A stretch of DNA of 64,000 bases from Pecten maximus (taxonomy: Eukaryota): the NCBI RefSeq assembly GCF_902652985.1, contig NC_047020.1, positions 3,906,001-3,970,000 of the forward strand, in the 5' to 3' direction. This document shows positions 1-64,000 of this stretch, one piece after another. The number at the start of each line of letters is the position of its first letter. The first letter of the stretch is position 1. The position numbers were made by a program, and so were the translations under genes. A model generated the notes under the pieces. That model was not told the origin of the DNA. It saw only the letters and a list, made by a program, of their open reading frames with translations, and ran no database searches.

Positions 1-222
1 ATCCATGTAAATTTAGGTCAAGTCGTTGTAAATGTAGGTCAGATCCATGTAAATGTAGGTCAAATACATGTAAATGTAGGTCAAATTCATGGAAATCTAT
101 GTCAAATACATGTAAATGTATGACAAAATATGTAAATGTATGACAAATCTATGTAAATGTAGGTCAGATCCATGTAAATGTAGGTCAGATCCATGTAAAT
201 ATTTTAGGTCAAAACCATGAAA
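1..222. repeat. Degenerate ~21-bp tandem repeat (ATCCATGTAAATGTAGGTCAG), truncated by window start
   Basis: About 10 consecutive copies visible; intronic to the Cys-rich gene. Confidence 0.85.
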
Positions 223-431
223 TGTCAAATTCTCAAATAAAGAACTGGGGTTGTGACAATGAACCCCCTGACCTTTCAAATGATACTCTTTTTAAATAGT
301 TGTCTCACTGTAATTCATATCCTAAAAACTAGGAGAAAAGGAGATAAGTCAAAATAAATTCTCAAGCACACGACTCACTTAATAGCATTCTGTTGTTAAT
401 ATACCCGTTATTACACCGGAACCAATCGTAC

Positions 432-3400
432 CTGTCTTCTGGTACATCCCTGGTTGAACTTGTTCGTCGTTCCTGATAACGTCACTTTTTCCACGTAACA
501 AACCTGTGAGTGTAAAGGAAAATGAACAAATTCACCTCATTAACGGGAAATGAAACACTCACAAAATGTTATCTCTTTAGAGAAAGATTTCCAATCGAAC
601 GTCAGACCTTCGTTTGATTACTGTTTGCAAGAGTTATACCCCATGACAGCGCCGATAGATGTAGTCAGAAATCATGTTGGTCTGTGACGTCAGAAAAACG
701 ACAGAGCCGCGATATGAAATATATAGGGGAGATAACTCATCTTAATGTGATTAAAAGAAAACTAGTTTTCTTTCTTTTCAACAAAACAACTGGTGTTGCA
801 AAAATCCCTCATGTTAATTCTTATGACAATCAGTTCATCATTTCATGACTGTGTCGTATCCTCTTAAGCGTGTCCGCTTTATTAAGGGGTGTACCCGTGG
901 TCGTAAACAGATTTTTTGATAATTATCATGTATTAAGACTTTACGATATTGATAACATTATACGATGTTCCTCCCCTTCACCCCATTAACACTTGTCAAG
1001 GCCGTGATTTCCCTGGCTTTCCTTCTGGATTACAACACCACACCTTTGGTGTCCGTGTACAATTGTTCTAGAGCGGGAAAACGTGTACCGCGGGTCTCCC
1101 ATCCAAGAGCTGATCACACTCGACGTTACTAAACTTTGAACACAGCCACAAAAGTTAGCTATTTTACTATGCAGCTGAGATGCCATCAACAGATATCGTC
1201 ACATGTGATAATTTTTCATATACAGTATTTGTATCTACCACTGAATTGGTCGAACAGGTGACCCTAGCTATTTTGTCGAACAGGTAACCAAACTATTTGG
1301 TCAAACAGATGGTTATTCTACAGACACATGTCTGGTGTTGGGTTATTCTACAGACACGTGTCTGATGTGTTGGGTTATTCTACAGACATATTTCTGGTGT
1401 GTTGGGTTATTCTACAGCCACATGTCTGGTATGTTGGGTTATTCTACAGACACATGTCTGGTGTTGGGTAATTCTACAGACACGTGTCTGATGTGTTGGG
1501 TTATTCTACAGACACGTGTCTGGTGTGTTGGGTTATTCTACAGACACATGTCTGATGTGTTGGGTTATTCTACAGACACATGTCTGATGTGTTGGGTTAT
1601 TCTACAAACAAATGTCTGGTGTGTTGGGTTATTCTACAGACACATGTCTGGTATGTTGGGTTATTCTACAGACACATGTCTGGTATGTTGGGTTATTCTA
1701 CAGACAAATGTCTGGTGCTGGGTTATTCTACAGACACATGTCTGGTGTGTTGGGTTATTCTACAGACACATGTCTGATGTGTTGGGTTATTCTACAGACA
1801 CATGTCTGGTGTGTTGGGTTATTCTACAGACACGTGTCTGGTGTGTTGGGTTATTCTACAGACACGTGTCTGGTGTGTTGGGTTATTCTACAGACACATG
1901 TCTGGTGTGTTGGGTTATTCTACAGACACATGTCTGGTGTGTTGGGTTATTCTACAGACACATGTCTGGTGTTGGGTTATTCTACAGACACATGTCTGGT
2001 GTGTTGGGTTATTCTACAGACACATGTCTGGTGTGTTGGGTTATTCTACAGACACATGTCTGATGTGTTGGGTTATTCTACAGACAAATGTCTGGTGTGT
2101 TGGGTTATTCTACAGACACATGTCTGATGTGTTGGGTTATTCTACAGACACATGTCTGGTGTTGGGTTATTCTACAGACACGTGTCTGATGTGGTGGGTT
2201 ATTCTACAAACAAATGTCTGGTGTGTTGGGTTATTCTACAGACACATGTCTGGTGTGTTGGGTTATTCTACAGACACATGTCTGGTGTGTTGGGTTATTC
2301 TACAGACACATGTCTGATGTGTTGGGTTATTATACAGACACATGTCTGATGTGTTGGGTTATTCTACAGACACGTGTCTGATGTGGTGGGTTATTATACA
2401 GACACGTGTCTGGTGTGTTGGGTTATTCTACAGACACGTGTCTGGTGTGTTGGGTTATTCTACAGACACATGTCTGGTGTGTTGGGTTATTCTACAGACA
2501 CGTGTCTGGTGTTGGTGTATTCTACAGACACATGTCTGGTGTTGGGTTATTCTACAGACAAATGTCTGGTGTGTTGGGTTATTCTACAGACACATGTCTG
2601 GTGTGTTGGGTTATTCTACAGACACATGTCTGGTGTTGGGTTATTCTACAGACAAATGTCTGATGTGTTGGGTTATTATACAGACACATGTCTGATGTGT
2701 TGGGTTATTATACAGACACGTGTCTGGTGTGTTGGGTTATTCTACAGACACATGTCTGGTATGTTGGGTTATCTACAGACAGATGTCTGATGTGTTGGGT
2801 TATTCTACAGACACGTGTCTGGTGTGTTGGGTTATTCTACAGACAGATGTCTGGTGTGTTGGGTTATTCTACAGACAGATGTCTGATGTGTTGGGTTATT
2901 CTACAGACACATGTCTGGTGTGTTGGGTTATTCTACAGACACATGTCTGGTGTGTTGGGTTATTCTACAGACACATGTCTGGTGTGTTGGGTTATTATAC
3001 AGACACGTGTCTAGTGTGTTGGGTTATTCTACAGACACATGTCTGGTGTGTTGGGTTATTATACAGACACGTGTCTAGTGTGTTGGGTTATTCTACAGAC
3101 ACGTGTCTGGTGTGTTGGGTTATTCTACAGACACATGTCTGGTGTGTTGGGTTATTCTACAGACACGTGTCTGGTGTGTTGGGTTATTCTACAGACACGT
3201 GTCTGGTGTGTTGGGTTATTATATAGACACATGTCTGGTGTGTTGGGTTATTCTACAGACACATGTCTGATGTGTTGGGTTATAATCAGTGACAAAAATA
3301 CAGGGATACCAAATGCGTTACACGGCAATAGTAATTCAAAACTAGCCACGTGAGTTTAAGGTAAGTAAGCGCACACTTATCACGGACTAGCTTCCTTATC

Positions 3401-6400
3401 TATGTTAGGACTTCCTAACGATTGCTGTTCACGACAGTGAAGAATTGTACCGGGCACTTTTATAACCTTTAGGATTCTTCGGTCTTGTTCCATACAACAC
3501 ATGATCGACTTTCGGAAAAATATATTTTAGTATACTAATGAAATCGCATATCTGTATGATATGAAATATGTCACCGTGAAGGCTAACGTATTCCTTCATA
3601 TTACCAACATATTCCAAGCCCCTTTGTTAAGATATCGCCCTTTATAAAAAAAAGTAACCCCCTCCCCCCGCTATTACCTCATCTTCCTCACACCGAACTG
3701 TCTTTGTACACTGGTTGGGATGATCAGACAAGGAGCACGCCATACATTGCGGACCCGAGGCTGTAAAGTAAAATATGCCATAATAACAAGTAAAATATCA
3801 ACAATTATCGCCACTAGATATATTTAATATTAAATGGACAATAATGCACACTTTCTGTTTGGTTAAAAATAGTGTCACGTGATTCCAGATAAAAAGTTAT
3901 TTTAACCGGCCGTGGAAAATAACTGTTCAATATGCTGGTTATTTGGGTGTTTCAAAAATAGACTAATTATGAAATACTTCCCCTTTGTAGTTTCAAAAAA
4001 CCATAAACTATCTTGTACGTTTTTGAAATATGACAAGCGATAAATTGAATGATGGAATATCGAATTATCATAAGATTTAGTGTATTAGTTTACATTTGAT
4101 TGTGTTGTGTATAGGATATAATTAAATATTAACAAATGCTTGACAAGTGTTACTTTGCATTCATTGCATAATAATTAAGAATAAAAAGTCATTTTATAAT
4201 AAAACTGTTATTGTCTTTTGATTTCGGTTAATACTTTACAATTATCGACCTGTTTGTAGGTGAATACGGCGGTTTACCAACCTGAGAGAGTGATGAAATG
4301 TTACTTTTGAATGTTGGTAAATCATCGTATTCACCTACAAACAGGTTGATAACTGTTTCCTTATATGACATTCATCCAACATTTTTACAGTTAAAGATTA
4401 TCAGACTCTGTCTTAAGATTGGATAGATCAGTTGGAAAGAGAGTGGGTGATCGATATAAGGAAGTGAGTGACGAAATATATATCCAATTATAAATATCAG
4501 GATTTCAGATGTCGGTACATTTTGAGGCCTGACGCTGTAAAACATCACTCTTTGTCTCAGCTGGACAAGCGTTTAACTAATTAATTTCGGACCGTGAATA
4601 ATACCGATGTCAGAGTGGATGATAAAAGGATAATTTGTAATGTGACTAATTCCTATCGTTAATAGTCTATCTAAATCAGCGGCTGTCAGGGTGCCAATTG
4701 ACTCCTTTTGTCATGTAGAAGGCATTGGAATGGTTTTGCTGAGATGTCCTTCGCTTGTCTTGTGTTTTGGAATTCCTCATTTCTAAAATAAAACTCCGAG
4801 ATTGTTGTTCGTTTATTATTGAGGAACGTCCCGTTGTTCATTCTGTCAGCCGCTGGTTTAGATAGATTGGTGTCCAAATGTTATGTCCAGGGTGAGAATG
4901 GTAGGAATGATTCACATTATAAACGATTGCCATTATTATTTTTGGTCTGACGATTAATCGACCCTCCATGGATATTATTAATGGTCCGGAATTCATTAGC
5001 TAAATCAGCTTGTCAAGCTGTAATAAAGAGTCTTAAACGACAGGGATTTACAGCGCCATGTCTCAAAATGGACTTCAATCTAAAACCCTCTTTTTCATAA
5101 TTTACATATTCATTTACTGAAGTTAAGTTTAAAACAATATCAAAATTATAACTGGACTTTAAATTTATGACCGAGGTTATCTTTATGATGTTGTTATTTC
5201 GGCATTCTCACTGTCTGCTATCGGTCACCTACATTCTTGTTATGAAGTTGATCAAATCAAATGATCTGTAGCATTCTTTGCTCTAGTTTTGATACCGAAA
5301 TGTAAATTAATATATTTTCAGTTTTGTGTTAGATGCTGATTGGTCTACATATGATAACTTGTTATTCCATTTAATATCTGTGACAGTGATAAAAGATCGT
5401 ATTGCACGCTCGTGAGAATGTTCCAGTGTGTTGTGTGTCCAGTTTCGTTTTATAGTTATTACTAAGGTTCTCCCTTTGAATATGATATTAATTGAATTTT
5501 ATCGAGATTGTCATCATGAAATTTGCCTGTGAAACAGACCTTTCCAGAACACAATATCTTCAATATAGTGTATTGCCCCTAGATATCCGACAGTATTTCA
5601 GAAATGCCATTCATAACACATACGCCAGGTACCAAACTCGTATTTCTACATAGAAACGAATAATATTCTACATACATGATTAAGAAACCATTCTATTGCA
5701 CTAAGGAATCAGCTATTTGGAGCTAGCCTTGTTGCTGATTAACGCTGTCATTGTGACTTTCCTATCGAAGACACCTATCATCTCCTTTTTAACTGTAATA
5801 CTAACGCTAACTAATCATTATTTCTGAACCAAAGAATAACGCTCTTCCGTGAACTTATTTCATATATTCCTCTAACCGAGAACGTACTTCGTTTTGGAGT
5901 TCTAATATGCCTGAACATGTAAATAAATTAATGTTCACGCATACTCAGCAATGTATCCAGGATTCTAACAGATTTTAGCCCCCCTCCCTTCTCCTCCCCT
6001 CATAATATAATGTAAAATTTTGAATGTTGTTGTATTCGGTCTTTTCCTATGCCGACGGTGCCAGAGAAACGGATATTCAAGGACGAACGATCTGACTAGG
6101 TGAACGCTTACCAAGGCATAGGAAGTATAGTAGTATACTATTGTATAAACAGTGCGTTTAGAATAGCGGTAAGTACTATCTTCTTTATTATATTATAAAC
6201 AGTGCGTTTAGAACAGCGGTAAGTACTATCTTCTTTATTATATTATAAACAGTGCGTTTAGAACAGCGGTAAGTACTAACTTCTTTATTATATTATAAAC
6301 AGTGCGTTTAGAATAGCGGTAAGTACTATCTTCTTTATTATATTATAAACAGCGCGTTTAGAACAGCGGTAAGTACTATCTTCTTTATTATATTATAAAC

Positions 6401-9400
6401 AGTGCGTTTAGAACAGCGGTAAGTACTAGTGTGGTGAACCACTGTTGTGTATTATGTTACCTGTCGTTCCGGACTGTCCGTCTTCTACTTTGTTTATTAG
6501 TCTCGACGTCAGGTAGACGTTTGTAAGTAATATACACCTAAGAGGTTTAGAAGCGTTCTAAAGATCCTGATTTTATAATAGGTGGCGCTAGTTTCCCTTT
6601 CGCGAGAGTATAAAAGGCGGCGGTCGAAACTAGATATGGTTCACTTCTTCGTCTGACACGAACGAGATAAGGCCGGACAAAAAGGTATTAGTTAAGATAT
6701 AGACGTGCCTGAACAAGGCTTCCCTATATCAAAGTACTTATTGTGTATGTAATAACTTACGGTAGAGTACGGAGGCAGATGTGCCTGAGTAAGGCTTCCC
6801 TTCTCCGTGGGGACTCTAGTTAGTCTATGTGGTCGGTACATCACATACGTTGTAAGTGTATTAATATCAATAGCCTTGGGTCTGCTCGTGGTTTATAAGA
6901 AAGTGTCTGAGAGCCCCGAGTGTTGTACTGTACGTACATGCCTAACGTTAAATATATGCTAGGGAGTGCTCAGTAAGAAGTGAGTACTCAGTGAGTGCTC
7001 GGTAGAAGTGAGTGCTCGGTAGCAGTGAGTACTCAGTGAAGTGAGCGCTCGGTAAAAGTGAGCACTCAGTCAAAGTGAGTGCTCACTCGGTCAATGAGTG
7101 TTGAAACTCTCTTACCCTCATATATAAAGTAATCATAGTTGTATAATGTGATATTGCCCGGAATAAACCCCAGATAGGGAAGATTCATTTTGGTCAGGGA
7201 GCACTCATTATTTCATGTAGTATATTATTCCGTTCTGTTAATATAACTAGCTCTCTGTTTAGGTATATTTGTATTTCTACTGTAGGATTACTCAGAGGAA
7301 CTGAGCAATCATTGTGTTATATTTCAACTGTATAGCTAGTTGGTACTTGATGTATATTACATAAACACAGCCAGGTCAGCTGTATATTTCTGTATATTTT
7401 TGCACTGAGGACTCGAGTAAAACTAATTATATGTTAGACAATATGGATCATCAGTAGTGACTGATACGGACCCTGTAAACGTCACATAATTTGGTGGCAG
7501 CGGTGGTGATCCTGTTGTCTATATTTTTGGTGTGCTCGAATACTCAGGTTTAAATAAAATTTGATATCAGAATTAAACTGTTATTTTTGTATTGATGAAA
7601 ATGGCCAATGGAACTCCTCGCATTGATTTGATGGACTCTGAAAAGCGGTTTGGTGAGCGAAGTGACCAAAGTTATCATTCAACACCAAAACAGCCTATGT
7701 CAAAAGGGAGCAGTCATTATAGAGACTCTGGATTTATGTCTATGCATGCAGCTGATAAAACTCGTGCAGAAAAGAGGGACTTGTCTGTGCTCTATAGCAG
7801 TATGATGGACAATCACGAAGATCTTTCATCTCCAGATGAGATAGATAAGGAGATTGAACAAATGCAGGAGCAGTTACGCCGGCTTGATATTGAAAATCAG
7901 AGCCTGCGAGAGACTTCGAGTAGACATGGACTGAAGGATTCATCGACATATAAAGGGAATCATTGTGTCCGAAGTAAAACAGAGAGCAGTCCTAAAGTAA
8001 GGTTCTCTGACAGCACATATTCGCCTCATTTTGATGAAGGGAATAAGGAGGACTATATTACCTGTCGTGACAGCAATCAGAGGAGGTCAGCTCGATTAAA
8101 GGAGAAGGAACATATATCAAGCTATGACTCTGCTCGGGTGAAGAGAATGAATCCAAGGGCAATGTTGGATATGGATGATAGTGATTACGAGGATCAATCT
8201 TCAGTAAGAAAACACAAAACAAAATTTGTGTCTGTTAAAGCTTCTACTTATGATGGCACAACACCTTGGAGGGATTACCTGTCTCATTTTGAGGCATGCG
8301 CTCGAATCAATAGATGGACAGAGCAGGAGATGGGTCTGTATCTAGCTGTAAGTTTGAGGGGACAAGCTCAAGGTATACTTGGGGATTTGCCTGCCAGGAA
8401 ACAGGAGCATTATTTCTCACTGATAACAGCTCTTGAACAACGGTTTGCCCCACCCAATCAAACGGAGCTTTATCGAGTACAATTGCTGGAGAGGAGGCAG
8501 CGAGCCAATGAGACACTTCCAGAACTTGGTCAAGCTATTCGAAGATTAGTCAACTTGACTTATCCCACTGTTGAAGTTGGGGTGAGAGAAACATTGGCCA
8601 AACAACAGTTTCTAGAATCCTTAGCTGACTCAGATATGCGAATTCGTATAAAACAAGCCAGACCTGATAATCTGACGGATGCGATTCATCTTGCAGTAGA
8701 GCTGGAAGCTTACAAGAAAGCAGAAAAACATGGAAATGAAGGTCGCTCATATCTCAGAACAGCAAGTACAGAGAGTACTGAATCGACACATTCAGCAAAA
8801 TCTGAGAAATCTGCGATGGAATCTATGTTGAGTAGTATCCAGCAAAAGTTGGAGAAGATGCAAACTGATATTAGTCAGCTCCAAGCTGTAAGGAAAAAGC
8901 AGAACCGACCTGCCCAGCAAGGACAGGATGCAAAGAATAGCACTGATCGACGTTGTTATAAGTGTCAAGAAATAGGACATTTACGCCGAGACTGCCCTCA
9001 GCTTAAGAAAGAGTCAAAGAAAGCATCAAATGGAGTAGCTAATCCGGTAAGGACAAGGACGAGAAAGCGAAGTTGTAAACCATCCGCTGGGATTGGAATT
9101 TCCTCGGCTGCTCAAGAGGCTGGACTATACATCAATGCTGAGGTACAGCATACCAAAGTGAAACTTTTGGTTGATACTGGAGCCACAGTGACCATTCTGT
9201 CACAGGATGCATATGAGAAAATTCCAGAGGAGAGAAGACCCAAATTGAAAGAGGTTAAAAATGATATCATGGCCGCTAATGGCAGTGAGTTGAAAGTCCT
9301 TGGTCAGGGAGGATTTATGATTAAGCCAGAAGGTTGCCGGGACGTGTACTTTGAGGCTGTGGTAGCTAAACTAAGCACAGAAGGAATTCTTGGTCTTGAC

Positions 9401-12400
9401 TTCTTGAAATCAAGAAATGGCTTGATTGATTTAAAGCGAGGATCTTTAGTGTTGGACGACGTGCCAGTGGACACTAAGTATGAGGGTACACTTGGATGCT
9501 TTCGAGTTGTTGCCTCCGAAAAGATAACCATTCCTGGTAAGAGTGAGATGGTTATTGCTGGGGAATTACGTTCTCCAGCAGGTGAACATATGAAGAGCGA
9601 GTCACTTCTTATTGAAGGAGCTGACTCCTTCCTGAAAAATGACAAGGCTCTCGTTGCCCGATCATTGGTTTGTTATGAGACTACAGTTCCTGTGAGACTC
9701 ATGAATCTTCAGGAAGATCCGCAAACGGTCTACCCAGGTACAAATATTGCTCGTGCTAGTCCTGTAACAAGTGTCATTGAGACAACATCCTCGTCTAGTT
9801 GTGCACCCTCTGGAGAGCTCAGAGGGGATTTACACCAACTACTACAGAGGTCAAAAGAACACCTGACTCCGGAACAGAGCAATAAAGTCAAATCTTTGTT
9901 ATTGGCATACAAGAATCTGTTCGCAGCCACTGACAGTGATCTTGGACGAACAACAGTGGTGAAACACAAAATAGAAACTGGTGATGCCCGACCCATCAAA
10001 CAACCACTTAGGAGAGTGCCAGCACATTTGAGCCCTGAGGTGGATAGACAAGTCGATGATATGCTGAACCGTGGAGTAATTCAGAAGTCTACCAGCCCCT
10101 GGTCATCGGGTATTGTTTTAGTACAAAAGAAAGACGGTAGTCTCAGATTCTGTGTTGACTATAGGCGTCTCAATGCTGTGAGCATTCATGATGCCTATCC
10201 ATTGCCACGCATTGATGAGGCATTGGACCATCTTTCGGGGTGTACTTGGTTTTCTACACTCGACCTGAATGCAGGGTACTGGCAAGTTGAACTAGAGAGG
10301 GAGGATCGTCCTAAAACTGCCTTTTCAACTAGGACTGGATTATATGAATTCCAGGTGATGCCTTTTGGGTTGACTTCTGCTCCAGCCACATTTGAGCGGC
10401 TGATGGAGACTGTGTTAGCCGGACTTCAGTGGCAGATTTGTCTCATTTATTTAGATGATGTGATCGTGGTTGGAAAGGATTTTGAGGACATGTTACAAAA
10501 TCTGCAAACTGTGTTTGAAAGACTCCTTACTGCAGGATTGAAACTTAAAACAAAGAAATGCCAACTGTTTGGAAAAGAGGTGATCTATCTCGGACATGTG
10601 ATATCAGAGGAAGGAATAGCTACTGATAATGAAAAAGTGAAAGTTGTTGAACAGTGGCCTGTGCCGAAGAACATTAAAGAGGTGAGATCATTTCTTGGAT
10701 TCTGTGGATATTACAGGAGGTTTGTAAGAAACTTTTCACAGATTGCTAGCTGTCTGCACCGACTGACTGAGAAAGACAGAACTTTTGAGTGGACCGATGC
10801 CTGCCAGGAGGCATTCACCACACTAAAGCATCAGCTAATCAATGCCCCTATACTGGCCCATCCAGATTTCACTCAACCGTTTATTCTGGACACTGATGCA
10901 AGTGACAAAGCTATTGGTGCAGTTCTTTCTCAAAACATTGATGGGAATGAGAGACCTATCGCATATGCAGGCCGGATGCTGACGAAATCTGAAAGGAGTT
11001 ACTGTGTAACAAGAAAAGAGTTGTTAGCAGTTGTGCACTTTGTGAAACATTTCAAACACTACCTGTATGGTAGGAGGTTTACGGTGAGAACGGATCACAG
11101 TTCTCTACGCTGGCTACTGAACTTTAAGGCGCCAGAGGGTCAAATGGCCAGATGGCTACAGGTTTTGAGTTCCTATAACATGGACATCAAACACAGACCA
11201 GGAAGTCAGCATCGCAATGCGGATGCCTTAAGTCGGATACCATGCCGACAATGTGGGTTCGATCCCATGTGGGAGAAACATACCGAGACGGAGACTGAAA
11301 ATACTGCCATGGCATGCAGCCCCAAAACGAAGGAGGACTCGGAAGACCAAAAATCAAAATTTGAGTCGTCAATACTTCAACAAAAGCAGGAAGATGATGC
11401 TGATATTGCAGTAGTGTTTAAATGGGTGAGGGAAGGAGAGAAACCTCCATACAAGGAAATTGGTGACCGGAGCATAATCGTGAAAACATTATGGGCCCAA
11501 TTTGAATCCCTGGTGATACATGGTGACATGTTGTATCGGAAAAACCCCAATTCAGCAACAAGTCTACAAGCAATTGTTCCTGCAGCAGAAAGACGAACAG
11601 TGTTGACCCACAGTCATGACAATCGGAGTTCTGGACACTTGGGTATAAAGAAGACTTTGGCCAAAATTCGACAAAGTTTCTATTGGCCAGGAATTCAAAA
11701 CGATGTGAAACAATATGTGATCGGATGTCCTCAGTGTAGCAAACGAAAGAGTTCAAGTAAAACCAAGCGAGCCCCTATGCAGATGGTTGAGTCGGGTTTT
11801 CCCATGGAGAGGATAGCCATAGATATTCTCTGTGAACTCCCAAGTACACAGCAGGGTAACCGACACATATTGGTAGTTTCGGACTACTATACCAAGTGGA
11901 CCGAGAGTTTTGCCATGCCAAACATGGAAGCACAGACTGTGGCCAAGATTCTCGTAGAGGAGGTGATAGCTAGGTTTGGTGTACCTTACAGCCTCCATTC
12001 CGATCAGGGATCCCAATTTGAAAGTTCTCTCTTTCGGGAGATGTGCTTATTACTACAAATCAACAAAACACATACCACTCCCTATCATCCCAAATCAGAT
12101 GGAATGGTAGAACGGTTCAACAAGACGCTTGTGACCATGCTGAGTGCCTTTGTAAATAACCATCAGACTGATTGGGACGAACACTTGCCATATGTAATGA
12201 TGGCGTACCGCTCTACAGAACACGAGACCACTGGGAATTCGCCTAATGCTATGATGCTAGGAAGGGAAACGAGTACTCCCCTAGACATTCAGTATGAAAT
12301 GCCAAGGAATATCAAGACCATTCCTCAAAACCAATGGGCTTGGCAGTTAAAGGAGAAGATGGAAAATGCACACGAACTGGTTAGGAAACACTCAAAAGGT

Positions 12401-15400
12401 GCGATGCTCCGACAAAAGCGTTATCATGACCAGAAGTTGTCTTGGACCAAGTTTGAGCCAGGTGATTCTGTCTATGTCTTCTTCCCAAATATTCTGGCTG
12501 GGACCACCCACAAGTTAGCAAGCCGATGGCGGGGACCTTTTAAGATACTCACTAGATTGACAGAGGTGACCTATAGGGTTCCGTGTGGTTATAGGGGAAA
12601 GACTCAAGTGATCCATGCTGACCGCATGAGACCGAGACACCCCCAAATATTGCGTGGTGAAAGTAGAGCGGAAGCATTCGGACGAAAAGATGTGCAAGTT
12701 CAGGTGGATGAAACGTGTTTTGAGCAAAGTCAGAATGAGAGTGTAGAGAAAACTGAGAAAAACTTGGTGCTTGAGGAATTAGGTGAAAAATTCAGTAGTG
12801 AGAATGAGTGTGAACCTAATGGAGCAAACCCAAGGCGTACGCGACGTAAACCTCAATGGCATTCTGATTATACTTCATGCTACTAGAATGGTCACTACTG
12901 TTTAGTAAACTACCTCTCTTTGTCATTGCAGACATCCCCATAATGGTTAAGACCAAGACAACTCCCGTCAAACAGTGCCCTATGTGCTCCTTCCGTGCCA
13001 ACAACATGGATGACATGAGGAAGCATATCCTGGAGTGTGGCCTAGAGACAATGGAAAGGAAGACTCTCACGTGCCCTGATTGCAGCTACAAAACTTTCCG
13101 TGCTGCTAATATGAATCGGCACCGTAAACGTCATACTGACAACGACAGGAGTGCTCCCAAGGCTGTGGAACAGAGTTTGGAGGAAGACCGGCCTTCAACG
13201 TCATCCCAAGCTCCCGCTGTACAAACTGATGTAGAGAGCTGGAAGGCGCAAGATCCTGGTGACCTCCTGGGGGAGATATCTGAATCTTCTGAGGGTAATG
13301 GCTTGTCTTCTGAAGATGAGGGAGACAGTCTTCTGGTCGGGCGTACTATCAGAAGACCAACGCGACCAGAACCAGTTCGAGCCCCAAAGAGGAAGTCAGA
13401 AACTGCAACTTCAGTCAAGCCCCATCCGAAGGATCCTATCAACATGGTTCCAATGCCAGTGGTAAGCACTGCCCCTAGTGCAAAGAAAACATGCACCTAC
13501 GTTAATGTTGCCACTCAGACAGAGCAAGAGCCGCCTGCTAGCCGAAGGACTGTAACGAAGACTACCCGGTATTCAGAGGGAGGACGGGACATCCAGATAG
13601 TCGAGTTTTTCGAGTTCTTTGAGCAGGAGAACCTCAATCGCTTTTCCTAAATCGATTTTCATGTAACTTCCTGAATAAACCCTTGAGTGTTAGTTATTGT
13701 TTTAGCTTTACTTGTGTTAGAACGTGGGGACACGTGTTGCTCGGAGGCGTGGGTAGTGTGGTGAACCACTGTTGTGTATTATGTTACCTGTCGTTCCGGA
13801 CTGTCCGTCTTCTACTTTGTTTATTAGTCTCGACGTCAGGTAGATGTTTGTAAGTAATATACACCTAAGAGGTTTAGAAGCGTTCTAAAGATCCTGATTT
13901 TATAATAGGTGGCGCTAGTTTCCCTTTCGCGAGAGTATAAAAGGCGGCGGTCGAAACTAGATATGGTTCACTTCTTCGTCTGACACGAACGAGATAAGGC
14001 CGGACAAAAAGGTATTAGTTAAGATATAGACGTGCCTGAACAAGGCTTCCCTATATCAAAGTACTTATTGTGTATGTAATAACTTACGGTAGAGTACGGA
14101 GGCAGATGTGCCTGAGTAAGGCTTCCCTTCTCCGTGGGGACTCTAGTTAGTCTATGTGGTCGGTACATCACATACGTTGTAAGTGTATTAATATCAATAG
14201 CCTTGGGTCTGCTCGTGGTTTATAAGAAAGTGTCTGAGAGCCCCGAGTGTTGTACTGTACGTACATGCCTAACGTTAAATATATGCTAGGGAGTGCTCAG
14301 TAAGAAGTGAGTACTCAGTGAGTGCTCGGTAGAAGTGAGTGCTCGGTAGCAGTGAGTACTCAGTGAAGTGAGCGCTCGGTAAAAGTGAGCACTCAGTCAA
14401 AGTGAGTGCTCACTCGGTCAATGAGTGTTGAAACTCTCTTACCCTCATATATAAAGTAATCATAGTTGTATAATGTGATATTGCCCGGAATAAACCCCAG
14501 ATAGGGAAGATTCATTTTGGTCAGGGAGCACTCATTATTTCATGTAGTATATTATTCCGTTCTGTTAATATAACTAGCTCTCTGTTTAGGTATATTTGTA
14601 TTTCTACTGTAGGATTACTCAGAGGAACTGAGCAATCATTGTGTTATATTTCAACTGTATAGCTAGTTGGTACTTGATGTATATTACATAAACACAGCCA
14701 GGTCAGCTGTATATTTCTGTATATTTTTGCACTGAGGACTCGAGTAAAACTAATTATATGTTAGACAATATGGATCATCAGTAGTGACTGATACGGACCC
14801 TGTAAACGTCACACTAACTTCTTTCGTCGGCATCGAAAAAGATCGCCCCCATTATGTAAGAATTATGTATGTCCAATAACAATGCCCTTGCTAAGAAAAG
14901 GCAATAAAATATATTTATCAAAACAGCACATCTACTTAATAGAGCTTAGTATCCCTATAATACTTACAACGCTTGATCTGCGACACCTCCTCTGAGTAGG
15001 GGAGACTGAACACAAGGACTGGTACTACTGTAATGGGAACACAGGTTAGTAAATGATCGTTTACAATTAATGTGAGACTAAAAGAAAAGAAAATATTATT
15101 GAATTTCAATATTTTACCTAAAACGAACTTTTGTTGGAAATGTAATTTGTACGTACATATATTAACATTTAATATGGGATTTATGTACACGATGGCCATA
15201 TCGTGCTGATTATTGAACTATAATTATTATTCCGCGATGGTTCAAATTTTCATAGATTTACAACAAATGTAAACAATGTTATAGATATAATGAAACAGGC
15301 TATATCATATTTTCTCTATGTTTCGATATTTTATTTTATCATCCAACATATTGAAAATACAAATCCTGAATGCAGCAACCATTCCCATATAAGAATTAGG

Positions 15401-15550
15401 ATAATGACATTCAGGAAACATAAAAAAAACAGCCTTAAATCTATAAACCTTTCATTAGCATACCTATATGTCCGGAACACTTATTGATTTTAAATTAAAC
15501 CAGATCCCACACTCACCTGCCAACAATAGAGAAGTTCGGAGGAGCGCCAT
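432..15550 (-). CDS. Secreted cysteine-rich protein, three-finger/Ly6-uPAR-like domain (3'-partial; continues left of window)
   Basis: GT-AG exons with consistent phases: 15550-15517, 15027-14968, 3760-3678, 503-432. Joined: MALLRTSLLLAVVPVLVFSLPYSEEVSQIKRSSGPQCMACSLSDHPNQCTKTVRCEEDEVCYVEKVTLSGTTNKFNQGCTRRQ, i.e. signal peptide, KR site, CxxC..C..C..C..GC spacing. Family assignment is by Cys pattern only. Confidence 0.8.
1093..1136 (-). pseudogene. 5S rRNA-derived fragment (internal control region), possibly a SINE3-like relic
   Basis: Minus strand AAGTTTAGTAACGTCGAGTGTGATCAGCTCTTGGATGGGAGACC resembles the A-box to C-box part of animal 5S rRNA (about 34/44 against a recalled mollusc 5S); the rest of 5S is absent. 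Confidence 0.45.
1311..3283. repeat. 32-bp minisatellite (GGGTTATTCTACAGACACATGTCTGGTGTGTT), ~60 copies, 30-bp variants
   Basis: Direct tandem repetition; explains ORFs 1335-3353; lies in the intron between exons 503 and 3678. Confidence 0.97.
4241..4353. mobile_element. Small foldback/MITE-like inverted repeat (~41-bp arms)
   Basis: 4241-4281 ATTATCGACCTGTTTGTAGGTGAATACGGCGGTTTACCAAC vs 4313-4353 reverse complement GTTATCAACCTGTTTGTAGGTGAATACGATGATTTACCAAC. Confidence 0.7.
4500..5090. mobile_element. Degenerate long foldback (palindromic MITE-like) element
   Basis: Nested inverted pairs, e.g. TTTTGAGGCCTGACGCTGTAAA vs TTTACAGCGCCATGTCTCAAAA and ATCTAAATCAGCGGCTG vs CAGCCGCTGGTTTAGAT; boundaries approximate. 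Confidence 0.55.
6144..6429. repeat. 50-bp tandem repeat, ~6 copies
   Basis: AG(T/C)GCGTTTAG recurs at 6151, 6201, 6251, 6301, 6351 and 6401. Confidence 0.95.
6430..7486 (+). repeat. 5' LTR
   Basis: TGTGGTGAACC...GTCACA; TATAAAA at 6609, Inr-like TCACTT near 6641, AATAAA at 7162; matches the 3' LTR by eye except C6518 vs T13845. Confidence 0.97.
6964..7084. promoter_or_regulatory. Array of 8 palindromic GAGYRCTC motifs inside the LTR (also 14291-14411)
   Basis: Motifs at 6964, 6982, 6993, 7010, 7027, 7043, 7060 and 7077, mostly 17-bp spaced. A regulatory role is inference. Confidence 0.55.
7492..7506 (+). other. Primer-binding site complementary to the tRNA-Leu 3' end
   Basis: TGGTGGCAGCGGTGG, 5 bp after the LTR, is the reverse complement of CCACCGCUGCCA-CCA, the 3' end of eukaryotic tRNA-Leu(AAG/TAG). 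Confidence 0.85.
7595..12886 (+). CDS. gag-pol: Single-ORF Gag-Pol polyprotein (capsid, CCHC knuckle, aspartic protease, RT, RNase H, integrase)
   Basis: Uninterrupted ~1760 aa: CYKCQEIGHLRRDC, LVDTGA, YLDD, TDASD, H..H..CPQC, DILC/DQG/ERFN DDE core, C-terminal RRTRRKPQWHSDY. Start at ATG 7595 or 7601. Confidence 0.97.
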   Translation: MKMANGTPRIDLMDSEKRFGERSDQSYHSTPKQPMSKGSSHYRDSGFMSMHAADKTRAEKRDLSVLYSSMMDNHEDLSSPDEIDKEIEQMQEQLRRLDIENQSLRETSSRHGLKDSSTYKGNHCVRSKTESSPKVRFSDSTYSPHFDEGNKEDYITCRDSNQRRSARLKEKEHISSYDSARVKRMNPRAMLDMDDSDYEDQSSVRKHKTKFVSVKASTYDGTTPWRDYLSHFEACARINRWTEQEMGLYLAVSLRGQAQGILGDLPARKQEHYFSLITALEQRFAPPNQTELYRVQLLERRQRANETLPELGQAIRRLVNLTYPTVEVGVRETLAKQQFLESLADSDMRIRIKQARPDNLTDAIHLAVELEAYKKAEKHGNEGRSYLRTASTESTESTHSAKSEKSAMESMLSSIQQKLEKMQTDISQLQAVRKKQNRPAQQGQDAKNSTDRRCYKCQEIGHLRRDCPQLKKESKKASNGVANPVRTRTRKRSCKPSAGIGISSAAQEAGLYINAEVQHTKVKLLVDTGATVTILSQDAYEKIPEERRPKLKEVKNDIMAANGSELKVLGQGGFMIKPEGCRDVYFEAVVAKLSTEGILGLDFLKSRNGLIDLKRGSLVLDDVPVDTKYEGTLGCFRVVASEKITIPGKSEMVIAGELRSPAGEHMKSESLLIEGADSFLKNDKALVARSLVCYETTVPVRLMNLQEDPQTVYPGTNIARASPVTSVIETTSSSSCAPSGELRGDLHQLLQRSKEHLTPEQSNKVKSLLLAYKNLFAATDSDLGRTTVVKHKIETGDARPIKQPLRRVPAHLSPEVDRQVDDMLNRGVIQKSTSPWSSGIVLVQKKDGSLRFCVDYRRLNAVSIHDAYPLPRIDEALDHLSGCTWFSTLDLNAGYWQVELEREDRPKTAFSTRTGLYEFQVMPFGLTSAPATFERLMETVLAGLQWQICLIYLDDVIVVGKDFEDMLQNLQTVFERLLTAGLKLKTKKCQLFGKEVIYLGHVISEEGIATDNEKVKVVEQWPVPKNIKEVRSFLGFCGYYRRFVRNFSQIASCLHRLTEKDRTFEWTDACQEAFTTLKHQLINAPILAHPDFTQPFILDTDASDKAIGAVLSQNIDGNERPIAYAGRMLTKSERSYCVTRKELLAVVHFVKHFKHYLYGRRFTVRTDHSSLRWLLNFKAPEGQMARWLQVLSSYNMDIKHRPGSQHRNADALSRIPCRQCGFDPMWEKHTETETENTAMACSPKTKEDSEDQKSKFESSILQQKQEDDADIAVVFKWVREGEKPPYKEIGDRSIIVKTLWAQFESLVIHGDMLYRKNPNSATSLQAIVPAAERRTVLTHSHDNRSSGHLGIKKTLAKIRQSFYWPGIQNDVKQYVIGCPQCSKRKSSSKTKRAPMQMVESGFPMERIAIDILCELPSTQQGNRHILVVSDYYTKWTESFAMPNMEAQTVAKILVEEVIARFGVPYSLHSDQGSQFESSLFREMCLLLQINKTHTTPYHPKSDGMVERFNKTLVTMLSAFVNNHQTDWDEHLPYVMMAYRSTEHETTGNSPNAMMLGRETSTPLDIQYEMPRNIKTIPQNQWAWQLKEKMENAHELVRKHSKGAMLRQKRYHDQKLSWTKFEPGDSVYVFFPNILAGTTHKLASRWRGPFKILTRLTEVTYRVPCGYRGKTQVIHADRMRPRHPQILRGESRAEAFGRKDVQVQVDETCFEQSQNESVEKTEKNLVLEELGEKFSSENECEPNGANPRRTRRKPQWHSDYTSCY
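12943..13650 (+). CDS. Retrotransposon ORF2: 235-aa protein with C2HC + C2H2 zinc fingers, acidic region, NLS-like PKRK and TQT-type motifs
   Basis: CPMC-x12-H-x3-C and CPDC-x12-H-x3-H; splice acceptor CTCTCTTTGTCATTGCAG ends at 12931, just before ATG 12943 (an alternative in-frame ATG at 12877 overlaps the pol end); AATAAA at 13674. Confidence 0.85.
   Translation: MVKTKTTPVKQCPMCSFRANNMDDMRKHILECGLETMERKTLTCPDCSYKTFRAANMNRHRKRHTDNDRSAPKAVEQSLEEDRPSTSSQAPAVQTDVESWKAQDPGDLLGEISESSEGNGLSSEDEGDSLLVGRTIRRPTRPEPVRAPKRKSETATSVKPHPKDPINMVPMPVVSTAPSAKKTCTYVNVATQTEQEPPASRRTVTKTTRYSEGGRDIQIVEFFEFFEQENLNRFS
13743..13756 (+). other. Polypurine tract (imperfect)
   Basis: GGAGGCGTGGGTAG immediately before the 3' LTR. 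Confidence 0.6.
13757..14813 (+). repeat. 3' LTR
   Basis: 1057-bp direct repeat of 6430-7486. Confidence 0.97.
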
Positions 15551-15594
15551 TGCAGCAGACCGCTGGACGAACACCACAGATTGTGGGACGAGAT

Positions 15595-15628
15595 CTTTAT
15601 AAGACAGGCAGGCGACCGGTCACGTGAT
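15595..15628 (-). promoter_or_regulatory. TATA box and E-box of the Cys-rich gene
   Basis: Minus-strand TATAAAG at 15601-15595, about 45 bp upstream of ATG 15550; GGTCACGTGA near 15618-15627. Confidence 0.55.
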
Positions 15629-17729
15629 AACGATAACATTATCAAGGCTGCAAACTTCCTTATGGGTCACGAAACATCCTGGTACATGTAGCGTGTTTTA
15701 TTCATGATATATTGTTTTCTTGATGCCAATGTTGATCTTTGAAAATGCACATTAGAACCACACATATGTATTTATTGTTTGAGTATATTGGATAACTTAA
15801 TCAACACTATATCAAGTAAATGGTATGAATAATTGTATCAATTAACTAAAACAAGTGGTACCTTTGTTTATAAATAATTTGGAACTGCATGTTCCTGTAA
15901 CTAATAGATCAATGAAGAGAGGGGCAACATGCAATGGAAAAGAATGGGTGTCGGTATCCCAAACAGCAGGAGACGAAAACAAATTAGTACAGTATGCATT
16001 TCCTGAACCAACCATGACCTTGATTCGGGTCTCTTGCTAAATCCAAAGGATATAAAGGTCGGTATTGTTCTAAGATAATGATTTTGAAGTTAGGCACGAT
16101 ATTCGTCAGCCGATAGATTAGAATATTACGCAATAATGGATATTTAAGTAACATGTTGTATAGCAATCTATAAATATGATATGTTTACAAAGCTTTCTTT
16201 CCTAGGAAACGAGATATTTATAAATCATATACAAAAATGTAAAATGAAAATATCCATACATTTGAGTACCCGGGCACTGCTTTTATAGGAAGACAATACC
16301 AGATATCGTCAAATCTCAAACAGTGAGTAGTCCGACAACTACCTTGACTTAGAAATTGTGTAGTAAGTAATACACGTATGGGCCTTCATACCGTGATTCC
16401 TGTGAATTTGAAAGGCAAATATGGCGCAATATAAGTATTCTGTTGAATTGTTTTTCCAATCTATTTTTTTTCATTTGCATAGGTGTTTTCATATCTCTGA
16501 CATTGAACTTCTAGTAGACTAGGGTTATCTTGTTAATACGTTTATTACTGACAGTGTGACGGTCTATGTCTGACTATTCAATGTCCTTAAATTTGACTTA
16601 AATGTAATGTGTCCTTATCACTGAGTTATATCTGGGTTATTCAAATTAATGTTAAGGCCAACAGAAGGCGTTTACATTCGATCTTTATTTGAAATTTAAA
16701 TTGAAGAAGAAAATTACTAAAATAGAGTATATAGCTGACGATGTTTGGACGAAATCCAGAGAATACTGATGTGAAAAGACAATCGATAAACACATGGGCA
16801 TCTAACCAATACTCATTGTCATATCATCTTCATCTTCCCAATGAGACAATTATTGCGACCAATGGATTTCTTCTCGGGTCTCTATAAACCTGCACCTATC
16901 GAAACACTGTTGGAAGTTTGTCTGTTAGTAGCCTTTATCACCACAGACACGGTGACATATAGATAGCTTAGGCGGAGAAAGCAGGGATGCTACTTCAGAT
17001 TAATGGAAAATAGGTTTCGGCCCATAACCTTCCTGTTTGAGAAAAAAAAACCCTTTAAATATAGAAGGATCAGCTGAAGCTATTGTTAAATGGGAGATGT
17101 AGTTGACATGTAAATGTTTTATAATGGAGCATTGCAATGTGTTTATGATTACTGAGAAAAGTAGCTGGGTAATATGTGAATCACGATTAAATCTCCTCTT
17201 GCGTGAGGAAGAAACATGAATGTTTGTTGCTATGAAATAAATTATCTTAACCAGAAAATGCAACATATTGATATCATTTATGAATGCTTTTCATTCTACC
17301 TCGGGTGCTTCAGTATAATTCACAAAACTATACATATCTACACAACGGGTTTGTGGTTGTGTCTACAGCTAAGGGATCTAATAACTTGATCTTGGTCTAC
17401 AAACACTTTTATATTCCCAGTTTACAAAAGGAGCTAGGCTTGCTTGATATCTAGGGAGATTCTACCTTCACGTTATCCACAATTTATCAAAAGACGACAT
17501 ATTGGCTATAACAGATTTTTTTTTAAAAATACCAGCTAATAAAGAAAGTTTCAATCTACTTTATTGAATCCGTTTAAAATTAACATTTTATAGCTGGTTT
17601 GAGAAGTTCCTCAACTAAGTCATTATTTAACTTCCAACTACCATTCTTAGTAATGTTTAATCAGGGCTATCGTCCTATTGATATACTGTTTATCCAGAAG
17701 TAGGATTAATGGGCTGTAGATTTTGAAAA

Positions 17730-18060
17730 GCCTTGGTTTTTATTGTCCTTGAATAGAGCTATTGTGATATGTCTATAACGCTTTGGTTTATATTGTCCTG
17801 GAGTAGTGTTATTGTAATATGTCTCTGAAGCTTTGGTTTGTATTATCCTGGAGTAGTGTTATTGTAATATGTCTCTGAAGCTTTGGTTTATATTGTCCTG
17901 GGGTATTGTTTTTGTAATGTGTCTCTGAAGCTTTGGTTTGTATTATCCTGGAGTAAGGGTATTGTAATATGTCTCTACAGCTTTGGTTTAAATTGTCTTG
18001 GTGCGTGGCTATTGAAATATGTTTCTAAAGCTTTAGAGTATATTGTCCTGGAGTATGACT
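17730..18060. repeat. Degenerate ~50-bp tandem repeat
   Basis: GCTTTGGTTT(A/G)TATT(G/A)TCCTGGAGTAGTGTTATTGTAATATGTCTCTGAA recurs about 6 times. Confidence 0.8.
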
Positions 18061-18954
18061 ATACATTGTAGTTCTATTCGTATAGATGATAATACTATAA
18101 GGTTTTAACCACAGTATGAATCTTAATTTCTATCTAATCTAAATTCAATTTGTGATATTATAGTGATGAATATGTCTTGATATATTCATTCCGAAGCGTG
18201 TATGTCTTACAAAAAATGACAATCTGTATCAATGCAGGCAAAGAACATTTCAGGCTGACAATATTGGTAATTCTCTGTTAACAGACGTAGCTACTATTTT
18301 TCGATGACAGTTTGTTAAGGTGGTGAAATTATTTGTTTTATATTTAGGTCATAACAAAAACGGGGACTAAACGTTATATCAGTAAAATACTTTATTTTGT
18401 ATCAAAATGTCCTTCATTGATAATATGAATTTTACAATCAAACGTAACTAAGTATATACATAATATAATTAAAGAATTAAACACAAAATGAATGCAATAA
18501 ATTACCTTATTACCACGTAAAGCATACGTATTATGGTAATCACATGATGAATGGCTGTAAGGTATTCACAAACACGTATATTATATATAGCCGGTTTGTA
18601 TATACATTATTGATGACGTCATGTTGTGTTACGTAACCACATGAAACAGCTTACTGATATGTAAGGCATGTGAAGATTGGAAATGAAAGCGCTTATGCTA
18701 TACAAATGAGTGTTTCGCATATATAACATTGGAATTCATAATGACCAGACCAAACATATCTATACATCAATGTCCTAATATACATCAATGTCCTAAAACA
18801 CATCATTGTCCTAATACACATCATTATCCTCATACACATCATTTTTCTAATACATTTTTGAACGATTGTTTATTATGTTACCTTGTCAGAGATATTTTCA
18901 TATTTCAGAAATTGATCAAGCTACAATAAACACGAATTGAATCTTACGAATCAA

Positions 18955-21900
18955 CTATGACCAGCAGCCATTCTGCATAGTAGCCTGGTAATTGAGATTA
19001 TCTGTATTTAGCTTTAGAGAGTTAGCAAAGTTCAGTAGCATGTTCACTGCAGCAGCATCAGCAGTGGGTTTCCTCGACAACAGATGGATACAGTAATTGG
19101 TCATGAAGAAAGCGGAGGTACAATCGTACTCAATGGCGTAGTTATCGTCCAAGTAAATCACGGTATAATCAGCCTGAAACGTGGAAATAGAATATAAAGG
19201 GGTATTGTCTAGTATAACAGGTAAATCACAGTATAATGAGTCTAAAACGTGGAAATATAATGTAAAGGGGTATCGTCTAGTATGACAGGTAAATCACGGT
19301 ATAATCAGTCTGAAACGTGGAAATATGATATATAGAGGCTATTGAATGGATTCCCGTTTAATATAACATATAACATAACATACGAGTATGACAGAATATC
19401 GAAATATTCTGTTATACGAGTGAAATATATGCTATATTTAACGGGAAATAATTCAATTTTCTTTGTATTACATTTGATCTACTTAAAATAAACTTGAAAA
19501 CATCGAAAAATTAATAGTGTCAAAAAGTGCGGGAAATAAAAGTTTTATTAGTTTGATAAATTCCTAAATTTCACTAGCAAAAAGCAATAAAAAGGGTTAT
19601 TGTCTAGTATGACAGGTAACAAACAAACAAAACGCTGATTGCAGAGCAAATCGATTAATCTATAAAAACCTAACAAGTACGCATAGACAGGAATAAAGTC
19701 ATTTTACTTGTTAAGTAATATTAGTCTTACGAAAGCATAAATAAATCAGATTTAAAATAATCTGTCTAAAGCAGAATCCAACATTTATTATCACATTACG
19801 GATTTTTACCGACAAATAAACATCCTCCGATGAAAGGCATTACTAATTTTGAAGATTTATTTAATTATGTCGAAAATTTCCTGGTGTTTGATTGGATGTT
19901 GCTTGTTGACAAAAACGGTAACCACGGAAAATATAACGGAGAATACATTCAAACAGAAATGTGTTACATACCACCATCAATCGTATAAATACAAGAAGGC
20001 GGCCAGGCGCATATGAAGCATTGTTCACACTTTTCTGTACCACGGTACACGTTTGTACCCGTTTCTGTATCACAGTACACTTTTGTCTGTTACACAATCA
20101 AAGCATTTTCACTCGTTTCTGTATCACTATACAATTTTGGGGTACACTTTTAGGTTTCATATCTATTACACGTTTCTGTCCCATTCTACTGCTGAATGTG
20201 GTCATGGTACACCTTTACATGTGTATTTTCTTTTTCACCTTTCCAGCCAATAGAATGTTCAGTATTTGAAAGGTTATCAGGATAAATTATGGAAGGTACA
20301 GCACGAGGAGTATAAACAGCCTACCGAACATCAAATTAAAAACTCCACCGCTGGGGCCATTACTATCAGTGGCTGTCACCGGCCGAAAAGTGTACCGTGG
20401 TACAGAAACGATTAAAAATGGCCTCGCTTGTGTCCAACAAATTATACCATGGTAAAAAATGCTTCGACTGTGCCTGACCGCCTTCAGTCATCATACATAA
20501 AGACACGGTCAGTTCTTAATAAGCAGTTAATGGGATAAAGGCCTTGTTAATGTAAGCAAGAATTCCTGAGATATATTTTAATTACCTTTGGTGCAAGGAA
20601 GAAAAATCCTTCCTTCCAATGACCCGGCACAACTTCACCAGTCAGAGCTCCTGTTGTTAAATAGAAAAAAATAAACAAACTGAATATATGATTTATCAAA
20701 GTCATTTTAATACTATGAATATTTATTTATCTAAACACGTCGCAAAGGTAATGACAATGTTTCACTTTCTACACTTCGCAGCTTCTGAATCCTGACCTGC
20801 ATGATCCTTTATCTTTTTTATGACATGGCATTTAATATTCCGGTTTGTCTCTTGATCTTAGAAAAAGTGTTATGAGAGAATATTATAAAATGATAGCGCG
20901 ATGACCTCCTCTCTTTCACAAGAACAATGTCCCCTTATGTATCTCTATGGATTGTACAAAAGACACACAAGTTTACAGTACCCTCTAATGTCAATTTAGT
21001 ATACAGTATAACACTATGGTAAATTATGATTATAAAACTGCATCTTATGGATGTTTAGCTCTTACAGGACTTAGTTATGCTATAAGTAAAATTTAATCCA
21101 AACAAAACAATCCTGAAAAATCAAAATACAGTATAGATAATTGCCTAGTCAAGGATTTAAGGTTTGTTTAATATTGCAGATAAGAGCTCTAAACATCAAA
21201 TAAAATATTAACAAGTTTTTGTCTTATATTTGCACATGTCTCTTTTCATTCCCGCACCATTTTAATAGTTTAAATGAAAGAAAAAATAAGTTGAGAAAAT
21301 CCATTGACTCCCAAATGTCAATGAAAACAAAATATTGGAAATGGATATTATTCTAGAACAAAAATGAAACGCCCGCAGAAGTTCGGCAGTTTAACATACA
21401 TATACATGTAGTTGTAAGCCTATATTTTTGCTTTCAAATTTCACCTTTAAATGCCAATATTCCAACAAAAGCATTAAAAGGAAAGATCATTTTAGGAAAT
21501 CTGATCTTCTGACTTTTATATTTTCTTGAAGCGAAATAAAATATTCTTTGCAAGTTAAAAGCTAAAATAAACAGTCTGTCAATACAATAGGTACCTGTGG
21601 CATTAAGAAAGTCTCCGGTTGGTGATAATTTTCGGCAGCTGTTGAAAGCACTTGCGTCTCCATTTGTTGCTCCGGACTTGGGTTGAACTCCTATGGTGGT
21701 ACACACACAGTCCTTCTCAAAGTAACCGCCCCCGGCGGTCTGGATTTTGCCTATCTCGTACCACAATCCAAAGTAACGGGCATTTGTAAAATTAGAGGAA
21801 GGAGCCGGTGCCATGCAACCGGTAGAAGACACGAGAAAGGCCTGTGACACACCAACATATATGACCTGTCAAAATAGAGGTAATTGTTATCCATAATCTA

Positions 21901-24207
21901 GTATTTCTTCAGCAATAAGATGTATATATTCTTATTTATTTTATATACAGTGGAACTTCGTTAACTCGAAGTCGACGGGACCACGAAAAAACTATAGTTT
22001 TTGGTGAAAAGTTTGGTCAATATTTGTCAACATTATATAATCATTATAACTTCGCTCTGTCGCTCATCAGTTTAGTGTGAAGACTGGTCAATACATGTAA
22101 ATATATATGTAATGTTTCGTTATGTCACTTGTAATTTGGTGTAGTTTTGCCGATAAACAGTCACGATAAAGTTTCTTTCACTTAGTCACTTCAATAACGA
22201 TCTGATGTGCAAGTCATGTTTGCAAAAGGTAAACGATAAAACGGAATTCGACAAAATAACAAGTTATTAATGTCAAAACAAATAACCGTTTAAGTTTAAC
22301 ACAGATTGCATACAAAACGTAACAGAACCATTACCTTTTATTGGACATATATAAAATACTGTTTGATCGGCCTACTTACTTTTTATTGATAACCACGCCA
22401 TTTCCATGTGTATTAGCACCGGAAGTTGGGCTTCGCATGTGCGTATAAAATGTTACTGTAACTGAGTTGGCGTTTTATCCAATTTAATAGACAGCACTGA
22501 CCGTTACAGTTGTACTCTGAACACCTCGGCAGTAATAACGCTATTGTTTCAGCAGTTTAAAGATTTAATAGGCGCCGGTGACTGTGTCATTACTACACCT
22601 GTAAAAACATCAGCCGGGTAGATCTACCGGTGTGTCAGAGATTAGTTCCGCTTGAGCGAACGGGTAGATGAGTTGTTGACTATCGTGTGTACTGATATCG
22701 GCGACCGCCTTGGGAAATTACCTGATGTAAGTAAAGCAGTACTTTTTATCACCAAGACTTGTTGTTATAAGATTCAACCGACAATTTCTTTTATGAATTT
22801 ATGAAACACTTATAATAGCATGTAGGTTAGTAGTGCCGATATGTTCAGTATTACAAACGGAATTTAGCTCTTAAAAAATGTCGGCGTTTGCCACCGATCG
22901 ACGAAAATTATACTTCGAGTTATTCGAACATTTCAAGTAGGATTTTTATTGTTGGGACCAAATTTTTACTTCGTATTATCCGAGTTTTTCGAGTTATCCG
23001 AATTCGAATTTTCCGAGTTTTTTTTACTAAGATAAAGAGAGAATTCGGCCGGGACCGGCGAGGTACTTCGAGTTAAGCGGGGTATTCGAGTTATCCGAGT
23101 TCGAGTTAACGAAGTTCCACTGTATACATATTTAATTAAGACAGAAGCAGTCAGGGTTAAAGAGCCCTGGGTTCAGCCTCACGAACGATGATAGAAGCAA
23201 CCAAGGTTGAAGAACCCTGGGTTCAGTCTCCCGAACTATAAGTTTATTTCAAGTAGGAGGGTTTACATTCAGCTTTCATCTTTCATTCCATCGGTACAAT
23301 TCTGTATAGACACCTTTTCGGTAAAAAATTGTGAATCTTATTCATAAGCAATTATTTGAGAATACGAAATATAAACACACAAAATAATACACATGTACGT
23401 AATAAGTTAACTTTACTAGATCTGTATTACTTTCCTGTTTTTTGTGTGTGTTTAGTTTATTCCTGCGACCATATCATGCGATCTGTGTTTTAGCTGGATA
23501 TTTCCAGAATGCTCAGCAATACATCGCAACCACCAATACCGAAGCAAGGTTCTAAAAGTTGTGACAGGAATTTGTCGATACATTGGTATGCTTTTTCCTT
23601 AAACAATGCATTATTTATAAAACACTATTTGATAAAGTGATCGTCTCTATTACAGTCTTCCTGGACAACTTAAATTTCAAATGTCTCAAACTTCGATCTC
23701 GCTCAATCAAAATATAATACTGTATATTGATATATTTCAGGAATACTTCGGGTAAGTCTTAAATAATAAAGTTTTCATTGAACAATTAAAAAAGATTTAT
23801 TTAAATATCATTATACAATAACAGTTATTGTACTAGATACTATCGAAAATTGTAAGAAATATTCCGAATGTCACAGGGGAAAATGTCGACGAACCTCTTC
23901 CAGAGTGTATTGCGGTCCCCTACATTAGCTAGCGCATGGAACCTTTGTTAGAGATTGAATATTAACAACAGGGGAAAAAGATAGGTTACGGCATTAATGG
24001 TGGTTTCGCAGTCTGGTAAAATATAACTGTATGAAGTGTTTCTAGATACAAAATAAATGACTTAAAAACAGAAATATTCTTGTCTGGACGGGAAAAAGTT
24101 TTAATAAAAAGATAATTGTTTACTTTTTAGTTGAATAAGCATTTACCTATTACAATACTAGCATGTTCGAACGGATGACTTACCTGGAGTATTAGTAAGG
24201 AATGCAT
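18955..24207 (-). CDS. Secreted lipocalin, apolipoprotein D-like (~192 aa)
   Basis: Exons 24207-24184, 21865-21595, 20650-20586, 19173-18955 with GT-AG and matched phases; signal peptide MHSLLILQVIYVGVSQA; SCR1 YFGLWYEIGK, SCR2-like YTVIYLD, SCR3 LLSRKP; TATA-like sequence near 24280. Confidence 0.9.
21948..23122. mobile_element. Tc1/mariner (pogo-like) MITE in lipocalin intron 1
   Basis: Perfect 23-bp TIR CAGTGGAACTTCGTTAACTCGAA, TA on both sides, subterminal TTCGAGTTA repeats, no transposase. Confidence 0.9.
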
Positions 24208-24733
24208 GATGGATTCAGTGTTGTCGATCTGTTGGTGAGTTTGTTCGTTACTGAATTAATTGTGTGACTATGGTCACCTATATAGCTTAACAGACACATG
24301 TTTGTCAACGAGGGTCTTATCGCCGTCCCAAATAAATCTTTGGTTAGCTTACTTTGAGGAACTGTCAACTACCTACGGCAGCCCTGGAGGGACCTTTTCA
24401 GTTACAACTTATTTATTATCACTTATTTGTTATTTCTTATTTGTTATCACTTATTTGTTAGTACTTATTTGTTTTTAATTAGTTGATTGTTTGTCAGTTA
24501 TGATGTTGTTCGGCCATTTTATACAACAACAGGCAAGGTGATGGACGTTCTACCCAACATATCAAGGATTCTATTCATGTTCATCATTTTGTGTTTATGT
24601 GCCGTTGTAGAGTAGAAAGTGTAGTACCGTCGAGTTTTACCTTGTCTTGAAAATTGTCTGAGTAGAAATGAATTGTTAAAAATCGTTTTCTAGTTCTGAT
24701 TTTGTTCTGATGACACAACATTAAACTCGACAG

Positions 24734-25095
24734 TTGAACCGCATTTTTAGAAAGCTGTACCTACAAAGACGCCCTCAACACTACACATGTAGACAAGCTG
24801 TAGGTAATATAATAAGACAAGAGAGCAATGGACAGTGTGTAGGCTATAGAACAATGTGGAAAAGACTTGTCAGAGATAATGGAGTAGCAGTAAAAAAACG
24901 ACGTCATGAAAATTATGAAGGAAATGTATCCAAATGCAACGAAAGAACTAAAAGTGCATAGATTGAAACGAAGGGTGTATACGACGAATAGACCTACATA
25001 TGTATGGCACGTGGATGGGTACGATAAATCAAAACCGTTCGGATTCTGAATTCATGAATGCATCGATGGTTATAGTAGTAAATGCATGTGGTTCA
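24734..25095 (+). pseudogene. Frameshifted DDE integrase-core transposase relic
   Basis: GYRTMWKRL..., RLKRRVY, WHVDGYDKSKPFGF*IHECIDGYS in broken frames. Confidence 0.7.
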
Positions 25096-25979
25096 TTATG
25101 TATCGCACGAGCATATATCCTACTGTTCGGCACACCACAATTAACATTAACACATGTCTTGCATACTTTCAGCACTCTGGGACACTGAGTCATTTTGTTG
25201 ATATGACCTAGCACAGAGCATATGCCAACCTATGTCTTGTACACTTTCAGCATTTCTATGACACTTGGTCTTTTGTATATCGCATAGTTCAGTGTCATAT
25301 GCAGCATTTCAATGATGTTGTAACTGTTAGCAAACTTGGTGGCGGAAAGCTGCATTGAATCTCCTGGCTGTTTACCCTCTTTCATGCAACTGACAATGAA
25401 CATAACTGAGTCTACATACTGTGGTATACTCCACGCAGCTGTGAATAGTTCCGATATGCATATGGCTCCAAATATCTGATTTTGTACTTTCGCCTTTGTA
25501 ACCCAATATCACCTTTCTCTGGTTGACATATCCTAAAAAGGTCAATAATTGTATGTTATTGAAGTGTTTAATGTCAGACAAATGATGTGTTATGTAATAA
25601 ATGAGTGTTATGCGTTTTGTCTCCGTCTCTTTTTTCTTTTCTCTTTTCTCTTTTTTGTCACTTTTCACCTAGAAAAGATAACAAAATTGTCCCATTCATA
25701 TATTTAACATGTAATACCTAAATGGGATATCTTTAATTGTAATAGGGGGTCTTCAGACTACCATCTTCCTAGGAAAAATGATGGTATGTAATATTTATGT
25801 ACCGTTTTTAATGAATCTATTTTTTTGTAGAAAAAATGTTAGTATCATATTAACGCGTAAAATATCTTTCATTACCATCTACAAGAATTTAAATAAATCA
25901 TACGTCATCTTCGTTAGAGCTGGAGCCGCTGTCCTTGTCCGCCTTGCCGCGTTTTGTTGTAGCTATCAAATAACAAATG

Positions 25980-26545
25980 AGTAGTAACAAATAAGTGATA
26001 ACAGTTAAGTAGTTACAATTAAGTAGTAACAAATACGTAGTTACAATTAAGTAGTAACAAATAAGTGATAACAATTAAGTAGCAACAAATACGTAGTTAC
26101 AATTAAGTAGTTACAAATAAGTGATAACAATTAAGTAGTTACAATTAAGTAGTAACAAATAAGTGATAATAATTCGGTAGTTACAATTAAGTAGTAACAA
26201 ATAAGTGATAACAATTAAGTAGTTACAATTAAGTAGCAACAAATACGTAGTTACAATTAAGTAGTTACAAATAAGTCATAACAATTAAGTAGTTACAATT
26301 AAGTAGTAACAAATAAGTGATAACAATTCGGTAGTTACAATTAAGTAGTAACAAATAAGTGATAACAATTAAGTAGTTACAATTAAGTAGCAACAAATAC
26401 GTAGTTACAATTAAGTAGTTACAAATAAGTCATAACAATTAAGTAGTTACAATTAAGTAGTAACAAATAAGTGATAACAATTCGGTAGTTACAATTAATT
26501 AGTAACAAATAAGAAGTAACAAATAAGTGATAACAAATAATTGCT
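25980..26545. repeat. Subterminal ~14-bp repeat array (AATTAAGTAGTTAC / AAATAAGTGATAAC)
   Basis: Dozens of copies; inverted copies at 24400-24475 at the other end of the element. Confidence 0.9.
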
Positions 26546-27999
26546 AATTAAAGTTGTTCTTTCAGGGCTTCCGTACCTACCCCATGGAATTTGATTTCAC
26601 TCCTTTTGAGAGTAAGGAAAAATAGGCTACTCACTTAATTTTAGTCAGTAAGTCTGGGAAATATCAATAAATCGAGTACAAACTACACGTGGTATCCAAT
26701 AGTGAATGTGTCATTAGCATATTCTAACGTATTTCTTGTTGGTTTTATTTAGTAATATATACATATATATTAATTGTGCGTATACGAAAGAATAAAAAGT
26801 GGTTGTTTTAACATGAGAAAATGTTTGACATCTCAATATCCAAATCATATTTTGGTTGGTTGAATTCTCTGTCCTATAAGTACATCTGATTAGTTGATAA
26901 TATATCTTACAAAGTCCCTACCTCATTTGAGTACAAATGCTAAAGTGATTAGACATCCTTTTAACTATGTTGGGTAAGCTGACAATACTTTATAGGCTCT
27001 GTAATTATATAAGTACAATGGTATAGTCACGTGTCACCTGTGACCTTTGTTATGGAACAATGTTTGGTAAATCTGGCAGGTGGGGTTAGCTTGTGTCTCC
27101 ATACGTGGCTGACCTTAGGCCTGGAATGGTATCTATACGTTTGATGGTCAATGGTCTGGATTTTTGTTTTTGCTGTGGAATATGAGTAAATCCTCACCGA
27201 TGTTATAGTATTAACTGATCATGTCCCGGGATATCTTAACCATGTCTATGTTGTATTATAAAGTACATATATAGTTTGTCTCTCACAGAATTAACGTATA
27301 TGGGGGAAGTTTTGTGAGTGCGAATCCTCGTCATAATACGCACATCAAATGGGATTATTTTGTAAAGTTCAATACTGTTAAAGAACAGTTATTGTTATAA
27401 AAAGCTTACTTAAAATTGTGATGAATAATTTTTATTAAATTATACGTTTTATTCTTTATTCATTAATGTTAAACAGGAGTGTGGCATCTTGTGGACTATG
27501 ATGCTAGCCAGTCTTCTAGGATTTAATTACCGGGAAATAAGGACGTTGGCGGAGAGAGTTTATTACAGTAGGGGAATAATAATACAGCCCCCTCCCCCTC
27601 ACGATATACAATATTAGACACAACAAAAGTGATCCTATCTATAACGTATGGTCGGTATTGGTGAAGGGAAATGTATATTGTAGAGTAGGTTAGAATTACC
27701 TAGTTGTTTTTTTGTAGTATTTGCCGATACTTTAAGGTTGCCTCGCATGGCTTCCATTCCATTAAATATTATTACAGGTATAAAAATTAAAATATTCATG
27801 TAGTCTAACGATGTATGTTTATATTAAAACATTTGATAACATGATCCGCACACAGTGAAATATTATGTACAAGTATTCTCTACGAAAACAATCGCGTGGG
27901 CAAACAAAAGAAATGGTTTGATTGTAGTTTCTGCTGACGATATATTACGGTCTGATTATATCCATTGTTTGAGTCTGTCTACTTTCTGAAAATTCACAC

Positions 28000-28830
28000 T
28001 ATATTGCAATCACCCTGTCTGACCATCCGGCCGTCCGACAGTCTGAACGTCGGTTCGTCAGTCAGTCCGGCATATTGTGTCATGTGTATCTAGAAAAGTA
28101 CTGAAACAATATTTCTCAATCTCGACATGGCTACGTCCTTATGATGTGTCCTTTCCAATTTTGTTGAATTTCGACAAATTATCTTACAATTATGCCACTT
28201 CCTGTTAAAAAGACAGGCGGCTATCTTATAATTTGTCGGAAAGTTTGTTAACCATGTTTTTTTTATAACTACTTGATGGATCTTTCTCAAATTTCATATG
28301 TAAGGTTCCGTTGGTGCCTTGTCGTGCATTGTGCCTTTTCCGGATTGATTCGAAGATCAACACACGACTATCTTCCATTTAGGCACAAACTTGCTTGTTT
28401 ATTCTTGGTCATCAAGAAAATGTATTATGCCTATAATTTGACAAGGTGTTTCCGAAGCTAATACCATGGCAATGCAATCTTGGCTTCTGATTGGTTCAAA
28501 CTCATGTATTTGCCAATTTCGATAAAATTTGTTATACAGAGGATTTCGAGAATGCTGAACATCACTGTACGGGATTTGTTGCCATGACAACCAAGGTAAA
28601 GCACAAAGTGGCTTTGAATGGCCGAAATTGAATTATTGGCGGATTCTCACCTTTATTTTACATGGATATAAGGGGATGCCAAACATCACTGTAAAGGCTT
28701 TGTTGCCATGGCAACTATGCTGAAGCAAATAGTGGCCTCTTATTGGTTGATATATAGATACTGCTCTATTTCAACTAAGTTTGATATTAAAGTGAATTAG
28801 GAATGCCGAATAAATATTGGTCTGTGATAA
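28000..28830. mobile_element. Probable degraded Helentron/Helitron-type non-autonomous element
   Basis: TATTGCAATCAC followed by a GTCC-rich microsatellite-like tract and internal repeats (AACATCACTGTA...TTGTTGCCATG(A/G)CAAC), recognised by resemblance only. Confidence 0.35.
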
Positions 28831-30519
28831 GTAAGGAAATTGGGAATTACAAGGGAAATTCAATAAATAAACAACACTAAGTTGTTATTCTTATAACTTT
28901 ATATACCATCACACAATGTGAATCGATTCTGTATACATGTATCAACATTTGCGTACACAATTTTTGAATCCTTCTACCTGCTGCATTTCCTGACTTTAAA
29001 CAAAGGCTTCACTGAGGAGTCACAGAACTTTTGATAGCTAAGCATTCACCTGTACATATAGCATATAGCTGACTTCATATTGTAAAGTGTATCTTGTGGC
29101 CACCATTGCCTCATTTGAATAATTCTTTGAGACGTTACACAAAAATATCTGGTATCACAACAGAGGATTACATCAATGTTGGGTCAGGTAGAACATTAAT
29201 AAAGTGTCTAACTCTAAACATGTGTTACGGAACAGGTCGATCATTAATTAAGAGTATAACTTCATACATGTTATACTGAAAAGGTAGATAATTAATTAAG
29301 AGTATAACTTCATACATGTGATACGGAACATATAGAGCATTAATTAAGAGTATAACTTCATACATGTAATACGGAACAGGTAGAGCATTAATAAGTGTCT
29401 AACTTTCATGATGGACAAAATATCTATACACGTATATGGGGTAGACAGCAGTAAGCCTGAAAATATTCACACGAATGGAGAAGTAATGGACTTTGGTAAC
29501 AAATTGAGTTTTCTACTCTTCTTTACATTGTCTATGAGAAACTGCTTGTACTGCCAAGCACGGATTCGTCTGTGATCAATAATTAGCAATGTAAGTGAGG
29601 ATCATTAAATATAAACAGAACCTTGAGGTGGGTACATGTAGTAAACCAAACATGGAAGATATTGTCTATGAAAGAAGAAACATTATTGAAGAGTAAGGAC
29701 TTGATGTTCTGGTATTATCCGTCAAATTACCAATCTAGTGATCTTCTTCATTTATGAACGTTCAAATAAAGTGACAACACCATTCCACTCTTAATGCCAC
29801 GGCCCATGTCTGCGTGAAAAATATAAAAAAAAAGTTGCCAAATTAATGAATATATAATGTGGTAATCCGGCGTTGGCTAATGACTTCTAATGGTTCTAAT
29901 GGTTCTATTAAGTATTGCCCTATCACCCCTCCAAACATCATTCCTCCAGAGTATGTTAGACATATGTACGCGATATGCGAGAAGCGTCCAGTATAAAAAG
30001 GCACTACGGTGGCATTAGGGAAAAAAACGAGAAATTCAAAACCAAATGGACACAAAGGATGAGAGGATCAGAAAGTCGGTGTCTTAAACGCGGATTCTTA
30101 TACATTGTCTTAATTTCACACATCATGACGACTTGTGACATCACACACAATATCAGATGTGACTATATGATATCAATTCTAGATAAATATGGCGAATAAT
30201 TTGGTGTGTACTTGAACAATTTTCCACACGAGGAGTTCCTGAGGTGCCTCCTAGGTAGAGGGACTAAACAGTCTCCATCCATCAAAGACACAAATACCTA
30301 TAATATTTTGAGGGACATATTCATATTTTTTTCTGGATCTAGATGTTTTCACTCCAATTATTTTTTTTTCAGAATATACAAATGTACGTAACGTTTCTTT
30401 GATCATAAATATTGAAATTAATATCTTGCATCTTCCCATACAGATTTTCACATTTCTTTTTATCTGTTTCGAGTTTTATGGTCGTCTCCAATCATAGGCA
30501 ATTTAGGCCCTTAACATCG

Positions 30520-31000
30520 CTGAAAAGTACTAGAAGGACAAAACAGCTGTATGATGTCCCGAACATCACTGCAATTCCTAGAAGAACTATACAGCTGTAT
30601 GGTGTCCTTAACATCACTAACAAGTCCTAGAAGGACAAAACAGTTATACGATGTCCATAACATCACTGACATGTCATAGAAGGACAAAACGATTGTGTGA
30701 TGTCCTTTATATCACTGACGAGTCCTAGAAGGACAAAACATCTGTATGATGTCCCTAACAAGTCATAGAAGGACAAAACAGCTGTATGATGTTCCTAACA
30801 AGTCATAGAAGGACAAAACAGCTGTATGATTCCCTAACAAGTCCTAGAAGGACGAAACAGCTGTATGATGTTCCTAACATCACTTACAAGTCCTAGAAGG
30901 ACAAAACAGCTGTATGATGTTCATAACAAGTCCTAGAAGGTCGAAACAGCTGTATGATGTTCATAACAAGTCCTAGAAGGTCGAAACAGCTGTACGACGC
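30520..31000. repeat. ~40-50-bp minisatellite (AAGTCCTAGAAGGACAAAACAGCTGTATGATGTTCCTAAC)
   Basis: About 10 copies downstream of FAS1 gene A. Confidence 0.9.
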
Positions 31001-31282
31001 AGTTTAATTCATTTTGGCTCTCCTCTACTCTCCATTTAATTTCTGTTAATGCTTTGTGTGTCTACAATAATTTGATGTGATGTTCTAAGTTGTTTTAATG
31101 ATTTTACTTTTTGTTTGTTTGTTTTTGCATCCTTTATAATGATAAAGACCAAACAGCCATGTATTTTGTTCATTAAAATGTGCATTATTTTGTTCTATGT
31201 AAATAAAGACACACCTTTAATATGTTAAACTATTTTATTTGTTGTTTGCCCGTGTAGCGTCGACTAAAACAGAGAAAAAGCA

Positions 31283-46400: not shown

Positions 46401-47331
46401 CCCCATCGTCCCACATTAACTCTCACCACCATCGCCGTCCACATAGTCCCACATTAACTGTCCACCACCATCGCCGTCCCCATCGTCCCACATTAACTGT
46501 CCTACACCATCGCCGTCCCCATCGTCCCACATTAACTGTTCACCACCATCGCCGTCCCCATCGTCCAACATTAACTGTCCACCACCATCGCCGTCCCCAT
46601 CGTCCCACATTAACTCTCACCACCATCGCCGTCCCCATCGTCCCACATTAACTCTCACCACCATCGCCGTCCCCATCGTCCCACATTAACTCTCCACCAT
46701 CATCGCCGTCCCCATCGTCCCACATTAACTGTTCACCACCATCGCCGTCCCCATCGTCCCATATTAACTGTTCACCACCATCGCCGTCCCCATCGTCCCA
46801 CATTAACTCTCACCACCATCGCCGTCCCCATCGTCCCACATTAACTGTTCACCATCATCGCCGTCCCCATCGTCCCACATTAACTGTCCACCACCATCGC
46901 CGTCCCCATCGTCCCACATTAACTGTCCTACACCATCGCCGTCCCCATCGTCCCACATTAACTCTCACCATCATCGCCGTCCCCACCGTCCCACATTAAC
47001 TGTCCACCACCATCGCCGTCCCCATCGTCCCACATTAACTGACCACCATCGCCGACCCCATTCTCCCACATAAACTGACCACCATCGCCGTCCCCATTCT
47101 CCCACATAAACTGACCACCATCGCCGTCCCTTTCCCTTTATTATTGCCCGTCCCCTAAAAAATCCCATTATCGAAATAAAGTCTTTTTTTGTGTGTATTT
47201 TAGGATACACAGTTGTGGTTGATGGAGCCCGCGTCACACAGAAAGACTTAAGTGCTACTAACGGCGTCGTCCATAAGATTGATCACGTGCTCATACCTTC
47301 TAGTCTCAAGGCGAAAATCGCCGCTCTCTAA
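34461..47331 (+). CDS. Secreted two-FAS1 domain protein, TGFBI-like (gene B, 297 aa)
   Basis: Exons 34461-34608, 40063-40280, 44243-44429, 45480-45578, 45869-45982, 47204-47331; GPFTLFAPDD, LKYHVV, NGVIHRISRVL, NGVVHKIDHVLIP; AATAAA at 47348. Confidence 0.93.
35083..39505. repeat. 36/38-bp minisatellite (AACTCTAGAACAAGGCGGGGTGATGTCGACATAACT), ~120 copies
   Basis: Tandem array in FAS1-B intron 1; explains ORFs 35370-39250. Confidence 0.98.
40788..40918. repeat. Inverted repeat of a palindromic interspersed element
   Basis: ATATCTAACAGTATCTTCAGTAATAC ... GTATTACTGAATACACTGTTAGATAT. Confidence 0.6.
42151..42261. repeat. Spacer-less palindrome (74-bp perfect core 42170-42243)
   Basis: TAGTTTCATCGGGGTATGAAACAAATTTTGTTTG|CAAACAAAATTTGTTTCATACCCCGATGAAACTA. 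Confidence 0.9.
42662..44066. repeat. 25-bp minisatellite (CAGACGGTTATACTCAGATCTTGGT), ~55 copies
   Basis: Tandem array in FAS1-B intron 2. Confidence 0.97.
46090..47130. repeat. 38/39-bp C-rich minisatellite (CATTAACTCTCACCACCATCGCCGTCCCCATCGTCCCA), ~27 copies
   Basis: Fills most of FAS1-B intron 5. Confidence 0.95.
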
Positions 47332-47499
47332 CACTGTACATAAACTTAATAAAACTGCAATATTTTATGACCAACTGTGTATTTGTTTTCTTTATGCCTG
47401 TTTATATTACATCGTATTGTATATCTCTAAATGTGACAAACAAAAATCAGAAAAAAAAAACCAACTGTGGAGTTGTTTTCTCGTGATAATTTTAATGGA

Positions 47500-48430
47500 A
47501 ACCGTGGCATGTCTCTTTGGCTTTCGGAAACTTTTCCCTTGGAATATTGGAACCATCATTCCATTATTTAAAAAGAGAGATGTAAATATAACGGACAATT
47601 ATAGGGGAATTACATTGGTAAGTTGTCTAGGGGAAATATTCACATCTATTCTTTCAATGAGAGATTGATTAAAATTAATAAAGCTTACACTATGATTACA
47701 GATGCTCAGTTTGGTTTTAGAAAGGACCTTTCGACAGTGGATGCTATTCTTGTTTTACAATCTTTGATTAATAGAACTCTAAAAACCCGTATCAGACTAT
47801 ATTGATAATGATTTTTCTTAAATGTTGAATCTCGCATTTCTGTTTTTGACACTTATGTAAATAGTATTTTGATGTATGGTTCTGAAATCTGGGGATATCA
47901 TAAAGCCTCTGCTATTGAGAAACTTAATATTTCATTTCTCAAGTCATTACTTGGACTCAGAAAATCAACGAATAATTTTTTTTTGTACATTGAACTTGGA
48001 AGATTTCCTTTGTATATATATATATTAAGAAAAGTCAATTTTTTTTTTAAATATTGGTTTAAATTAAAGCATTCAGATAATTGTGTACTCAAAGCATGTT
48101 ATGAGGAGATGTTGGAAAATGAAGACCCTTGGATTCTTAATTTAAAACAGGAACTTTTAACTGTTGAAATATAAAAAAATTCCGAGGGGAAAAAAAAAAA
48201 AAAAAGCTTTTTTGGATGATAACGATATAGAAGACGAATACCATTTTATCTTTAAATGTAAGTATTTCGCTGACATTCGTATTAATTTGATTAAACCATA
48301 TTATTTTAAAAAACCCTAATAGGTTTAAACTTATTCAATTAAGAGTAGAAAATATAAAAGAACTTAACAATTAAGGAAAATATTTATCACTGGCAAATAA
48401 ACGTAGGAAAGATTTGTTATCAAATTCTAA
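47500..48430 (+). mobile_element. Decayed non-LTR retrotransposon (LINE, L2/CR1-group-like) RT fragment with internal deletion
   Basis: IIPLFKKRD..DNYRGITLVSCLGEIFTSIL, QFGFRKDLSTVDAI, MYGSEIWG, ELGRFPL and IEDEYHFIFKC in broken frames; no YADD region seen. Confidence 0.85.
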
Positions 48431-49814
48431 TTAGAATATATTCATTTTCAACTTATTAGATTAATAATATATTAATTGTTATTGTTTTAAGACGGCTGTA
48501 AGAATTATTTTTGTTGTTGACTGTAAATGTATGTGAAGACAGTCAGTGCTATTTTGTAGAATGAATTATTAATTATGTAAGAGTGGGTACCTTTGTCCAT
48601 AATGTAGTGTATTATGTTATCCAATAAGTTGTAAAACTTACGGAATAAAGTTAATTGAATTGAAGATAGAACTGATGTTTTTGTTATTTGATAAAGAACC
48701 AAATATCTAAACATTAAATGTAACTGTGTGACCTTGTTTGTAATGTAGATCCTATATTTGTTTGTTTTAGATGTCTCTAGGAACATCTGTTTGTTAGTGG
48801 TTTTAAAGATACCCAAGCTAACTTTTTGTGTCGGTATTATTTTAATCGCCGTCCGTGTCTTTTTAATGGCAGTTTTCTGTTTGATGTCCCCAATGCGCCC
48901 CTTGTTAATTACTTAACAAAACCAACACTGGGTATATCGGCGGAGGTAATTACCTGGTGGGGTAAGCTAGGACGAGTAATACCGGGTAGGTGTTGTCTTA
49001 ACACGGCCGTTATCATCTATATCAAAGATAATAGACCGACATAGAAATAAAGTAGGAAAGTTTCTTGTGTTTTATTTATTGAATGTTTAAACTATGTTTA
49101 AAATATTAAAATGATTTATTTATAAATTTCTATATAATAAATGTGTGTTGTTGCTTAAAACTATTTAATTACAATACAAAAAACACACTACAATAATCTG
49201 AAATTAATGTTGGAGTTACTCAGAACATGTGTAAAATAAGTCTATAGAGCTTGTATTTTGACAAAAATAGGTAAAACTTGAAGTAAACATAACTAAAAAT
49301 TCATCTAGATGTAAGTGGAAAGTAACGTCAAATGTAAATACAGAAAGATAGCTACTAATACTAGTATGTTATTGGTAATAAATTATAATATGTTATTATC
49401 CAAGTCTATGTTTATGATAAGATATGGATTATTACAACTTATCCACACTAGTACGTATATAATAATGAGTCCGTCTAATTTAATCTAATGTCTCATTGTG
49501 CCTTAATTAGTAGATATTAGTGTCTAAGGCAACACAATGCACGTGACTCCGATAACATCATTATCATGGAGAAGTAAATATAATTAATTTAATAAACAAA
49601 GGGAACGTTTAAACGTATTTAGTATTCTCTCACATTTAATATACTTCATTTCATTTCAAAATATTTTATTCAATCAAGCATTTGAGTTAATTTACATACA
49701 ATATTTCATAATAGAGATAGAATTTAGATATAAAAATGGATTTGACAACAGGCTAAGCCTATACAGATCCATTTTATATACTTGTAACATAATGGAACGA
49801 AATCAACAGTATCT

Positions 49815-49912
49815 ATTAATTATCTCAATTAAGTATCTCAATTAATTATCTCAATTAATCATCTCAATTAATTATCTCAATTAATTATCTCAATTTATTA
49901 TCTCAATTAATT
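49815..49912. repeat. 13-bp tandem repeat (ATTATCTCAATTA)
   Basis: About 7 copies. Confidence 0.85.
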
Positions 49913-51041
49913 GATTTGAACAGATACGTCTTATCTATTACCAGAGACCTATATACTATTTAGTATATAAATCTCTGCTATTACAAAAAGTTCCTGTAAG
50001 GATAAAGTTCAAATGATTTCTTTTTATCATGTCTGACGATATTTTAAAAAGAATAATGACAATAACACAAAGTTCTTGCCTACACACTCTGAATCTTTTG
50101 GAATATACATTTATAATTGTAAATTATAAAATTTGTTAATTTATGGGATATTGTACCTTCCATGTAGATTTTGATATTTATTTCGACCTACTATCAGTTT
50201 CCTCAGCAGCTACTTTGGGCTCTTAGCGTCACTGATAAGTCATTAAAGGCTGTAATGACACAGGCTAATTGATTTTTGGCTCTACACTGACAACTAACTC
50301 CCAATTTGTGTTGAAAGGTGCTATCATATGTGTCCTCTGTACAGTTACATTTTCTTGGTTATTCCAACTTTAAGTTGCGAATAGGTTAGAATATCTATTT
50401 CAAAGAAAATAAATAAATAAATAATTTTGTGTCCTATATTTTTTAATCTAGCTAATGGTTCAGTTGTTTTTACAAGAGTAATGATGATACCCATTCATAC
50501 TATTAATTAATCGTTATCTATACAATGGTAGTATTACTATAGAGGGTCCTAAGTAGGCGCTGTTGTAGATAAATTACTCAAGCTTCATTGGGCTTAACGG
50601 GTCCAAGCCGTTAACACAGAGAGGTGATAAAATGAAAAAGTCAAACAACTCAATTGTTTCAAAAAAACACCTGACGTGTGCCTACGTCACCTGTGGGGCG
50701 TGGTCTCCCAAGCTGACCCCACGTGTACGGCCCCGGACACCTACAGGACATCGACTCATCATTACAAAGGTGCGATATTGTCCCCCAACTGAGTACATGC
50801 CCTTTCACTCACGGACACCCAGTGAGGAGTATAATACGTCACAACGATTCATTGTCACACAACATTCCACAACCTTTGACCTCTCCACATGGACGAAGAT
50901 TCTGTTCTTACTTGTTAGTAATTCTATTGGAATATAAACGTATATCAGAGGTCAGTGTTTACCATATAGTTATACATTAGACATACTAACTGTGTCTGAT
51001 ATTACAACCAACAAACGTGACTGTTAATATAATTCACCAGA

Positions 51042-53353
51042 ATGTCTAAGTCAGAATCCCGGGTCCTGCTGCTGGAAAACGACCACCTGGAAATGGCTAC
51101 ATCTGACCAAGAAAAGGACGGTGAGTGTCAATCTAAAATTCGACACATTCTTAAAGTGTATCCTGAATGTTTTTTTCATATCTTAATTGCGAATTCGTTC
51201 GCTTTTACATCACAAGTTATCGAAAACCGTCTTAGCAGTAACATACATTATATGTACATGTATTTTGAGATTGTTTTGACATATAGGTATTCGTTAACGT
51301 TGATATTCAATCATAATTTTACCGACCACATTATCATTTCTCTAGGATTTTCTGATTTAAACACATTGTACTCCATTGCCGTTTTAATTTTGCTTATCTG
51401 TCAATGAGCGGTGCATAAAAGTTTCTTTTTTAGTTTGAACGTTATTTTTAATTAAAATTCACTGTAAACTAATGCACAACAGTCAAACATATTCCTTATA
51501 ACGCTAATTGATAAACAATTACATTTAAAGAGTAATATTAATTTGTGAGAGATATGCAAAAAAAAAACAACAAAAAAAACATGGAGTATGTTAACTTTAT
51601 TTATTTCACAACAATTGCGAAACAGATTATGTCGCCCCGGATAGATGCGCGCGAGCTCGAGGGGTAACCCACGTGGTCGGGCATGTGACCCCTTACCATT
51701 TCACGTCCGATCGGGGAATCAAAACACAGAGCTTTGCATACATGTACATTGCATTACTCTATACAAGAGATAGCTTAAATATAAGATTTGTTTATATGTT
51801 TTCAGGATTTTCCTCTGGGTATGATTCCGCACAGGAAATATCCGATACAGAAACGAGTATGGAAAAACCACCGCAACATTACTTAACATGTGACCGTACA
51901 TGTGATAGCGAGTCCGAAGACGAGGCTACAGAAGTGATGAGTTACAAGAGCACCAACGCCCTCTGTGAACATCTCAAATACATCGTTTCCATGCCAGAGT
52001 TGTGTGACGTCACGTTTTTGGTTGGTCCAACCAAGGTTCCGGTTTACGGCGTAAAGGCAATTCTTGGCACCAGAAGCAGGTAAGTTTACCATTGAGATAA
52101 ACATTCTATTGTAATTTTTTCGTCTACATTATAATTATCATAACATTTTTCTACATAAAAATAATGCTTTCTGAGGCCAGGGGAGCCCGGGGGATAATCA
52201 TGAAATTACGTATTGGTTAGAAATTAGTAGTCTTGTATTTCTCATTTATCATTAGGGCCTATATGTTCCTGGTCCTGTGTGGAGAATTGAGAGAACTTTA
52301 CCAGTAGTGTAAATATAGTGTTTGTGAAATTCAACATGTTTCTATCACTATTTCAGAGTACTGTATCAACTCATTCTAAATCAGCAACATAAAACGAATG
52401 CAGAAAGAGCGTCATTCAAAAAGCTACGGAAGTCACATTCGAAATCACATGTCGTGATCGACGTGAACAAGTACGAGCCAGAGGACTTCCGAATGTTGAT
52501 ACAATTTGTTCATTGTGGTTCTGTAGACATCGGAGTCCATAACGTAGCAGGTACGTTTACGATTAAATCATTCTAAAGTTTTGTTATGGCTAATTTCTAT
52601 TTTATACTGCCGAACATACAAATGATGGCCTCGAACATACACACGCACATATGTATATACATGTATCATGATTTGTTTTATCAGTAACTTGTTCTGATGA
52701 ACATAATCTGAAAACGATGCATGTCTTTTTCAGTTGGTATTATAGGCACTATGCTTCTGTTTCCTTTTAAACGCTATAATTTGCAATGATCCACAATAGG
52801 TGTACTGTGTATACCTGGCACATTTTCAATAATGATAAAACAATACGTTTGATTGTGTAGGATTACTATGCGGGGCATATCAGTTTGGTTTGGAGGACCT
52901 CCGATCAGCCTGCTGGGACTTCGTCCGTCGATCCCTCGACAACATCGATGGACTAGATACTGCGCATGCGTTGATGGCATCAGCTTTCCGGTATAACCAA
53001 CACAAGACAACACGGAAACTCGTCTCTAAGGTAACATATCATTTTCGAGTTTGTACTGCTAGAGAGTGTATCTTTATGTCTATAAAGCAGCTGATAAGTA
53101 ATCATACATTGTATAAGAAAATAGTCACCTGGACTAAAATTAGGATTGCCAATTTATTTCCATAGTATAACTAGTATCTATTAACTTAAAATGGGTAATC
53201 ACTTTCATTTAAATCGATGCAAATATATAACCCGTTTCCTTTTTTTCACAGATCAACAAGTCGCTACAAGAAATCGAACAAAAGAAAAAGGAAAACAATC
53301 AGCAAACATCGAAAGGCTCCAAGAGGACATCAAAGGTGTCTACAACAGTATAG
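51042..53353 (+). CDS. BTB/POZ-domain protein (serine-enriched-protein-like, 272 aa)
   Basis: Exons 51042-51120, 51806-52079, 52357-52550, 52861-53030, 53252-53353 with matched phases; BTB motifs ELCDVTFLVG..VYGVKAILGTRSRV, FRMLIQFVHCG, LLCGAYQFGLEDLRSAC. Confidence 0.9.
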
Positions 53354-53677
53354 ACGATGACGGAAATGACGTCACAGAAATGATTACATGATAAAAAGTG
53401 CTTAATACAGTGAGGATTCAATTAATTTTGAGTATAAACATATTTAAATGTATGATAGAAGGGGTAAATTCTCCTTTCCGAAGTGCTGAACAATCGGAAC
53501 ACGTGCTCACCAAGAATATACCATTTTCGGTAAATGTCGGAACCCATAAACTGCATATAATATGTCTGATGTGATTTGTATTTCACTATTAGCTAAATTG
53601 TAACAACATATATTCCTGTTGTTTATTTCTTGATCAGAAGTTATAGGTAATGAAATATGACGATGATTCTGTTGTCG

Positions 53678-53850
53678 TTAACGACCAGGATTTGTAACAT
53701 GTTATGAGGTATGGTATGTGTGATAAATATAATAGGAACGACCAGAATTTGTGACCTGTTATGAGGTATGGTATGTGTGATAAATATAATAGGAACGACC
53801 AGGATTTGTAACATGTTATGAAGTATGGTATGTGTGATTAATATGATAGG
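53678..53850. repeat. 57-bp tandem repeat, 3 copies
   Basis: AACGACCAG(G/A)ATTTGT(A/G)AC(A/C)TGTTATGAGGTATGGTATGTGTGATAAATATAATAGG repeated. Confidence 0.85.
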
Positions 53851-54271
53851 TGGAAATATGAATATGAAGAGAGGCATTATAGCGAGGGAGACGGAGATAA
53901 AAGAGAGTGAGAGAATGAGTGTAACACTCTGTAATGTATTTTGTAATTTATTGTGATATTATGCTCATTTTCAATAAATATTTATTTTGGTATTTCTAAG
54001 AGTTTATAACGATTTGTTCATGGCGGTAGATTGCTGTATATAATGACGTCATTACCGCCATCACACAACCTGGGTAGTAGGCAGAGTAAGTTACATGTAT
54101 TTACAGATGTCTGGTTTGATAACCCGGGTTTGTAGTGTCCCCCTATACTATACTATCGTCACAGACACCAGTCTACAGTTATATCTGACTCTCCTTTATA
54201 TCATTCACATGAATGGTTGTTGATTTCGACAATGACGCTGTGTCGTACTGACAGAGACGCCAATGCGACAA

Positions 54272-54694
54272 CAATCTAATTAAAATCTAGATGGTCATTC
54301 TCACTACGTTACATGAACATCTAACAACATCCCATAAGGGGTCACGTCAGGGTGACCTTTTGGATTAGCCAATCAAATGACTACTTCCAGAATCTTAGAA
54401 GTGAATTTTATGTCCGAATTAGCATGACTAGAGTGCATAGCTTGTATAATATGTCAATTTGTTTCAAGTCATTTCGTCCCAGAAAGCATTTAGCTATATA
54501 CTGTGCCGAGATAGTTTGCTTCAGATGCATGCTATGACGAAATGTTTTGCTTCGATGACATCGAAAAATTGCCAATTCGCCCTGAAAGTGAAATACACAC
54601 ATCTCAGAGGTCATCAGAACGTGACCCCTAATGGGATGTTGTTAGATGTTCATGTAACGTAGTGATAATGACCACCTATATTTTAATTAGATTG
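54272..54694. mobile_element. MITE with long (~80-bp) terminal inverted repeats; miniature related hairpin at ~54915-54990
   Basis: CAATCTAATTAAAATCTAGATGGTCATTCTCACTACGTTACATGAACATCTAACAACATCCCAT is mirrored at the right end. Confidence 0.8.
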
Positions 54695-55254
54695 ATGCGA
54701 CAATACATCATGCGAAGAACATAAATCACTCCGTCGATGCAACATAATTCAATGTCGCGTTGTTGTATCATTTTGTCGCTTTGTCTCATCGGTGGTGCGT
54801 ACATTTTAGTGCGCTGTCTCGCTATCGCATTGGTACAATGTACCAACGCAATGAGGCCAAAATCAGCGATCATACCCATCACATGGAAGATGAAATTTTG
54901 TACATACAATAGAAATAATCTAATTAACATAAGATGTTCATTATCCGTCCGTAAACTCCAGATAATGAACATCTAGTTTTAATTAGATTGATAATAGGAA
55001 CAATACCTGATACCAAACGCTGAGAGCTGAGAGCTGGTGTTTTCGAATAAATGTAAACCATGTGGATACTGGGTAAAATCATATTCCTCTGCTGACAGCA
55101 TAGAGGAAAAGTTGGGATCAATTTCTTGCCACAGAGTCGACAACACTTAAATCACCCAGAAAGTCAACATCACTGCTATAAGTTCTCTTGTACCTATGCT
55201 ACGATCCAAATTCATCGTCACACCATCAGTCACGAATGACGAAACGGTATAAGA

Positions 55255-57991
55255 GGGTACTGGTCACAAAGGTGACAAAACTAAACATTGATAACTAGTA
55301 CTGGTCACAAAGGTGACAGAACTAAACCTTGATAACTAGTACTGGTCACAAAGGTGACAGAACTAAACCTTGATAACTAGTACTGGTCACAAAGGTGACA
55401 TAACTAAACCTTGATAATTAGTACTGGTCACAAAGGTGACATAACTAAACCTTGATAACTAGTACTGGTCACAAAGGTGACAAAACTAAACTTTGATAAC
55501 TAGAACTGGTCACAAACGTAACAGAACTAAACCTTGATAACTAGTACTTGTCACAAAGGTAACAGAACTAAACCTTGATAACTAGTACTGGTCACAAAGG
55601 TGACAAAACTAAACCTTGATAACTAGTACTGGTCACAAAGGTGACATAACTAACTTTGATAACCAGTACTGGTCACAAAGGTGACAAAACTAAACCTTGA
55701 TAACTAGAACTGGTCACAAAGGTGAGGGCACTTAACCGTGATAAATAGTACTGGTCACAAAAGTGACAGAAATAAACCTTGATAACTAGTACTGGTCACA
55801 AAGGTAACCGAACTAAACCTTGATAACTAGTATTGGTCACACAGGTAACAAAACTAAACCTTGATAACTAGTACTGGTCACAAAGGTGACAAAACTAAAC
55901 CTTGATAACTAGTACTGGTCACAAAGGTGACAGAACTAAACCTTGATAACTAGTACTGGTCACAAAGGTGACAGAACTAAACCTTGATAACTAGTACTGG
56001 TCACAAAGGTGACATAACTAAACCTTGATAACTAGTACTGGTCACCAAGGTGACAAAACTAAACCTTGATAACTAGTACTGGTCACAAAGGTGACAGAAC
56101 TAAACCTTGATAACTAGTACTGGTCACCAAGGTGACAAAACTAAACCTTGATAACTAGTACTGGTCACAAAGGTAACAGAGCTAAACCTTGATAACTAGT
56201 ATTGGTCACACAGGTAACAAAACTAAACCTTGATAACTAGTACTGGTCACAAAGGTGACAAAACTAAACCTTGATAACTAGTACTGGTCACAAAGGTGAC
56301 AGAACTAAACCTTGATAACTAGTACTGGTCACAAAGGTGACAGAACTAAACCTTGATAACTAGTACTGGTCACAAAGGTGACATAACTAAACCTTGATAA
56401 CTAGTACTGGTCACCAAGGTGACAAAACTAAACCTTGATAACTAGTACTGGTCACAAAGGTGACAGAACTAAACCTTGATAATTAGTACTGGTCACCAAG
56501 GTGACAAAACTAAACCTTGATAACTAGTACTGGTCACAAAGGTAACAGAACTAAACCTTGATAACTAGTATTGGTCACACAGGTAACAAAACTAAACCTT
56601 GATAACTAGTACTGGTCACAAAGGTGACAAAACTAAACCTTGATAACTAGTACTGGTCACCAAGGTAACAAAACCAATCCTTGATAACTAGTACTGGTCA
56701 CAAAGGAGACAGAACTAAACCTTGATAACTAGTACTGGTCACATAGGTGACATAACTTAACCTTGATAACTAGTACTGGTCACAAAGGTGACAGAACTTA
56801 ACCTTGATAACTAGTACTGGTCACAAAGGTGACAGAACTAAACCTTGATAACTAGTACTGGTCACCAAGGTGGCAGAACTAAACCTTGATAACTAGTACT
56901 GATAACAAAGGAAACAGAACTAAACCTTGATAACTAGTACTGGTCACAAAGGTGACAAAACTAATCCTTGATAACTAGTACTGGTTACAAAGGTAACAGA
57001 ACTTAACCTTGATAACTAGTACTGGTCACAAAGGTGACAGAACTAAACCTTGATAACTAGTACTGGTCACAAAGGTGACAGAACTTAACCTTGATAACTA
57101 GTACTGGTCACAAAGGTGACATAACTAAACCTTGATAACTAGTACTGGTCACCAAGGTGACAAAACTAAACCTTGATAACTAGTATTGGTCACACAGGTA
57201 ACAAAACTAAACCTTGATAACTAGTACTGGTCACAAAGGTAACCGAACTAAACCTTGATAACTAGTACTGGTCACAAAGGTAACAGAACTAAACCTTTAT
57301 AAATAGTACTGGTCACAAAGATGACAGAACTAAACCTTGATAACTATTACTGGTCACAAAGATGACAGAACTAAACCTTGATAACTAGTACTGGTCACAA
57401 AGGTGACAGAACCTAACCTTGATAACTAGTACTGGTCACAAAGGTAACGGAACTAAACCTTGATAACTAGTACTGGTCACCAAGGTGACAAAACTAAACC
57501 TTGATAACTAGCACTGGTCACAATGGTGACAGAACTAAACCTTGATAACTAGTACATGTCACAAAGGTGACATAACTAAACCTTGATAACTAGTACTGGT
57601 CACAAAGGTGACGAAACAAAACCTTGATAACTAGTACTGGTCACACAGGTAACATAACTAAACCTTGATAACTAGTACTGGTCACAATGGTTACAGAACT
57701 AAACCTTGATAACTAGTACTGGTCACAAAGGTGACAGAACTAAACCTTGATAACTAGTACTGGTCACAAAGGTGACAAAAACTAAACCTTGATAACTAGT
57801 ACTGGTCACAATGGTGACATAACTTAACCTTGATAACTAGTACTGGTCACACATGTTACAAAACTAAACCTTGATAACTAGTACTGGTCACAAAGGTGAC
57901 AGAAATAAACCTTGATAACTAGTACTGGTCACAAAGGTGACAGAAATAAACCTTGATAACTAGTACTGATCACAAACATGACAGAACTAAA
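55255..57991. repeat. 41-bp minisatellite (TTGATAACTAGTACTGGTCACAAAGGTGACAGAACTAAACC), ~65 copies
   Basis: Tandem array starting about 30 bp past the FAS1-C stop codon. Confidence 0.98.
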
Positions 57992-58017
57992 TTTGGTACA
58001 AAACGTTTACTGACAAA

Positions 58018-61000
58018 TTACACTGGTGTGAGTATGGAGTCGATCTGGTGGATGACTCCATTGGTCATTGGTTGGTCGGCCTTCAGGACTAGAGCATTAT
58101 TGATGTGGACACCTGTTAACACAGCAGAACAATGTTCAATCATTGTTTTACCGACAATCGACATCATTCCTCAAACCTATGTTAAATGTATCATTGGAAA
58201 ATTACTTGTTACTAGAGTTACTGATGTCATATAGTTATTGTTACTACTGATATATATTACCTATTGTTACTAGACATAGGTAATATTTATTTTACTAGGG
58301 ATATCGATGTGTAAATATTCATTGTTAGTAGAGTGATCGATATCTGATATTTGTTATTACGAGAGTAATCAAAAGTATTGTTACTTAAATCTAATATTGA
58401 TTGTTATTAGAGTTATCGATATAAATATTGATTGTTATTAGAGTTATCGACATAAATATTGATTGTTATCAGAGTTATCGATATAAATATTGATTGCTAT
58501 TAGAGTTATCGATATAAATATTGATTGTTATTAGAGTTATCGACATAAATATTGATTGTTATTAGAGTTATCGACATACATGTTGATTGTTATTAGAGTT
58601 ATCGACATAAATATTGATTGTTATTAGAGTTATCGATATAAATATTGATTGTTATTAGAGTTATCGATATAAATATTGATTGTTATTAGAGTTATCGATA
58701 TAAATATTGATTGTTATTAGAGTTATCGATATAAATATTGATTGCTATTAGAGTTATCGATATAAATATTGATTGTTATTAGAGTTATCGATATAAATAT
58801 TGATTGTTATTAGAGTTATCGATATACATATTGATTGTTATTAGAGTTATCGACATAAATATTGATTGTTATTTGAGTTATCGACATACATGTTGATTGT
58901 TAATGAAGTTATCTGATAATAATTGTTACTAGAGATATTGATATTTGATATTTAGATATTTTAGATATATCGATTTGTAGACACATACTGACATACTTAC
59001 CAGTGCTGTCAATGTGGACGGTGAGGTCAGTGCCTTGGAGAGTGGTCAGCGTTTGTCCGTCCGTCAGTCCAGCTGAGAACAGAGTCTTGGGGACCACGTG
59101 GTATTTCAGTATATCTGGGGAAAAGATTATAATCGAATACAAATATATAGTCTCGGCCTTTCGACAATACCATTTTGCAGTCTCAAATAACCATTTATCT
59201 TTATTGAAATTACTAAGTGTACACATAGCTTACAAGCTGTCGATTTTAAAAAATGATATCATAAAAGCTATCCGTAGGCTTTGTAACACGAGATAGAGGC
59301 AATGAAATCGTCCATCTCCTCAATCAACCAATCAGGTTATAAAAAAATATCATTTTCGGCATGTTTTGTTTTGCTATTTTGAAAACATTTCTTTTGCCAT
59401 AGGCAGTGTCCTCTTGTCTTTAATGCATTATTTGTGCGATTAATACAGTTAATTGATAGGAACATGTTTCGGTCAGAAACACCTCTCGTATTGACACGAG
59501 TGATTGCAATTATGTCATTAAAATGTAACAAAATTTAAGTTACTTGCGAAAGCATCCTTATCGGCGGTGAGTGACTGGAGACTGCCAATCTGCTGGTTGA
59601 AAGCATCGTTGTTTGGGGCAAAGACTGTGAATGTTCCGCCTTTAAACAAAGACGAATAAAACAATACGTCAAAACGAATGGTAAGTTACACTAAAGATAA
59701 TGATCTTATTAAATCACTTCCATTTCACTATAGCACGTGATTCATTGAAAATTAGCTGCAGAGTTTATTGATAAATAGAAATTCTTACTCGAGGCCAATG
59801 CAGGCTCCAGACCCGTAAAAACGAGAGCGGAGAACAGATCGATGTACTCGCTCTCATCTTTCCCCATGTACTGCGAGATAGACAAAACGGCGGGAAACAT
59901 GACAGCATTGATGGCGTGCAGAACTCCGTTCGTCAAAATGATGTCACCTCCGGTAACTGTAGAGCCCTCTAAAACTACAGCCTGTGGGACAAACGTATCT
60001 TCTGACAATTATCGTGTTAACAATATGAGTAAAGTTAGTCATTTATTATCATGTTATAGATAATGTCAGTTATTGTGTCATAGATGATGTCAGTAATTGT
60101 GTCATAGATGATGTCAGTAATTGTGAAATGAATGATGTCAGTTATTGTGTTGTAGATGATGTCAGTTATTGTGTAATGAATGATGTCAGTTATTGTGTTA
60201 TGGATGATGTCAGTTATTGTATTTTGGATGATGTCAGTTATTGTGTTATGGATGATGTCAGTTGTTGTGTTATGGATGATGTCAGTTATTGTGTAATGAA
60301 TGATGTCAGTTATTGTGTTATGGATGGTGTCAGTTATTGTATTATGTATGATGTCAGTTATTGTGTAATGAATGATGTCAGTTATTGTGTTTGGATGACG
60401 TCAGTTATTGTGTTTGGATGACGTCAGTTATTGTGTAATGAATTATGTCAGTTATTGTGTTATGGATGGTGTCAGTTATTGTGTTATGGATGATGTCAGT
60501 TATTGTGTAATGAATGATGTCAGTTATTGTTTTATCGATGATGTCAGTTATTGTGTAATGGATGATGTCAGTTATTGTATTATGTCTGGTGTCAGTTATT
60601 GTGTAATGAATGATGTCAGTTATTGTGTTATATATGATGTCAGTTATTGTGTAATGAATGATGTCAGTTATTGTGTTTGGATGACGTCAGTTATTGTGTT
60701 ATGGATAATGTCAGTTATTGTGTTATGGATGGTGTCAGTTATTGTGTTATGAATGATGTCAGTTATTGTGTTATAGATGATGTCAGTTATTGTGTAATGA
60801 ATGATGTCAGTTATTGTGTTTGGATGACGTCAGTTATTGTGTTATGGATAATGTCAGTTATTGTGTTATGGATGGTGTCAGTTATTGTATTATGTATGAT
60901 GTCAGTTATTGTGTTATGAATGATGTCAGTTATTGTGTTTGGATGACGTCAGTTATTGTGTTATGGACGATGTCAGTTGTTGTGTTTGAATGATGCCAGT

Positions 61001-61866
61001 TGTTGTGTTTGAATGATGTCAGTTATTGTGAAATGAATGATGTCAGTTGTTGTGTTATGGATGATGTCAGTTGTTGTGCTTGAATGATGTCAGTTGTTGT
61101 GTTTGAATGATGTCAGTTATTGTGAAATGAATGATGTCAGTTATTGTGTTATGAATGATGTCAGTTATTGTGTTATGAATGATGTCAGTCATTGTGTTAT
61201 GGATAATGTCAGTTATTGTGTAATGAATGATGTCAGTTATTGTGTTATGGATGATGTCAGTTATTGTGTTATGGATGATGTCAGTTATTGTGTTATGGAT
61301 GATGTCAGTTATTGTGTAATGGATGACGTCAGTTATTGTGTTATGAACGATGTCAGTTATTGTGTAATGCAATATTTAATTGATAATTCGGCTATCCCAC
61401 TCCTAGCTTATGTTATTTTGGTTTCTATTTTCCCTTTAGTATTAAAAAAAGAATGGACATATGTAGATATTATTATTTGTAATATACCCATTCGGATACT
61501 TGTTAACGTACCGTCAGGGAGAGCGGTATTGACGCCTGGCTGGTTTGGGAGATATGTTTTTGTAACTTACCCCGTTCGGATACTTGTCATCGTACAGACA
61601 GGGAGAGTATTGACGCCTGGCTGGTTTGGGATATATGTTTTTGTAACTTACCCCGTTGGGATACTTGTTGACGTAGATTGTTCTGTTGTTGAGGGAAGTG
61701 ACGGTCATGCCATTGGTGAGGAGTGGTGCGATCAGGATACCATTTGTCACGTGGTATAGAAGAAGGTTGGAAAGTGCTGTCGTGTCAACCCCCTGTAGGT
61801 TACTGAGCAGAGCGGGGGGCAGCTTATTAAAGGCATCATTGGTTGGGGCGAACATGGTGAGCGTAC
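58018..61866 (-). CDS. Two-FAS1 domain protein, TGFBI-like (gene C, 5'-partial; exon 1 not found in window)
   Basis: Exons 61866-61652, 59981-59789, 59639-59544, 59114-59001, 58112-58018; TLTMFAPTNDAF, LLYHV, NGVLHAINAVM, FTVFAPNNDAF, NGVIHQIDSIL. Confidence 0.9.
58395..58905. repeat. 31-bp minisatellite (TGATTGTTATTAGAGTTATCGATATAAATAT)
   Basis: About 16 copies in the last FAS1-C intron. Confidence 0.95.
60058..61369. repeat. 24-bp minisatellite (GATGATGTCAGTTATTGTGTTATG)
   Basis: About 55 copies in a FAS1-C intron; explains the DDVSYCVM ORFs. Confidence 0.97.
61477..61675. repeat. 81-bp tandem duplication spanning a FAS1-C exon end and splice donor
   Basis: TTGTAACTTACCCCGTT(G/C)GGATACTTGT at 61641 and 61560, with a degenerate copy at 61477. 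Confidence 0.85.
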
Positions 61867-64000
61867 CTAAAAATGTACAGTTGGTATAGTGATTCTGACG
61901 GATAACAAAGTTCCGTAGTGGTAAAGTGCATTTTTTTTTGTTAAATTGTAGAGGTACATTGTATAGTGTTCAAATCAGGTACTACCTCGCCTGTCTTTGA
62001 TCTATTTCTACCATCATACAAACATATCATTTATCTAGGTTTATAGACTAACTTCTCTCAATCTGTGTCGTAATGAAATGGTGCACTATAATTTTAGAAA
62101 TTGGGGACGTAAATAAAACAAAAACTATAATTCTATAAGAATAGATATTTGGATTTATGTGACAGGAATTGTTTGTTTCTCAAAATTAATCACAATTACG
62201 GTAAACAATGGATTCAGGACACCATCAATTTAATTAGAATATCGGACACATCTGACACGTCGTTATATACATGTACTCTTCCGTAAACCAAAACTGAGTT
62301 GATGTGGTTTGTACTATGTTATCTATGTATACAATACGCTTATATAACTGTCAGGTACGTTACCTTTAATCAAGGTTAATTGTCGACTGGTATTTTATTT
62401 AATAAGATATATTACTAAATGTGCATAAAATGTCATATCACTGTATGAAGTATGGGATGTTGTCGCCAGATCCTGACGGGAACATTAAATCCAACTTTCA
62501 CGTTTTTCTCCCTTTTTATTTACTACATTGTATTTGATTAGTTGATCGAATTCCAACTGATGTTTTCACATTCGACTATATTGTCATTATGATACGATGT
62601 TGTGTTTTATCATGTCTATACTGTTATGTAACGACAATCTATATATATATAGGTGTCAGATTTATATAAGTGTCTTAACACTTGTTTGTGATTCCTTTTT
62701 GAATAATTTAAATGTTGTATATATATTGTTAAATGTAAATTGACAAATAAAACACAGTTTAAACTAACTATCGTAGTATAATGTTGTCATATTGTCTTCT
62801 AGTCGACACGAACTTTACTTTTGTAGCAGTTTAAACAATTGTTACATTATCGGTTATGTAAACACAATCACAAAGCTTATTGTAATAATTTATTTTATTT
62901 TTGTTACATTAGCACCGTTATTACATTAAGAGTTGTAACAGAACAAGTTCCTAGTTACACAAAATCTGACACCCAACTGTATCTCATACAGACTGATACA
63001 TATACACCGTGAAGAACGTAAACAACGATATTTCGTCTCCACTCGCATCATCAATGTGCCTTAGCTTGAGCAAATCGCGAACTCTTCGCTGAAACCAACA
63101 CCCCACAACGATAGATTAGTTATTGCTGAACATGAAGAATTAATTAAAATTAGATTAGCTATCGATATCTCTCTCCGTGATAGGATAGAAAAAGTTCATG
63201 CTCGTACGTATCTCTCGCCATATTCACGCTTCGCGCTCCCTCCGAGTGCGTCGCCGCGCCCCCTAATGCAAGGGGACACAAGTCCTGCGCCCTCCAAGTC
63301 AGTTAACCTTCTCCATGGTGATAGAAGTGAAAATGGAAACATTTCGGGGTCTATATGCTATTTTATACACGTAAAATACTCTGAAATGTAAAGTTCCATC
63401 GTGTAGAACTGCGGACGGGGAGTTAATCTTGATTCTGATACGACAAAAAATAGACAACCAAATACAAGAACAAAACAACAGGAAAGTGCCAACTATTTCG
63501 GTCGACGAGAGGAGCGGAGGTCAATACTGTCAGATTTTGTCACACAGACACGATTGTCGAGATAAGGATTGGACACGAAATATGCCTGAGAGTTTTAATG
63601 AAACAACAAATATAGGATTTGTATTGTAAAGACGGAGTTGATATTTATAACGAAATATGTCTGTCAGGAATCATCCGTAGTGTTCCATTGTAGTACTGGC
63701 TTCCTCTGAAAATCCTGTGGATTATCTGGGGTCCAGTTAGGGAGACTAAAAGGATTCATGTCAACTATAAGTAAATGTCGGGCATCTTCAGAACATTTTC
63801 AGGGGTTACAGTTAAAATACCTATGTATTCATACCAAAGTTCCAGGGTCGTCGGAATCTGTTTTAAGGTGTAGAGGGGTGTCATTTACCAAATATAAATC
63901 CATAAAACGTCTCAAAGCTGGGTAAAGGTAGGAAAGGTCCAAAAATACAGAACCTGAAATAAACTGTCAGGCCTTTGTGCAAAAAAGTGTCATGATATCG

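Follow-up and report, generated by a model that had tools for sequence, protein, structure and literature searches.

Zinc-finger proteins are chiefly familiar as part of the host defence against retrotransposons. The DNA-binding proteins that elements encode to activate their own promoters include foamy virus Tas and maize Spm TnpA, and the Su(Hw) insulator of gypsy lies outside the LTR. The VANC proteins are anti-silencing proteins of the VANDAL transposons of Arabidopsis, for which motif binding and anti-silencing have both been demonstrated and, in the sections of the report cited here, a dense short motif is described in non-coding parts of the elements, introns included, which was multiplied via tandem-repeat formation and differs between related elements (PMC5735166). 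For the Ty3/gypsy-type element Cer1 of C. elegans, the cited part of another report describes CERV, a large nuclear accessory protein with a cysteine loop that acts on RNA and is made from spliced RNA, gag-pol being made from unspliced RNA (PMC10309623). Rotifer LTR elements have third ORFs other than env downstream of pol, for which a spliced message is the usual source and which the section cited describes as esterase, exonuclease, coiled-coil or membrane proteins (PMC5408684); the word "zinc" is absent from the main text on these ORFs. Drosophila gypsy bears a dense cluster of 12 Su(Hw) zinc-finger sites near its 5' end (in the part cited of PMC7828040). Finally, ASCIZ/ATMIN and Panoramix are described, in the excerpts cited, as nuclear regulators whose disordered regions carry the TQT motifs by which LC8 dimerises them (PMC5963919, PMC7861614).

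The element considered here lies in a 64-kb stretch of DNA (the window) and resembles VANDAL in encoding its own candidate regulator, ORF2, and in carrying a dense short motif in non-coding parts, introns included; some of the sites form a tandem repeat in the window, but not in the relatives L002 and L003. Judged from element class and Pfam domains, it stands apart from the VANC family, VANDAL being a plant (Mutator-like) DNA transposon and this an animal LTR retrotransposon whose protein is of C2H2 type; moreover, its sites occur in both orientations, and its binding and anti-silencing activities are predicted ones. Like CERV, ORF2 would be a nuclear accessory protein made from spliced RNA, but one of its fingers is of the classical base-reading kind, it is encoded downstream of pol, as are the rotifer third ORFs, and no conserved RNA fold was found. 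The site cluster near the 5' end recalls the gypsy insulator; however, that is bound by a host protein, whereas the present sites lie inside the LTR and their candidate binder is element-encoded. Tas and TnpA differ in protein fold and element class, and the half-sites described below are scarce upstream and dense downstream of the splice donor. Unlike the host proteins ASCIZ/ATMIN and Panoramix, ORF2 has a single TQT motif and is a putative LC8 client. The element appears to encode a zinc-finger protein for its own LTR, and in the literature we found no prior report of LTR sites for a VANC-like regulator of such an element's own.

The element and its transcripts

The element (Table 1) is an intact and very young member of the Ty3/gypsy group (Metaviridae) from a bivalve, probably a scallop, with paired direct LTRs (TG...CA), a primer-binding site, a polypurine tract and, from Pfam matches, the domain order gag, protease, RT, RNase H and integrase. 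Its two LTRs differ at a single position (6518). The flanks, CTAG to the left and CTAA to the right, agree in three of four letters, a target-site duplication of 4-6 bp having been sought. As the ORF 3' of pol, ORF2 was considered as an envelope protein; it matches only zinc-finger families and its model consists of fingers, disorder and a hairpin, which does not fit an env-carrying errantivirus-like element.

Table 1. Features of the element, with positions in the window
Feature	Positions	Strand	Remarks
5' LTR	6430..7486	+	1057 bp, TG...CA
TATA box TATAAAAG	6609..6616	+	likely promoter, upstream of array
Splice donor GT	6685..6686	+	exon end 6684
Field of 32 GAG[CT] half-sites	6765..7418	.	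16 per strand, array included; downstream of donor
Tandem array of 8 GAG-YR-CTC sites	6964..7084	.	paired half-sites, period mostly 17
Second TATA-like word	7121..7129	+	just 3' of array
AATAAA, sole copy in LTR	7162..7167	+	
Ninth, isolated GAG-CA-CTC site	7199..7206	.	
Primer-binding site	7492..7506	+	presumably for tRNA-Leu
gag-pol ORF, uninterrupted	7595..12886	+	1763 aa; CCHC knuckle, protease, RT, RNase H, integrase
Splice acceptor AG	12930..12931	+	after pyrimidine tract, 11 nt 5' of ORF2 ATG
ORF2, accessory protein P0003	12943..13650	+	235 aa
ORF2 N-terminus	12943..12972	+	presumed likeness to histone H3 tail
Finger 1	12976..13038	+	C2HC, acidic helix, NEMO/optineurin-like
Finger 2	13072..13134	+	C2H2, helix RAANMNR (Arg53, Asn56, Arg59), predicted GAG reader
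LC8 (DYNLL)-type TQT motif	13501..13524	+	residues 187-194
C-terminal beta hairpin, predicted	13540..13623	+	residues 200-227; pLDDT 91-92 over 201-220
AATAAA between ORF2 and 3' LTR	13674..13679	+	
Polypurine tract	13743..13756	+	conserved in L001-L004 and L008
3' LTR	13757..14813	+	second array copy (14291-14411, 14526)

A metagenome scan yielded eight loci, of which L001 is the same element, L002 and L003 are usable relatives, and L004-L008 are cut off, their LTRs missing downstream of the donor; these five carry Tyr at position +3 of finger 2. Viral contigs (queries pol, A3 and A4) and genome contigs (A4) held no relatives. The conserved polypurine word recurred in three viral and nine prokaryotic stretches, in which tblastn detected neither pol nor ORF2, and we treat these as chance matches.

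The first-pass annotation had placed the array downstream of a TATA box in an unusually long LTR; our mapping likewise puts the box at 6609 upstream of the array, in an LTR of 1057 bp. A TATA-like word also occurs, as judged by eye, about 70-80 nt before the donor in L002, L003 and L004. The second such word of the window, at 7121, was rejected as the main promoter because a spliced contig contains sequence upstream of 6684, and the splice evidence together with the layout of the relatives favour 6609. The splice joint itself, running from 6675 to 12930 with six letters between, comes from a single low-depth X2 contig (depth 2.5, short side 45 letters) of a run whose RNA origin is a guess, while an X1 contig matches up to 6684 and diverges beyond. 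AG/GT is found at the place equivalent to the donor in L002, L003 and L004, and a pyrimidine tract with CAG directly precedes the ORF2 ATG in all eight loci (L001-L008). Production of ORF2 from RNA spliced between 6685 and 12931 is weakly shown; the 5' LTR sites, array included, then lie inside its intron. An RNA-level role had also been suggested for the GTGAGT donor words within the array. Among the contigs of the four runs, a weak test, no joint starts from them and the only joint to the ORF2 acceptor starts at 6685, so that they are rejected as the ORF2 donor.

The AATAAA 5' of the 3' LTR reads ATTAAA in L001 and in three of four sequencing runs. If the LTR copy is used within the 3' LTR, the array would be placed in R. 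Coverage of pol was low in three RNA or guessed-RNA runs, which we do not count as evidence.

ORF2 and its two fingers

ORF2 belongs to a bivalve family. Foldseek matched its model to generic C2H2 fingers alone, none of them at E<=0.001, and in the protein atlas the whole of ORF2 fell among unnamed or generic zinc-finger clusters, residues 92-235 giving no usable match. The N-terminus, which we take to resemble the histone H3 tail, carries Thr3, Lys4, Thr6 and Lys9 (numbered after Met removal), and the protein also contains an acidic WxxxDPG segment followed by a basic one.

The two fingers differ. Base-contact residues of the classical C2H2 type (-1, +3, +6) are present in finger 2 only; finger 1 has an acidic helix, its best single-finger PDB match is NEMO (E=0.007) and its residues do not match what the code would require for the adjoining triplet, and reading of DNA by both fingers finds no support. 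A classical multi-finger C2H2 factor is rejected, finger 1 being of C2HC type with an acidic helix and the linker of 11 residues, modelled largely as helix, not being of the short canonical kind. The contact residues of finger 2 are Arg(-1)/Asn(+3)/Arg(+6), for which the zinc-finger code gives GAG, the half-site of the array, and the published GAG modules RRDNLNR, RSDNLVR and RSGNLTR, taken from part of PMC5260015, agree with its helix. Among 44 family rows finger 2 could be scored in 42, with K/R at -1 in 40 and R at +6 in 40, while +3 varies (N in 25, D in nine, Y in five, other residues in three), as in base-reading fingers. Asp+3 occurs for instance in XP_021357695.1 (Mizuhopecten) and XP_060074497.1 (Ylistrum), Tyr+3 in XP_021377251.1 and XP_069109266.1, and Asn+3 in XP_056002749.1. 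Against this assignment, Arg/Asn/Arg is a common finger type, GAG is a common target, and a single finger reads only 3-4 bp.

The LC8-type motif recurs in the same 44 rows, with Q in 41, T at +1 in 39, D/E at +2 in 33 and D/S/N at -4 in 37. A disordered region of ORF2 holds a TQT-type anchor whose -4 and +2 residues are the preferred ones, as expected of an LC8 client; the source of these preferences, in the part cited, also records a lack of LC8 binding for many TQT peptides (PMC6607443). The motif is a possible route to ORF2 dimers.

The array, the half-site field and their candidate binders

The first-pass annotation had reported eight palindromic 8-mers mostly 17 bp apart, with one more at 7199. 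All nine GAGYRCTC sites are present, those of the array starting at 6964, 6982, 6993, 7010, 7027, 7043, 7060 and 7077 (spacings 18, 11, 17, 17, 16, 17 and 17), and all nine are repeated in the 3' LTR. The window contains 20 matches against 1.72 expected (0/100 shuffles reach 20), 18 in the two LTR copies and one each in pol and ORF2. True palindromes, on the other hand, make up only three of the eight array sites (GAGTACTC twice, GAGCGCTC once); the other five have TG or CA at the centre, so that self-complementarity holds only for the degenerate pattern. The supposed phasing also falls away: 17 bp corresponds to about 1.6 helical turns, which puts the sites on different faces of the helix and rules out helical phasing, and the period comes from tandem duplication.

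This origin raises the possibility of a neutral minisatellite, in which a 17-bp unit centred on a CpG would have been duplicated, the TG, CA, TA and CG centres and the A/G after CTC then arising by methyl-CpG decay. TRF does call the array a tandem repeat (period 17, 5.6 copies, 81% matches), the core positions that vary are the ones expected to suffer CpG decay, and both the same LTR flank and the window are rich in minisatellites. Moreover, GAG[CT] exceeds z>2 in six of 68 host tiles of 800 bp, all in minisatellites and reaching 6.7, against 7.3 for the LTR segment; a tandem array can by itself produce such an excess. In array units 2-8 the GAG and CTC triplets are invariant in 7/7 while the spacers vary; between the window and L001, none of 12 differences falls in a GAG/CTC triplet, which is not significant (p=0.22). 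The motif stays enriched when the array is removed, and it is enriched in two relatives whose LTRs are unalignable and hold no tandem array. A minisatellite would account for the origin of the array but not for the recurrence of the word, and as a full explanation we regard it as distinctly improbable.

The counts behind these statements, with motif and segment limits picked after the sequences had been seen, refer to GAG[CT] in the segment 3' of the donor, both strands combined: 32 against 12.0 expected in the window (0/1000 shuffles), 15 against 7.6 without the array (6/1000), 23 against 9.9 in L002 (0/1000) and 15 against 5.6 in L003 (0/1000). GAG/CTC ranks first of 32 triplets in all four post-donor segments (window, window without array, L002, L003; z 4.9, 2.9, 4.2, 2.4), and pol has 25 GAG[CT] against 31.8 expected. 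Upstream of the donor we count 1 against 4.1, 1 against 3.8 and 1 against 2.3 expected, with no clear depletion in L004 (5 against 4.9) or L008 (2 against 3.4), so the upstream depletion is a post-hoc hint only. L002 and L003 share the Asn+3/Arg+6 finger 2, at pol identities of 73% and 62%, and their LTRs give no alignment above 24 nt with that of the window. All three elements with these +3/+6 residues show GAG, all complete LTRs being of this finger type. GAG is enriched in relatives that lack tandem repeats, and the conserved feature would be a cluster of GAG(Y) half-sites and not the palindromic array; GAG-N1-4-CTC pairs in L002 number one against 0.38 expected, which is not significant. 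The proposed link between array and ORF2 is strengthened by two independent results, as finger 2 predicts GAG and GAG(Y) is enriched in the corresponding part of the LTR in both testable same-finger relatives, but the palindrome and the 17-bp phasing, with no tandem array behind the motif in either relative, find no support as functional units.

Any GAGY-binding protein would fit all of these counts, drawn from only two independent relatives, and the sites could belong to a host insulator or enhancer factor, as with Su(Hw) in gypsy, the target of ORF2 lying elsewhere. When extended, the motifs of two elements overlap (GAGYRC in the window, GAGCA in L002), and the contig accessions of the two have a common prefix. 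L003, however, favours a different 3' base (GAGCC 6 against 0.4 expected), and finger 2 would fit the half-site by coincidence; we consider a host factor unlikely.

The sites might instead be read in RNA, ORF2 being a Rev/CERV-like export or splicing factor that recognises GAGY in nascent intron-containing transcripts. ORF2 apparently comes from spliced RNA with the sites in its intron, it has the basic segment after the acidic one, and Cer1 CERV, a spliced accessory protein, is required for genomic RNA export in the part cited of PMC10309623. The stronger plus-strand excess in the relatives leaves room for such a reading: L002 has 16 against 6.8 expected on the plus strand and 7 against 3.3 on the minus strand, and L003 10 against 3.1 and 5 against 2.5, the last reached by 169/2000 shuffles. 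In the window, however, both orientations are over-represented (16 and 16), and a conserved RNA fold is ruled out by plus-strand folding z-scores near zero (-0.07 in L002, -0.12 in L003, -0.5 in the window without array; 25 shuffles each). Furthermore, use of the LTR AATAAA would leave the same words in the spliced RNA as well, at its 3' end, so that they would not single out unspliced RNA. An RNA-reading ORF2 has, in our judgement, a small chance of being correct.

An element-specific RNA signal, formed by dimerisation or packaging palindromes, hairpins or decoy splice donors, would draw on the strong predicted fold of 6950-7110 (-70.2 kcal/mol, z=-8.2, 0/200 shuffles) and on GTGAG in seven array units. 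Any tandem array of near-palindromes folds likewise, though, the structure is absent in the relatives, Rfam gave nothing above noise (best E=0.47) and the contigs of the four runs show no joint from the array. We find this explanation very improbable.

On balance, we lean towards the array and field being sites for the element's own regulator, ORF2, working like plant VANC. The array would then be the tandemly amplified part of a GAG(Y) half-site field bound by ORF2 on double-stranded DNA, finger 2 presumably reading GAG together with the pyrimidine that follows. LC8, a hub protein of the host, may clamp two ORF2 chains through the TQT motif, so that two reading fingers on long disordered tethers could bind half-site pairs at loose spacing, which would explain both the abutting inverted pair here (GAGY/RCTC) and the dispersed sites of the relatives. 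The density of sites, and not the 8-mer, would make ORF2 specific to the LTRs of its element. In the weakest step, bound ORF2 might favour expression of the element, its H3-tail-like N-terminus and acidic WxxxDPG segment most probably acting against silencing. If ORF2 is indeed the binder, we give anti-silencing or activation an even chance; a switch from spliced to full-length RNA is a less probable outcome and autorepression an unlikely one, and the label "operator", which implies repression, is unsupported.

Should ORF2 bind the array, the element would provide an animal LTR-retrotransposon counterpart of the VANC logic of plants, with a recognition code simple enough for prediction from sequence. 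Multi-copy bivalve genes labelled 'RE1-silencing transcription factor-like' would become probable retrotransposon accessory genes, and a candidate retrotransposon-encoded histone-tail mimic would be added. More speculatively, a widespread bivalve Ty3/gypsy lineage may use an env-like spliced message to encode a compact chromatin regulator, with an H3-tail decoy, a ubiquitin-binder-like finger, one reprogrammable DNA-reading finger and an LC8 clamp; a per-family half-site field in the LTR, changing in step with the finger, would then form a family-specific anti-silencing circuit. Sequenced scallop genomes hold ORF2-family fingers with Asn, Asp and Tyr at +3, a variety that makes co-evolution of a transposon protein and its target testable computationally.

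The element and its transcript

The element is a very young Ty3/gypsy retrotransposon lacking env, and its main features are listed in the table below. Its insertion site is the end of a minisatellite with a 50-bp unit (6144-6428; 5.7 copies), and its flanks agree at only three of four bases.

Features of the element (positions in the window)
Feature	Position	Comment
5' LTR	6430-7486	one mismatch to 3' LTR
3' LTR	13757-14813	one mismatch to 5' LTR
Primer-binding site	7492	
Polypurine tract (PPT)	13743	
gag-pol frame		1763 aa, uninterrupted
ORF2 (accessory protein)	12943-13650	235 aa
TATA, likely promoter	6609	
AATAAA	7162	sole one within LTR
Polyadenylation-type hexamer	13674-13679	between ORF2 and PPT

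Splicing was examined in contigs from four of 24 sequencing runs, of which X1 is recorded as RNA, X2 and X3 are guessed to be RNA and X18 is of unknown kind. In one X2 contig of depth 2.5, whose shorter side spans 45 letters, 6675 is joined to 12930 across six letters, which we read as a copy with small differences in which the exon would end at 6684, followed by a donor GT at 6685 and with an acceptor AG at 12930-12931, and an X1 contig departs from the LTR immediately after 6684. A metagenome scan yielded eight loci (L001-L008) from 124 pattern matches; L002, L003 and L004 carry a TATA-like word and then AG/GT at a distance similar to that in the window, and the ORF2 ATG is directly preceded by a pyrimidine tract and CAG in all eight. 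The joint, the break and these conserved words therefore indicate that ORF2 is probably expressed, like env, from a spliced RNA, that the TATA word is the likely promoter, with the array downstream of it as the first-pass annotation had placed it, and that the array is probably intronic, 280 bases 3' of the donor. The GTGAGT words in the array match the donor consensus, from which the annotation drew an RNA-level role as an alternative; their use as splice donors found no support, since no joint from these words occurs in the contigs of the four runs, which drop rare forms.

Beyond 6684 the X1 contig runs on into 29 unrelated letters and may represent an LTR-driven transcript joined by splicing to host sequence. 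The hexamer preceding the PPT is AATAAA in some copies and ATTAAA in others, and could end the ORF2 message ahead of the 3' LTR. Contigs from two studies (X1, X3) lack the same 3266 bases (9770-13045, from RT to the ORF2 start), the sequence ahead of the joint being diverged and the ends non-canonical; this probably reflects a deleted derivative within the population. In three metagenome loci (L004, L006, L007), gag or protease remnants are followed by ORF2 with little or no pol between, and these deleted derivatives retain ORF2.

GAG sites in the LTRs of the element and its relatives

The array is a real feature. Eight GAGYRCTC 8-mers at 6964-7084 (spacings 18, 11, 17, 17, 16, 17, 17) and a ninth at 7199, as originally reported, are confirmed by a count of 20 matches in the window against 1.72 expected (0/100 shuffles), and all nine are present again 7327 bases downstream. 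Their description as phased palindromes stands in part: the degenerate pattern holds but only three of the eight array sites are perfect palindromes, five being imperfect, and the spacing is mostly 17 bp but corresponds to about 1.6 turns, such that the sites do not align on one helix face. Tandem Repeats Finder reports 5.6 copies of a 17-bp unit with 81% matches, and the regular spacing is therefore attributed to duplication. In run X18, depth reaches 110 over the array (6989-7028), compared with about 10 for the rest of the LTR, and loose ends there resemble variant array units; this represents either a collapsed repeat or a commoner relative with a similar array.

Six of 68 host tiles (800 bp each) also show GAG[CT] at z>2 (maximum 6.7), all in minisatellites; tandem arrays alone can thus give such an excess and the window alone does not demonstrate function. 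That the array is a neutral minisatellite we nevertheless judge quite unlikely, and the related elements bear on this. L001 is the same element with its array intact, and none of its 12 post-donor differences from the window touches a GAG/CTC triplet (p=0.22, not significant). L002 and L003 belong to separate families (ORF2 identity 38% and 34%, pol 73% and 62%) with LTRs of about 960 and 750 bp that show no alignment over 24 nt. With motif and segment limits picked after viewing the sequences, and in collapsed assemblies of which the L002 LTR lacks its last ~40 bases, GAG[CT] occurs downstream of the donor, on both strands, 23 times in L002 (9.9 expected) and 15 times in L003 (5.6 expected; 0/1000 shuffles each), and there is no tandem array behind the excess in either. 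The window yields 32 (12.0 expected), or 15 without the array (7.6 expected; 6/1000 shuffles). Upstream of the donor there is one in each of the three (2.3-4.1 expected) and in pol there are 25 (31.8 expected). GAG/CTC ranks first among 32 triplets in all four post-donor segments, and the top 5-mers are GAGCA in L002 (13 vs 1.2) and GAGCC in L003 (6 vs 0.4). This comparison covers elements with Asn at finger-2 position +3, L004-L008 (Tyr+3) stopping short of the LTR portion that would be informative. Pairing of the sites is not a general feature: GAG-N1-4-CTC occurs 10 times in the window, three times in L003 (3/1000 shuffles) and once in L002 (305/1000). In L003, GAG[CT] density is still high beyond the LTR at 5275-5800, in the leader and gag start (15 and 10 per 400 bp).

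In both relatives the minus strand shows the smaller post-donor excess (49/2000 shuffles for L002, 169/2000 for L003), which counts against a purely DNA reading, and GAG(Y) may be a word read in unstructured RNA. Action of ORF2 on RNA, in the manner of CERV, for which PMC10309623 gives a precedent of a spliced accessory protein in this element type, is considered rather unlikely. An element-specific RNA signal appears very improbable: the array folds strongly (z=-8.2) because near-palindromes in tandem must fold, while post-donor plus strands fold no better than shuffles (z -0.07 for L002, -0.12 for L003 and -0.5 for the window segment without the array; 25 shuffles each) and an Rfam search returned nothing above noise, so that conserved RNA structure in this part of the LTR is unlikely.

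The ORF2 protein family

The closest named relatives of ORF2 come from two scallop genera (Mizuhopecten, 72%; Argopecten, 53%), among five hits from 163 candidates, ORF2 itself counted; a scallop is therefore the probable host. Searching 1.84 billion protein representatives at E<=0.001 yielded 306 matches. From the best 150 of the 306 we picked 44 sequences (about 210-330 aa) by eye on their family motifs and aligned them; fragments and the long host proteins with many fingers were set aside. Nine of 20 clusters examined have names, and these are all from scallop, oyster or an invertebrate metagenome; several are multi-copy and some are labelled 'RE1-silencing transcription factor-like'.

In the AlphaFold model (mean pLDDT 73, pTM 0.30), two fingers are followed by a disordered stretch and then by a hairpin at the C-terminus. 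The C2HC finger 1 carries an acidic helix, with E/D at +2 in 29/38 rows, and does not look base-reading; the solved chain that best matches it as a single finger is the ubiquitin-binding finger of NEMO (E=0.007). Finger 2 has the helix RAANMNR (RKNNLTR in L002, KSSNLTR in L003), and among the 42 scorable of 44 rows K/R occupies position -1 and R occupies +6 in 40 rows each, and +3 varies, with N in 25, D in nine, Y in five and other residues in three. The array half-site is GAG, with GAGY and RCTC forming two 4-bp subsites arranged tail to tail, and the modules RRDNLNR, RSDNLVR and RSGNLTR, published for GAG in PMC5260015, carry Arg-1, Asn+3 and Arg+6. That the sites serve a host factor, as in the host-bound array of the Su(Hw) cluster (PMC7828040), seems rather doubtful.

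A motif close to the C-terminus, in which Q occurs in 41/44 rows, T at +1 in 39/44, D/E at +2 in 33/44 and D/S/N at -4 in 37/44, agrees with the LC8 preferences set out in PMC6607443, which cautions that many TQT peptides show no LC8 binding. At the N-terminus (12943-12972), the start Met aligns in 34/44 rows, residue 2 is small (V, P, A, T, G) in 34/34, and Thr3, Lys4, Thr6 and Arg8 occur in 30, 32, 32 and 20 of these, counts somewhat inflated because the family was gathered by likeness to this ORF2. The Thr3/Lys4/Thr6 register is the one seen in the histone H3 tail. A plainer reading would be a CDK-type TPxK site, and our literature search found no paper on H3-tail mimics in retrotransposons.

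A possible mode of action and the surrounding host DNA

Drawing on the observed layout, counts and residues, we favour, with modest confidence, a mechanism in which binding, dimerisation and the effect of ORF2 on the element are predicted. The spliced ORF2 product would be paired by LC8 and would contact GAG(Y) half-sites through finger 2, promoting element expression. The element would have populated the transcribed portion of its LTR with these sites, in the window partly via tandem duplication; CpG decay would be tolerated at the site centre and specificity would come from site density. Bound ORF2 would raise expression, most plausibly via anti-silencing, and less plausibly would shift the RNA to its unspliced form or act by autorepression. 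The element would work in the same way as VANC, which binds short sequence motifs densely packed in the non-coding parts of its transposon and multiplied by tandem repeats (PMC5735166), although it is not a member of that system, being of another class and encoding another protein.

Among main texts, excluding subscription journals and Repbase, no paper was found on a C2H2 accessory ORF or a GAGYRCTC motif in bivalve gypsy elements. In word searches 'zinc' was absent from the text of PMC6238403, PMC13524379 and PMC5408684 and occurred in PMC12440569 only as the Gag knuckle; preprint 10.64898/2026.08.24.746577 makes no mention of retrotransposons.

The host DNA carries many long minisatellites (periods 24-41), at 1311-3283, 35082-39504, 42662-44046, 46031-47130, 55257-57991 and 60052-61369, and these account for most other long open frames of the window. 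Two inverted-repeat pairs resemble small non-autonomous DNA transposons, one at 21934-23136 (41 nt arms, 1121 apart) and the other at 54269-54697 (97 nt arms, 235 apart).

What the first reader, a model, noticed from the sequence alone, without database searches (positions are those of the whole stretch)
12943..13650. Gypsy retrotransposon carries a zinc-finger regulatory ORF in the env position
Between pol and the 3' LTR lies an intact 235-aa ORF with a C2HC and a C2H2 finger, an acidic Ser-rich segment (DLLGEISESSEGNGLSSEDEGD) and an NLS-like PKRK. It has no transmembrane or env features. It looks like an element-encoded transcription regulator or anti-silencing factor, analogous in logic to complex-retrovirus accessory genes. 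With the LTR array and LC8 motifs, this is the best candidate for an undescribed system. I cannot verify novelty without a search.
Basis: partly seen in the sequence, partly recalled or inferred. Interest (0 to 1): 0.9.

Follow-up and report, generated by a model that had tools for sequence, protein, structure and literature searches.

The report
Bivalve retrotransposons' spliced zinc-finger accessory gene
A large group of virus-like jumping genes in scallops carries, where retroviruses keep their envelope gene, a conserved small gene for a two-zinc-finger protein that is apparently made from its own spliced RNA and likely regulates the element from the cell nucleus, a kind of accessory gene we found no description of.

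Summary
Observation confirmed. Between pol and the 3' LTR of a young, tRNA-Leu-primed Gypsy element lies an intact 235-codon ORF with a C2HC finger, a C2H2 finger, no membrane segment and a TQT motif.

It is a real gene. Eight young copies show 21 synonymous against 11 non-synonymous variants. One probable-RNA contig joins an LTR donor to the acceptor before its ATG (GT..AG, 6,247 nt). Ten further lineages in this genome carry it right after pol, and named homologues in scallops, oysters and pearl oyster are often filed as 'REST-like' host genes. More distant Gypsy lineages also have post-pol finger ORFs (20 of 26 loci), three with a BTB domain.

Finger 2 keeps DNA-reading residues. Finger 1 best matches NEMO's ubiquitin-binding finger.

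Best reading (about 0.5): a trans-acting nuclear regulator of its own LTR, dimerised by LC8. Against it: finger residues did not co-vary clearly with LTR motifs, and ORF2-less sub-families have multiplied. A pol-free single copy may be domesticated. Ten literature searches found no description; Repbase and Dfam could not be checked.

The parts
6430..7486 (+). 5' LTR (TGT...ACA, 1057 bp)
   Evidence: 1 mismatch to the 3' LTR. Flanks CTAG / CTAA: 3 of 4 bases of a 4-bp target duplication; exact 4-bp duplications are readable in at least 9 of the 27 loci printed
6609..6614 (+). TATA box of the LTR
   Evidence: a TATA followed 70-130 nt later by an AG|GT donor-like site in 8 of 9 lineage LTRs
6685..6690 (+). 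splice donor (intron start) for the ORF2 RNA
   Evidence: run X3 contig joins 6684 to 12932; a run X1 contig leaves the element at 6684 into 29 foreign letters
6964..7084 (+). LTR array of 8 palindromic GAGnnCTC sites (10 per LTR; copy at 14291-14411)
   Evidence: 20 sites in the two LTRs, 4 in the internal region, 2 in the rest of the window
7492..7506 (+). primer-binding site for tRNA-Leu(AAG)
7595..12886 (+). gag-pol single ORF, 1763 aa; an LC8-like xQV motif near the integrase C-terminus
12906..12931 (+). pyrimidine tract and CAG splice acceptor
   Evidence: sequence; junction; an AG acceptor with a T-rich tract lies 0-11 nt before the ATG in the other lineages printed
12943..13650 (+). 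ORF2, 235 aa accessory protein
12976..13038 (+). finger 1, C2HC, acidic helix; best PDB match is the NEMO zinc finger
   Evidence: E 0.0017; optineurin finger E 0.06; ligands conserved in 41-46 of 42-46 rows
13072..13134 (+). finger 2, C2H2 with K/R at -1, N/D at +3, R at +6
   Evidence: K/R 43/46, N 27 and D 12 of 46, R 46/46
13240..13266 (+). conserved short motif W-x3-D-P-G-x-L, partner unknown
   Evidence: W 43, D 43, P 42, G 43, L 38 of 46
13351..13395 (+). basic R-K-x-T-x-P ... P-K-R-K stretch, possible nuclear localisation signal
   Evidence: R137 43/45, T140 41/45, P142 42/45; PKRK only 21-33 of 37-45
13504..13524 (+). LC8-type anchor (TQT followed by E)
   Evidence: motif rules from PMC6607443 passages
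13543..13620 (+). predicted C-terminal beta-hairpin, one basic and one acidic strand
   Evidence: E201-212, E215-226, pLDDT about 82
13741..13754 (+). polypurine-tract region, identical in sense to 14 nt of the primer tRNA-Leu
13757..14813 (+). 3' LTR

Best explanation
ORF2 is a conserved accessory gene in the env position of a bivalve Gypsy clade, apparently made from an LTR-driven spliced RNA, and its protein likely acts in the nucleus, in trans, as a sequence-specific regulator of the element's own LTR. Shown: the gene, its linkage to pol, purifying selection, and one spliced contig. Inferred steps: (1) the short spliced RNA gives ORF2 alone; (2) the basic stretch would take it to the nucleus; (3) the host hub protein LC8 would bind the TQT anchor and hold two chains together beside the C-terminal hairpin, which makes up for having only one DNA-reading finger; (4) finger 2 would read a G-A-G triplet, present as palindromic GAGnnCTC repeats just downstream of the LTR promoter; (5) finger 1 (ubiquitin-binding type) and the W-x3-DPG motif would recruit or block host chromatin factors. 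The net effect is most likely to keep the family transcribed. ORF2-less copies would then ride on protein made by ORF2-bearing relatives.
For: Selection: 21 synonymous vs 11 non-synonymous variant codons in 8 copies, binomial p about 1e-5 even at a transition weight of 4. Linkage to pol in 10 further lineages with RT 62-80% identical, inside one RT clade (16 rows, 100/97). Spliced contig GT..AG in 1 of 4 runs laid; 0 of 30 genomic ORF2 loci show that join as DNA. Finger 2 keeps K/R-1 (43/46) and R+6 (46/46) while +1, +2 and +5 vary, and the profile's best PDB matches are DNA-binding C2H2 arrays. The window LTR has 10 GAGnnCTC palindromes, and GAGC(A/G) is the top 5-mer in the 3 lineages with N at +3 and in none of 5 others. 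TQT-type anchor: Q 46/46, T/C at +1 46/46, D/E at +2 35/46, which fits the rules in PMC6607443 (passages). No membrane segment.
Against: The unbiased count did not support a code match. GCG was not enriched in any of 5 lineages with D at +3 (z -0.9 to 0.7), and GAG or GAGC was also raised in some non-N lineages (GAGC z 2.0-2.9 in L045, L056, L059; GAG z 2.0 in L084). The three N lineages are close kin, so they are not independent. A single finger reads only three bases. The array lies downstream of the TATA box and donor, so it is also in the RNA and folds strongly (z -8.0). ORF2 is cleanly missing from 8 of 11 examined copies of the L045 family and 6 of 9 of the L059 family. The splice rests on one contig of depth 3.2 from a run whose RNA status is a guess. 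Many TQT peptides do not bind LC8 (PMC6607443).
Confidence: 0.5

Rival explanations
1. ORF2 is a Rev/CERV-like factor. It binds the repeat array as structured RNA and helps the unspliced genomic RNA leave the nucleus or escape splicing.
For: A strong donor lies right after the transcription start in 8 of 9 lineage LTRs, so unspliced RNA must be protected. The array folds into stable hairpins. The donor region is replaced in ORF2-less L083. Precedent: Cer1 CERV (PMC10309623, passages).
Against: Finger 2 has a DNA-type residue pattern. ORF2-less L122 keeps its donor. Palindromic repeats fold well whatever their role. No export-signal test was made.
Confidence: 0.2
2. ORF2 is an integration or nuclear-import helper, a detachable counterpart of the chromovirus chromodomain. 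It tethers the integration complex to chromatin through ubiquitin or DNA, linked to integrase by LC8.
For: In two lineages (L031; L032, L033) pol runs in frame into ORF2 without a stop. The integrase tail has an LC8-like xQV motif in 4 of 7 lineages whose tail was printed. Finger 1 resembles a ubiquitin-binding finger.
Against: In the other lineages ORF2 is separate and has its own acceptor, which is kept even in the fused lineages. A deletion family without integrase keeps finger 2 to the C-terminus fused to Gag-PR. No insertion-site bias was tested.
Confidence: 0.12
3. ORF2 is a decoy or a brake. It either titrates LC8 or ubiquitin readers away from piRNA-guided silencing, or represses its own family to limit damage.
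For: LC8 is required for piRNA co-transcriptional silencing in Drosophila (PMC7861614, abstract). In two families ORF2-less copies outnumber ORF2-bearing ones, as expected if ORF2 is a cost in cis. A pol-free single-copy relative looks host-retained.
Against: One TQT site is a poor sponge. A pure decoy would not need an invariant R at +6 of finger 2. It is unknown whether bivalve silencing uses LC8.
Confidence: 0.15
4. ORF2 is a passenger, a captured host exon or chance ORF without function for the element.
For: It is dispensable in several sub-families. Selection looks weak in the L042/L043/L047 family (pS 0.025-0.08, pN 0.014-0.056).
Against: Synonymous bias in this frame only. Open frame and motifs kept across lineages whose synonymous sites are saturated. 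Conserved acceptor.
Confidence: 0.03

Closest known systems
CERV of the C. elegans Gypsy element Cer1 (PMC10309623; passages read)
   Same: Nuclear accessory protein of an animal Gypsy element, with a candidate NLS and a candidate zinc finger; acts on the element's own life cycle.
   Different: CERV has a C4-type Cys loop in a domain modelled as rings, shares its start with Gag and acts on RNA export. ORF2 has C2HC + C2H2 fingers, a TQT motif and its own ATG. No sequence comparison with CERV was run.
Non-env ORF3s of bdelloid rotifer LTR retrotransposons (PMC5408684; passages read)
   Same: Family-specific extra ORF after pol, in the env position; the paper says such ORFs are typically expressed from spliced messages.
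   Different: Those are GDSL esterase, DEDDy exonuclease, coiled-coil or membrane proteins; 'zinc' and 'finger' occur 0 times in that paper's main text.
VANC anti-silencing proteins of Arabidopsis VANDAL DNA transposons (PMC5735166; abstract read)
   Same: Element-encoded protein acting in trans on short targets that form tandem repeats varying between related elements: the logic proposed here.
   Different: Plant DNA transposon, shown to remove DNA methylation; here neither binding nor de-silencing is shown, and no homology is claimed.
ASCIZ/ATMIN transcription factor (search listing and abstract starts only)
   Same: LC8-binding, largely disordered transcription factor; the N-terminal C2H2 fingers are recalled, not read here.
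   Different: Host gene with many LC8 sites; ORF2 has one conserved site, a C2HC first finger and a terminal hairpin.
NEMO / optineurin CCHC ubiquitin-binding zinc finger (PDB 5aay, 2jvx, 5aaz; PMC6817665 passages)
   Same: Same C-x2-C-x12-H-x3-C spacing and similar helix; best PDB match of finger 1 (E 0.0017).
   Different: Only 2 of 46 family members match Pfam zf_C2H2_10 at E up to 0.1; ubiquitin binding untested.

Membership tests
Ty3/Gypsy (Metaviridae) LTR retrotransposon | Domain order PR-RT-RH-IN after a CCHC gag | tested here: met
Ty3/Gypsy (Metaviridae) LTR retrotransposon | Two LTRs TG..CA, PBS, PPT, short target duplication | tested here: met
   target duplication 3 of 4 bases here, exact in at least 9 sister loci
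Named Gypsy clade (Mag A/B/C, MolGy1-18, Gmr1, Osvaldo and others) | RT placement among reference elements | not testable with these tools
   No reference set was on hand; the tree holds only this genome's elements
Envelope gene (env) of errantiviruses / retroviruses | Signal peptide and transmembrane anchor, fusion-protein homology | tested here: not met
   max 19-residue hydropathy 0.42; no env family among 14 Pfam hits
Envelope gene (env) of errantiviruses / retroviruses | Position after pol and expression from a spliced RNA with a donor near the 5' end | tested here: met
   (one contig, 1 of 4 runs)
Classical DNA-binding C2H2 factors (REST/CTCF type) | Array of three or more C2H2 fingers with canonical linkers | tested here: not met
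   two fingers, the first C2HC; the 'REST-like' names rest on finger likeness only (inference)
Classical DNA-binding C2H2 factors (REST/CTCF type) | Base-contact residues at -1, +3, +6 | tested here: met
   finger 2 only; the code itself is recalled
VANC-like sequence-specific anti-silencing system | Protein specificity co-varies with the element's repeat motif | tested here: inconclusive
VANC-like sequence-specific anti-silencing system | Removes silencing marks from its own family in trans | not testable with these tools
   needs experiment
UBZ (NEMO-type ubiquitin-binding finger) | CCHC finger with NEMO-like helix | tested here: inconclusive
   PDB E 0.0017 for this copy; 2 of 46 members match the Pfam model
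UBZ (NEMO-type ubiquitin-binding finger) | Binds ubiquitin | not tested
LC8 client | TQT-type anchor with D/E/P at +2 in a disordered region | tested here: met
LC8 client | Measured binding | not testable with these tools
   needs calorimetry or pull-down

The most novel reading that the evidence does not exclude
A large share of bivalve Gypsy diversity consists of 'complex' retrotransposons. Each lineage carries a spliced accessory gene built as a double zinc finger plus a swappable assembly module (LC8 anchor and hairpin, BTB, or coiled coil) that recognises repeats in its own LTR and counters host silencing: an animal, retrotransposon version of the VANC arms race. ORF2-less cheaters exploit it in trans, and scallops have domesticated one copy as a host gene.
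Probability: 0.3. Interest if true: 0.88.

Novelty: new variant of a known kind. Interest (0 to 1): 0.7.

Why it matters
Regulatory accessory genes are a hallmark of complex retroviruses; among the papers read here only CERV is a worked-out case in an animal Gypsy element. Here such a gene is the rule in a wide set of lineages of one genome and has homologues across bivalves. It gives a short, testable protein and a candidate target inside the same element, so the question of how animal LTR elements promote their own expression against silencing becomes directly testable. It also has a practical edge: near-identical multi-copy 'RE1-silencing transcription factor-like' gene models in oysters and scallops are probably transposon genes, which can mislead gene-family and expression studies.

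Tried and rejected
- Env or membrane protein: rejected.
- Start at the upstream ATG 12877: rejected, because it lies inside the intron.
- Histone-H3-tail mimic for the conserved N-terminus M-V-[KN]-T-K-T-T-P: considered from memory; only the T-K pair matches; not pursued.
- Finger-code versus LTR-motif co-variation: suggestive, not supported.
- Two copies of residues 180-235 in the complex predictor: no answer, score 0.00, alignment not used; no bearing either way.
- Foldseek against PDB: no match at E up to 0.001, only generic fingers.
- Atlas search: unnamed clusters at 0.93-0.95, no function.
- Viral contigs: 0 of 17 candidate stretches.
- Metagenome contigs: 1 of 157, a 100% copy of this element, not independent.
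- The tool that returns contigs for a protein was closed, so linkage to pol and synteny in other species are untested.
- In one search the L011 codon count was mis-anchored (0:197) and is dropped; the other three fusion copies gave 5:3, 7:6 and 8:3.
- Low or absent cover of pol in the four runs is not used as evidence of expression level.
- L086's LTR was cut short (320 bp).
- RT tree: 14 locus ids were on the drop list as near-duplicates, and loci without one stop-free RT match of at least 330 residues were left out; the tree has no outgroup.

Full report
THE OBSERVATION. The window holds one complete Gypsy-type element: LTRs 6430-7486 and 13757-14813 (1057 bp, one mismatch), a primer site complementary to the host tRNA-Leu(AAG), one 1763-aa gag-pol ORF with CCHC, protease, RT, RNase H and integrase, and ORF2 at 12943-13650. 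ORF2 has a C2HC and a C2H2 finger, no hydrophobic segment (max 0.42), and one Pfam family above its cut-off (zf-H2C2_5). The host is a scallop-type bivalve, judged by the named closest homologues.

IT IS A GENE. The genome search gave 62 matches among 107 candidates; 10 cover the whole protein at 99-100%, one of them with a stop. Among 8 young copies, 21 distinct variant codons are synonymous and 11 are not, where 23-28% synonymous is expected (p 3e-7 to 9e-6). The other two frames give 5:25 and 5:26 with stops. In 6 gap-free copies ORF2 gave 11:4 plus one stop, and the last 480 codons of pol gave 21:17. Between lineages synonymous sites are saturated (pS 0.74-0.87) while pN in the finger region is 0.21-0.46. 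The bias is weak in one family, L042/L043/L047.

IT APPEARS TO BE SPLICED. A pyrimidine tract and CAG end 11 nt before the ATG, and an AG acceptor precedes the start in the other lineages too. Contigs of 4 of 24 listed runs were laid on the element. One contig of run X3 (RNA by guess, depth 3.2, 105 nt on the short side) joins 6684 to 12932, removing a 6,247-nt GT..AG intron. A contig of X1 (RNA on record) leaves the element at the same base 6684. None of the 30 genomic ORF2 loci compared has this join. A donor-like AG|GT follows the TATA box by 70-130 nt in 8 of 9 lineage LTRs. This is one contig, without the tool's DNA-run control.

IT BELONGS TO A CLADE, AND TO A WIDER HABIT. Ten further lineages (L031; L032/33; L034-40; L042/43/47; L044-46; L055/56; L059/80; L063; L086; L084/87; RT 62-80% identical) have the homologue directly after pol. 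Those with a usable RT fall in one clade of 16 rows, support 100/97 (unrooted). In L031 and L032/33 pol reads on in frame into ORF2. Forty more loci were picked from the 150 best integrase matches. Of the 14 at 64-79% integrase identity, 5 have ORF2 or pieces, 5 lack it cleanly and 4 are decayed or interrupted. Of the 26 at 50-60%, 23 have a post-pol ORF of 150 aa or more, 20 of these match a zinc-finger pattern (one more by eye), and 3 end in a BTB_2 domain (E 1e-9 to 2e-19). Others end in predicted-looking coiled or hairpin regions (by eye). Whether all these fingers share one origin is not shown. A profile search found many full-length homologues of 200-330 aa among poly-finger hits. Of 30 looked up, those with names are from Argopecten, Pinctada, Ostrea, Saccostrea and one symbiont genome bin; several clusters hold near-identical members called 'RE1-silencing transcription factor-like'. 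Their linkage to pol in those species could not be checked.

ANATOMY. In 46 homologues (A2) the conserved points are the N-terminus, the zinc ligands, K/R at -1, N or D at +3 and R at +6 of finger 2, W-x3-D-P-G-x-L, R-K-x-T-x-P, the Q-T anchor (Q 46/46) and a terminal basic/acidic pair of strands. AlphaFold models two fingers (pLDDT 77-88), a disordered middle and a beta-hairpin at 201-226 (pLDDT about 82). Finger 1 has an acidic, variable helix and its best solved match is the NEMO finger (E 0.0017), a CCHC ubiquitin-binding finger (PMC6817665, passages); only 2 of 46 members match that Pfam model. The anchor fits LC8 rules, but many such peptides do not bind (PMC6607443, passages).

MECHANISM. 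By the recalled C2H2 code, R/N/R reads G-A-G. Each LTR here has 10 GAGnnCTC palindromes, 8 in one array, against 2 in the window outside the element. A dimer held by LC8 would suit such sites. GAGC(A/G) was the top 5-mer in the 3 N+3 lineages and in none of 5 others. But direct counts showed no GCG excess in 5 D+3 lineages and some GAG/GAGC excess outside the N group, and the N lineages are kin. The test is therefore inconclusive. The array lies downstream of the promoter and folds as RNA (z -8.0), which keeps a Rev/CERV-like role open. ORF2 is not needed in cis: 8 of 11 examined L045-family copies and 6 of 9 L059-family copies lack it cleanly, as does L122 in the L034 family, whereas all 10 close integrase matches of the window family lie beside ORF2 sequence. 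This fits action in trans, or a gene that is a cost in cis. I put a trans-acting LTR regulator at 0.5, RNA export at 0.2, decoy or brake at 0.15, integration helper at 0.12 and passenger at 0.03.

DERIVATIVES. Seven loci (L011-14, L016, L018/19, L024/30) share a deletion that fuses Gag-protease in frame to ORF2 from about residue 33, dropping RT, integrase, the acceptor and finger 1; the same 3,266-nt skip is in runs X1 and X2. L041 is single-copy and has no pol or LTR match in 30 kb around it. It groups with Mizuhopecten and Ylistrum proteins (61-64% identity, support 98) as sister to the L045-type ORF2s: a candidate domesticated gene, synteny untested.

NOVELTY. Ten literature searches (seven aimed at prior descriptions of such an ORF, one at mollusc LTR surveys, two at LC8 and NEMO) listed no paper describing this ORF. 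'ORF' and 'zinc' (or 'zinc finger') occur 0 times in the main text of three mollusc and annelid LTR surveys (PMC6238403, PMC8556966, PMC9679248; term counts and passages). PMC12440569 (passages) names only chromodomain and envelope additions in the passages shown. Their supplements were not opened, and Repbase, Dfam and subscription journals could not be searched; an entry-level note in Repbase is plausible. The kind is known: CERV (passages), rotifer ORF3s (passages) and VANC (abstract). An earlier unchecked note of this scan reports a two-finger module fused to a Gypsy integrase in another genome; it is a lead only.

VERDICT. Real, selected, probably spliced accessory gene of a widespread bivalve Gypsy group; new variant of a known kind; function inferred, not shown. 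Interest 0.7.

Noticed in passing
window:13741-13754; also L031, L032, L040, L045, L056, L059, L063, L084, L085, L086: The polypurine-tract region is identical, in sense, to 14 nt of the variable arm and T-stem of the same tRNA-Leu that primes the minus strand (14/14 here; 11-14/14 in 10 other clade loci; 8/14 in L043; 6/14 in the distant L108). It may be chance likeness of a G-rich tract or a link between the tRNA primer and plus-strand priming. No literature search was made on it.
   Followed up: partly
L041:6697-7374 (G000:C10:29841196-29841870): Single-copy, pol-free, LTR-free ORF2 relative with 61-64% identical counterparts in two other scallop genera; candidate domesticated gene.
   Followed up: partly
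L011-L014, L016, L018/L019, L024/L030; join at window 9770/13037: Non-autonomous deletion family encoding a Gag-protease-ORF2 fusion (935 aa open in L066); its gag part is about 94% and its ORF2 part about 98% identical to the window element, so it looks recombinant.
   Followed up: partly
L103:3099-4319, L106:2590-4134, L112:3196-4437: A Gypsy sub-clade (RT support 100/99) whose post-pol ORF joins zinc fingers to a BTB_2 (KCTD/T1-type) domain.
   Followed up: partly
L099:3835-4362, L114:3673-4230: A lineage whose post-pol ORF has no zinc finger and no Pfam match in L099; looks coiled-coil.
   Followed up: no
window:6144-6428 and 14814-14830: The element sits at the end of a 50-bp tandem repeat; L050's element also lies beside a 50-bp array.
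   Followed up: no
window:6684: A contig of run X1 continues from the LTR donor into 29 letters foreign to the element: some LTR copy may drive a chimeric host transcript.
   Followed up: no
window:21434-21814, 40128-40430, 51742-52083, 58909-59226, 61514-61855: Short ORFs that look like host exons (lipocalin-like, fasciclin-like, BTB-like by eye); labels recalled, not tested.
   Followed up: no
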